A program made the translations under genes and the position numbers. From the NCBI GenBank assembly GCA_032718475.1, contig JAUCBJ010008126.1, forward strand, positions 120,407 through 184,406: a DNA stretch of 64,000 nucleotides, in the 5' to 3' direction. Source of the DNA: Nemertoderma westbladi. Taxonomy: Eukaryota; Animalia; Xenacoelomorpha. The notes under the pieces are model-generated. The model ran no database searches, had not been told where the DNA came from, and saw only the letters and a list, made by a program, of their open reading frames with translations. Shown in pieces: positions 1 to 64,000 of this stretch. Every line of letters begins with the position of its first letter. The first letter of the stretch is position 1.

Positions 1-1153
1 GGCTCTGAGTCGGCGTTCGCTAACACGATGGAGGTGTCAGCGACATCTGCTGCTCGTACCGGTCTCTTGGCGGCAGACCGGAACCCCCGCAGACACATTA
101 GGGATGACCTGAGGAGAGCGAAGCTAATTCGTCGCCGCACCCACGAGATGCACTCCGGGTATGGGATCTGCCGCTTCTCTGCCAGTTTTAAAGCGAGGCG
201 CTTGATAAACTGGCGACACAGCGGCGCCATTCCTCCGAAAGCCGAGAAGATGAGAGGAGCCTATGCCTATGTAATACAGTATATATTTTATTGTGCATTA
301 CGGTATGTTTTCACACAGTACACGGTGTGTTGTACTAATAACTTAATTGTGCCGTTGTTTATGTTTTAATTTTCATGATTCTATTTTTACCTAAATAAAG
401 CCGCCGGGGCATTATACCGGATATGGAATGATCACCAGTGGCATTGCGCGTCCCGTGTACAAGACTCGCAATAATAAAGCGAATATAGCTGTATTCGGTA
501 TAAAGGATTTATTATAAATAGGACAAGAAGATGCCATCCTATCGGATAATAGTATCTTGTTTATCCTACTTTAAGTTTACAAATTCAGACGACCACCGTT
601 GCTCTATCCATCTGGACAACATTAACCTACCAGTTACACATTAGATACTGTTCTATATGTTATCTTTCAACTCAAAATATGCATGAAAATCAATTAAAAA
701 GCCTCGCGCACAGGAAAACATGTCAAATTAGAACCGCCTAGGCGTACCGAAATTTGACCCAGCAAGGGATTGAAACAAGACAAGAGTCATATATGGTAGC
801 CAGTAGCCTCATTGGAGCTCCATTCACAATCAAAGTTCCCTTATATGCATCATTGATAGAAAATAGATACAGTGAACAGCCGTTAGGTGGTGCTACACTA
901 CAGTGATGGCTTCGGTAACTCACGCTGCAGTTTTAGTAACTGGTGTAGGACGAAGGTCGCATCATCAATAATAATAACAAAATACTTATATAACGCCCTT
1001 TACGTCCGCCACCACACATAGAATGATAATTGATGTTAACGACATACTGACTAACAGGGGGTTGGTATGTATATATTAAACCACACCACACATAGACGCG
1101 CTCAGCGGCTCGTTGAGACTATTACATATTTACAGTAAGACGGTCGGTCTTGG

Positions 1154-1730
1154 GACGTTAGTGCCCGCGAGACGTTAGTGACCGCGAGACGTTAGTGCCC
1201 GCGAGACGTTAGTGCCCGCGAGACGTTAGTGCCCGCGAGACGTTAGTGACCGCGAGACGTTAGTGCCCGCGAGACGTTAGTGCCCGCTAGACGTTAGTGC
1301 CCGCGAGACGTTAGTGACCGCTAGACGTAGTGCCCGCGAGACGTTAGTGCCCGCGAGACGTTAGTGCCCGCGAGACGTTAGTGCCCGCGAGACGTTAGTG
1401 ACCGCTAGACGTTAGTGCCCGCGAGACGTTAGTGCCCGCGAGACGTTAGTGCCCGCGAGACGTTAGTGACCGCGAGACGTTAGTGCCCGCGAGACGTTAG
1501 TGCCCGCTAGACGTTAGTGCCCGCGAGACGTTAGTGACCGCTAGACGTAGTGCCCGCGAGACGTTAGTGCCCGCGAGACGTTAGTGCCCGCGAGACGTTA
1601 GTGCCCGCGAGACGTTAGTGCCCGCTAGACGTTAGTGCCCGCGAGACGTTAGTGCCCGCGAGACGTTAGTGCCCGCGAGACGTTAGTGCCTGCGAGACGT
1701 TAGTGCCCGCTAGACGTTTGTGCCCGCTAG
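1154..1730. repeat. 17-bp tandem repeat (GACGTTAGTGCCCGCGA), ~34 copies
   Basis: Directly visible unit with recurring variants (GACC for GCCC, CTAG for CGAG). Confidence 0.95.
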
Positions 1731-2287
1731 TATATGTAATACACCGGGCCAGGAAGATATTTCCCGCTTCTTTAGTTCCGGCTGAGCTGACGCAAACGAG
1801 TCGTTACTTTCTTCAAATTTGTAAATGACAAACTTCCAGTCTTTAGTTCCCGCACCTCGTTAAATTCAACCGTTTTACTTTCAACTTGAATCTTTTATGG
1901 TTAAAAAAATAATTTAATTAACCTCAGCTAGAAATGGTAGCATTTACAGTATATTATTTGGTTTTGCGGTAAACTCTTCAAGGAATGAGGATTAAGTGTT
2001 TGATTGTTTATACTCCTCAACTATCTTTGGAAATTAAAAAATACAAATCAAAAGGTTTCATTTACTACAAAACTATAAAAAAACATCTCCAAATTTTTTA
2101 ATTTAATTTAATTTCATACATACTATGATATACAAAGTACATAGTAGCACAGCCAAAACAAATAAGTAGGCATATATATATGTATAGCACAAAAGAAAAT
2201 ATATATTTGTATATAAAGATTAAACGAGATAATTAATTAATTAATTGCAATATTCAATTTAACATATTATATTGTACTTATTAATAG

Positions 2288-5200
2288 CATGGATGTTGGA
2301 CGGATCCATCATGGATGTTGGACGGATCCCTCATGGATGTTGGACGGATCCATCATGGATGTTGGACGGATCCATCATGGATGTTGGACGGATCCCACAT
2401 GGATGTTGGACGGATCCATCATGGATGTTGGACGGATCCCACATGGATGTTGGACGGATCCATCATGGATGTTGGACGGATCCATCATGGATGTTGGACG
2501 GATCCCACATGGATGTTGGACGGATCCATCATGGATGTTGGACGGATCCCACATGGATGTTGGACGGATCCATCATGGATGTTGGACGGATCCATCATGG
2601 ATGTTGGACGGATCCCTCATGGATGTTGGACGGATCCATCATGGATGTTGGACGGATCCATCATGGATGTTGGACGGATCCCACATGGATGTTGGACGGA
2701 TCCATCATGGATGTTGGACGGATCCCACATGGATGTTGGACGGATCCATCATGGATGTTGGACGGATCCATCATGGATGTTGGACGGATCCCTCATGGAT
2801 GTTGGACGGATCCATCATGGATGTTGGACGGATCCATCATGGATGTTGGACGGATCCCTCATGGATGTTGGACGGATCCATCATGGATGTTGGACGGATC
2901 CATCATGGATGTTGGACGGATCCATCATGGATGTTGGACGGATCCCACATGGATGTTGGACGGATCCATCATGGATGTTGGACGGATCCCACATGGATGT
3001 TGGACGGATCCCTCATGGATGTTGGACGGATCCATCATGGATGTTGGACGGATCCATCATGGATGTTGGACGGATCCCACATGGATGTTGGACGGATCCA
3101 TCATGGATGTTGGACGGATCCATCATGGATGTTGGACGGATCCCACATGGATGTTGGACGGATCCATCATGGATGTTGGACGGATCCATCATGGATGTTG
3201 GACGGATCCATCATGGATGTTGGACGGATCCCACATGGATGTTGGACGGATCCATCATGGATGTTGGACGGATCCATCATGGATGTTGGACGGATCCCTC
3301 ATGGATGTTGGACGGATCCATCATGGATGTTGGACGGATCCCTCATGGATGTTGGACGGATCCATCATGGATGTTGGACGGATCCATCATGGATGTTGGA
3401 CGGATCCCTCATGGATGTTGGACGGATCCATCATGGATGTTGGACGGATCCATCATGGATGTTGGACGGATCCCACATGGATGTTGGACGGATCCATCAT
3501 GGATGTTGGACGGATCCCACATGGATGTTGGACGGATCCATCATGGATGTTGGACGGATCCATCATGGATGTTGGACGGATCCCTCATGGATGTTGGACG
3601 GATCCATCATGGATGTTGGACGGATCCATCATGGATGTTGGACGGATCCATCATGGATGTTGGACGGATCCCTCATGGATGTTGGACGGATCCATCATGG
3701 ATGTTGGACGGATCCATCATGGATGTTGGATGGATCCATCATGGATGTTGGACGTATCCCACATGGATGTTGGACGGATCCATCATGGATGTTGAACGGA
3801 TCCATCATAGATGTTGGACGGATCAATCATGGATTTTGGACGGATCCCTCACGGATGTAGGACGGATCCATCATGGATGTTGGACGGATCCATCATGGAT
3901 GTATGACGGATCCATCATGGAAGTTGGACGGATCCATCAGGGATGTTGGACGGATCCATCATGGATGTTGGACGGATCCATCATGGATGTTGGACGGATC
4001 CCTCATGGATGTAGGACGGATCCATGGATGTTGGACGGATCCATCATGGATGTTGGACGGATCCATCATGGATGTTGGACGGATCCATCATGGATGTTGG
4101 ACGGATCCATCATGGATGTTGGACGGATCCATCATGGATGTTGGACGGATCCATCATGGATGTTGGACGGATCCATCACGGATGTTGGACGGATCCCACA
4201 TGGATGTTGGACGGATCCATCATGGATGTTGGACGGATCCATCATAGATTTTGGACGGATCAATCATGGATTTTGGACGGATCCCTCACGGATGTAGGAC
4301 GGATCCATCATGGATGTTGGACGGATCCATCATGGATGTTTGACGGATCCATCATGGATGTTGGACGGATCCATCAGGGATGTTGGACGGATCCATCATG
4401 GATGTTGGACGGATCCATCATGGATGTTGGACGGATCCCTCATGGATGTAGGACGGATCCATGGATGTTGGACGGATCCATCATGGATGTTGGACGGATC
4501 CATCATGGATGTTGGACGGATCCATCTTGGATGTTGGAAGGATCCATCATGGATGTTGGACGGATCCATCAGGGATGTTGGACGGATCCATCAGGGATGT
4601 TGGACGGATCCATCATGGATGTTGGACGGATCCATCATGGATGTTGGACGGATCCATCATGTATGTTGGACGGATCCATCATGGATGTTGGACGGATCCA
4701 TCATGGATGTTGGAAGGATCCATCATGGATGTTGGACGGATCTATCATGGATGTTGGACGGATCCATCATGGATGTTGGACGGAACCATCATGTATGTTG
4801 GACGGATCCATCATGGATGTTGGACGGATCCATCAGGGGGATGTTGGACGGATCCATCATGGATGTTGGACGGATCCATCATGGATGTTGGACGGATCCA
4901 TCATGGATGTTGGACGGATCCATCATGGATGTTGGAAGGATCCATCATGGATGTTGGACGGATCCATCATGGGGATGTTGGACGGACCCATCATGGTCCA
5001 TCATGGATGTTGGACGGATCCATCATGGATGTTGGACGGATCCATCATGGATGTTGGACGGATCCATCATGGAGGTTGGACGGATCCATCATGGAGGTTG
5101 GACGGATCCATCATGGATGTTGGACGGATCCATCATGGATGTTGGACGGATCCATCATGGATGTTGGACGGATCCATCATGGATGTTGGACGGATCCATC

Positions 5201-5850
5201 AGGGGATGTTGGACGGATCCATCATGGATGTTGGACGGATCCATCATGGATGTTGGACGGATCCATCATGGGGATGTTGGACGGATTCATCATGGGGATG
5301 TTGGACGAATCCATCATGGATGTTGGACGGATCCATCATGGATGTTGGACGGATCCACCATGGATGTTGGACGGATCCATCATGGATGTTGGACGGATCC
5401 GTCATGGATGTTGGACGGATCCATCATGGATGTTGGACGGATCCATCATGGATGTTGGACGGATCCATCATGGAGGTTGGACGGATCCATCATGGATGTT
5501 GGACGGATCCATCATGGAGGTTGGACGGATCCATCATGGAGGTAGGACGGATCCAACATGGATGTTGGACGGATCCATCATGGATGTTGGACGGATCCAC
5601 CATGGATGTTGGACGGATCCATCATGGATGTTGGACGGATCCGTCATGGATGTTGGACGGATCCATCATGGATGTTGGACGGATCCATCATGGATGTTGG
5701 ACGGATCCATCATGGAGGTTGGACGGATCCATCATGGATGTTGGACGGATCCATCATGGAGGTTGGACGGATCCATCATGGAGGTAGGACGGATCCAACA
5801 TGGATGTTGGACGGATCCATCATGGATGTTGGACGGATCCATCATGGATG
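2288..5850. repeat. 22-bp minisatellite (CATGGATGTTGGACGGATCCAT), ~160 copies
   Basis: Directly visible. The unit has no stop in any + frame, which explains the overlapping repetitive ORFs. Copies are more diverged toward the 3' end. Confidence 0.97.
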
Positions 5851-6200
5851 ACCATATTACTCACGCGTGTTTGTTTGTTTGTTTGTTTGTTTGTTTGAAA
5901 AACAAAACTTCTTGCACTTTATGTTGATGAAATTGGATGAAACTTTGATGACAGGTTCATTATCGGACCTAGTTGTGTGTGTATGCAAAGTTTTTGATGC
6001 TAGGGCCCTGTTGGTTGCCTAGCAACAGTGAAATTAATTCTGGAATGACCGATCATAATCGTAGAATTCACTCAATCAAAATTCTGTCGACACCCCAAAC
6101 CCATAGGGAGCATCTATTGGTCATGCTTTCTGCAAATTTTCGCTTTATTTCGTTTAAAATTGTAGAAGATACATTTCTAACCTGAATTGCCCCTGAAACA
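5851..6200 (+). mobile_element. Possible Helentron-associated non-autonomous element (HINE/DINE-like) adjoining the 22-bp array
   Basis: (GTTT)n microsatellite followed by GATGAAATT/GATGAAACTT-type motifs directly after the array. Resemblance only; ends not defined. Confidence 0.3.
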
Positions 6201-6711
6201 ACATAAAGCATAATATATTCGTAGCCTATTCAGTTAACGATTCCTATGAAGATTGGCGCCGTGAAGCAATAAAATACAAAGAAATCATAAAACCATCAGA
6301 ACAGCAATCGTCCCAAGAGACAATCGCTGACTGGTATAGCTACATTATCCTATAGGGGCTGTTGCGCTGTCAGTCAGAAAGGTAACAGCCCACGGGGCAA
6401 GGATTTACACCTGGGGCGTTAACTGTCAGATAGTCTGATACCAACTGTCAGACAGTCTTTTTCAACTGTCAGACAGATGATCACCCAGTTACAAGTTGCC
6501 CTCAGTTGTATTTTTTAAACCCCGAGTGTTGTTGACGGAGTCTGTTGTTACTTCCGAAATCGTTGATCGTGGTTCTGGTGCCGGAATTCTGGCTTTGATT
6601 ATAAACACTGACTGGCTGAACGATGGCGGAATCTACGAATTCCTAATCCGAGAAGGCGACGGAGTCTAGGTTATTAAACTTAAACAATGAAACGATCGCG
6701 ATGGACAACTG

Positions 6712-7504
6712 GGTACTAGTGTGTTTTGTGCACACTCCCCCTCAAATTTTTTATACTAGCTAGTTTTGTTACTTTTATTTAAAACACGTTCTAGAACATA
6801 TTGTCTATTCATTTAATATAAAAATGATTTGTTCTAGAACAAAAAAAAAGAAAAAAACAAGCTAATTTGTTTATATTTTTCATTTTTTATTGTATGTTAT
6901 CTTTGTATAAATTTTTTAAACAAGCTAGTTTTTGTTTCTTTTAAAAAAAATGTTCTAGAGCATATTATCTATTCATTTAAATATAAAAATTTTGTTCTGG
7001 AATAAATATTATTTGTTCTAGAACAAAAAAACTAGCTAATTTGTAAATTTTGTAAATTTTTTATTCTGTGTTATCTTTGTATTATCAAATATTTAATAAA
7101 AATCACTAGCTACAATGAAAATTTATAGTTGTTAGTAATTGTTTTTAACACTTACTAATCAAATAAAAAACACTACAAAATAACATTTTTATAATGTTCT
7201 AGAACAAAAAATATTTGTTCTAGAAGATTACTTTTTACAAAAATGAATAGACGAAATGTTCTAGAACATATAGAATATATAGAACATATAAAATAAAATA
7301 AAAAACTAGCCTTGAGAACTTCAAAAATACCTAGTTAATTAATTTTGTTCTAGAACAACAATTATTTGTTCTAGAACAAAATTAATAAAAAATGAATAGA
7401 CAATATTTTCTAGAACATTTAAAAAAAAGTAACATAAACTAGCTAGTATAAAAAATTTGAGGGGGGGGGGGGGGGGGGGGCTGTGCACAAAACACACTAG
7501 TCCC
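6712..7504. mobile_element. Non-autonomous foldback DNA transposon (MITE) with 8-bp TSD; GG termini suggest Merlin-like
   Basis: Ends GGTACTAGTGTGTTTTGTGCACA and TGTGCACAAAACACACTAGTCCC. Long imperfect inverted arms with many TTCTAGAA motifs. GACAACTG duplicated at 6704-6711 and 7505-7512. Confidence 0.8.
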
Positions 7505-7904
7505 GACAACTGAGTCTATTCAATCCAGAACGATACGATGGCGACGAACGGAGTCTATTACAGTATTAAACACGGAACCAGAACGATCAGATGATGGTGA
7601 GGTATACCGAGGTAATCTACAAAACACAGAACGACAGGAAGGCGACGGAGTTTATTAAACCCAGTACGATATGGTGCATAGCGATCGGCCAACGCGACAA
7701 CGGTGTCTATTAAACCTAGAACCGAAGACGGTGGAGTTATAAACCTGGAACAATGCGAACAAGGCTACTGTAAACTTAGACTACAGGGTGGTGGACTGGT
7801 TTGTGAGATTAACCTGAACCTGTCAATACTAACTCAATACAATTCGCTTTCTTCGAATTCCATATTGAATTCAATATATTTTTAGACTACCAATTAAAGT
7901 CATT

Positions 7905-8432
7905 CCAAAATAGATGAAAATGTCACCAAAAAAAATTATTTTATACCAAATTAAATAATGTGACCCCAAAAAAAATTATTCAACACCAAATAAAATAAAG
8001 TCACCCCAAATAAAATTATTCAAGCACCAAAATAAATTTTTCAAAACAAAAAAAAATATTCAACACCAAAACCAATTATTCAATACCAAAATAAATAAAT
8101 GCTCCCCAAAATCAATTATTAACACCAAAATAAATGACAAAACCCCCAAAATAATTACAAATCTTTCCAAAACAAATACATTTTCCCCCAAAACAAATAC
8201 ATTTTAGCCCAAAATAAATACATTTTCCCCCAAAACAAATACATTTCCCCCCAAAACAAATACATTTTAGCCCCGAATAAATAAATACCTTTTCCTCCAA
8301 AACAAATACATTTTAGCCCAAAATAAATACATTTTCCCACAAAACAAATACATTTTCGCCCAAAATAAATACATTTTCCCCCAAAACAAAACATTTTTGC
8401 CCAAAATAAATACATAATCCCCCAAAATAAAT
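7905..8432. repeat. Degenerate ~22-bp tandem repeat (CCCCAAAACAAATACATTTT-like)
   Basis: Visible periodicity; accounts for the KCICFGG-type ORFs on the - strand. Confidence 0.85.
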
Positions 8433-8785
8433 ACTATACTACTGCAGCAATAGGCCTTGCACTTCCTGGAAGTTAGACAAAAACTTCAGTACTGCCGTAA
8501 TACTAAAACCTAATAACAGAAAAGGTAATAGGCCATAGGCAATAATAGATAGGCAATAGGCCTATAGGTACGAATACTGAAACTGTAGTAGGCCTAATAC
8601 TGTAGGTACATCGCTACGAAACCTAATAACAGAATACGTTGTTCCGAAGGCAATAGTCCTATGGGTACGAATACTGTAACTGAAGACTGAAGCATGCGCC
8701 CATGTGAAGAATACCAGGATGTAATATAAAATATTTGGTGCTGGAATAAGCCTATCCCCCTCGCAAGGAGGTTTCCAGACGATGA

Positions 8786-11320
8786 GTGCCGAATGGAGAG
8801 TTCAACCCCGCCAGAACACATGGATCGGAGGATCGTCTACAATCATTTGCATGTACCGAGGAAATGCCGATACGTCGCCCCCCGATCTCAAGAACTGTGG
8901 AGTCGGTTCTAACGGATCTCCACAGAGCGATAGATAATGTGATGAAAAAGGAGGGGAGGAATCCAGCCCCGGCGAATGGGGGTCTATCGACGGATCACCT
9001 CAAACTGGTCGGAAACCTGAAACGGGACAAGAGTTTATCGGTAGTACGGGGCGATAAGACAGGAAATGTAATACTAGCGGATCAACGTATAGTGGAGGAG
9101 GAGTTGAACAAGAATGTCAGCAACACTGAAATGTACGAGAAATTAAACTTTAACCCCACAGCGATGTTCAGAGTGGACTTGATCAGGGCTGTTAAAGATA
9201 TAGGTTTAGAAGATGAAGTTTTAAACTCCTACCTCATACCGAAAATTCCTTCCATGGGTTACGTATTCCCCTTATTAAAAGACCACAAAGAAGTGGGTGA
9301 ATGGATAGATTGGCCGGGAGGGAAGAAATTCCCAAAAGCGAGACTGATTGTCTCAACTACCGGTACCCTATTGGAACGACCGGGGAAGTTGTTGAACACT
9401 TTACTCGAACCGATGTTACATCTAATGCCCATTACGTGAAAGACTCGAAGGCAGCAAGGGACTCGTTGCCGAGCGAGAAGTTGGACAGCGTAACGTTCCT
9501 CGCGTTGGCGTTGTAGACATGTATCCATCGATTGACCACGACATAGCCTTGTTTGCAATAGAGGAGGCAATTAAGGAAAACGATGCAATCCTGGAAGAAT
9601 CTTCCTTTACTATTGAACAGATTATGATCTTACTTAAGTTCGTACTTACCCATACATATTTTTCATTTAACCATGCTTTTTATAAGTTAATCAAAGGATT
9701 ATTTATGGGGGGCCCTGCTGGCAAAGCAGTGGCGGTATTGGTCGTAGACCGTATACACAAACATGTGGGTTTAGTTGAAAGGTTTGCTGCCATGTTTTTT
9801 AACTCTTTTGTAGACGATGGGGAAGGTATTTTCCCGTATGTTCTGAATGAAACCGTGAAGGCAGATATAGTATCTAGGTACGACAAAGCGTGCGAGGAAG
9901 TTTTTGGTAAACCCGGGATAAAATTCACACTGGAGTTCTCGAACAGTAGCTCAATATTTCTAGATTTAGAATTAACCCTGGGCCCGAATGGAAACGTTTG
10001 TAGTACGGTTTATTTCAAACCACTGTCCAAAAAATTACCTATTCCAACCACCAGTGCCCATAACCCAAAAGTCCTACAAGGTGTGGTGTACGGCCAATGT
10101 GTACGGTTTGCACAGATAGCATCCTCAGGTCCTGAATATGCGCGCGCAAGAGATAGGTACCTAACTGATAGTTGGATATCGGGTTATGACGAGAAGTTTT
10201 TAGAGGAAGCAAGGAGGTGGGACATAACCAAATTGAGAGAGGGGAAGCCCGTCCCGAAAGTCGGGGGCGAGCCTCATGATAAGGTATTTTTTGGTATGGA
10301 TGAGAGTTTCGCAAGTGTGACGGGATCCACCGAGGATCCCGGTTTATCCGATTTCTTAACTACGTGTCCCCGCCGTGTGCATGAAAAGAGTCCTGGTGTT
10401 ATTAACTCTGGTTATTGTTGGTATCGTATGTATAATGTATAGAGTATAAGCACAGTTTATGGATTGCAGGATTGGATGAGTACCGGTAACGTACAAATGT
10501 GATATAATGGCAGTGGACGGAGATGGTGATAAGAGTCTCGGTACCACCCTAACTAACTGACTAAAGAGTGAATGAATGATACACTGACATGGTAATATAT
10601 TGCACTGGTTGGCCGCATTACACTACTCAGCCGATGCCTTCCCCCCATTGGCTAATAACTCACTTGTCACCCTCCCATTTCCCTGGGTGTGTTTCCCCCC
10701 CGCTGCTGTCTCTCTCTCCCTCCTGGAGGTATAACCTCTGACCCCCACTGTGTGTGTTCCCTTGGGGCCTATTGTCCCCGCTTATTGGGGTGACACGAGA
10801 TTGATTGGTAACCAACCTCGTGCTCCCAATATTGCTTAAAACCAACTCTGTGTGGGCCTGGTTAGCGGAATTGAATATGCTAACAGCAAGGATCTTGAAC
10901 CCTGTTGTGAAACGGTACAGGAAGGATTTAAGAAGTTTGGGAATAGACGTTTTCGCCACCTCGTCAGTGGGGCGAAATTTGGGGCAAAGGTTATTAGAGA
11001 AGAGGCCGAGGGAGTTGGGCAGCGGCAACGTTGGATGCGGGAACACTAGGTGTAAGACTTGTGAGTTGATGAGAGATTCAAACTGTACACCCTGGGGCAA
11101 CAAGATCGAGGGGAAGTACACTTGCTTATCACATAATGTCTTGTATCTTTTAACCTGCGCCGACCACGCAGCAGGCTACTACTACCTTGGGCAGACAGAG
11201 CAGACCATTCGGGATCGTATGACAAAACATAGGTCGGCTATTCGATCATTCGTTTCGGAGATCAGACCAGACCCGGAAGACACCAGAGAATACATCCTGT
11301 TAAGATCTGATGACATTTAG
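8786..11320 (+). mobile_element. Penelope-like retrotransposon (RT + GIY-YIG endonuclease), frameshifted and interrupted
   Basis: RT motifs GDKTGNVI, PLLKDHK, ARLIVS, MYPSI, GLFMG, FVDDG, FLDL, VYFKP. Cys linker CGNTRCKTC. GIY-YIG NVLYLLTC...YYYLGQT...RMTKHR. Frameshift near 9420-9520. Confidence 0.9.
10316..10885. mobile_element. Solo LTR (570 bp) inserted in the Penelope ORF
   Basis: TGT...ACA termini; 5-bp TSD GCAAG at 10311-10315 and 10886-10890. Removal gives in-frame ESFA-RILNPVVKRY. Confidence 0.8.
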
Positions 11321-13954
11321 CTAGATAAATGCACCCAACCCCCCCCCCCCCCCCCCCCCACACCCGCATAAGTACTGTAGTTAGCAAACTGCCACAAATT
11401 TGTTGTTGAATGCTGAATTTGTGATCTAGACCATACTCTATTATTCTGATTTATGTAAATTTTCAGTGCCTACCCCAATTTTTGCGATCTATCTATTAGT
11501 AGATCACTAATCGTAGGTATAATTTTATTACGAATATATTCCTAAAATGATACAAACACAATCATACAGTAGGTTTCAATGTGCCATACATTAATTTGGT
11601 GCAATTTGATTCAATGTACTATTCTGCTTTACCGTCACACGATACGCGTAGTACTAGTTTTTTTCAATTCCTTAATAATAGCAAATGCTTGCATACATAC
11701 AGTAGTTTTCAAGTGGCCATACAAATATTTGTTGCGGAAATATGATCCATCACATTAATTAGTTATGTATTACTGTAATCAATTTAATATTAAATGCGTC
11801 TTTTACTATTTTTATAAAACTTACCCGGCTTTACAATCGTATAGACAACTCTCACCTATCATGACGGGGTCAATTGCTATTTCCCGTAGTTTATTTTATT
11901 TAATTTCCTTGAATAATATTAATTGCGATTACATAGCAGTTTTTGTTCAAGGTGCCATGCATTTATTTAGTGCTGAAATTTGATCCACTTATTAAGTCCC
12001 CATAAGGTGTCATACATTTATTTAATCGATTTATGTTAAAAAAATTTATATGAATTTTCTATACCAGCGAGTTTTTACGATCTATCCATGTTTTTACAAT
12101 TCTGTAAATAATACTAATTGCAATCATACAGTAATTTTATACAGTAGGTACTTTGTATTTATTCGGTGCTGTAATTTGATCCACCACATTTTATTTATTT
12201 TGCCATTTATACTGTATTTTTCAAGGTTTTTCGTAATTAATTAGTATTTTCATAGTCAGTAGTCAGTATCTACCGTGCAGTCAGTACTGCAGTGCTGCAG
12301 TAGTGTCGGTGCATATATGGGTACTGAGTACCGTACCTACCCATGTGCGGGCCTTTGTGTCTGATACTACTGCTGTACTGTACTATTAGCCTATGTTCGT
12401 ATGTCTTAACCCTTAAACTGTAATTTGCTTTACAATGGGATTGGGACACGGACACCATGAGAGAGATCGAAATTGGCATTAACCAACACGCCTACAGAGT
12501 CCGCAGACAACACGAGATACAAGAAGAGCATCGGGCTTCATCGAGACCTCACACCGCGAACCCAGAATCAACATCAATACACCCACACACCCCCCATCCC
12601 AGATCAAAATCCGGTGATCCCACCAACCGGTGATTCCACAAACGCACTTCCACCAACAGCCCCAACAGTTGACCCACGATCGAGGGATCCACTGGCCGAT
12701 CCGCAACCACCTGCCCCCTTACAGTGTGGTGAGCCCTCCAGCAGTCAACCTACCGTTAGTTAAACACACGATGACCTTAATGCCACACCCCCAAGCTGCC
12801 CATCAGTTGACAGAGGGAAAAAAGGTCCAAGAAAGGCGGCACAATAAGGTCTGCTGTGAACAGTGTTAAGAAACGGCTCCCTAATAATTCCAAACTTATG
12901 GAAAAGTATCACATATACCCACAAAAACTTAGCGAACTTGAGCATGTGACAGCACTAGATTTCCAAACACATGTGAGACTGGCAATAAGAAATAGCATGA
13001 AAGCAAGTGGAAGGGTGGCAGAAGATTGCTTTCATATATCGTGTTTCATCATCAACTACTCAATGTGCAGTGAATGGTAAAATACCATATACAGGAAAGC
13101 CCATCTGTGTCCTACTTGGCATTGGACACAGAAAAGTCAGTCCTACTTCAATAGAGATCACTAGGGTCATTCCAACTTGTAAAACTTCAACACCATGGAG
13201 AGTGTTGATGTTAACAATGCGAGAGGCTTACAATGACTTACTAAATCCAGGTGACGTTAAACACAGCATGTTCCTCATTGTACCCATGTTTCAACACCAA
13301 CACTACTGCAGTACAGCAATACTGATACCATACTTCCTAAATATTAGCTCTTAGCTAGTTTGATAAGAGAAATAGTAAGTCTTCTGGCCTTGCAGCCTTG
13401 TGTTCAGATTTGTAAAAAGTTCGCTATAATTTTATCGAATTAAAAGTGCAAGGTTTGACTGTCCGAGTCCAAGGTAAATATATTATTATAATTATAATAT
13501 TATTAGACACAGTGCAAAATCTTCATTGCAACATTGCTGGCGTGGGGTCGGTATAGCACTGTAGCAGAACCATACCCGGCCTACCCTGTCCCCCTGTCCA
13601 GTAATGTTGTAGGTGTGGTTTGTTAAGGGGGGGGGGGGGGGGGGGGGTGGTGTTTATACTGGATATGGCATTAAACAATTTTTCAAATTTTTTTCTATTT
13701 CATCTAGAGCAGATTTTTATCAAGATTCCAAATTCGAAAACCGTTTAGCAAGATCTGTCTTACTTCTAGAGATATAGCTGTCTGTCCATTTCACTGTCAG
13801 AGTCTGTCCGTCAGTTCCTTGACATTGTAGAAATGTTTAAAATAATACATGTATTGGAGTTGAGCTGTTAATGCACCTGTAATTAAAAATGTAATATTAT
13901 GGTTTTGTTCAGAAATGGAAAAAATGAGAAAGCGCGTCACCTGGGGTTGAACCA

Positions 13955-13999
13955 GCGCTATACGTACGTTTCAGCCTATCAGGCCTCATCAGTAGCGCT
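13955..13999 (-). ncRNA. Minimal type I hammerhead ribozyme within a tRNA-like A-box/B-box cassette
   Basis: Minus strand reads AGCGCUA CUGAUGA GGCCU-GAU-AGGCU GAAA C-GUAC-GUA UAGCGC: complete core, stem I, stem II and a palindromic short stem III. Confidence 0.85.
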
Positions 14000-14080
14000 A
14001 ACCAGTTCAGCCACTCACTATCCCACCTAATCCACTTCGATTGAACAGGCAGTCTTAAGTTGCATATCCTTTCTGGTTAA

Positions 14081-14122
14081 CGCTACTGATGAGGCCTGTT
14101 AGGCTGAAACGTACGTATAGCG
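14081..14122 (+). ncRNA. Minimal type I hammerhead ribozyme
   Basis: CGCUA CUGAUGA GGCCU-GUU-AGGCU GAAA C-GUAC-GUA UAGCG; predicted cleavage after 14117. Confidence 0.85.
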
Positions 14123-14199
14123 CTGGTTCAACCCCCGGTGACGTGCTTTCACATTTTTTCCATTTCAGAACAACACCATAATATTACAAAATAATACAT

Positions 14200-14400
14200 A
14201 ACCCATCAGCGGATAGTTTAATTGCATCGCGCACAAGAGGGAATGGATGTAAACTTTTTATCCCTAGATCATCTTTACCAGAATAGTTTTCAGTGCGTAG
14301 AATCGACATCTGGAACAGCCTGCCATCTAATGTTGTCCTTGCATCTAATATTACTTTGTTCAAAAAACTGCTATCTGATGTTGATTTGTTGCCCCACTGT
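14200..14400 (+). mobile_element. 3' fragment of a CR1-like LINE ORF2
   Basis: RRIDIWNSLPSNVVLASNITLFKKLL matches the typical CR1 ORF2 C-terminus. Confidence 0.7.
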
Positions 14401-16124
14401 CAGGGCAGTTGGAAAAAACTATGTTCGAAATCAACCCATATTTTACACTCTCATAAATTTGTACACAAACATAATTTTTATTCGAATTAATTTGTTTTGA
14501 TGTATGAGGTGTGCCAATGGTTTTACTGTATGACATATACCAAATTTTAATTTTTTAAATTCTAATTTTAATGTTGCGGTATCTATATCTACGTTTAACA
14601 TATGCACATCTATGTTACATTTTTACTGATAAATGCTGGTTAAGTAAATTAATTAATTACTTAAATTTTATTTACATATACTCTGGGGTGCTTTGTTACA
14701 CAGCTGAGTGCAAATTTATATTATGAAGCCACCTGCGTGTGGTCATCTTTTCTGCGTTGATCTATTGTGCGAATTTGAACGATTTTGTCATTAAATTACA
14801 ATTACAGTATGTCTCAAAAACAATAGAAAGTATACTATCTGTTTGAAAAATGTCCTATATCGGTTATCTTTGTCCGTGACTTCATTTCTGATCTTAGTAT
14901 TCAAATTTGGCCTCGTCGTATGTTTGAATGACTGCCAGTCAGCCCCTCAAAATATAACCGATATCCTGAGAGCCAAACATACAATGTATGGAAGTCACAA
15001 ATGTTAAAACTGACACTAGAAATGAATTCGGCGTTCATGAAAACCCATACTGCAGCCGGGATCAAACTCGAGTCTATGTTGGTAAGTATTTAGCAATGTA
15101 ACCATTCCACTTATCAGCAAGAATGGAAACATGGGCACAATGAGGAACGAGCTGGAGCTGTAATTAACGTATCCTATTAAATCCTAACTTTAAACACTTT
15201 TACGATGTTTAAACACTGTAAACCAGTTAGAGTTCACAAGTTGAGGGTAACAGATTGGAGGGTGCATGTCTGTGAAATGTCTTAAAATTTGATGCCATGA
15301 ACCACAATGGTCGTCTACAGTGCTTCAGTGGGTTACCAATCACTACCCTGTGTGTTATTGGGGGGGGGGGGGGGGGGGGGGGGGTATTCTACTCAGATGA
15401 TAGATACACTTGCTTGCAAACACACTTCTCCAAATATAATCTCAAACCAATAGAGTAAGCCTATTTATTACCATGGACTACTTCCATCAAAAGCAACCAG
15501 TTACAAGAAATGGCCCCAGGGAAGAAAAGAAGTGGATTCTAGATAAAACATCTTCAGATTTGGGATGCTTGACAGAAATGATTATTAATGATGCATAATA
15601 ATAGCTATATATACAACTAATTATTGATTTACTTATAATACATACATTTCATTAAAATGAAATTGTTATATTTACTGCGAGAACTCATTATTTTGCATTA
15701 ATGATGTATATGATATCGGTTATCATCATTTGTATATTGCTGGTAACCAATACAAAACCCAAAAGATATTAATTGAGGACGAGGTACTAATGTGGATGGA
15801 TGTTGCTGACAATTTTCAAGTTAGAGGTAGATAATGAAATCCAATCGGCTCACTGGTGCAAGAAGCAGTTTACCATTCATCCTGTGTGAATATAGGCAGA
15901 AAATATGAAGGCCAATGAAAATGGCCAATGTACAGATATACTTAAAGTATAGAAAATGATAGCTGGATACTTAGGCCTACCGTACTGCCATACAGCATAG
16001 CAGATACCAGCATACCGCTGTACCGCAAATAGTTGCTTCAGGCTGCTGTATAACTCAACCGAGCTGGGCCTGTAACCATTCCCGTTCTGCCATTATATTT
16101 TATTTTCGCACTGACTGAGGAAAT

Positions 16125-18577
16125 ATGCCAGCATCAGGTTCAAGAAGAACCAGTTTTATCGCCAAGCCCCACCAGGAACTTTTTGAATGTGATAACTGCA
16201 ACTGCCTTTTCATCGATAATCCCACCAGCAATGCTCACATGGGACTATGTCGCACCAACACCCCTGCCCTAGTTATAGTGGACCAGATAATGATTCTGCA
16301 TTATCGCGGAAATCTCCGTTAACCAATAGCTGTCCGCATTGTCGAAAGAAAGTGTCCGGGAACAACTGCCTTGGTTGTGAAACGTGTGGGAGGTGGATAC
16401 ACTGCACATGTCTCAAGTTATCTGCAAGCGAGGTCACCATAATGGAAAAGTGCGACAATTGCAAAATTGTTTGCAACTCTTGCCTATTGATGGGGCCCCT
16501 GAGGGTCGACCAAGCAAGCGACAACCACATCATCAGACATTGTATTAGAAGTACAAAACGCACTCAAATCTGAATTAGATACAATAAGGAAAGACATCAA
16601 TCTTCGATTACCACTCTTGGATGATGTTGACAGTGGAGACGATAACAACCCCTGGATCAAGGCGCATTCCAAACCCAAATCGTGATACAACTGAAACGCT
16701 CCAGGTCATCCACCAAAAGATCCCGTTCTGACTGTCGATGACGTCAACCGTGAGGTCCGTGAACAGCAGAAGCGCTCCACCAATATTGTAATTTCAGGGT
16801 TACCCAAATATACTACCACAGAGGGGTGTTTGGTTTCGGTTCGCTCTCTTCTAGAGTCTCAGTTTCAACAACAAACCGACCCCAGTTCAGCTGATAGCAT
16901 ATTTTCTCATCTGCCGGCCAAGCAAAACAAGAAATCAAAGCTCATTATCTGACTAAAAACATCTGTATCTGTTAACTCTATCATTCATCAGAAAAAGAAA
17001 CTTCGAGACACTATCGAATACAAGGATGTATACATCAACTGTGACTTAACCAGGCTCCAAGCGGAAACGCAATACAACAAATGGAAAGCATACCGTGAAC
17101 GAAACTTAAACCGCATGAACACCAACTCGCCAATCCACCTTGGAGGTGGTTCCATTCCGTTCACCCTACCCCATTCGTCTCATTCTTCTGAAGGACCGCT
17201 TGGGCAGCCGGAAAACTAACAGGGGGAGAAACCATCGATGTTTCGCAATCGACCTCAAGTCCCACACTTTTAAACTGTAATTTAGCTAACAGTCAAAGTG
17301 TTGGTAATAAACTTCCAGAATTAAACAACCTTTTTGACTCAGGAAATTATCACATTGTAGGTCTAACAGAATCGTGGTTACATGATACAATAACCACTGG
17401 TATGTTGTGCGACAATAGTTATAATATTTTCAGAAATGATAGAGTTACAGACACCATAGGTGGAGGTGTTGCATTATTTGTAAATAAGTCTTTGAAATGC
17501 TCGCAAGTAGTTATTAATGAAAAATTTTCAAGTTGTGAAATTGTAGCCATTGACATTTTGGGCGATGCTCCTACTAGAATTATTTATGCTTACCAACCAG
17601 GAAGCGACACTATTTTAGCTGTTAACAATTTATGTGAGTGTATTTTAGACCTTTGTAATGTACCCCACCCTAGTTTCCTCATTGGGGACTTCAATTTTAG
17701 AGACTTTCATTGGGATGACCTCACCTTCCCAGATAGTGATACTTACCATTCTTTTTTCAATTATATTAGTGAGGCTGGTTTGTCACAATTAGTTAAAGAA
17801 CCTATCAGAGGTGATTCAATTTTAGACTTAGTTTTTACAACAGAAGTGCTATGTATTTCTGACGTGAAAGTAGGAGAAGGCTTTTCCACTAGTGATCACT
17901 CGTCGGTAACGGTAACTTTTAATTTTTGTGGTCCTTTCCAATTTGTTGAAAGTTACCCTAAACATTACTTAAACTATGTCGCATTTGGTAATTACTTGGA
18001 TTGCCATAACTGGCAAGACAGCTTTTGCACATATGTTACAGTCAAAGACTTTTGGGTTACCTTTGATAATGTGTTAAAAACTGGAATAAAGCGGTTCGTT
18101 ACATTCTACAAAATACCAGCAAGTATGAGAAAGCGTTATCCCCATCACATCAAACAACTTCAACGAAAAAATAAATTACTTTGGAGGTGGAGGCCCACTT
18201 ACCAAGGTAAATTAAAATATCTTAAATGTGCCAAAGAAATATCTACAACAATTTTTAGATATTCCTGTTCTCCGAAAAAACAAATTTTAAATTGTGGCAG
18301 ACCTGAAGCATTATTTGAGTACATGAATTCCAAAAGAAATTACAAATCGGGCATTGCACTGCTGAAGTTTCAGGGAGATGTGATAGTAGATGATCCTACC
18401 AAAGCAAATTTTTTTTCGAAAGTTTTATCAGAAAACTATAGTGAAGATAACAAACAATTCTCCATCTTCAAACGCCGAGTACCTACTAGTGCTAGTAAGG
18501 GAAATGTTGATTTCAATCCCAATGTTAAAATTAAGATTCTGCAAGAACTACCACTTAAGACAAGTAATACTCCAGAT
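16125..18577 (+). mobile_element. CR1-like LINE, 5' part (degenerate ORF1 with PHD finger; ORF2 APE endonuclease), truncated before RT
   Basis: PHD CPHC...CETCGRWIHCTC...VCNSC. ORF1 motifs KRSTNIVISGLP and VYINCDLT. APE motifs GLTESW, RNDR...GGGVALFV, GDFN, LDLVFT, SDH. Ends at TSNTPDG. Confidence 0.85.
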
Positions 18578-19936
18578 GGGGAATCTCATTGATCTCGATT
18601 GCTGCAAAGCTATACAATAGAATTCTAATAAATCGCATCAGGGATCCCATTGAGAGACTGCTCCATGGAAATCAGAATGGGTTCCGTAAAGGTCGTGGGA
18701 ACATGGAGCCCATTTTGGCACTTAGAAGGATAATTGAAGAGTTATCAAAAAAGAAAGACAGGCATCTGGCTGTTATCTTTGTTGACTTCTTCAAGGCCTT
18801 TGATTCAGTCTCTCGTTCACTTATGTTCAGCATACTTTCATTATATGGGATTCCTGATGAAATTATTGCAGCAATCAGATCAGTATACAATGGTTCGACA
18901 ACATTTGTGTCTACTGTTGACGGTGACACAGAACCATTTGAAGTGTTATGGGGCGTCCTCCAGGGAGACACACTTGCACCATTCTTGTTCATAATTGTTG
19001 TTGACTATGTTCTACGCATGTCCTTAGATCATCATAATGATGATGGGGTGATGATAACTCCACCTACTGGCTCCAGAAGTCGAGGAAATCCTGCCAAGTA
19101 CCTAACTGATCTAGACTTTGCTGATGACTTAGGAGTACTCTCAGAATCACTAGAGGGAGCCCAACGGCTCCTCAGCTCATTAGAACATGCTGCTTCTAGT
19201 GTTGGTATTTTTATTAACTCTAGAAAGACCAAAATGTTGACAGTTAACTTTGAAAGTCCTCAGCAAGTCTCTGATCAGATGAGCATAAGCTCAAAGGATG
19301 GTATGCTTGAGCATGTGGATGACTTCAGTTACCTGAGATCATGGATCCGGAAGTCAGGTTAGGACCTTCGAATGTGTAAGGGAAAGGCATGGGCAGCCTT
19401 GAATAGGCTTTCCAGGATTTGGAAGTCACTGAGAATTAATCGGAAACTTAAGGTCCGATTATTTAGAGCAGCAGTAGTTCCAGTACTTCTCTATGGGAAT
19501 CCATGCTGGGCTCTAACTGCTGAGGACACCAAATTTCTGGATAGCACATTCACAAGAATGCTACGCCGGGTTCATTGTGTCAAGTACAATGCAAACATCT
19601 CCAACCAGACACTATATAACATTGGAGGTGTCTCATTGGTTCCCCCAAGCTTGACACTAGATCAAAATCGCCTCTGCTTTGCAGGACATTGCGTACGCCG
19701 TGAGGACCAGCCAGTGCATAATCTTGTACTTTGGCAACCTCATAGAGTGAATAAGCATGGTGGACAGCCCATGACTTTCTTGAGACGCATCTTAAAGGAT
19801 ACTGGCCTTGAAAATGCGGATGATCTAGCAAATGTCATTGGTGATAGGGAGTTGTGGCGGCGCAATTTTGTCAACAAGCCAGCACAGCATTCTTAAAAAT
19901 GCAGCTGCAATGCAGCATGACGATCCTAGTAGTAGT
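18578..19936 (+). mobile_element. 5'-truncated RTE-clade LINE (RT domain, one in-frame stop at 19360) with (TAG)n tail
   Basis: GISLISIAAKLYNRIL, QNGFR, DFFKAFDS, GVLQGDTLAPFLF, LDFADD, VPVLLYG, AGHCVR; 3' tail TAGTAGTAG. Confidence 0.9.
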
Positions 19937-20428
19937 TTTCCTTTTAGTCAAATTTCCAAGACCTGCCTACAGGACTGTATACAGTCCTGTATACTGTATA
20001 ATGAGTGATAGTAGTAGTAATTTTATTGACAGAATAATATAATAATAAAATATAAATAAACCATTGCAAGGAAGTGCAAGTAATGTAAACATACATTGAT
20101 AATGTAAATATGCAATAATATGTACAACGAAAAGCAAAAATAAATAAGTTAAACCATTCTAAATAAATAATTGTTATACATACATACATACTAGGTTAGA
20201 TTAAATATTACACCATAGATTTATGTAGCGTTTGGGGAAAAAAAGAGATACATGGAAATAAATAGTCAAAATAAATAAACTAGTTATACACAAATATTAA
20301 ATTAAATTATATAATATACCATAGATGCGATCATTTTTGTAGCGTTAAAAAAATTATAATAAGGGAAAATAAAGGAGAGAAAGGGGGGTTGCTCAGAGTT
20401 CATGTAGGGTCAAGTTACCTCAAGGAAC

Positions 20429-21154
20429 TTAAGGATGTTGGCTGCATGGCGGTAAACTGGGTCGCAATAGATATTCAATATGGGATAGACTAATTCCACT
20501 GACACCTATTTCCTGGGCCAATCGATTTCGTTTCTGGAAGAGGAGCGACGAAACAACATGGTCCTCCGTCTGGACTTGACCATATTTACAAAAAATGGAA
20601 CTCATATGGCGTTCTACTCCACCTCCCACGCTCGATGGCGAGATTGGTGGACAGCAGCCTGAATCTCGTCCAGCAGAGTCGATCCTTCTCAAGAAGTTCA
20701 GAAGAAGAACGCTGATAACATTTCGGCGACTCAAGGGGGGGGGGGGGGGGGGGGGGGTCATCTGTTGATAAACAATGCACCTGAATCCTGTAGAGTTGTT
20801 AATATGTTCGCAGAAACGAACTCTGGCGACAGCTACGGGATCAGAAGTGAGACCAACGGCTTCATCAATCTTCTTAGACATCTTGGAGTTGGCATAGCGG
20901 CATAGGTTAAGAGCATAAAGTAGGGGCTCATGTAGGTCAGGCCTCAATAATATTGAACGGAAAAAATTTCTCTGACGTTCCAAAACAAGTGACTTGGGAT
21001 CTCGTCTGCCTGTCTCAATATATAGCATCTCGCGGTTAATTTGTTGACGGACACTGACTGCACTACATAACATTCTGTTATACTTGTCAAATAACGACTT
21101 TGGTGGGGTTCCTGCTAGCCAGCTCTCACAGCCATAAAAGAGAGCAGAAATCAC
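20429..21154 (-). mobile_element. LINE ORF2 C-terminal remnant
   Basis: SALFYGCESW, EMLYIETG, RFRLLSTNLAIERGRW (frameshifted), VQTEDHV. Confidence 0.75.
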
Positions 21155-21269
21155 GGCCGCAGAAAATATAAATTTTCAGCGAAACTGGAAACTGGAAACA
21201 GCGAAAGTTATGTTTGTTTAGAAAACCATAAAATTTTATTATATGTTTTGATTTCTCACTGAGTTGGAT

Positions 21270-21620
21270 CCGGTACACAGAATACATCAAATCATCCTGA
21301 CAAATTTGATACATTTCACAAAAACGGTTGGACCTCAAGGTGGCTTGATATGGACACACTGGGATATCTGTGGCGCACTGTTGCAATTCCAACAATGGCA
21401 TATACATCTAAGTTTGTAATTGGTGCATTCTCAATTATAGAAGTAAATGAATTGGATATCTATTATCGCAAGATTCTACGTGGTATCCAAGATCTCGGGC
21501 TTATGCAAGCGATAATGTGATATATAATCTACTGGGATGTAACTCTTTCAGCGCCGAGATGGTCAAACTAGTGGTAGGTCTCGTACAAAGAGTAACCACA
21601 TTTCCAAATATTCTAATACA
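21270..21620 (+). mobile_element. LINE ORF2 C-terminal remnant
   Basis: LWRTVAIPTMAY...LDIYYRKILRGIQDL...VIYNLLG...SAEM, with a frameshift, follows the post-RT LINE pattern. Confidence 0.55.
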
Positions 21621-22299
21621 AGCAACAATACGGATATGCCTTAAGTTGAACATTTGCTACTCAAAGACTGCTGACACCCATTGATACAATGGGGTTTGGG
21701 TTCCATATATAGTAAATGCAGCGACGCGTACCCCATTCCCAGACTAGCATCTATACTGAACTCACAATATAGTAAAAACAAACTGTTGAGTCGACACAAC
21801 CGTGGCGACCTCACATTATCCGAGAATCTTAGATGTGTGTTCATCAGTGTTATTTGTCTTCACCATTCTCATTACAGCACTCAAGAATTCTGCAGTATTT
21901 TAATGTCCTATAATGACTGCCGATTCTACATTATTTAATCATTCACATCAATCATTCGTTTATCCATTCTTCCTCTCAATGGACTTGGTTGCTGCTCTGA
22001 TTACTCTCTGTCCTACTTGAGTCTTCTAACTTTCAGTACTCCATATTAACTGGTATTTTATATATTCACTTGTTCATTTCGTTCGTTTCTTTTTAATTTG
22101 ATTCAATTGCACCTACTTGTGCTTTTTATAAAACAATTTTACTTAAATAAATGCCAGCATGACTGGTTTGCGCATGGTTGCGCGAGTAACTAACTTACTG
22201 TATACCTTGGTACACAAAATGTATACCTTGAACCCATGCATACCTTGGATGTCTACCTTGGATAGCATGTGGTGTTATTTCGCCTATTAAATTTTTAGA

Positions 22300-23060
22300 C
22301 TTCAGTATATTTATATATTGTGGCAAGATCTGAAAAGAGCCCAAAATGACGATTATGGTATATAATATATATGCTGATGATCTTGTCATTGCGGGATACT
22401 CGATTGAGCAAGTCCAGAATGCCTCAGACATCCTAGAAGAGTACTGTTCATCAAACAAACTGGCAGTCAACATAGAGAAAAAATCATGAAATTCCGCCGA
22501 GGGGGAAATTGTGTTCAACTGACCCGCTAGCTGTTCTATAATGGATACCAATTAAAGTTTGAAAACAGCTTCGAATATCTTGGGGTTGTTCTTTCAACGA
22601 AAAACGGCCCCAGCGCTCATTATAATCACCAGTATAAAAAAGGGGAACGCCTGTTGTATGAACCTAACCCTGAAGGTTGATATAAAGAATCTCAGCTTAG
22701 AGTCAGCCAGACGTTTATGAACAGCTGTGGTGTACCCAGCTGTGACATATGGCTGCGAGTTGTTTGTACCAAAGTCACTATGCTGGATCATGGTCGCCGC
22801 ACTAGAGCATTCTATTATAAGCTTCTTTGGTGCAGTATTAGCAAATACAGCTCCTCCACGAATATTCTTAATGTCATTGATGGTGCAGTGAATGTGTTAC
22901 AGCCATAGTTCTCGATGGCCTGACAGGGTACCGACGCAGATGTGCAGCATTACTGGTAAGCAGTGGCTGCCACCAAGTTCTATGCAGCAAACCGAGCTGC
23001 TGGCGCAGTGCCACAGACTGTATCTGCCATCTTTGTCGACAACCAGCGGACGATATCCAG
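22300..23060 (+). mobile_element. Degenerate LINE RT remnant
   Basis: IYADDLVI near 22365, FEYLGV, VYPAVTYGCE; several frameshifts. Confidence 0.7.
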
Positions 23061-24532
23061 CACTACAGGTCATGTAACAGTATTCTGTCTTTTAACTCCA
23101 ATCTAAGATGGGCCTTGTTTCTGATGGACCTTGTAAATCTAAATCTAATCTAGACCCTGATGAAACTAGTTAAAATCAGTCACCACCACTGAGTTTCGCC
23201 TACTGATCCAATTAACTTTATTAATGTATTCCCGTCCTACTGTGCTTTTAAAATATTTTTTTTACTTAATTAATTATCTTTTAACATATTGTACGTGCGA
23301 CAAATTTTATCCAAATGTTTGGATGTAATATACAGAATTCATATAATATATTAAAAATTGTATAAAAAAATATTTTGCAACTCTTTGTCCATGTTTATTG
23401 ACCAATGACCAATAAGGTTAATAATGATATTGGAACCTTCTTGAGCGATATTAATCTAGAGGCTCAGAATTGGATGACGTGATTCTCCAGAATTACCAAC
23501 AGAGATTGGTACATTTTCAAATTTTTTTTTTCAAAAGATATATAAGCACAAAATTGTATACCTTCTTCTTCACTCCATTGCATTGCCTTGTTTTCAGATT
23601 ACAGCCTATCACTTCGATCTTTTATAGTTAGTTTTTTATGGTTAATTTTAAAACTAGACTGGCCATTGTCGTGGCTGAGTTGTGGTCAGTTATTTGCATT
23701 TTTTAATGTTTTTAACATATCATTAATATCTATATTGTTTGATTGTGTAATGCAATGTGTAATAGTCATGTCGCACCGACCGGTACATGCCTAGCTACTA
23801 TATCTACTCAAACCCCCGCAGTAGTCTGATTATGTTCAATAATCCACCCATACTCCCGCAGCAGTCTGATTATGTTCAATAATCCACCCATACGCCCGCA
23901 GCAGTCTGATTATGTTCATACAGTTTAATACAGTTTGTTTCTTTCAGTTTCAGGCATCATGTCACTCCGACCATTCAGGTCCAATATATCGAGGGTTTGG
24001 GGTTATGTCACGTTTTGGTCTGTGTGGTTCTTCTGGGATTGAGCAATTGAGGGGTTGTGTGGGACTGGGTGGAGGTGTGAGCAGTTCTGGTGGAGTGGCT
24101 ACACTCGGGGGTGCTGGCGAGGCTGGTAATGGTGTGGGGTTCCTCGTTTGGGTGGGACTGGGTGGAGGTGTGAGCGGTTCTGGTGGAGTGGCTACTAGTG
24201 CTGCGAACTGAAACAATATTTGACTAGTTTCAGTTTCAGTTCCAGTTTCAGTTCGAATAAACCTATTTATTTCAGTTCCAGTTGCAGTTCCAGTTTCAAA
24301 AAAAAATAGTTTCAGTTTCAGTTCTAGTTTCAGTTTGAATGAGGCTGTTTATTTAAGTTCCAGTTTCAGTTCCAGTTCCTGAAAAAAAATAGTTTCAGTT
24401 TCAATTCAAGTTTCATAACAATACTACGTAATAACAAGGCCTGCCGCTGTCATCCTATAGCAACCACAATACTGTATATATATTCAGTACTACCTGTATA
24501 TATTTATATTATATTATATTATATTATATTTT

Positions 24533-24609
24533 GTTGACAAGCCGGCACAGCATTCTTAAAAATGCAGCTGCAATGCAGCATGCCGATCCTAGTAGTAGTA
24601 GTAGTAGTA
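24533..24609 (+). mobile_element. Very short 3' copy of the same RTE family, inside the hAT
   Basis: Near-identical to 19868-19936, with a longer (TAG)n tail. Confidence 0.8.
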
Positions 24610-25508
24610 TATATTTATATTTATGGGCCAGTGTTGAGAAATCCAGAATTATACGAATATTAATTATTATCCTACAATAACTGAATAATAATTATAGTAG
24701 TAGTAATTTTATTGACAGAATATAGGAATAATACCCATATAAACCACCGCAAGGAAGTGCAGGTAATATTAACATTCGCAATACCTTCCCAAAAGTTAAT
24801 AATTACAAACTCCGCTGGGTGGAGCTGAAAACAGGCCTTTACTATACCGTATGTATAGTATCAAAGGCTGAACAGAGGCCTACCAGTACTACAGAATAAT
24901 ATTCCAGAATATAATTATTTTAGAGCCAATCTCTGACCAACTCCATCACCAAGGGTTACTGCTTATTGCTTTTATCATAGGCTTCTCCCTGCATAGCTTA
25001 CACTACACAACTTACAAATACTATATCGGGGATGGTTGAGCACGGTAATTCAGTCTTCTGCGTGCACGGCCTACTTGCTAGTAACTTTGTATAAGGAGAG
25101 TTGACATTATAAGAATCGTTCTAGCTAAAACGACGTACCAGTGCAGTAGAGTAGCTTGGTTCTTTCAACATTTTTTTTACTTAATTATTACTAAGTGTTC
25201 GTAGTAGTTTGTTGTATGTTGAATTCTGAGCTGAAATGTTTAGGTTGGGTTGTCTGTCAATTATGACATACATACATGTTCACAATTTTCATCATATAAT
25301 TAATGTAGAAGTAAACTACTTTTTATCCCCCCCTGAAATTGTTTGTTTGGCAAATTGGCACCCTACTGAATAATGTACTATTCTGGCTGCCTTCGCCTTG
25401 CGTTCATAAATATAATAATATTACAATGATTAGGCCTAAACAGTACATATACAGTACAAATGATTTGCATCGTTTGCAGTGGCTTAATGTATTTTCTCCA
25501 TTTCCGCA

Positions 25509-28111
25509 ATGACTTCAACTAGCCAAGCCTGCACAACCGGCAGAAAGCAGACATCAGCCATTCATTTATTCTACAAGAGGGAAGATGACGCTTTTCGTTG
25601 TAATTATGTGAATGATGATGATCAACAGTGTGAGTTACAGTCAAAGTGTGCCAACGGTCCAAGTAATTTAAAAAAAAACATTTAGAGCGGCGTCACCCAA
25701 TACTATATGAAAAATTTAAATCGGCTGGGAAAGATATATTAAGTATAAAAGAAGCAGAGGCAATAAAAAAATCCAAACTTCAAGCTCAAACTGGTTCTTT
25801 AGATGATTATTTAACGGTAAAGAAGGCAAAAGTTTCAACTGGAGAAGGAGAATCTCTCGTTCCCATTTTCAATCAGCAGCATTATCGACAACGGCACTTT
25901 AATAAGTTGCTAGCTACGTTTGTTGCTGTGTCACCACGTGGAAGTTTACGCACATATGTTTACGCAGAAAGAGTACGGGTTTCAAAAGATTATTTCATAT
26001 GTTAGTGATGGGAAATTTGGCATACCACATCATCAAACTATTTACAATATCATTAAAAAACAATCTGACTTCATAGAATCAACCATAAAGAAAGAGATTA
26101 CAACTGTGTCTTCAAATACGAGCCAGCGCATTATTGATAAATACGCGGCAATTCATGAACAATATGGGATTAAACCAACTCAAGTGGCATTATCATTTAC
26201 AGATAATGCTGCCAATATGGTGAAAGCATTTAACTTGTTAGACGACCGTGATACAGTGGCTGATCCTGCATACGGTTCATGTACTTATGGAGTTGTAATT
26301 AATTTTTTATTTTATATTTAATTATTCATATTCATTCATAAAAATTACCCATAGGAATTGTTCACGAAGTACTTCACCCTCAGAAGTGGAGGGGGCGGGG
26401 CCGGGGGTTGGGTATATCTGAGGGGGATAAAATGAAATAAATGGCATCACGTAATATAATATGTGAACAGCCCCATTACATTACATTATAGGAGAAGTTG
26501 TAATAATATATAAGATTGCACCATATCCCTAGGGAAATAAAGTGTCACCGGAAAATAAACACTATTTAAAATGAAGGCTAAAAAATTTTAAAACTAAAAC
26601 CTTATAAATTGCTAAAAGCAATTGGAAAATAGTGAAAAGGTTATACTTTCCAACAATTTTTTTCTTGAATCGTTTCATTTCTTTAGTATATTATCTCAAC
26701 GTAAGGGGCATTATATGAAATGCATCTTTATTCAGCGTGTTTTGGGGCATTATATGAAATGCATCTTTATTCAGCGTGTTTTAATTAGTTATTATTCTAG
26801 AAAAAAACATACAGAATCTTTTAAAATCACAAAATATTGAACTACAATTGCATAAGTACATTATTTCCTTAGCATCTGATAACGCACAAGGGGAAAATGA
26901 AGCAGATACTGCATTTGAACGTCTCATTAATGACTTAGCAACATTGAATAACAACCTTCGCCACTACGGTGATCCTATACATTCCAAGAATTTAGCGATG
27001 AAATTATGTTTCAAGCCACAATATAAATCAGTGGGAAATTTAATTGCTAGTGCTAGAGTTAGTAGTTATTAGTGTTAATACGATATCAAGATCCCCATCA
27101 CTAAAACAGGCATGGGATCGCGTGTGCACTTTATCACTAGTTGGTGATGTTGCAACACGATTTGATTCGATTTTTTTACTGACATCTCGGTTAGAAAATA
27201 CGAAAGTAGTGGCAGCATTACCAACATTTGTTATGGAGAATTCAATAACAACAAACCTTCTTCCTGGAACATACTTATGGGGTGAACTGGAGTCATTTAA
27301 CCGTCTCATGGAGCCCGTCTATAATGCAACGTTAATCCTCAGTAAGGACCACTTCAGTATCTGTAATTTATTTCCAGTTATGATACTCTTGCTACCTCGT
27401 CACTTGGAGAAGGAAACACACCCACAATCAAGTTTTCCAAAACTTGCAAAAGCAATATTGGAGGACATTAAAATACGTTTTTCATGGCTGCGAAATAACC
27501 CATATTTCCAACTTCTGACCTGTCTAGACCCAGGGTATAGCATAATATTTAGCAAGCCACCATTCTCATCCCACTTGGAAGAAATGACGGAGTTACTTGT
27601 AATTGAATATAAGACATGGGTGGCTGAGTCAACTGACTCCATCAACAATGTAGAAGAGGCTCCAATTGCTCAAGATAATGGTCCAAGTTCAAGCGATTCA
27701 AAAACTGATGAATGGGATTATTTCTTAGATGATCAGCCAGAATCGATACCACCAGTGTCTCAGGGTTCACAGGTTTACCAACAACCAACTGTGCATCCTA
27801 TTCAGGGGCAGTTCACTGATTATCGTCAGGAACATCATCAATCACACCCTCCAGCTATTAATATCAATGATTAGATCGCGCGGGCTGATGCACTGCATGT
27901 GTACTGGCGCAGCAAGCGTCACCAATGGCCTGAATTAGCAACATTTGCACTCGCTCATTTGACATTTTCTGGCGCTGGAATCGGTGTGGAGTGTTTGTTT
28001 TCTGGCGCTGCTATACAATCAGATGGGGGGCTTCGTTCAGTATCCAATACTGCACTCCGCCAGAGGACCCTAATTGCCTCAAACAAAATCCTTGTCGAAC
28101 ATATTGATTAA
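25509..28111 (+). pseudogene. hAT transposase (BED finger, catalytic region, hATC dimerisation domain), fragmented
   Basis: BED-like C..C...NLKKHLERRHP (frameshifted), TDNAANMVKAF, DVATRFDS, LDP, YWRSKRHQWPELA...VECLFS. Confidence 0.85.
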
Positions 28112-30180
28112 AGTTTTAACTTTTCAGAAATTCACAACTTATCCTTGATTTTGTTTTATAGTTATATACTTAGTTTTACTTGTTGTTTATACTTTATGTA
28201 GTTTCCAAATCAACAAAAACTGGTTTTGATAGAAGTGAAATATCTTTTGTTTTTTTTATTCCTGGGGAGGGGGGGGGGGGGGGGGTAATATAGTAATATA
28301 TGTTTACATTTATTTTCAATTTATTACTTTCAGTTTTCAATTTTGAGGAATTCAGTTCTAGTTCCAGTTCTAGTATTTCAATATATCATATTTCAGTTCT
28401 AGTTTCAGTTTAAGTTTAACAAAATTTTAAGTTTCAGTTCCAGTTCAGAAAAAATGCCAAAAACAATTTCAGTTCGATTTCAGTTTCAGTTTCAGTTCAC
28501 AGCACTAGTGGCTACGCTCGGGGGTGCTGGCGAGGCCAGTAATGGTGTGGGGTTCCTCGTTTGGGTGGGCCCAACAATTGCGTAACGAATGCGTAAGAAT
28601 CGGCGGTGGCGGCAATATATGCGCCCACTATTCAGCTTTACGGAATATTCATGGTGTGGCAGAACCTCTACTATCGTACCTGGGATGGTCCAACGTTTGG
28701 TGAGATGGTGTTGTATAGCAACTGGGGTTCCGAGACTCATTGGTTGTAAATGGCGGGAGGCATTATTGTACTTTATTGCCAGTGTGGTTTTATTTGTGGC
28801 TGCAGTGTCGTCTAATTCGCGAAAGTCACGCTTCCACCTAGGATCATAGGAGTTGTAATGTATTGGCAATGCCTCCCGTATGGGGTGTCCATAAACCAAT
28901 TCAGCTGGTGAGCGCCCACCATAGCGTGGGGTGTTTCTGTATGCCAGGATGCCACGTGCAAGACTGGCAGGGTCAGGCTGGGTACAACCCGGGGCTATAC
29001 TCCCACGGATAATCTTTTTTAATAATTTTACGGCAGCTTCGGCCCTACCATTGGTTGAGTGTAGGTAGGGTGAAGAAAACTCCATACAGACACCCCAATT
29101 TTCTAAGAATGTGTGCAATTGTACAGATGTGAATTGGGATCCATTGTCAGAGTGTATTATTTGTGGTACTGAATTTGAGAGGAATAACTCTCGCAAGTGT
29201 TTAATGATAGTTCCACTCTGTGCATTGGAAGTAAATGCATACAATATTGGCCAACCTGAGAATTCATCTGTTATGACCATATAGTCATGGTTACCTAACT
29301 GGAACAAATCCCCATGGACGCGTTGAAATGGTCGGCTAGCAATGGGTTATCTTCTAAGGGCTCATGTGTTTGAGATGGCAGACAAATCTGACAGGGTTGG
29401 CATTTGCGGACGGTTTGGTCTATATCATTGTTGATGGTAGGCCACCATACTGTAAGTGTTTCGCACCAGGTTGCCATTTCACTGTATAGTTGAAACAGCT
29501 TAATTCTGACATTAGCTTCAATATTCTATCGTTGGGGGCTTGGTCTAGCCGATGGGTGTTTAATATTGGGAAGAGTGGAGATGAGTCTGTAATTATGGTA
29601 AAGTGTGCTAGACCATCAAGGAAGAAGGTACACTTTTTTATGGCCCAAACAACTGCTAGTGCCTCTATCTCACACATACCACCCCATTTAGACTCGTGTG
29701 GGGCCAGTGTGCGGGAGCCACATTGGATGGTTCGCCAGTAGTTGTCTGTTCCTTGTTGTCGAAGTAGGAATCAAAGTCCGTGAACCCGTGATGCATCAGT
29801 GTGTAGCTCGGTCTCACGTGTGGGGTCAAATGGAGCTAAGTATGGGGGGGAGGAGAGCACAGTCCATGCGTGGTTGAATGCTGATTGGTGGTTGGCTGTC
29901 CACACCCAGGCAATGTTCTGTTTATTTAGATCCCGCAGTGGTGTAAGGAGTTCAGTAAGTTCATTAGTAAATTCACCTAGTTGTTGGGCTAGACCCAAGA
30001 ATGAGCGTAGCTCAGACTGGTTTGTTGGTACTGGGAATTTTCGCAGGTCATTGGTGAGGCTCGGGTCGATTTTATATTTTCCATGGCTGATTACAAACCC
30101 TGCAAACTGAACACTTGGTTGACAGAATTTAATTTTGTCTGTATTGATGGATATGTTATTGCTCTCACAAGTAAGTTGAC

Positions 30181-30303
30181 GTTGTGGGTTCGATTCCCGC
30201 TAGGGGTCCATAAAAGTTTTATTTTCGGTACGAATGCTTCAAAGGGACTAGCCCGTGCTCATATCTTGCCCTACATTCTTAAATGGTTTCTAAATTGGTG
30301 CTA
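30181..30303 (+). mobile_element. Truncated tRNA-derived SINE, same family as 37165-37446
   Basis: B-box GGTTCGATTCC followed by the shared CGAATGCTTCAAAGGGAC block. Confidence 0.65.
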
Positions 30304-30467
30304 TAAAACAATATAACAATGATTGTTTAGTATATCTAATTATCAAGGTTCTGATCTCGACTTCTTCAATTTTAGTGAGAATTTCCAAATTATGCGGTTT
30401 TATTTGTTCCAGATATGAATTATGCCTATTTTTATAAAGTTTTTAGAAATACACTTCTTATTTCCAG

Positions 30468-30618
30468 GTTGCGAAACAAAAGGATTTGACATCGAAAGGG
30501 AAAGCATGGATCGTATCAGAGGATGTATGGCCCCCTGATCGTGCGAGGCGGACCTTACAGACTATCCTATAGGTCTAATAGGTCCCGCCTACCAGAGTCG
30601 ATTCAACACTACTCAAAG
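30468..30618 (+). CDS. iGluR exon (ATD) with an apparent 1-nt frameshift
   Basis: TTCCAG acceptor. VAKQKDLTSKGKAWIVSE in one frame, DYPIGLIG...TTQ(R) in another. Donor AG|GTTAAT, phase 2, matches the next exon. Confidence 0.65.
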
Positions 30619-33600
30619 GTTAATTAAAACAGTCTTTAGCAATATCAACTGGTAATTCTTTATAGATCATGTAGATAATTAGATAATAAGGATCTATCTC
30701 CATCAAATTCAACGAGGTTCTCTGTAGTTAGGTCTACGCAATAAGCTAGTTGCCGTAGTAAAGGATGTAACTAGTGTGATAATTGATATACGTGTAGCAC
30801 TCACTGTCTTATATAATATGTTGGTGGCTATTTTCTTTAGTGACAAAGAAAAATTTTTCACTAAACAGTGGGGAATAATTTTTATTCAAATCATAATGAC
30901 CCCTACCCCCCCCCCCCCCCCCCCCCCCCCCAATGTTTCTTAATAATGGTAATTAATTTCAGATACGAAATGTCCGTGGAAATCTTCAGCGGTGCGGTAT
31001 ATCAACTACACGAGAACGCGCAGCTGCACATGTTGTTAGACCAGGGTGCCACCTGTACCACGCCGCCTACATCAGCCAGGAAACACGCTGGGGAACAACT
31101 CTACAAGTTAGTTGGATAGAAAACACAGCGGCCAGCATACCACCAAAAGGCATTGCCGCACGTCTTTGACGCCACAGATCACGGGAACTGATGACAAAAA
31201 AGAAAAATTTTGTATTGGAAGGGAGCAGGTTGCCCTAACTTCTGTTGTTTTTGCAGACACTTCGGTACTGTGAATGGCTTTCCCACTCAGCATCAGCAAC
31301 CGGCTTCCATAAAACAAAGTCATGCTCCATAGGTTTCTATGTGGTTGCCTGCAGGGTAGAACTGGGTTTTGACAGTGTCAGTGAGATGTTTCTGAGTCTG
31401 GATATAACTAATTCTGTGTTAGATAACAACATGATCCTTATGTGGAGACAATAAGCCGTTTATTACCCGAACTAACACTTCCCCGTAGTATTATTAACCG
31501 CATTTATTGCGGCCCAGAATTTATAGTTTTTTTTTCTCGGCTTTCTTTTTATTACACCGGGGTTAAGGATTAATTGCGTCGAAGCAGCGGCGGGGAGCTC
31601 GTCGTTTATACCCCAACTCTAGCTGGAGATCCCGGGAGGCGCACAACCTCATACTGAAGGGGTTAATTGAAGATTCCCCGATGTGTTTTTATGGAAGCAA
31701 ATATGTTGGTGAGATGGAAGTTGCAGCCTGTTTATACTGGGTACCTACACAACCCAGGATCGCAACCCATTACATGGCAGGAAGTCACTATGAGCCACTC
31801 TACGTCCTGTTTATATGAATAGGTAATACCCACCATGGCTTCTATATCCCCAAAGGTTTTGTTAAGCCCATCTGTCAGAATTTGCTTAGCTTTGTGTTTT
31901 TCTTATAGAATTATATAGTTTATTAGTTGGGAGGTTGTAGGTTATACTTGGCGGCGTCACGGATATATTCAACCTGTTTTTTTTTGCGAAATGAATTAAA
32001 TTATTAACATGAAAAACAAAAATATATTGTAAAATTTATTAGATGCGAAAGTTTGTTTATGCTTTGGTTCCTTTAAAACGATGTCAGATAATTCCATCAA
32101 AATAATCAAAATAAATTCCAAATATAATTTTGGAATAAATTAGTCTGGTACAGAAAAAGGTGAGCCCGGTCGTAGGTGAGTTATTGCAGTGCTTCACAGT
32201 TTACAGTTCAATTCACAGGTGAATTCAAGAATCGGTTTTTGGAGTGAATTGGATGAGTGCACAATTCCATGATGTTGTTATTTTGCGCAACCCTGGTTCA
32301 ACCCCGTGCGACTTATCTTCGTTTTTTGACTCTCAATTAGTTATTTAGCTTAGTATATTGGTTTCTTGCAGGTTCATGATAGATGATAACGTTCAAGGTA
32401 AACCCGATGGAATGAGTTTCTCTTCCACTGGTGACATTAAAGATATTTCCTTCAATATTGTTAACCTTGTCAAATCCAGCTCAGTTACGAGTACAGTGAG
32501 TAATTATTTGCGGTACTTAATTAATAGGCCTAACTACAATTATATGTTATCTTAATTACAAACTTGTTACTTTATTTTTTCTCTTAGTGGCTGTGGGGAA
32601 CATTATTTCAATTATTTAACTTTGGTCTTTTATTGTCTGTATTCCTCAAAACTTCTGAATACTTAACAAATTCCCCTCAAATATTACCTATTTTTTAATC
32701 TATTTGATTATCAATATTACATCCAGTCAGATAGAGATATACGTACACTACAATATGTATATTTCATTCGTCCTAAAATGTATTTCTTTTTTTATTCAGA
32801 AATTATAAATGTATTTATTTATAATATTATAAACAGAAAAATATACTAAAATATATTAATGCCCTAAACTCCTAGTTATAAACTTTAAGCCTTCGCCCCG
32901 TGTTGTTTTGTTACTCGCCCAAGAAATCGAATTTATTCATGATGTCGCACCGCATAGATTGGGGGTGGGGGGGGGGGGGGGGGGGGGCTTTCGACGCAAT
33001 CAATTTTCATTCCTCTCCAGGGGAAAATCGACGCAAGTAACAGCTGATTACTCTTAAAAATATAACTGTAACCTGTTCTATAATGTTTCGTTTATTGTTT
33101 TGGTTATAATAACGTCCCACTGCAACATACTCCATTCTCAAAATGGATAAATTTAACTTTCTCTGGCGAGATATTAATTCTCTGAGAAGGGATTTGCGGT
33201 CAGTCCCCCCTGTATCCCCACTGTATATCGAAACCAATGCATTCAAACAGTAAGGTGTGGCAAACCCATTCAGCACCCAGCACAATATGTACTGTACTTT
33301 GGAGACAGTCGCCCTCATAAATATCACTCAGCCCATACAGTAGGCCTACTGTAGTAGGCCTATGTGTCTATATCTACACTAATAGAACTAACTACATATA
33401 TTTCGAAGTAGCCTACAACAGTAGGCCTACATGCACCATAAAACTAAAAGTATCAGTAAAAACTACTCCTGTAATCATCAATTAGAATGAAACAGCGTAA
33501 GACATCAAACAAAAAGATAATCAAAAACATCTCTAACAATCTAATTAAATTTAGAATCAGAAATCATTCCCAAAATCTAACTGACAAGCTATCCACCTTG

Positions 33601-36600
33601 GCCAGATTAGTTAATTTATCCAAAAATGTATAATTATTGACTATGTTTAGGAATAAATTAATATTTGAAAATAAAGTTGTTTTATATCCCTTACGACCCT
33701 TGACAATTAATAAACCCCATCATTAAACCATTGCTCGTCAATTTATTCATCTCTTATGGTCAGCGGGATATACAGATTTATTTTATATCCACAAGTGACA
33801 TATCATATAAATATATTTTTCTTAAAAAATCAGCATAATATAATTTAGTTAATTTATATATAATTTACTATAACATTTTTACGTAATTTAATTAATTTAT
33901 AAATAACTAACTATATATTTTTGCGTAATTTAATTAATTTATAAATAATTAACTATATATTTTTAATTAATTTAGTTAATTTATAAATAACTAACTATAT
34001 ATTTTTACGTAATTTAGTACGTTCCGCAATGGAGAGAAATTGGCGAGTTTCGAGACAATTCGTTACAACTCTACAGCATAATGTGGCCCGGCGAATCCTA
34101 CATCACACCGACAGGTGGCGCTAATATACAGACACTTAAAGTGGTTGCGAAGAAAACTAAACCATTTATAGAGGTGACTGAACCTGAGTCGCCAGCCATG
34201 TGGGATTGCTACTCCGCTATGCGCTGTCTGGATCCTAAAACACACGATAAAGAGGTTAATTATAGTTACGAGTTGTATATAAATAGGTACTGTACCGGTA
34301 CTGTTAATTAAATTGTACAGAATATCTCAACATGCTGACATGTGTCATGGACTACCTAATATATATCATTACAGCTCTGTTCGTGACGCTAAATCAATGC
34401 TTATTAGAGATGAATTCCACCAACAACAATATTGAAGTCTAGGGGTGTGCCGGATATCCGGCCGGGCCGGAATTCCGGCCGGATTTTGAGGAGATTCCAT
34501 TTTTTGGCCGGATTTTCATTTCAACGAATTGTTGACAAAATTTTCAATTAATGCAAATAACAAAAAAAAAACATCAAAATAAATTTATTTTAAATTCATA
34601 CAAATTTAAACATTAAAGCAAAAATACAAAAGAACACAATACATTTTTTAATTAATATTAATTCATTAATATTATGAATATGATAGGGTCTAAAGCAGAG
34701 CTGTCATTTGATGACTATCTGTGTGCTGAGCTGAGCTGTCTGAATACTTTTTGCCAATAATATTTGTATTTGGTTGGGCTCAGCCTCACTAACACTTATA
34801 ATAAATAGTAGGCCTACATATAGAAAAAGTTTTAATATTTTTGTCTCGGAATTGTCTGGGTCGCCATTATTGTGTCCGGGTAGGAATTTTCCGTATAGTG
34901 TTTCAAAGTACTTATACACCTAACATAAATATGAGCGGATGTCTTGTAAAGTACTACTGTATACTACGTATGTGATACACATAATTTTGAGCAGATGTAC
35001 TGTAAAGTGCTACTTTATACACATAACTATGAGCAGCTGTCTTGTAAAGTGCTACTTTATACACATAATAACTAAGTTGCAGTAAAATCTTAATTCAGAT
35101 TATAGATGATATGTTGAGAGGAATGAAATCTTTTAGAGACCCGAGTCGACACAACATGACAGACAAGGTAAAATGTTGCACTGGCCTCATGGTCGACATG
35201 TTGAAGAGATTCGAACAAGATCTGGATGGTTTCGAGTTCAGCCTCTACATGGTAGAAGGGGAGAAACCTGGTTCATACATAAGTTAGTATTTACTGGTAA
35301 TGTACCGATACTGTACTGTCACTTCAATACTAGTTACCTATTCCCAAATTACTCTATTTTTATCTTCCCTGGTTACTTTTTTCCGAGAGTGTTAATAATC
35401 TCATTATACGTAGCATACTGGTATCAAATATCCTTATAGATGGCAAATGGGATGGTATGATGCAGGATCTGATAGCTGGGACCGCGGACCTTGGGATTGG
35501 AGCTTTCAGCATCACTCACAAACGTAACGAATTCATCGATTTCACCACTCCCTTCTATCACAGCGGGTTTAACATGATGGTAGCCAATCGGAAACCAGAA
35601 CCCGATCGTGACTCATTCCTAAAACCTTTGGACTGGCAGGTTCGTTATCACTCCGTATACTTTTAATAATAGGTTTAATACAATATTTATTGCATGTTGC
35701 CGGGTTTTTTATTATTAGATTTTTATATTTGGTCATAATGAATTTGCGCTACTGGAGTTACAATATTGGAATATTTGTAATAAACTGTAAACAATATTTA
35801 TTTGTTGTGTTTGATAAATTTTTTTGCAATATGATTATTATAAATTAAAATTACCAACAAATTTCCAAACAATAGCCGGTTTTGCGGTTTTAGATGCAAA
35901 AACCTGCAAATAAAATACAATTGGAGACCATTTGTTGCATGCAATCTGTCAGTGATCAGCCAACGGCATTCAGCTAATTGACAGTTTCGTTTCGGCTTTA
36001 TAAAGGAGCTATTAAGGTTGTCTGTATCTAGAAGAGTTCATAGGAAAGAAGAAAAGGATAGACCATACCGCAGGTGTAACTAAGTGAGCGCATGAAGCCG
36101 CACAAACAGCTAAAATTGGCGAGCGCTTGCGAATTATAGGCCAACAATTTAAGCTTTTTAAGAACGGGCGGGTGTGCCTTGCAATTACCGTGACACTCTT
36201 AAACAGCGGATTTTCAACTTAAGTATATCAGAGACCTGTGTGGGGCGAGCGACGAAAGTAAGCGAGCTTAGCATACAGGTACCACTAACTCAATCGGTGT
36301 TTCTGTTGCTCTGTCGTTCTGTTGTTCTGTCGTGTCAAATTTTAAACGTTAAAAACTCAGCCAAATGTTAATGAAATTTACCCAAACTTGGTACACATGT
36401 AGTCTGGCCAAAGTTTAGAAATTTTCCAAGTTGAATTTGCGTGGGGTCTTCGTGCAGCATCTGTGTAACTGTCTTACAGTTATAATAAATTAATCTACCC
36501 AAAAATTATTAGGCTTGGCATCAGCTGGTTGCTAGGAGACTACAGGATTACAGTACGGTACCGGTACTGTTAACTGTTACAGTGGTACAGAGTTACCGGT

Positions 36601-39600
36601 ACCGTCTTCGGTCGTTGGTCGTTTGCAAGGCCATCTAAACAACTTCTTCATCTAAACAGCGTCCGACAGTCCGATGTATCTGGACCCGAGCAGCCGAGTG
36701 GCATCAATATGCGATTAACTGAGGAATAAATACTACGGAATTGCTTGCTTGTCAGTAAGATTATATCTACTGTTCTCCGGGAATAAACCGCAGCTGTCCG
36801 GTGACTACGGACGGATACTGGGATGAGCATGTATTTTGATCGAGTTTCTCGTATTCTCGATTTTCTCGAATTCTCGAAATTTCCTATAAACCACATGGCT
36901 TCGCATATTGAACGTGTGATTGGAAATAAGTTTGTACTACCCTTCCGCCCCTTGGGTGGTAGATGTCGCGGTTATGTATTGGTTGGTAGGAAGGGGGGGG
37001 GGGGGGGGGGGGTGGGTGCAGATTAAAAGGGCTGAACACGTACTGTCCCCCTTTCTTTGATTGATTGTCGGTATGGTTAAATTTCTCAAATACTGATTTT
37101 GTGATACAGTCGCTCAATTTTAATTTGTATCTCATAATTGGGCCTCGTCCTGCGCGAAGTTAAGTTCCACCTTGGTGTAGTGGTTGCATTGAATTCACAT
37201 CTCCTGTAGGTCGTGGGTTCGATCCTCACATGGGCCAGGGCAGTTTTCGTTTCGGCACGAATGCTTCAAAGGGACCAGCCAGGGCGCATCTCTGCCTTGC
37301 ATCCTTAAGTGGTAGCTAAATGAGTACTAGAGTTTCCTCTGGGGAGTAAAGTTCTGGGGTGACCGCACTGGAAATAAGTCGTCAGACTTTGTGCGTAATC
37401 CCTGGCCTAGTGGCCAAAGAAAATTTACTTTACTTTTTACTTTTTTAAGGCCCCACGAACGTGTTATAAAGATGTGAGCGAATCATCTCTACTGACGCCA
37501 TTTCGAACTTCACTTGTTCCTGATGTTGGGCGACACCTTCCTTAGCTGACTGCAAGCAACTTATGCTCTCCAGTTGTTATGACATAACAAAACATAACAT
37601 TTCTAATTATTTTCTTTGTTAATACTGTATCTTAAGACCAAAATAGAGCAGTTGCAAAGTTGTATTCTATTTCTAAAACGTCCGACTTTCTGTCTAACAT
37701 ATAGTTTTGTTATATAGTTTTGTTTTGCCAGCGGTTCGTGATTTAAGTACTCACACACTAAAATTCATTTAAATTGAGTTTTGAGTTTTCAGACGCAGTT
37801 AATTAAGTTCAGTTTTGTATTATTTATAAAGCGAATATGTGAAATAGTTATGACAAACATACTCAACAATGTTAAGGAAACTCTACTGAGTTTCTTATGG
37901 ACAAGGAAGTTCTAATAAATAGCTAATATATTCAATAAAATAAAGTTCACCACTTTTTTTAATATTCTCTTGAATTTTTTTCCGGAATGCAATACGTTTC
38001 GCTAATGCAACAGCTATAAGGGTATTTAACATTCATTACGGGTTAGTTCGGCGCAGCAATATACGGAAACACACGACCGTGGAATTAATCACCAACAAAT
38101 TGTATTCATTAACCGATTCGGACCTATCTGGCTCTGTCCTGACTACAGATTTGATTAAAGATGCGTCAGATGTTGTCCATAATTAATCGCAATCCGATTT
38201 GGTGCCCTGCTAACCAAACGGAGTGTGTGGGTGGCATTCAATCAATAAACCGGCCCACTGATAATATTAAATCGTAATTTATTCGCCGTACTAACTCTTA
38301 ATTCCTTGCTCTCTCTAAATGCCGAGGTCTGTAAACTAATCATTGTTGGGAGGGAATATATAATTACAGATTCCTGATTTACTTGAATTTATATGCATTC
38401 CTTAAAGGAGTTATCACTGCCTAGAGAAAACCCATGGAAGTCGGCGGAGTAATTTTAGTTGATCGAAATTGAATATTTTTGGTTTTCACCACAATATGGC
38501 ATTTACTAAATATTATTATATCGGTTCCCAGTTATTATTGTGCTAATAATTGTATCACCCACCTAAATCACCTTTTGTGACCGACCCTATAATAAACGGC
38601 TTCCTGATAATATTTGATACCGGCAGAATTATTTGTTGGAAATGTGAATTATGTGAACACAGATTGTCTACAAATACAAGCAAAATATCTGAAACGTGAA
38701 ACAAAGCTATAATACACAAACAAACAGACACATTTAGAGCAGCACTGTAGTGAGATTAATAGATGTACCGGTAGTAGATAACAACAATTAACTAATTATT
38801 ATTTCATAAAGTTGATCGCCATTACTAATGTTACATTAATTACGTGACCGTTAATAAATAGGTTTGGTTACTGATATTATGTTCTATCCACTTTGTCGCA
38901 CTCGCCATGACAACCTTCGAATGGGCTAGTCCCTATGGTCTACACCCAGGTGGGCGCAACCGGTCAGCTACTTTCAGTTTACCCTCCGGCCTCACTCACA
39001 CATGGTCACTCTTACTCAACCATTCCTTCCCATCCAAGGTCTGATATCGTCTGTAACAGAGTTACACCCATTGCATCTAACCCAACTATTTTCTCTGGTA
39101 ATGGTTGCATTTTCCTTACCTAATAATTTTGACAATATGCTCAATGATGATGGTAATTAATTAATTAATTAATTAAGTAATTGCATTGCTAAATTGAAAG
39201 TTGAATAGTAACTTTGTTTGTAGTTGTTAATTTATCATAATGGGAAACTATCATAAAACTAACTATTAAAAATCGAGTATCTGTTTTAGTAAAGCAATTA
39301 CTTTTTCACATATCAATAAGGGATGAAGGTATCCTCAAGTCTTGTGCTGTGGTAACGTGCCTGCTGATTTAATTAAACTTATTAACAAACCAATTATTTG
39401 CATTGAGAACATTTACAGGCATGTGTTAATTAACCTTATTATTCCTTCAGCTGTACTTAAAACCCCTTTACTTTTTATTTATTATTTAATAGAAGTCATT
39501 TGCAACCCTAATAAATTATTTGAACTAATTTTTTTACAGGGTGGGATTTATTACTTTTTAATTGTATTCCCATGTGTTGCAAAGTGTCTTTCCTCTTCTT

Positions 39601-41724
39601 ACTGTTACCAAATATATTCGTTAGGTCTGGCTACTTATATTAGTGTCCATACATTGCGTTGCTATGGCAATGGCCGCGTTTGAGTGGATGAGCCCATACG
39701 GTCTGCATCCCTGGGGTCGGAACCGATTGGCTACTTTCAGTTTCCCCTCAGCCCTGACCCACACGTGGTCTCTGCTACTCAGCCACACTTACCCCTCCAA
39801 GGTTTGTCCCCCTTGCTTAGCCGCTTGTCGGATCAATGTTCGCTCAATGTGACGTAATTCTGGTTCCGCCAATATCAATGTTTAGATATTACTACTGCAG
39901 TAGATGATATTTAATTGTTTCATTGTCATTACAATATGATTGTTTAAATGTCGATCTAGAACAGAGAGGGATGGAAAAATGACCAACAATGAAAATAATG
40001 TTTACTATAACATTATTTACCTGAAAGATTGAAAAAGTTTAGGATTGAAATATTATTCATTTATATCAGTGAACGATAAGAAAAATATAATATGGCCATA
40101 AACTATTTGTAATTTTAATTCTGCAAATATAAAGCCTTACTCCAAATGCTGCAGTATTTTTCAGTATAAAATGAGCGAATAGAGCCGCTTCCGCTTTGTA
40201 GGACATTGCTTTCGCCTTGAGGATCAACAAGTTCACAATCTTGTGCTTTGGCGGCCTCTTGGACTGAATAAGCATGGTGGACAGCCAATGAATTTCTTGA
40301 GACGCATCTTAAAGGACACTGGCCTTAACCCTATTACCACTGGGGTGTTTTGACCATTAGCACCAGTGGGGGGGGGGGGGAGGATTCGGCCCCCCACTAT
40401 ATTTTTGTAATCGTCCAATGAAATCCTACAAAATTTGGGCTGTTGGTGAAACAACTATAGATGAACACTACCAAACCTTAAAAAGTTAAAATTTCATAAC
40501 CGGGACTCATAATTTTGATGAAAAATAAAAGTAGTCCCAGGACAAAATTACAAAATTTTTCGTTTTCTAAAAACTAATAGTGTGGCAGTGTTGGCTAGAT
40601 TTAGTAGGCTTTTCAAGACGCTGAATCGAATGTGATTATATTCCATTTCCAAAAATTGAAGTGGATGCTATTTTTCGTGCACCTAAGAAGTGGACGTGGC
40701 ACTTCAAATTTTGAAAAATTAGATATTCAGAAAATGCCCCTAATTTTTTTATTTCAACGCATCTTTATAGGTTTTCTGGGCCGCTGAATTGATTGAATGT
40801 AATATAGAAGCCTGAAGACTTAGTGGTTCGCCATTTTTGGTGCACCAAAATTAGGGCGTGGCACTTCAAATTTTGAAAAATACTAGATTCGGAAAATAAA
40901 CCAAAATGGAATTTTTAACGCATTTATATATGTTTTCTAGACCGCTGAATCGATTGAAAGTAATATAGAAGCCTGAAGACTTAGAGGTTAGCCATTTTTT
41001 GAAATCAAAACTTTAGTGTTTTAACCCGAATAAAGTAATTTTGAAAATTTGAAGTGCCACGCCCTAATTTTGGTGCACCGAAAATTACGTACACCAAGGA
41101 TTTGAGGCTTCTATATTACTTTCAATCGATTCAGCGCTCCAGAAAACCTATAAAAATGCTTTGCAAATCAAAACTTTAGTGTATTTTACGAATCTCGTAT
41201 TTTTCAAAATTTGAAGTGCCACGCCCTAATTTTGGTGCACCAAAAATGGCCAACCACTAAGTCTTCAGGCTTCTATATTACTTTCAATCGATTCAGCGCT
41301 CCAGAAAACCAATAAAAATGCTTCGAAATCAAAACTGTAGTAAATTTTCCGAATAAAGTAATTTTGAAATTTTAAAGTGCCACGCCCTAATTTTTGTACT
41401 CCAAAAATGACGTACCACTACACTTACATACTTGTATAGAGCATTAGAGTGATCCAAACCAATAAAAATGAATAAAAATAGCCCAAACATAATAATTACT
41501 AAATCACGGTGAATGACTTCGTAAAATTCGAAAATTTCAAAAAATTTGGTGCTGGAGACCAAATTTTGAGGTGGCACCCACATCGAAAAGTAGAAATCCA
41601 ATTGCAACGTCGTTTTTTGCAAAAGATGCGGCATTAAATTTGGCTAATTGTCAATAAAAATTGGGCCGGTACGTAATGTGGTTGCATAGTTACAGCAACT
41701 AAAATCTAGGAAGGGGCCGATTCG

Positions 41725-41762
<38 letters not shown>

Positions 41763-44700
41763 AGTGGTAATAGGGTTAAAGATACGGATGATTAAGCAAA
41801 AGTCATGGGTGATAGTGAGTTGTGGAGGCACAATTTAGTCGATAAGCCGGCACAGCATTCTTAATATATATGTAATATATATAACGCAGCTGCAATCATC
41901 CCGATAGAAGTAGTTAAATAAAACAAGGCGGTTTACCCAATTGGCAGCTATTTTAGAAGCAGATGTTTATGTTAGTTTAACAGTAAGTTATTCGGTTATA
42001 CCGGCGTTCACTCTGAACGTATTCTTTCCGATTTTATTGAAACTTACCTGTTTTCAATCGGTGCCGGTCCGCATGTTGCTATTCTCGGCTAGTTTTGCGC
42101 ATTGGTGATAATCGCATGTGTTGCAATTGACCTTTGGTTTGCTAATATATTGTTTATCGGTATTGCTGTTGTTTACCAATCTACTGTATTGCTTGTTTTT
42201 ATATCTACCTTATATCTTCAAACTATATCGTCAGCTCCGTAAGTATTAAATATATTATTATTATTAGTAGAGTACCGGTATTAGTTTGTTAGATTTTGAT
42301 AAACTATAGGTCTACTTTCAATTAATATTTAATATTGCAAGTCATACTTATTTTAGTCTGTAATTGGTCGTTCCTAAACATTGATAAAAATATATTATAA
42401 CTATATTTTTAAAATATATGTTTTTAATATTAAAATCTTAAAAATATAAAAATATATTGATTTTCTGACTCGAATACGAAAATACCATTAAAATATGAAT
42501 CACTTCAATTTAAAACGATTTATTATTTGACCCCCCTAGGCCCCCAAATGCTGGAGTGCTCGGTGGTTAGTCAATGTCTGGGGATGTTTTTCGTTTGTAT
42601 TTATTGCAAGTTACACAGCGAAACTAGCCGCATTCATGGCTGGCTTCTACATTCACACACAGGTGGAAAACATCTATATTTTGGTGGGAGATGTAAGTAT
42701 TGCATTCTAGAAGATTTTACATCTGTTATTGTATATTTTTTATACCAAAATTGCAACACCGGTGTAGTTCAGCAGCGAACGTATTGAAATGCGTTAGTTA
42801 ATAATAGTACACATTACGCATTATAACTTTAGATAGACAACAACATATCAGCACACATTGCATCTTTATATTACAATTAGAGTTGACAGGTATGCCTTCA
42901 CATTGCAGTTCTAGGTGATTAAATTTACAATTAATTACCTGTATTAATTTTGAATACAGTATATTTTTGAACAAAATATTTAAATAGACTAATATAATTA
43001 ATATTAACGGATCAATCATACTATTTAATGAATACGGAATGCGCTTGTTTTATAAAATAATTCCGAGTTTAGTTGGACCAGCATGGCAACTAAGTCGGTG
43101 ATGGGTCATCGAGTATGAAAGTAGTAGTATATCCTGTATTAATTAATTGTGAATCTACACAAAGTTCCAAACGTTCGTATTTTATTAACTATTGATAGTT
43201 GGTTTATTAATTAATAGCTACCAGGCTCCAGTATCATCGACCTTCATTCTATTATATCTGGGCTATTACAGCACTACTAATAGTACAATTCTAGTTAACT
43301 TTCTAATGATTTTTTTAATTAAGGGCAAATATTACTATTATGATTATTTTATCTATTCGTGATTTTTTTAAATTATGAAATGTTCCAAGAAAATATTGAC
43401 ACTATTTTGTCCTATAAATTATAACTCATGTCCTATCATTTCTTATACTTTATTGTTTAATATAATAATTGAATATCGTTGATTTTTCTAGCTTTCCAAA
43501 GATCCGTACAAAGACGGTAGGTTGCGAATAGGTACCGTGACGGGAAGCAGTACAGACAGTTATATTCAACAGAACTTCGAGTTCCTCTACCACTACATGC
43601 AAGAGTACAATAAACCATTAATCAGTGATCTCGTCCAAGGACTCAAGTGAGTACCACTTTATTCATTAAGCACTAAGCCATGGTCTCAAATGAGTACCAC
43701 ATTATTCATTAAGCACTCAGCCATGGTCTCAAGTGAGTACCACATTATTCATTAAGCACTCAGCCATGGTTTCTAGTGAGTACCACATTATTCATTAAGC
43801 ACTCAGCCATGGTTTCTATTGAGTACCATATTATTCATTAAGCACTCAGCCATGGTTTCTAGTGAGTACCACATTATTCATTAAGCACTCAGCCATGGTT
43901 TCTAGTGAGTACCACATTTTTCATTAAGCACTCAGCCATGGTTTCTAATGAGTACCACATTATTCATTAAGCACTCAGCCATAGTTTCTAGTGAGTACCA
44001 CATTATTCATTAAGCACTCAGCCATTGTTTATAGTGAGTACCACATTATTAATTAAGCACTCAGCCATGGTTTCTATTGAGTACCACATTATTCATTAAG
44101 CACTCAGCCATGGTTTCTAGTGAGTACCACATTATTCATTAAGCACTCAGCCATGGTTTCTAGTGAGTACCACATTATTCATTTAGCACTCAGCCATGGT
44201 TTATAGTGAGTACCACATTATTCATTAAGCACTCAGCCATGGTTTCTATTGAGTACCACATTATTCATTAAGCACTCATCCATGGTTTCTAGTGAGTACC
44301 ACATTATTCATTAAGCACTCAGCCATGGTTTCTAGTGAGTACCACATTATTCATTAAGCACTCAGCCATGGTCTCAAATGAGTACCACATTATTCATTAA
44401 GCACTCAGCCATGGTCTCAAGTGAGTACCACATTATTCATTAAGCACTCAGCCATGGTTTCTAGTGAGTACCACATTATTCATTAAGCACTCAGCCATGG
44501 TTTCTATTGAGTACCACATTATTCATTAAGCACTCAGCCATGGTTTCTAGTGAGTACCACATTATTCATTAAGCACTCAGCCATGGTTTCTAGTGAGTAC
44601 CACATTTTTCATTAAGCACTCAGCCATGGTTTCTAATGAGTACCACATTATTCATTAAGCACTCAGCCATAGTTTCTAGTGAGTACCACATTATTCATTA

Positions 44701-46720
44701 AGCACTCAGCCATTGTTTATAGTGAGTACCACATTATTAATTAAGCACTCAGCCATGGTTTCTATTGAGTACCACATTATTCATTAAGCACTCAGCCATG
44801 GTTTCTAGTGAGTACCACATTATTCATTTAGCACTCAGCCATGGTTTATAGTGAGTACCACATTATTCATTAAGCACTCAGCCATGGTTTCTATTGAGTA
44901 CCACATTATTCATTAAGCACTCATCCATGGTTTCTAGTGAGTACCACATTATTCATTAAGCACTCAGCCATGGTTTCTAGTGAGTACCACATTATTCATT
45001 AAGCACTCAGCCATGGTTTCTAGTGAGTACCACATTATTCATTAAGCACTCATCCATGGTTTCTAGTGAGTACCACATTATTCATTAAGCACTCAGCCAT
45101 GGTTTCTAGTGAGTACCACATTATTCATTAAGCACTCAGCCATGGTTTCTAGTGAGTACCACATTATTCATTAAGCACTCAGCCATGGTTTCTAGTGAGT
45201 ACCACATTATTCATTAAGCACTCAGCCATAGTTTCTAGTGAGTACCACATTATTCATTAAGCACTCAGCCATGGTTTCTATTGAGTACCACATTATTCAT
45301 TAAGCACTCAGCCATGGTTTCTAGTGAGTACCACATTATTCATTAAGCACTCGGCCATGGTTTCTAGTGAGTACCACATTATTCATTAAGCACTCAGCCA
45401 TGGTTTCTAGTGAGTACCACATTATTCATTAAGCACTCAGCCATGGTTTCTAGTGAGTACCACATTATTCATTAAGCACTCAGCCATGGTTTCTAGTGAG
45501 TACCACATTATTCATTAAGCACTCAGCCATGGTTTCTATTGAGTACCACATTATTCATTAAGCACTCAGCCATGATTTCTAGTGAGTACCACATTGTTCA
45601 TTAAGCACTCAGCCATGGTTTCTAGTGAATACCACATTATTCATTAAGCACTCAGCCATGGTTTCTAGTGAGTACCACATTATTCATTAAGCACTCAGCC
45701 ATGGTTTCTAGTGAGTACCACATTATTCATTAAGCACTCAGCCATGGTTTCTAGTGAGTACCACATTATTCAGTAAGCACTCAGCCATGGTTTCTAGTGA
45801 GTACCACATTATTCATTAAGCACTCAGCCATGGTTTCTAGTGAGTACCACATTATTCATTAAGCACTCAGCCATGGTTTCTATTGAGTACCACATTATTC
45901 ATTAAGCACTCAGCCATGGTTTCTAGTGAGTACCACATTATTCATTAAGTACTCAGCCATGGTTTCTATTGAGTACCACATTATTCATTAAGCACTCAGC
46001 CATGGTTTCTAGTGAGTACCACATTATTCATTAAGCACTCAGCCATGGTTTATATTGAGTACCACATTATTCAGTAAGCACTCAGCCATGGTTTCTAGTG
46101 AGTACCACATTATTCATTAAGCACTCAGCCATGGTTTCTAGTGAGTACCACATTATTCATTTAGCACTTAGCCATGGTTTCTATTGAGTACCACATTATT
46201 CATTAAGCACTCAGCCATGGTTTCTATTGAGTACCACATTATTCATTAAGCACAGCCATGGTTTCTAGCGAGTACCACATTATTCATTAGCAAAGGCCTT
46301 AACATTTTCTATTTTATTTTGTCTAATTATAATTGTAAATAATTACAAATAAATGATGGAGTCGTTAAAAAATTTTACAGACTCCGAATTCAAAATTCCG
46401 CATTATTTAAACCAAAATGATGGTTTCTTCATTAAAAAATGGGGGGGGGGGGGGGGTATGTTCAATGATTCTTAAAGCTGTGGGACAAAGGAGAGGGAGA
46501 TTTCAAACAATTGAGTGAGATGCATTATTCAGACTGTTGTTATAAATGTAGGAGTAATTGGATACCTTGTCTTGTGTTTCCAGGGGCAACGACAGTCATC
46601 CAAGCACGTTGGATATGTTTATATACGATAATCCAATAATCACGCACGAGGTGGCCACAGATCCCGAGTGTGTTCTACGTTCGGTTGGTGCGCCGTTCGG
46701 TGGTGAGGGTTACGGGATAG
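30468..46720 (+). CDS. NMDA-type ionotropic glutamate receptor, GluN3 (GRIN3)-like; partial multi-exon gene
   Basis: GT-AG exons with compatible phases give the ATD end, S1, M1-M2, M3 and S2. GluN3-like hallmarks: CLDPKT, EWxSPYGLHPxGRNR, PKCW, EVATDPECVLRSVGAPFGGEGYGIG. Orthology not tested. Confidence 0.9.
30963..31106 (+). CDS. iGluR exon (ATD)
   Basis: TTTCAG acceptor; YEMSVEIFSGAV...GEQLY(K); donor AA|GTTAGT; phase 2/2. Confidence 0.75.
32372..32495 (+). CDS. iGluR exon (ATD)
   Basis: TTGCAG acceptor; FMIDDNVQG...FSSTGD...FNIVNL; donor ACA|GTGAGT; phase 2/0. Confidence 0.8.
34018..34254 (+). CDS. iGluR exon (ATD end, start of S1)
   Basis: WREIG...IMWPG...LKVV...PF...CLDPKTHDKE; 237 nt; phase 0/0. 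Confidence 0.88.
34440..34515 (+). mobile_element. Possible hAT-like transposon terminus in an intron
   Basis: TAGGG start followed by clustered CCGG motifs; partner end not found. Confidence 0.35.
35099..35282 (+). CDS. iGluR exon (S1)
   Basis: KCCTGLMVDMLKRFEQDLDGFEFSLYMVEGEKPG; phase 0/1. Confidence 0.9.
35440..35639 (+). CDS. iGluR exon (S1 to pre-M1)
   Basis: GKWDGMMQDLIAGTADL...FSITHKRNEFIDFTTPF...FLKPLDWQ; phase 1/0. Confidence 0.95.
37165..37446 (+). mobile_element. tRNA-derived SINE
   Basis: A-box TGGTGTAGTGG (37173-37183), B-box GGTTCGATCC (37216-37225), central TAAATGAGTAC motif, (TTTAC)n tail. Second partial copy at 30181. Confidence 0.75.
38862..39038 (+). CDS. iGluR M1-M2 pore-loop exon, copy A (Asn at Q/R/N site)
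   Basis: AATAG acceptor; VWLLILCSIHFVALAMTTFEWASPYGLHPGGRNRSATFSLPSGLTHTWSLLLNHSFPSK; AAG|GT donor; 177 nt. Confidence 0.92.
39625..39801 (+). CDS. iGluR M1-M2 pore-loop exon, copy B (Ser at Q/R/N site)
   Basis: GTTAG acceptor; VWLLILVSIHCVAMAMAAFEWMSPYGLHPWGRNRLATFSFPSALTHTWSLLLSHTYPSK; AAG|GT donor; 177 nt. Confidence 0.92.
40232..41915 (+). mobile_element. RTE 3' fragment (same family as 18578-19936) split by a TTAA element
   Basis: 40232-40328 and 41776-41915 together are collinear with ~19715-19935. Confidence 0.8.
40329..41775. mobile_element. piggyBac-like non-autonomous element (TTAA TSD)
   Basis: TIR CCCTATTACCACTGG at both ends; TTAA at 40325-40328 and 41776-41779; internal ~175-180-bp repeats in direct and inverted orientation; no transposase. 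Confidence 0.85.
42540..42692 (+). CDS. iGluR M3 exon
   Basis: APKCWSARWLVNVWGCFSFVFIASYTAKLAAFMAG...; donor GAT|GTAAGT; phase 0/0. Confidence 0.93.
43492..43646 (+). CDS. iGluR exon (S2)
   Basis: LRIGTVTGSSTDSYIQQNFEFLYHYMQEYN...GL(K); donor AA|GTGAGT; phase 0/2. Confidence 0.93.
43635..46290 (+). repeat. 43-bp minisatellite seeded at a 5' splice site, ~61 copies
   Basis: Unit GTGAGTACCACATTATTCATTAAGCACTCAGCCATGGTTTCTA starts at the donor at 43647. Higher-order 688-bp (16-unit) duplication: the GTCTCAAATGAG marker recurs at 43683 and 44371. Confidence 0.97.
46584..46720 (+). CDS. iGluR exon (S2)
   Basis: TTCCAG acceptor; LDMFIYDNPIITHEVATDPECVLRSVGAPFGGEGYGI(G); donor AG|GTGAGT; phase 2/1. 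Confidence 0.93.
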
Positions 46721-48858
46721 GTGAGTCAGCGTTCTACGTTCGGTTGGTGCGCCGTTCGGTGGTGAGGGTTACGGGATAGGTGAGTCAGCGTTCTACGTTC
46801 GGTTGGTGCGCCGTTCGGTGGTGAGGGTTACGGGATAGGTGAGTCAGCGTTCTACGTTCGGTTGGTGCGCCGTTCGGTGGTGAGGGTTACGGGATAGGTG
46901 AGTCAGCGTTCTACGTTCGGTTGGTGCGCCGTTCGGTGGTGAGGGTTACGGGATAGGTGAGTCAGCGTTCTACGTTCGGTTGGTGCGCCGTTCGGTGGTG
47001 AGGGTTACGGGATAAGTGAGTCAGCGTTCTACGTTCGGTTGGTGCGCCGTTCGGTGGTGAGGGTTACGGGATAGGTAAGTCAGCGTTCTACGTTCGGTTG
47101 GTGCGCCGTTCGGTGGTGAGGGTTACGGGATAGGTGAGTCAGCGTTCTACGTTCGGTTGGTGCGCCGTTCGGTGGTGAGGGTTACGGGATAGGTGAGTCA
47201 GCGTTCTACGTTCGGTTGGTGCGCCGTTCGGTGGTGAGGGTTACGGGATAGGTGAGTCAGCGTTCTACGTTCGGTTGGTGCGCCGTTCGGTGGTGAGGGT
47301 TACGGGATAGGTGAGTCAGCGTTCTACGTTCGGTTGGTGCGCCGTTCGGTGGTGAGGGTTACGGGATAGGTGAGTCAGCGTTCTACGTTCGGTTGGTTTG
47401 CCGTTCGGTGGTGAGGGTTACGGGATAGGTGAGTCAGCGTTCTACGTTCGGTTGGTGCGCCGTTCGGTGGTGAGGGTTACGGGATAGGTGAGTCAGCGTT
47501 CTACGTTCGGTTGGTGCGCCGTTCGGTGGTGAGGGTTACGGGATAGGTGAGTCAGCGTTCTACATTTGGTTGGTGCGCCGTTCGGTGGTGAGGGTTACGG
47601 GATAGGTGAGTCAGCGTTCTACGTTTGGTTGGTGCGCCGTTCGGTGGTGAGGGTTACGGGATAGGTGAGTCAGCGTTCTACGTTTGGTTGGTGCGCCGTT
47701 CGGTGGTGAGGGTTACGGGATAGGTGAGTCAGCGTTCTACGTTCGGTTGGTGCGTCGTTCGGTGGTGAGGGTTACGGGATAGGTGAGTCAGCGTTCTACG
47801 TTCGGTTGGTGCGCCGTTCGGTGGTGAGGGTTACGGGATAGGTGAGTCAGCGTTCTACGTTCGGTTAGTGCGCCTTTCGGTGGTGAGGGTTACGGGATAG
47901 GTGAGTCAGCGTTCTACGTTCGGTTGGTGCGCCGTTCGGTGGTGAGGGTTACGGGATAAGTGAGTCAGCGTTCTACGTTCGGTTGGTGCGCCGTTCGGTG
48001 GTGAGGGTTACGGGATAGGTGAGTCAGCGTTCTACGTTCGGTTGGTGCGCCGTTCGGTGGTGAGGGTTACGGGATAAGTGAGTCAGCGTTCTACGTTCGG
48101 TTGGTGCGCCGTTCGGTGGTGAGGGTTACGGGATAGGTAAGTCAGCGTTCTACGTTCGGTTGGTGCGCCGTTCGGTGGTGAGGGTTACGGGATAGGTGAG
48201 TCAGCGTTCTACGTTCGGTTGGTGCGCCGTTCGGTGGTGAGGGTTACGGGATAGGTGAGTCAGCGTTCTACGTTCGGTTGGTTTGCCGTTCGGTGGTGAG
48301 GGTTACGGGATAGGTGAGTCAGCGTTCTACGTTCGGTTGGTGCGCCGTTCGGTGGTGAGGGTTACGGGATAGGTGAGTCAGCGTTCTACGTTCGGTTGGT
48401 GCGCCGTTCGGTGGTGAGGGTTACGGGATAGGTGAGTCAGCGTTCTACATTTGGTTGGTGCGCCGTTCGGTGGTGAGGGTTACGGGATAGGTGAGTCAGC
48501 GTTCTACGTTTGGTTGGTGCGCCGTTCGGTGGTGAGGGTTACGGGATAGGTGAGTCAGCGTTCTACGTTTGGTTGGTGCGCCGTTCGGTGGTGAGGGTTA
48601 CGGGATAGGTGAGTCAGCGTTCTACGTTCGGTTGGTGCGCCGTTCGGTGGTGAGGGTTACGGGATAGGTGAGTCAGCGTTCTACGTTCGGTTGGTGCGCC
48701 GTTCGGTGGTGAGGGTTACGGGATAGGTGAGTCAGCGTTCTACGTTTGGTTGGTGCGCCGTTCGGTGGTGAGGGTTACGGGATAGGTGAGTCAGCGTTCT
48801 ACGTTCGGTTGGTGCGCCGTTCGGTGGTGAGGGTTACGGGATAGGTGAGTCAGCGTTC
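46672..48858 (+). repeat. 59-bp exon-intron junction minisatellite, left block, ~37 copies
   Basis: Unit = last 49 nt of exon 46584-46720 plus the first 10 nt of the intron (GTGAGTCAGC). Confidence 0.98.
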
Positions 48859-51800
48859 TGATAGGATCGTACTGGACTCTATACTGTATAATGGTGGCGG
48901 TCAATATAATAATTATATATAGATATTGTTAATGACGTATGTGCTGGGTTGTCTTACCGGAAGTAGCCTAATCGTTGCCTAATACTTACTGTAAATATAC
49001 TGACTGCATGTAGGCCTTGATAAAGTCAGACCCTTATTTCTGATACCGTTCGTCCGTGTCCAGTTGGACCATTACGCTACACACACACACATCATGGCGC
49101 AGTGTTAACTGAATATTGTGTGGTTAGCTATAAATTTATAAAATGGACGATCAGGTAAACGTCTCGCGTTTAAAGAAAAGCCACACCGGATATAAAGCAA
49201 ATTATTCCAGACTGCGGAATCAACTAAACTCTTTGATCCAGCAAGTAAACGTCCTCGCCCCAGACGAGCGTCCACTGGCATTAACTGACGACATTCAAAG
49301 ACTTAAAGGTATGTTAGAAGTCTCCTCCGAAAAACTTGGAGACTCATTGCAGTTAATGCTCGATAACGATGTCGATTGTACGGTAGAGGAAACTGTGTAC
49401 GATAACATTACAGTTGAACTGACCGGTTTAAGATTGTCCGTGATAAAGATTCTCGGTGAAATCCCGAAACTCCCTACCGGTATACAAAACCCCAACGCGC
49501 AGATAGGAAACGTTACCCAGCACGGAACCGGGATTGGCGTAAAGTCAGACAATGCGCCCCGTGCTACGGTGAATAAACCTCCTATAATCGATCAGGATAT
49601 CGATATTAAACGGTTTAATCGTTGGCGAGTTTCATGGTGTAATTACGCCAAGATTATAAAACTACAACTTCAGCCAAGAGACGAACAGATCTCCGCATTC
49701 TTCGGATACTGCAGCCCTGCGTTACTTTCTAAACTGCAGTACGTCGTCGAGATACCACAGAACACGGTATTAACCCTTGAGGAAGTGTTCGACAAATTCG
49801 AAAACTATCTAAAAGGGAGGCAAAATATTGCACTCGACAGATGGGAACTCACAACGTGTAAACAACAAGAATGCGAAACATTCGACAATTATTATACTCG
49901 ATTGTGCGAAATGGCTGAGACTGCGGGTCTTCGCGGGATGCGAGAAGACGAGTGGATATCAACGTTGATTACAGTGGGAATAAACGACGAGGAGATCCGG
50001 CAAGATCTCCTCGCGAAGTCCCCAGCACTGGACCATAAAGAAACAGTACTCTTCTGTCGCAGTGAAGAGGCTGCGCGAAGCCACTTAAGGAGAATGAAAA
50101 TCTCGAGATCTGAAAGTTCAGATTATTCCTCAGCGGCGGCTACGAGCGAGACATCGAGATCACGTCAGCGTTGTAATAATAAGGGATATCAATTCCGAAA
50201 AAGATCGCAATCTAGAAACCAACAGTCTAACGACGATAAATGTATGCGTTGTGGCTATGACAAACACGGGCAGGGTAAATTCTGCCCAGCACAGGGTAAA
50301 ACGTGCAGCAAATGTAAAAAACGAAACCATTTTGCCCAAGTTTGCACATCTAAAGTGAATAAATCCGCAGCAGTTGTGAGTAATGACAGTACATCTGCTG
50401 CTATCCATGTGGCATCTTGCGTTTTTAATAAACGATGTGCAGTTGAAGTGAATTTGTCCTATGATGGACAGCACTGTTGCCAAATGGATGCAATCCCAGA
50501 TACAGGCTCAGATCGTACTGTATGTGGAGTACAATTAGCTGATAAGTTGAAAATTGACATATCCAATTTTCTAGAACCGTCTAGTGACAACTTATTGAAC
50601 ATAAATGGTAATTCTATTAAACAAATAGGACAACTCTCCTTATTAATAAAACTAGAAGGGCAAGAAATCAGAGATGTCATTACTGTATGTGAAGGTGTGA
50701 CGTCACTATATTTGTCATTGAAAGTGTGCAAAGCATTACGTCTAATCCATGAAAACTGGCCCAAACCACTTCCCCCAATTTATTTTGGTCAGGAATTAAA
50801 TTATCAGAGTTGTTCACTTAAAACACAAGTTGATAAAATTAAAGTTGTGTTCAAACAGAGAGAACGGGAAAATTGGATTTTAAATTTACCAGAAAATCCA
50901 TCTGATAATGAGAAAGGGGAAGTACACAGAAAACTGTCATCAGTTTACTGTTCGGTTTTCGACTGCAAAACGGAATTAAAAACAATGTGTGGGAAAACTA
51001 TTGGTGATCCTATGAAAATTGAACTGAAAGAAAATTTTACACCTTTTGCAATTCATGCGGCGAGAAAAATTCCTTTTGCAAAACGAAATGAAGTAAAAAC
51101 TGAACTCGATTATCTTGTAGAGAAGGGTATAATCGAGCCAGTGGGAGATCGGCCAACAGAGTGGTGCCACCCTTTAGTTGTGGCACCCAAACCGGACGGT
51201 GGTATCAGAGTGTGTGTAGACTTGACAAATTTAAATAAACAAGTCAAACGGGTAGTACACCCGAGTAATTCACCCTATGAAGTCGTGTCGGAAATCGCCC
51301 CAGAATCCAAATATTTTACAACTTTGGACGCAAAAACTGCTTATTGGCAAGTTTTATTGGATCCAGCAGCCCGCGACTTAACTTGTTTCATAACACCATG
51401 GGGACGGTTTATATTCAACCGAGCTCCAATGGGTTACATAAGTACGGGTGACTCATATAATCTACGTGCTGATATGGCGCTAAGAGGTATAGACAATATT
51501 CATAAGCTGGTAGACGGCATGGTAATTGCAGATAAAGATTTTAAATCCCATGTTGGCCGTATTTGTGAAGTTCTAGAACGTTGTGCTCAGTATAATATCA
51601 CCATTCATCCCAATAAATTTAATTTCGCACTGTGCGAAGTTAAATTTGGTGGGTATATTGTATCACAGGAAGGTACGAAGGCTGATCCCGAAAAAATCAG
51701 CGCTATAACTAACTTTCCTGCTCCCACCAATCGCACTGAACTACGTTCTTTTATGGGCCTAGTTCAACAACTAGCGCGATTCTCAAATGAAATAAGTGAA

Positions 51801-54032
51801 ATGGCTTGTCCTTTACGCGATCTCTTGAAAGTTAAAAACGCATATAGTTGGACAGCCAATCACGAACTAGCATTTGAAAATGTTAAAAAGGCGCTGGCAA
51901 TCCCACCCATTCTTGCCCCATTCGATAAAAACGCAAAACTACAATTAGAAACGGATGCATCCAGAACCAAAGGTTTAGGGTTTGCATTATTGCAGAAACG
52001 AGAAGTTGATCAGGAATGGCATTTAATACAATGTGGGTCGAGATTTTTGAAAGACTGTGAAACGCGGTACGCGGTAATTGAGTTGGAAGCCCTAGCAATT
52101 CAATGGGCCATTACGAAATGTCGAATTTATTTGTATGGTCAACCGCATTTTACAGTGGTGACAGATCACCGCCCCCTTTTACCTATTATGAACACTCAGA
52201 CACTCGATGTAATTGAGAATATGAGACTACAAAATCTCAAAATGAAACTTAGTGGGTACAATTTTACAGTGGAGTGGAAAACGGGAAAGCAGCATTACAT
52301 TCCCGATGCACTTTCGCGAGCACCTGTATCAGATCCTTCGCCCGAAAATGACGAAGACCCAGATGCAACTAAGTATGTGATTGCGGCACTTTTTCAGGCT
52401 GCATCAGAAAAAATTAATAACGAAATATGTGATAGTTATAAATATTCACCGTACAAAGACCCATTACTGGAGAAGCTGCGAAATGTTTCTCGTTATGATA
52501 AGGATTATCAGGCCTTAATCACAGCAATTAACGGCGACTTCGAACCCACAGTGGTTGGAAATCCGTTGGTTCAGCAGTTAAAAAAATTGTGGAATGAACT
52601 GGGTGTAGAAGATGGGATTGTGCTGTTTGGACGTCGCATGGTGATTCCTAAAGAAGCCCGTGCAGACATCTTGACTAAACTGCATGATGCCCATCAAGGT
52701 ATAGAGCGCACTAAAAGACGCGCTAGGGAGTCTGTATATTGGCCAGGAATCAATAATGAAATTGAGATTTTAGTTCAATCCTGTGAAAAGTGCCAATACC
52801 GACTCCCGAGTAATGTGAAAGAACCATGTTTATCGGACCCGACACCCTCGAGAGTTTTCGAGTCCGTTTCATCCGACTTGTTTGACTTTGCGGGTCATGC
52901 ATATTTAGTATATGTAGACAGATTATCTGGATTTCCCTTTGTCACACGGTGGCATAGTGACCCGACAGCACAACAAGTTATTGCAAAATTGCATCAGTAT
53001 TTCGCTCAAACCGGCGTTCCTGTACGTATACGAACTGATAATGGCCCACAGTATAACTCACAAGTTTTTAAAGACTTTTTAGAACGTTGGGGGGTTGCTA
53101 GGGTGCCCTCAACGCCGTATTATCCACAGTCGAATGGCCATGCGGAGGTCTCAGTAAAAATTGTAAAAAGTCTAGTGGCAAAAGCGGATGATGGGCGAAT
53201 TGATTCGGAAATATTTACTCGGGGTATTCTAGAACTACGCAACACACCCCGTATTGATGGTCGTTCTCCAGCGCAGATTGTGTACGGCCATCCACTTCGG
53301 TCACAACTGCCTCTCCATTATCGTGCATTCGATAAGACCTGGCAAACCGAAGCAAAAACGGCTGACGAAGTTGCTTGGCGTGCATCTAAGACCGCGCAGC
53401 TTTACTATGACAGAAACGCACGTGCTTTACCGAAATTGGACCCTGGAACCAAGGTGCTTATCCAGAACCCTGGAACAAAGCGCTGGTCAAAGACCGGCGT
53501 TGTAGTGGAAAGGGGAAGTAGGCGGGATTATCAACTCAAACTCCCATCTGGACGAGTTTATCGCCGAAACAGAAGGTTTCTCCGTCCTCTATTTCAACCG
53601 GACAGACGAGAACCTCCAAACAACCCTACAAACAATATCCCATATCCACCCACTACATTATTGACTGAAGTCGAACCGAAAGTGAAATCTATTCTACGAC
53701 GTAGCACAAGGAAGATCAAACCGGTGGTACGATTCACGGCTTAATTGAAATTGTTTCAGTTTCTCAAGCTGCCAATCTCAATCTCGGTAAGGGAGATGAT
53801 AGGATCGTACTGGACTCTATACTGTATAATGGTGGCGGTCAATATAATAATTATATATAGATATTGTTAATGACGTATGTGCTGGGTTGTCTTACCGGAA
53901 GTAGCCTAATCGTTGCCTAATACTTACTGTAAATATACTGACTGCATGTAGGCCTTGATAAAGTCAGACCCTTATTTCTGATACCGTTCGTCCGTGTCCA
54001 GTTGGACCATTACGCTACACACACACACATCA
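48859..54032 (+). mobile_element. Full-length Ty3/Gypsy LTR retrotransposon (Mag-like)
   Basis: 236-bp TG..CA LTRs at 48859-49094 and 53797-54032, identical by eye. TSD CGTTC (48854-48858, 54033-54037). PBS TGGCGCAG at 49095; PPT AAGGGAGA at 53789-53796. Confidence 0.97.
49143..53744 (+). CDS. Gag-Pol polyprotein, 1533 aa (two zinc knuckles, protease, RT, RNase H, integrase)
   Basis: CMRCG..H...C and CSKC...H....C, PDTGS, RVCVDL, LVDG (RT site altered), TDAS, HHCC, RTDNG, NGHAE; Gypsy domain order. Confidence 0.95.
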   Translation: MDDQVNVSRLKKSHTGYKANYSRLRNQLNSLIQQVNVLAPDERPLALTDDIQRLKGMLEVSSEKLGDSLQLMLDNDVDCTVEETVYDNITVELTGLRLSVIKILGEIPKLPTGIQNPNAQIGNVTQHGTGIGVKSDNAPRATVNKPPIIDQDIDIKRFNRWRVSWCNYAKIIKLQLQPRDEQISAFFGYCSPALLSKLQYVVEIPQNTVLTLEEVFDKFENYLKGRQNIALDRWELTTCKQQECETFDNYYTRLCEMAETAGLRGMREDEWISTLITVGINDEEIRQDLLAKSPALDHKETVLFCRSEEAARSHLRRMKISRSESSDYSSAAATSETSRSRQRCNNKGYQFRKRSQSRNQQSNDDKCMRCGYDKHGQGKFCPAQGKTCSKCKKRNHFAQVCTSKVNKSAAVVSNDSTSAAIHVASCVFNKRCAVEVNLSYDGQHCCQMDAIPDTGSDRTVCGVQLADKLKIDISNFLEPSSDNLLNINGNSIKQIGQLSLLIKLEGQEIRDVITVCEGVTSLYLSLKVCKALRLIHENWPKPLPPIYFGQELNYQSCSLKTQVDKIKVVFKQRERENWILNLPENPSDNEKGEVHRKLSSVYCSVFDCKTELKTMCGKTIGDPMKIELKENFTPFAIHAARKIPFAKRNEVKTELDYLVEKGIIEPVGDRPTEWCHPLVVAPKPDGGIRVCVDLTNLNKQVKRVVHPSNSPYEVVSEIAPESKYFTTLDAKTAYWQVLLDPAARDLTCFITPWGRFIFNRAPMGYISTGDSYNLRADMALRGIDNIHKLVDGMVIADKDFKSHVGRICEVLERCAQYNITIHPNKFNFALCEVKFGGYIVSQEGTKADPEKISAITNFPAPTNRTELRSFMGLVQQLARFSNEISEMACPLRDLLKVKNAYSWTANHELAFENVKKALAIPPILAPFDKNAKLQLETDASRTKGLGFALLQKREVDQEWHLIQCGSRFLKDCETRYAVIELEALAIQWAITKCRIYLYGQPHFTVVTDHRPLLPIMNTQTLDVIENMRLQNLKMKLSGYNFTVEWKTGKQHYIPDALSRAPVSDPSPENDEDPDATKYVIAALFQAASEKINNEICDSYKYSPYKDPLLEKLRNVSRYDKDYQALITAINGDFEPTVVGNPLVQQLKKLWNELGVEDGIVLFGRRMVIPKEARADILTKLHDAHQGIERTKRRARESVYWPGINNEIEILVQSCEKCQYRLPSNVKEPCLSDPTPSRVFESVSSDLFDFAGHAYLVYVDRLSGFPFVTRWHSDPTAQQVIAKLHQYFAQTGVPVRIRTDNGPQYNSQVFKDFLERWGVARVPSTPYYPQSNGHAEVSVKIVKSLVAKADDGRIDSEIFTRGILELRNTPRIDGRSPAQIVYGHPLRSQLPLHYRAFDKTWQTEAKTADEVAWRASKTAQLYYDRNARALPKLDPGTKVLIQNPGTKRWSKTGVVVERGSRRDYQLKLPSGRVYRRNRRFLRPLFQPDRREPPNNPTNNIPYPPTTLLTEVEPKVKSILRRSTRKIKPVVRFTA

Positions 54033-57000
54033 CGTTCTACGTTCGGTTGGTGCGCCGTTCGGTGGTGAGGGTTACGGGATAGGTGAGTCAGCGTTCTACG
54101 TTTGGTTGGTGCGCCGTTCGGTGGTGAGGGTTACGGGATAGGTGAGTCAGCGTTCTACGTTTGGTTGGTGCGCCGTTCGGTGGTGAGGGTTACGGGATAG
54201 GTGAGTCAGCGTTCTACGTTCGGTTGGTGCGCCGTTCGGTGGTGAGGGTTACGGGATAGGTGAGTCAGCGTTCTACGTTCGGTTGGTGCGCCGTTCGGTG
54301 GTGAGGGTTACGGGATAGGTGAGTCAGCGTTCTACGTTCGGTTGGTGCGCCTTTCGGTGGTGAGGGTTACGGGATAGGTGAGTCAGCGTTCTACGTTCGG
54401 TTGGTGCGCCGTTCGGTGGTGAGGGTTACGGGATAATTGAGTCAGCGTTCTACGTTCGGTTGGTGCGCCGTTCGGTGGTGAGGGTTACGGGATAGGTGAG
54501 TCAGCGTTCTACGTTCGGTTGGTGCGCCGTTCGGTGGTGAGGGTTACGGGATAAGTGAGTCAGCGTTCTACGTTCGGTTGGTGCGCCGTTCGGTGGTGAG
54601 GGTTACGGGATAGGTAAGTCAGCGTTCTACGTTCGGTTGGTGCGCCGTTCGGTGGTGAGGGTTACGGGATAGGTGAGTCAGCGTTCTACGTTCGGTTGGT
54701 GCGCCGTTCGGTGGTGAGGGTTACGGGATAGGTGAGTCAGCGTTCTACGTTCGGTTGGTTTGCCGTTCGGTGGTGAGGGTTACGGGATAGGTGAGTCAGC
54801 GTTCTACGTTCGGTTGGTGCGCCGTTCGGTGGTGAGGGTTACGGGATAGGTGAGTCAGCGTTCTACGTTCGGTTGGTGCGCCGTTCGGTGGTGAGGGTTA
54901 CGGGATAGGTGAGTCAGCGTTCTACATTTGGTTGGTGCGCCGTTCGGTGGTGAGGGTTACGGGATAGGTGAGTCAGCGTTCTACGTTTGGTTGGTGCGCC
55001 GTTCGGTGGTGAGGGTTACAGGATAGGTGAGTCAGCGTTCTACGTTTGGTTGGTGCGCCGTTCGGTGGTGAGGGTTACGGGATAGGTGAGTCAGTGTTCT
55101 ACGTTCGGTTGGTGCGCCGTTCGGTGGTGAGGGTTACGGGATAGGTGAGTCAGCGTTCTACGTTCGGTTCGTGCGCCGTTCGGTGGTGAGGGTTACGGGA
55201 TAGGTGAGTCAGCGTTCTACGTTCGGTTGGTGCGCCTTTCGGTGGTGAGGGTTACGGGATAGGTGAGTCAGCGTTCTACGTTCGGTTGGTGCGCCGTTCG
55301 GTGGTGAGGGTTACGGGATAAGTGAGTCAGCGTTCTACGTTCGGTTGGTGCGCCGTTCGGTGGTGAGGGTTACGGGATAGGTGAGTCAGCGTTCTACGTT
55401 CGGTTGGTGCGCCGTTCGGTGGTGAGGGTTACGGGATAGGTGAGTCAGCGTTCTACGTTCGGTTGGTGCGCCGTTCGGTGGTGAGGGTTACGGGATAGGT
55501 GAGTCAGCGTTCTACGTTCGGTTGGTGCGCCGTTCGGTGGTGAGGGTTACGGGATAGGTGAGTCAGCGTTCTACGTTCGGTTGGTGCGCCGTTCGGTGGT
55601 GAGGGTTACGGGATAGGTGAGTCAGCGTTCTACGTTCGGTTGGTGCGCCGTTCGGTGGTGAGGGTTACGGGATAGGTGAGTCAGCGTTCTACGTTCGGTT
55701 GGTGCGCCGTTCGGTGGTGAGGGTTACGGGATAGGTGAGTCAGCGTTCTACGTTCGGTTGGTGCGCCGTTCGGTGGTGAGGGTTACGGGATAGGTGAGTC
55801 AGCGTTCTACGTTCGGTTGGTGCGCCGTTCGGTGGTGAGGGTTACGGGATAGGTGAGTCAGCGTTCTACGTTCGGTTGGTGCGCCGTTCGGTGGTGAGGG
55901 TTACGGGATAGGTGAGTCAGCGTGCTACGTTCGGTTGGTGCGCCGTTCGGTGGTGAGGGTTACGGGATAGGTGAGTCAGCGTTCTACGTTCGGTTGGTGC
56001 GCCGTTCGGTGGTGAGGGTTACGGGATAGGTGAGTCAGCGTTCTACGTTCGGTTGGTGCGCCGTTCGGTGGTGAGGGTTACGGGATAGGTGAGTCAGCGT
56101 TCTACGTTCGGTTGGTGCGCCGTTCGGTGGTGAGGGTTACGGGATAGGTGAGTCAGCGTTCTACGTTCGGTTGGTGCGCCGTTCGGTGGTGAGGGTTACG
56201 GGATAGGTGAGTCAGCGTTCTACGTTTGGTTGGTGCGCCGTTCGGTGGTGAGGGTTACGGGATAGGTGAGTCAGCGTTCTACGTTCGGTTGGTGCGCCGT
56301 TCGGTGGTGAGGGTTACGGGATAGGTGAGTCAGCGTTCTACGTTCGGTTGGTGCGCCGTTCGGTGGTGAGGGTTACGGGATAGGTGAGTCAGCGTTCTAC
56401 GTTCGGTTGGTGCGCCTTTCGGTGGTGAGGGTTACGGGATAGGTGAGTCAGCGTTCTACATTCGGTTGGTGCGCCGTTCGGTGGTGAGGGTTACGGGATA
56501 AGTGAGTCAGCGTTCTACGTTCGGTTGGTGCGCCGTTCGGTGGTGAGGGTTACGGGATAGGTGAGTCAGCGTTCTACGTTCGGTTGGTGCGCTGTTCGGT
56601 GGTGAGGGTTACGGGATAGGTGAGTCAGCGTTCTACGTTCGGTTGGTGCGCCGTTCGGTGGTGAGGGTTACGGGATAGGTGAGTCAGCGTTCTACGTTCG
56701 GTTGGTGCGCCGTTCGGTGGTGAGGGTTACGGGATAGGTGAGTCAGCGTTCTACGTTCGGTTGGTGCGCCGTTCGGTGGTGAGGGTTACGGGATAGGTGA
56801 GTCAGCGTTCTACGTTCGGTTGGTGCGCCGTTCGGTGGTGAGGGTTACGGGATAGGTGAGTCAGCGTTCTACGTTCGGTTGGTGCGCCGTTCGGTGGTGA
56901 GAGTTACGGGATAGGTGAGTCAGCGTTCTACGTTCGGTTGGTGCGCCGTTCGGTGGTGAGGGTTACGGGATAGGTGAGTCAGCGTTCTACGTTCGGTTGG

Positions 57001-58567
57001 TGCGCCGTTCGGTGGTGAGGGTTACGGGATAGGTGAGTCAGCGTTCTACGTTCGGTTGGTGCGCCGTTCGGTGGTGAGGGTTACGGGATAGGTGAGTCAG
57101 CGTGCTACGTTCGGTTGGTGCGCCGTTCGGTGGTGAGGGTTACGGGATAGGTGAGTCAGCGTTCTACGTTCGGTTGGTGCGCCGTTCGGTGGTGAGGGTT
57201 ACGGGATAGGTGAGTCAGCGTTCTACGTTCGGTTGGTGCGCCGTTCGGTGGTGAGGGTTACGGGATAGGTGAGTCAGCGTTCTACGTTCGGTTGGTGCGC
57301 CGTTCGGTGGTGAGGGTTACGGGATAGGTGAGTCAGCGTTCTACGTTCGGTTGGTGCGCCGTTCGGTGGTGAGGGTTACGGGATAGGTGAGTCAGCGTTC
57401 TACGTTCGGTTGGTGCGCCGTTCGGTGGTGAGGGTTACGGGATAGGTGAGTCAGCGTTCTACGTTCGGTTGGTGCGCCGTTCGGTGGTGAGGGTTACGGG
57501 ATAGGTGAGTCAGCGTTCTACGTTCGGTTGGTGCGCCGTTCGGTGGTGAGGGTTACGGGATAGGTGAGTCAGTGTTCTACGTTCGGTTGGTGCGCCGTTC
57601 GGTGGTGAGGGTTACGGGATAGGTGAGTCAGCGTTCTACGTTCGGTTGGTGCGCCGTTCGGTGGTGAGGGTTACGGGATAAGTGAGTCAGCGTTCTACGT
57701 TCGGTTGGTGCGCCGTTCGGTGGTGAGGGTTACGGGATAGGTAAGTCAGCGTTCTACGTTCGGTTGGTGCGCCGTTCGGTGGTGAGGGTTACGGGATAGG
57801 TGAGTCAGCGTTCTACGTTTGGTTGGTGCGCCGTTCGGTGGTGAGGGTTACGGGATAGGTGAGTCAGCGTTCTACGTTCGGTTGGTTTGCCGTTCGGTGG
57901 TGAGGGTTACGGGATAGGTGAGTCAGCGTTCTACGTTCGGTTGGTGCGCCGTTCGGTGGTGAGGGTTACGGGATAGGTGAGTCAGCGTTCTACGTTCGGT
58001 TGGTGCGCCGTTCGGTGGTGAGGGTTACGGGATAGGTGAGTCAGCGTTCTACATTTGGTTGGTGCGCCGTTCGGTGGTGAGGGTTACGGGATAGGTGAGT
58101 CAGCGTTCTACGTTTGGTTGGTGCGCCGTTCGGTGGTGAGGGTTACGGGATAGGTGAGTCAGCGTTCTACGTTTGGTTGGTGCGCCGTTCGGTGGTGAGG
58201 GTTACGGGATAGGTGAGTCAGCGTTCTACGTTCGGTTGGTGCGCCGTTCGGTGGTGAGGGTTACGGGATAGGTGAGTCAGCGTTCTACGTTCGGTTGGTG
58301 CGCCGTTCGGTGGTGAGGGTTACGGGATAGGTGAGTCAGCGTTCTACGTTCGGTTGGTGCGCCTTTCGGTGGTGAGGGTTACGGGATAGGTGAGTCAGCG
58401 TTCTACGTTCGGTTGGTGCGCCGTTCGGTGGTGAGGGTTACGGGATAAGTGAGTCAGCGTTCTACGTTCGGTTGGTGCGCCGTTCGGTGGTGAGGGTTAC
58501 GGGATAGGTGAGTCAGCGTTCTACGTTCGGTTGGTGCGCCGTTCGGTGGTGAGGGTTACGGGATAAG
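54033..58567 (+). repeat. 59-bp minisatellite, right block, ~77 copies
   Basis: Same unit resumes in register after the TSD. Confidence 0.98.
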
Positions 58568-58906
58568 TGTAATGTTCGCTATACAGCGAATCATGAAAGG
58601 GTAAACTACCCATCCAGATGTCTGACTGAAAGAGGGGAATCCGCTATACAGCAGTAACTTCCATGTATATTCAAAACTAAGAATAGCATATATATATTTT
58701 GAATCTCCCGCCACCATTGGATATCTTAGATCGACTATAACAACTCTCCTTTTTTAGAGATACAAATTGGATCTGGACGCCTAGACTAAATAACCTATGA
58801 ATGTATCTTAAACTCAATATTATACACTTATACATAATATCATAATACACTTTGCACTGTATAATAATGTCCTAGTTCCTTTTTTTGAGATTCATTTGTG
58901 ATGAAT

Positions 58907-60721
58907 CTATATATTTCCACCTAGTTGACTATAATCAAGACGATTGGGTTGACATTTGTAGCGTGCACTTCGTCGAACACTGGGTGAGTCCAGATCGATT
59001 GAATTATCGATTGAATTGTCGCTTGAATTGTAATTCGATTGCGCCATATTGTCCGAGTGATTTATTAGTTCAGCTTGGACTGGGCGGATAAATCTTCGAT
59101 TCCGCCATAAGTTTCGTCCAGACGGAAAGCGTAACCGATATCTGCGATCATTGGCAGTTTCAATGACTTTAGCGATGCGATCCCATTTATTAGTTGATGT
59201 ATTTTGCACTAGGACAGTGGTGTTTGTCGATATTGGCGTGAGTGCAAAAGCGGATCTGTTATAATAGTATTTCTGTTTCTCAGCTGTATCCAACCTTCGA
59301 TGGTCGAATAAATCAGCACTTCTTTGCCATTCTGGCGAATAAGCACGCCAATGAGTTGGTATTAGTGTCCGCGTAGGGTGTCCGAATACACGTTGTGCCG
59401 GGGATAGGCCATCAGAATTGGGAGTGTTATATAATTCTAACATGCCAGACTGAAATTCGTGACTTTCTATGTTACCGCCGGTTTTCGCCAATAAGTATTT
59501 AGCTTTTTTGACATTTGCTTCGGCATGTCCATTTCCCTGGGGATGTTTAGGTGATGAGGGAGTCCATTTAACTCCCCAAGTCTGTAGGAATTTTGACATT
59601 GTTTCTGCAGCATATTGGGGTCCTTGATCCGTTGTTAGTGTGTTGGGTATACCAAGCATTGCAAATAAACGTCGCAATACCTTTATTGTATCGGTTGCAG
59701 AAGGTGCACTGGGAAACTTTTCGACCAATAGATATCCGGAATACCTGTCGGCATATATTATGTAATATTGTGTTGAAAGTTGGTAAAAATCAGATGAGAC
59801 TGAAACAAATGCTCGTTTTGGAATGTGTGCTTGAAGAAGTGGTTCATGAGGTAATGAACTCCGATATTTCTGACATTCTAAACATTTATTTACTGTGTTG
59901 GTGATATCAGTGGAATAACCGGGCCAGTATACGGATTGACGTGCGCGTCTTTTTGTGCGGTCTATTCCTTGGTGACTTGCGTGGAGTTTACGGAGAATAT
60001 CATTAACTGATGTTGGTGGAATGACAATCTGATGTCCTTTCAATACGATACCATTTTCTATAGAAAGGTCATTGCGAATACTCTTAAACTTTTCAATGTA
60101 TCCATTATTATTAGTATTTTGAAAGTTATTAGAGATTGCTGTAATAAGTTCTTGATAATTAATGTCTCTGTCGGCGCATTTACGCAAATCGTCTACTATT
60201 AAGTCAGGTATTTCGAATGCAGCTATGTTTGTATCAATTGCATGCAGTGCCGAATTTTCCATTTCTATCAGATCATCATCAATATCTGGCTCTAGAACCG
60301 GTGCTCTAGACAGTGCATCTGGGATTGAGTGTTGTTTTCCATGTTCCCAAACTACGGAAAAACTGTAGTCGCTTAGTCTAGATCTATAATTGAGAATGCG
60401 AGTGTTATCGATCTCTATTAATCCATAGTTGTTGAATATTTGGACCAGAGGTTTGTGGTCTGTGATAACAGTAAATTGGGGTATACCTGCCAAATACACA
60501 TGACATTTTTTGATGGCCCATGTTATAGCTAAGGCTTCTAGTTCAATAACCGCGTATCTGGTTTCAACATCCTTCAAGAAGCGGCTTCCGCATTGAATTA
60601 ATTTCTGAACTCCTGCCTGTTTTTGCAGTAGTGCAAACCCAAGTCCATTTAACCGTGATGCATCTGTTTTTAATATGGTTTCAGCGGTGGGATCGAACAT
60701 TCCAAGAATTGGTGGGCTCAA
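58907..60721 (-). CDS. RNase H-integrase part of the polyprotein, separated by a 1-nt frameshift
   Basis: TDASRLNGLGF, ELEALA, TDHKPL, HHCC, TTDQG, NGHAE. Confidence 0.92.
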   Translation of the reverse strand: MSPPILGMFDPTAETILKTDASRLNGLGFALLQKQAGVQKLIQCGSRFLKDVETRYAVIELEALAITWAIKKCHVYLAGIPQFTVITDHKPLVQIFNNYGLIEIDNTRILNYRSRLSDYSFSVVWEHGKQHSIPDALSRAPVLEPDIDDDLIEMENSALHAIDTNIAAFEIPDLIVDDLRKCADRDINYQELITAISNNFQNTNNNGYIEKFKSIRNDLSIENGIVLKGHQIVIPPTSVNDILRKLHASHQGIDRTKRRARQSVYWPGYSTDITNTVNKCLECQKYRSSLPHEPLLQAHIPKRAFVSVSSDFYQLSTQYYIIYADRYSGYLLVEKFPSAPSATDTIKVLRRLFAMLGIPNTLTTDQGPQYAAETMSKFLQTWGVKWTPSSPKHPQGNGHAEANVKKAKYLLAKTGGNIESHEFQSGMLELYNTPNSDGLSPAQRVFGHPTRTLIPTHWRAYSPEWQRSADLFDHRRLDTAEKQKYYYNRSAFALTPISTNTTVLVQNTSTNKWDRIAKVIETANDRRYRLRFPSGRNLWRNRRFIRPVQAELINHSDNMAQSNYNSSDNSIDNSIDLDSPSVRRSARYKCQPNRLDYSQLGGNI

Positions 60722-63644
60722 TAATATTTGTTTTGTTTTTTTTGAATGCTATAGAATGCTCTTCCATCCATATAAAGTTGTTCTTTGTACTTAATAACTG
60801 GCGTAACGGAGTGGTTGCAGACGAAATTTCTTTGCTGAATGAACCCAATTGGTTTACTAATCCTAAGAAACTACGCAGGTCTGATCTGGTAGTAGGCACT
60901 GGAAAATCTGATATTGCACTGGTTTTCCGTTGATCAATTGAAATTTCACCATAAGAAATATGATATCCTACAAAATTGATCTGTTCTGCGCACATGATTG
61001 ACTTCGATTTGTTTACTGTTAAATTATGGTATGCACACCTCTCAAGTACATTGCAAACAGTTCTGATAAGATCTGGTAGGGTTGATGTACCTATACCAAT
61101 ATCGTCAATGACCTTTTGAACATTTATACCGGCCATAGCATGATCCCCGCGAAATGAATAACTGTCACCTGTAGACACAAATCCCATAGGTGATCTCAAA
61201 TATTTGTATTTCCCAAATGGAGTTATAAAGACAGTGAGATCTTGTGCTGCTGAATCTAATGGCATTTGCCAATAGCCTTTAACTAAGTCAATTTTACTGA
61301 AAAATCTGTCATTAAGTGAAAATCCACTGATTGCCTCGGCTGGGGTTTTGGTATGATATGCGGTTCTCTCTACCTGTGTATTTAATTTGGTTAAATCGGC
61401 ACATATACGAACCTCACCGTTCTGTTTTGGAGTGACCACGATGGGATGGCACCATGATGTAGGTATATCTCCTACAGGTTCTATTATTTCACGTTCTACC
61501 ATGTATTCTAATGCCTTTTTGGCTTTGTCTCGCATTGCATATGGTATTTGACGCGCAGCATGGATTGCAAATGGTTTTACTTCAGATTTCAATGTTATGG
61601 TCATTGGTGAACCAACAATGTTTCCCTTCATTGGACGTAGTTCGGTAGAATCATCGAAAACTTTATGATATACAGTTTGTAATTTTTCTGTTATCATTTT
61701 AATGAGGTCTGGCGTTAGATGGTGAACATTTGGTATAGTTTTAATCCATTCCTCTCGTTTCTGCCATACTGGTTTATGCTTATCATTGGAAGCTATTGTT
61801 TGAGTTGTATCAACTGTGTTGAAATCAGTGGAATCTTTTATACCACTTATGTGATTTGTATATGATGGATTTGGGAATTCAGGTGGTATAATGTGCAGTG
61901 CTTGACATGTCTCAAGTGATAGATAAAATCCAACAACATCGTAACATACCACAACCAAGGTAGTTGTTTGTTTATTACCAGCGGTTATAGAAGCTTTAAA
62001 TGTACCAATTTGTTCTAAGCTTTTTCCAGCGACCGATGATAAATTATGCTTTAGTTTTGGTTCAAGAACCAATTTATTAACGATACCTGTATTGTTGAAT
62101 GTTTCCAAACCCATTACAGTTCTCCCAGCTCCTGTATCAGCCAGTGCGGTAACAGTAATTGGCGATACTAGACCTTCTGGGATTATGTTTACATTTAAAT
62201 ATGCATTATTTCTTTTTACTATTGTGTTAATTCCACTATTAATTATATCTGTATTGTCGTAATTATCGTAATTGTTAAAAATTGTTAATATGTTTAACTC
62301 ACCATCATCGTTGTTAAATGTGGGGGAATCTTCATCCTGTTCATCAGATATGGATGAAACTTCATCGTTTGACTCTGAAATGCAAATTGCCCTTATTGAT
62401 TTCGAAGGACAAACTGGGGTAAAATGTCCAATTCCACCACAACAAATACATTTCGACCGCGATGCTGGACAAGGTTTCGATTTATCCCGATGATTATTTT
62501 GACCACAGTGGAAACAGCGTTGATAAGTATTTTTAGGATTGCTGTTTTTCTCGTGGATTTCCGTCTTCTGTGTGTTAAATAATCTCCCATTTGATTGGTT
62601 CGTTTTCCATTTACGTTTATTGTAATCAGTTTTTGTTGTGTTTACACTATTATCATTTGAATAATATGTGCCTTTGGTCGCCCCGAGAGATAAGGTTGCA
62701 GTTCGAGCGGTTTCTAGTCCTATGATAAATTTCCGTGATTCATTGAAACTCAAAGGAGGGTCCTTGGCAATGAGTTTTTCTTTATCTTCTTCTTCTGACA
62801 TTGCAAGAATTAATAATGCTGTGTGTAAACGGTCCGTTGTAACAGTTTTTGTATTAGCATATTCTCCTAATTCTTCGATTTCATTGCAAAGTGACGTATA
62901 TGTTTGTCTGTCTTTCTGCTTTATGGTTAACAGAGCACGCCAGTCAAGATTGGTATTTCGTAGAGATCGTAAATAATCTTTTATATCGTTTTGAATTTCG
63001 TCTACATTTAGATCTGTGTTTGCTGGAATTCCCAATGTTCTATTAACAATCTTCAGGAAACCTGGGGAACAACAATCCCAGAATGCTGATAACTGAACAT
63101 CGTGTGTGCGTTGACTGAGGGCCATTAGGTTTGAATAATTTATCCATAAAGGTATCCATTCATTAAATTTCCTGAAATCAGTATCTGATTCGAGAATAGG
63201 GGGTCTGCGTGGTGAAAGTTTTGGATGTTCAGAATTATTGCGATTCAGACCTCTATTATCGTCTGCGTATTCTGCAGTTAAACCAATTGTTGCGGTCCTG
63301 GCAGCAATTGCGTTTTCTCGTGCCTGCTTGCATTTTATATGTGCTTCAATATCGGCAAGTTTCTCTTTTGCTTGAAGCAATATTTCTTCCCAATTATCGA
63401 TGTCATTATCGGCATCCGTTTCTGTACTTCCTGTACAGCATGTTACCATTGTATCAGCATCTCGGAATTTTTCGAATTTTTTCTCCCAATCTATGATTCT
63501 AGTAGCAATCGATGTTGGGTATATACCTTCGGTGCTTGTTAATGCTTCATAATGCTGGATTGCATCTAAACCGGCTTTAGATGCTCGCGTCACTGCTGAC
63601 TTATATCCACGACGTGAAGCCTTTAAACTCTTTAACTCCGACAT
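60681..63644 (-). CDS. Gag-protease-RT part of the polyprotein
   Basis: CFHCG..H...C and CICC...H....C, ADTGA, RICADL, VIDD, LRSFLGL. Confidence 0.92.
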   Translation of the reverse strand: MSELKSLKASRRGYKSAVTRASKAGLDAIQHYEALTSTEGIYPTSIATRIIDWEKKFEKFRDADTMVTCCTGSTETDADNDIDNWEEILLQAKEKLADIEAHIKCKQARENAIAARTATIGLTAEYADDNRGLNRNNSEHPKLSPRRPPILESDTDFRKFNEWIPLWINYSNLMALSQRTHDVQLSAFWDCCSPGFLKIVNRTLGIPANTDLNVDEIQNDIKDYLRSLRNTNLDWRALLTIKQKDRQTYTSLCNEIEELGEYANTKTVTTDRLHTALLILAMSEEEDKEKLIAKDPPLSFNESRKFIIGLETARTATLSLGATKGTYYSNDNSVNTTKTDYNKRKWKTNQSNGRLFNTQKTEIHEKNSNPKNTYQRCFHCGQNNHRDKSKPCPASRSKCICCGGIGHFTPVCPSKSIRAICISESNDEVSSISDEQDEDSPTFNNDDGELNILTIFNNYDNYDNTDIINSGINTIVKRNNAYLNVNIIPEGLVSPITVTALADTGAGRTVMGLETFNNTGIVNKLVLEPKLKHNLSSVAGKSLEQIGTFKASITAGNKQTTTLVVVCYDVVGFYLSLETCQALHIIPPEFPNPSYTNHISGIKDSTDFNTVDTTQTIASNDKHKPVWQKREEWIKTIPNVHHLTPDLIKMITEKLQTVYHKVFDDSTELRPMKGNIVGSPMTITLKSEVKPFAIHAARQIPYAMRDKAKKALEYMVEREIIEPVGDIPTSWCHPIVVTPKQNGEVRICADLTKLNTQVERTAYHTKTPAEAISGFSLNDRFFSKIDLVKGYWQMPLDSAAQDLTVFITPFGKYKYLRSPMGFVSTGDSYSFRGDHAMAGINVQKVIDDIGIGTSTLPDLIRTVCNVLERCAYHNLTVNKSKSIMCAEQINFVGYHISYGEISIDQRKTSAISDFPVPTTRSDLRSFLGLVNQLGSFSKEISSATTPLRQLLSTKNNFIWMEEHSIAFKKNKTNIIEPTNSWNVRSHR

Positions 63645-64000
63645 AACAGGTATGCTTTACAGCATAAATTACTGTACCGGTATAGAGGATACAAACCCCG
63701 TTATGCCGTTGCCAGCTACTGCTACCGGCAGACCGGTACTATATCTGTCAGTCTGTGTATTATAATGTAAATCAATTACCGGTATTGTTTACTACCGTAA
63801 ATATTTAGTCTTTAATCTATATAGATTCAATAATATCTCGCAGCGCCATGTAATGTTCGCTATACAGCGAATCATGAAAGGGTAAACTACCCATCCAGAT
63901 GTCTGACTGAAAGAGGGGAATCCGCTATACAGCAGTAACTTCCATGTATATTCAAAACTAAGAATAGCATATATATATTTTGAATCTCCCGCCACCATTG

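Follow-up and report, generated by a model that had tools for sequence, protein, structure and literature searches.

Tandem M1-M2 exons in a GluN3-type receptor gene of Nemertoderma westbladi: a probable splice choice between serine and asparagine at the pore N site

The window analysed here is a 64-kb (64,000-nt) stretch of contig JAUCBJ010008126.1 (positions 120,407 to 184,406, forward strand) of the Nemertoderma westbladi assembly GCA_032718475.1. It exhibits part of an NMDA-type ionotropic glutamate receptor (iGluR) gene, in which two diverged copies of the exon encoding M1, the following loop and the M2 pore loop lie in tandem (exons A and B). The features of the gene, in window coordinates, are as follows.

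30963..31106, + strand: tentative exon of the amino-terminal domain, spliced in frame, without a homologue match
32372..32495, + strand: exon of the amino-terminal domain, with weak homologue matches (E 0.02-0.06)
34018..34286, + strand: exon covering the end of the amino-terminal domain and the start of S1
35137..35282, + strand: S1 exon
35440..35639, + strand: single upstream exon, with the last part of S1 and pre-M1 (GluN3A 611-676), ending in phase 0
38862..39038, + strand: exon A, encoding M1, the loop and the M2 pore loop, probably the derived copy (Lig_chan 3e-6); N to N+3 read Asn-His-Ser-Phe
39018..39020, + strand: N-site codon of exon A, AAC (Asn)
39039..39624, + strand: intron separating exons A and B, 586 nt, 29% GC
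39625..39801, + strand: exon B, encoding M1, the loop and the M2 pore loop, probably the ancestral-type copy; N to N+3 read Ser-His-Thr-Tyr
39781..39783, + strand: N-site codon of exon B, AGC (Ser)
42540..42692, + strand: single downstream exon, M3 (GluN3A 736 onward), starting in phase 0; Lys replaces the usual Asn of the gate motif
43492..43646, + strand: S2 exon 1, with Thr at the ligand-selectivity position (Ala in GluN3A)
46584..46720, + strand: S2 exon 2, the last exon of the gene located within the window

M4 and the C-terminus of the gene were not found within the 64-kb window. The assignment to the NMDA type, made in an initial annotation from the DNA, is borne out and can be narrowed to the GluN3 (NMDA3) type. 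GluN3A is the best solved-structure match for all six exons tested: exon A (E-value 3.5e-10 to GluN3A vs 0.11 to GluN1), exon B (4.4e-11 vs 0.4 to GluN1) and the M3 exon (1.2e-7 vs 4.2e-5 to GluN2A) all favour it, the S2 exons have it as their top match, and the S1 exon is nearly level between GluN3A (4.8e-10) and GluN1 (6.1e-10). The gene shares a gapless M1-M2-M3 register with vertebrate GluN3A and GluN3B and the invertebrate NMDA3 class. Either copy of the pair occupies GluN3A 677-735 in this register without a gap, between the segments matched by the upstream and M3 exons. Exon position 53 is thereby aligned with G729 of GluN3A, in agreement with the N-site position first proposed.

A quick tree of 27 rows (11 others, short, partial or redundant, had been taken out), unrooted and built without a GluN1/GluN2 outgroup, places the gene amid NMDA 3-like proteins, beside its closest relative P0003 (91) and ambulacrarian rows (82). 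In this unrooted tree the gene groups with a second GluN3-like lineage, which comprises hemichordate, echinoderm, amphioxus, arthropod, annelid and mollusc rows and no vertebrate row. Word-index homologue searches using single exons returned no matches, and an atlas search gave no usable match for exon B; for the S1 exon it yielded nothing beyond generic ligand-domain clusters. One metagenome locus (L001; 1 locus, 117 stretches) was rejected as a chance match in 62% GC bacterial-type DNA without another exon nearby. The product is presumably a GluN3-type subunit assembling with a GluN1. In GluA2 numbering, S2 exon 1 presumably carries Ser at 653 and Thr at 655, the position where GluN3A has Ala. 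The glycine-binding determinants of the GluN3 class we take to be Ser at 653 together with a non-polar amino acid in position 655, in the same numbering. Thr655 has been tied to glutamate binding (PMC6307864).

The two 177-nt copies are both in phase 0/0, each preceded by AG and followed by GT. They share 46 of 59 residues without stops, and 29 of the 46 identical codons differ synonymously; nucleotide identity is 124/177. These figures, and the single exons bordering the pair on either side, are as initially described. No third M1-M2 copy was found by tblastn or with a profile built from homologues only, which scores exon A at 74.3 bits, exon B at 80.4 bits and the next best segment at -3.8. 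The pyrimidine tract is weaker at the acceptor of exon A (7/17) than at that of exon B (10/17).

The similarity between the copies ends at the exon edges. A repeat finder reports one 185-nt pair (38859-39043 and 39622-39806, 71%), and the 500-nt flanks align no better than shuffled sequences, the observed score being reached by 38/200 and 51/200 shuffles. Identity by codon position is 50/59, 52/59 and 22/59. The comparison of synonymous and non-synonymous differences that the initial annotation proposed gives a saturated pS of 0.82 against a pN of 0.127 (Nei-Gojobori; Fisher p 4e-17), which fits purifying selection. Across 84 distinct invertebrate-type segments, 15 columns reach 90% conservation or more, and each exon retains every one of them (chance 0.013). 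Exon A has the same GC3 (0.53) as the constitutive exons (0.52), the introns being at 0.29-0.38 GC. The earlier claim of an old duplication with both copies selected is upheld by the pS/pN contrast, the unrelated flanks and the conserved columns. That the two copies are alleles or paralogs fused by misassembly would be conceivable in a window rich in repeats and satellites; however, alleles would not differ at 82% of synonymous sites, and a joined haplotype would double introns too, whereas here the flanks are unrelated and no adjacent exon is doubled. We regard this explanation as barely credible.

How long one copy could have drifted unselected was gauged by simulation. A neutral copy remained intact and equally similar in about 5% of 4000 runs at 0.1 substitutions per site and in 0.5% at 0.15, and stayed intact in about 55% at 0.02 and about 25% at 0.05. 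On the pS/pN comparison and the conserved columns, both copies are under purifying selection, barring very recent loss of one. The duplication would have arisen within the Nemertoderma westbladi lineage.

As the pair fills one slot in the GluN3A register, mutually exclusive use, as first proposed, is the best reading of the DNA. Each mRNA would carry either exon A or exon B, since two M1 helices would put M3 and S2 on the wrong side of the membrane. Over the modelled exons the reading frame is kept, with no stop, whether both copies are included (514 residues) or both are left out (396 residues); the choice would therefore not be policed by nonsense-mediated decay. There is no sign of a distant branch point, the last AG-free stretch in the 586-nt intron being only 40 nt. 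A branch-point-like motif about 42 nt past the exon A donor was considered as a basis for steric exclusion and rejected, many AGs lying between it and exon B. A scan for docking sites, of low power (a single genome, 6 shuffles), found none above shuffles except a poly-G tract inside a repeat element. By default, exclusion would be left to protein quality control or to regulated competition between splice sites.

The in-frame products, together with an intron that sets no steric bar, would also suit a gene in which both exons are included or both skipped and in which a non-channel or dominant-negative product is the main use of the second copy. No homologue examined exhibits two diverged M1-M2 units; the only multi-copy homologues are P0001 and P0002, with near-exact partial repeats. 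Moreover, that both copies are selected at each conserved column of the pore is hard to reconcile with a poreless product, and we consider this use very improbable. No second species exhibited the pair among the 15 multi-member clusters compared, in none of which did a single gene supply two versions of M1-M2.

Asparagine at the N site sets exon A apart from the relatives scored. Among 145 representatives, 118 were scored and none has it (71 read G, 33 S and 14 another residue); it is likewise absent from 150 scored further proteins (of 164) and from 147 distinct ungapped GluN3-type segments, the residue varying among G, S, M, A, Q, R and L in GluN3-type proteins. Taking the absence of Asn at this site as a trait of the GluN3 class, exon B (Ser) conforms and exon A (Asn) departs. 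At the tip, vertebrate GluN3 proteins read Gly-Arg, and invertebrate relatives mostly Ser-His or Gly-His. The tip of P0003 is exactly that of exon B; 125 of the 147 segments are nearer to exon B and 10 to exon A. The two exons group as sisters (SH-aLRT 94) with branch lengths of 0.36 for A and 0 for B. Measured against P0003, exon A has 5 changes and exon B 1, a difference that is not significant (p 0.22). Three of the 13 differences between the exons fall within four pore-tip columns (p 0.03, for a window picked after looking) and 10 outside the tip. Serine exon B is likely the ancestral type and asparagine exon A the derived one, with the N-site change likely running from Ser to Asn and the codon from G to A. 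The faster change of exon A is also compatible with relaxed selection.

A related explanation is that one copy, most likely exon A, was long used and is now silent or rarely spliced, and has begun to decay. Exon A bears most of the change and the weaker acceptor; three of its residues, the N-site Asn, Cys7 and Ala22, have no or hardly any counterpart among the 147 homologue segments, and the simulated survival of intact copies at 0.02-0.05 substitutions per site indicates that a recent death could be traceless. Against this stand the 15 conserved columns retained by exon A, its GC3, which is that of a constitutive exon, and the many of its residues that are frequent in homologues (Leu14, Thr17, Ser35, Leu40). 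We judge silencing unlikely.

The initial annotation also pointed out that the N-site codons AAC and AGC differ by the A-to-G change that A-to-I editing would make. The codons are as described; since serine is likely the ancestral state, they likely diverged in the reverse direction, from G to A, and the likeness to editing is probably a coincidence. Intronic sequence complementary to the tip of exon A forms no duplex that beats shuffles, the best duplexes in three regions being equalled by 6/20, 4/20 and 7/20 shuffles (35640-37361 and 40321-42539 lay outside the scan).

The N site governs the hallmarks of NMDA receptors, namely Ca2+ flow and voltage-dependent Mg2+ block. By analogy with mutants of GluN3B and of a placozoan iGluR, the Asn form given by exon A is predicted to exhibit higher Ca2+ flow and Mg2+ block; exon B would stay near the ancestral sequence, and exon A would have changed. 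In GluN3B, replacing the N-site Gly by Asn rescued Ca2+ permeability and conferred Mg2+ block, the Ca2+ gain hinging on the N+1 residue (PMC2974739). The N+1 residue is His in both Nemertoderma westbladi copies. In the placozoan iGluR, Ca2+ permeation rose roughly 3-fold when the N-site Ser was replaced by Asn (PMC12226733).

The exons might nonetheless be spliced singly with the Asn/Ser difference barely altering selectivity, the isoforms either being nearly equivalent or differing, by way of M1 and the intracellular loop, in how they gate, assemble or traffic. The ten differences outside the tip could weigh as heavily as those within it, GluN3-type proteins tolerate many residues at the N site, and earlier substitutions of Asn into GluN3A or GluN3B left Mg2+ block unaffected (reviewed in PMC2974739). 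However, an Asn found in none of the 147 homologue segments and accompanied by two further tip changes argues for an effect on the pore, and the direct mutants of GluN3B and the placozoan receptor did alter permeation; we find such an indifferent N site quite improbable. The reading we prefer, and hold to be reasonably probable, is that of tandem intact M1-M2 exons, likely spliced singly, that provide either an ancestral-type Ser filter (exon B) or a likely derived Asn filter (exon A), for which higher Ca2+ flow and added Mg2+ block are predicted. More speculatively, and with a low but appreciable likelihood, this GluN3-lineage subunit may have re-evolved GluN2-like traits, namely a Thr where selectivity for glutamate is set and a filter exon with Asn that can be spliced in or not. 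One gene would then, by splicing, make a receptor that is atypical and insensitive to Mg2+ or else a conventional coincidence detector, permeable to Ca2+ and blocked by Mg2+; this would be the NMDA family's first N-site splice switch.

The initial annotation knew of no pore-loop exon switch in iGluRs. We found no published report of such a switch in the NMDA family, in a search mainly of open-licence literature with most subscription journals outside it. As a principle, filter-swapping exons are already in print for NALCN, whose exons 15a/15b and 31a/31b carry alternative selectivity filters, 15a/15b being a precedent for such exons used singly (Senatore et al. 2013, PMC3557258). As here, these are tandem duplicated exons over a re-entrant pore loop that swap one filter residue in invertebrate hosts. 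Unlike the present gene, NALCN is a four-domain channel and not an iGluR, and its exons are proven by cDNA and conserved across several phyla, whereas our pair is known from the DNA of one genome. The flip/flop exons of AMPA receptors are likewise mutually exclusive iGluR exons, but lie in S2 and tune gating; the AMPA Q/R site is likewise a Q/R/N site under post-transcriptional control, but through A-to-I editing and not exon choice (both in PMC8257547). For human GRIN3A and GRIN3B, the same source detected no relevant alternative splicing, coverage of GRIN3B being low.

The gene draws attention to the under-studied second invertebrate GluN3 lineage, and its natural Asn-bearing GluN3 pore would offer a ready pair for the disputed role of the GluN3 N site in permeation. 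Vertebrates tune Ca2+ flow and Mg2+ block by the choice of subunit (GluN2 or GluN3), and AMPA and kainate receptors are tuned by editing. If the preferred reading is true, exon choice would be a third route to N-site tuning in this family.

The two tandem copies, exon A and exon B, encode the M1-M2 pore-loop segment of a GluN3 (NMDA3)-type receptor gene, of which the following exons were identified.

Exons of the GluN3-type receptor gene
30963-31106, + strand, tentative exon, in-frame splicing
32372-32495, + strand, exon, in-frame splicing
34018-34286, + strand, exon, in-frame splicing
35137-35282, + strand, S1 exon, in-frame splicing
35440-35639, + strand, exon upstream of the pair, GluN3A 611-676
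38862-39038, + strand, exon A, 177 nt, AG/GT sites, stop-free
39625-39801, + strand, exon B, 177 nt, AG/GT sites, stop-free
42540-42692, + strand, M3 exon, GluN3A 736 onward
43492-43646, + strand, S2 exon 1, best structure match GluN3A
46584-46720, + strand, S2 exon 2, best structure match GluN3A

These exons join in frame and stop-free with either copy. A recount reproduced the coordinates, lengths, splice sites and identity counts of the initial annotation: 46 of 59 residues are identical, 29 of these 46 codons differ synonymously, and codon 53 is AAC in exon A and AGC in exon B. At the nucleotide level 124 of 177 bases agree. The similarity found by a repeat search is limited to the exon plus a few splice-site bases, and the 500-nt flanks are indeed dissimilar, as had been claimed (38 and 51 of 200 shuffles reach the observed score). 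A profile built from homologs only scores exon A at 74.3 bits, exon B at 80.4 bits and nothing else in the window; neither this profile nor tblastn with the exons revealed a third copy there.

GluN3A is the best solved-structure match for all six exons tested; the margin is clear for A, B, M3 and the two S2 exons, and slight for S1. The register is gapless: the upstream exon covers GluN3A 611-676, A or B covers 677-735, and the M3 exon starts at 736. There is therefore one slot for two exons. Exon position 53 falls on GluN3A G729, which bears out its assignment to the N site. No exon for M4 or the C-terminus was found within the window. In an unrooted 27-row tree the window protein adjoins the homologous protein P0003 (SH-aLRT 91), and both lie near hemichordate and echinoderm "NMDA 3-like" proteins (SH-aLRT 82), in a 16-row group (SH-aLRT 99) also holding amphioxus, arthropod, annelid and mollusc rows and no vertebrate. 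GluN3-like proteins seem to form two groups in this unrooted tree (SH-aLRT 99); hemichordates and amphioxus have one gene in each, vertebrates fall in one only.

At one position of the M3 gate motif (exon 42540-42692) Lys replaces the usual Asn; the homologs retrieved have Asn (222), Lys (4) or His (1), and the acoel protein P0014 also has Lys. An S2 exon exhibits Thr where GluN3A has Ala, a Thr absent from the homologs compared at this position. The numbering register tying this residue to a published position is tentative, and the Thr is a further hint only, to be taken as a lead. That position has been linked to glutamate binding (PMC6307864). The first S2 exon is single-copy in the window. 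In a related GluN3-like gene of Owenia fusiformis, the predicted proteins P0036 and P0268 differ only at residues 682-725, corresponding to this exon, a candidate mutually exclusive pair within the ligand-binding domain that would alter the selectivity positions.

Repeats are abundant in and around the gene. In a 59-bp satellite (46672-58569; 37 and 77 copies) each unit consists of the 3'-terminal stretch of coding exon 46584-46720 together with its donor, giving about 114 copies of that exon end and its GT. The satellite is split by a Ty3/gypsy-like retrotransposon whose ends match (48860-54030); a second such retrotransposon occupies roughly 59500-63700 of the minus strand. Likewise, a 43-bp satellite with 61 copies (43646-46289) begins at the splice donor of S2 exon 1 (43492-43646). 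An element at 40325-41775, in the intron that separates exon B from M3, is bounded by terminal inverted repeats and has inverted 162-bp arrays in its interior. In P0001, from a related gene, a fragment of M1 is repeated 23 times in tandem.

The Nei-Gojobori difference between A and B is 0.82 at synonymous sites (saturated) and 0.127 at non-synonymous sites (Fisher p 4e-17). The duplication is therefore old, as initially proposed. In an alignment of 84 distinct invertebrate-type homolog segments, 15 columns reach 90% conservation or more, and neither copy departs from any of them; the chance that 13 random differences spare all 15 is 0.013. Both copies have thus been under selection through most of their history. 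It is possible that one was silenced very recently: in 4000 runs of neutral decay, which took indels to be one-tenth (10%) as frequent as substitutions, a copy released for 0.02 or 0.05 substitutions per site stayed intact and this similar in 55% or about 25% of cases, and the pyrimidine tract is weaker before exon A than before exon B. Longer release, however, left such a copy in only about 5% (0.1 substitutions per site) or 0.5% (0.15).

A profile of A and B retrieved 145 proteins. The N site was scorable in 118, the other 27 being mostly fragments stopping before the tip (residues N to N+3) or repetitive junk. The residues are Gly (71), Ser (33), Met (6), Ala (3), Gln (2), Arg (2) and Leu (1). 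Asn, the N-site residue of GluN1 and GluN2, occurs in none of them, nor in 150 scored of 164 further, mostly vertebrate proteins, nor in 147 distinct ungapped segments. The tip of P0003, Ser-His-Thr-Tyr, is exactly that of exon B, and exon B is the nearer copy for 125 of the 147 segments, exon A for 10. Exon A is thus likely the derived copy that gained Asn. In an exon tree of only 59 columns A and B pair together (SH-aLRT 94), the branch to A measuring 0.36 and that to B 0; relative to P0003, A changed at 5 positions and B at 1, which is not significant (p 0.22). The four tip columns hold 3 of the 13 differences (p 0.03, for a stretch picked after looking). The codons do differ by A versus G, in which the initial annotation saw a likeness to editing; with exon A derived, the change was likely G to A, opposite to editing, and an editing-duplex scan of three regions found no intronic stretch whose pairing with the exon A tip exceeded that of shuffles. 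The likeness is probably coincidence.

Each mRNA likely carries one copy, because a second M1 helix would invert the placement of M3 and S2 relative to the membrane. Transcripts with both or neither copy are stop-free, so that the reading frame enforces no choice. A search around the pair for docking sites gave none that exceeded shuffles, and no sign of a distant branch point was seen. Altogether, we regard mutually exclusive use of A and B as quite probable. For 15 of 30 homologs the clusters had several members, and in none of these did a single gene show two M1-M2 versions; the pair therefore looks lineage-restricted.

Flip/flop exons and Q/R editing are the textbook routes of iGluR diversification. 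In the open-licence literature, as judged from listings, we found no pore-exon switch in the NMDA family; in human GRIN3A and GRIN3B, no relevant splicing was detected (PMC8257547). Many invertebrates switch the NALCN filter with tandem mutually exclusive exons (PMC3557258). NALCN and the present gene share tandem exon copies carrying the filter; the NALCN pair has cross-species support, whereas the present pair is known from the DNA of one genome.

Changing the N-site Gly of GluN3B to Asn rescued Ca2+ permeability and conferred Mg2+ block, the Ca2+ gain hinging on the N+1 residue; earlier studies discussed in the same source had seen no effect of the Asn change (PMC2974739). In a placozoan iGluR, a natural N-site Ser lowers Ca2+ flow, and its change to Asn raises it about 3-fold (PMC12226733). 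The N-site change between A and B need not be adaptive, because this site varies widely in the GluN3 class. By analogy with those channels, the A form is predicted to exhibit more Ca2+ flow and Mg2+ block, and we lean, with less assurance than for exclusive splicing itself, towards mutually exclusive use with a real difference in permeation.
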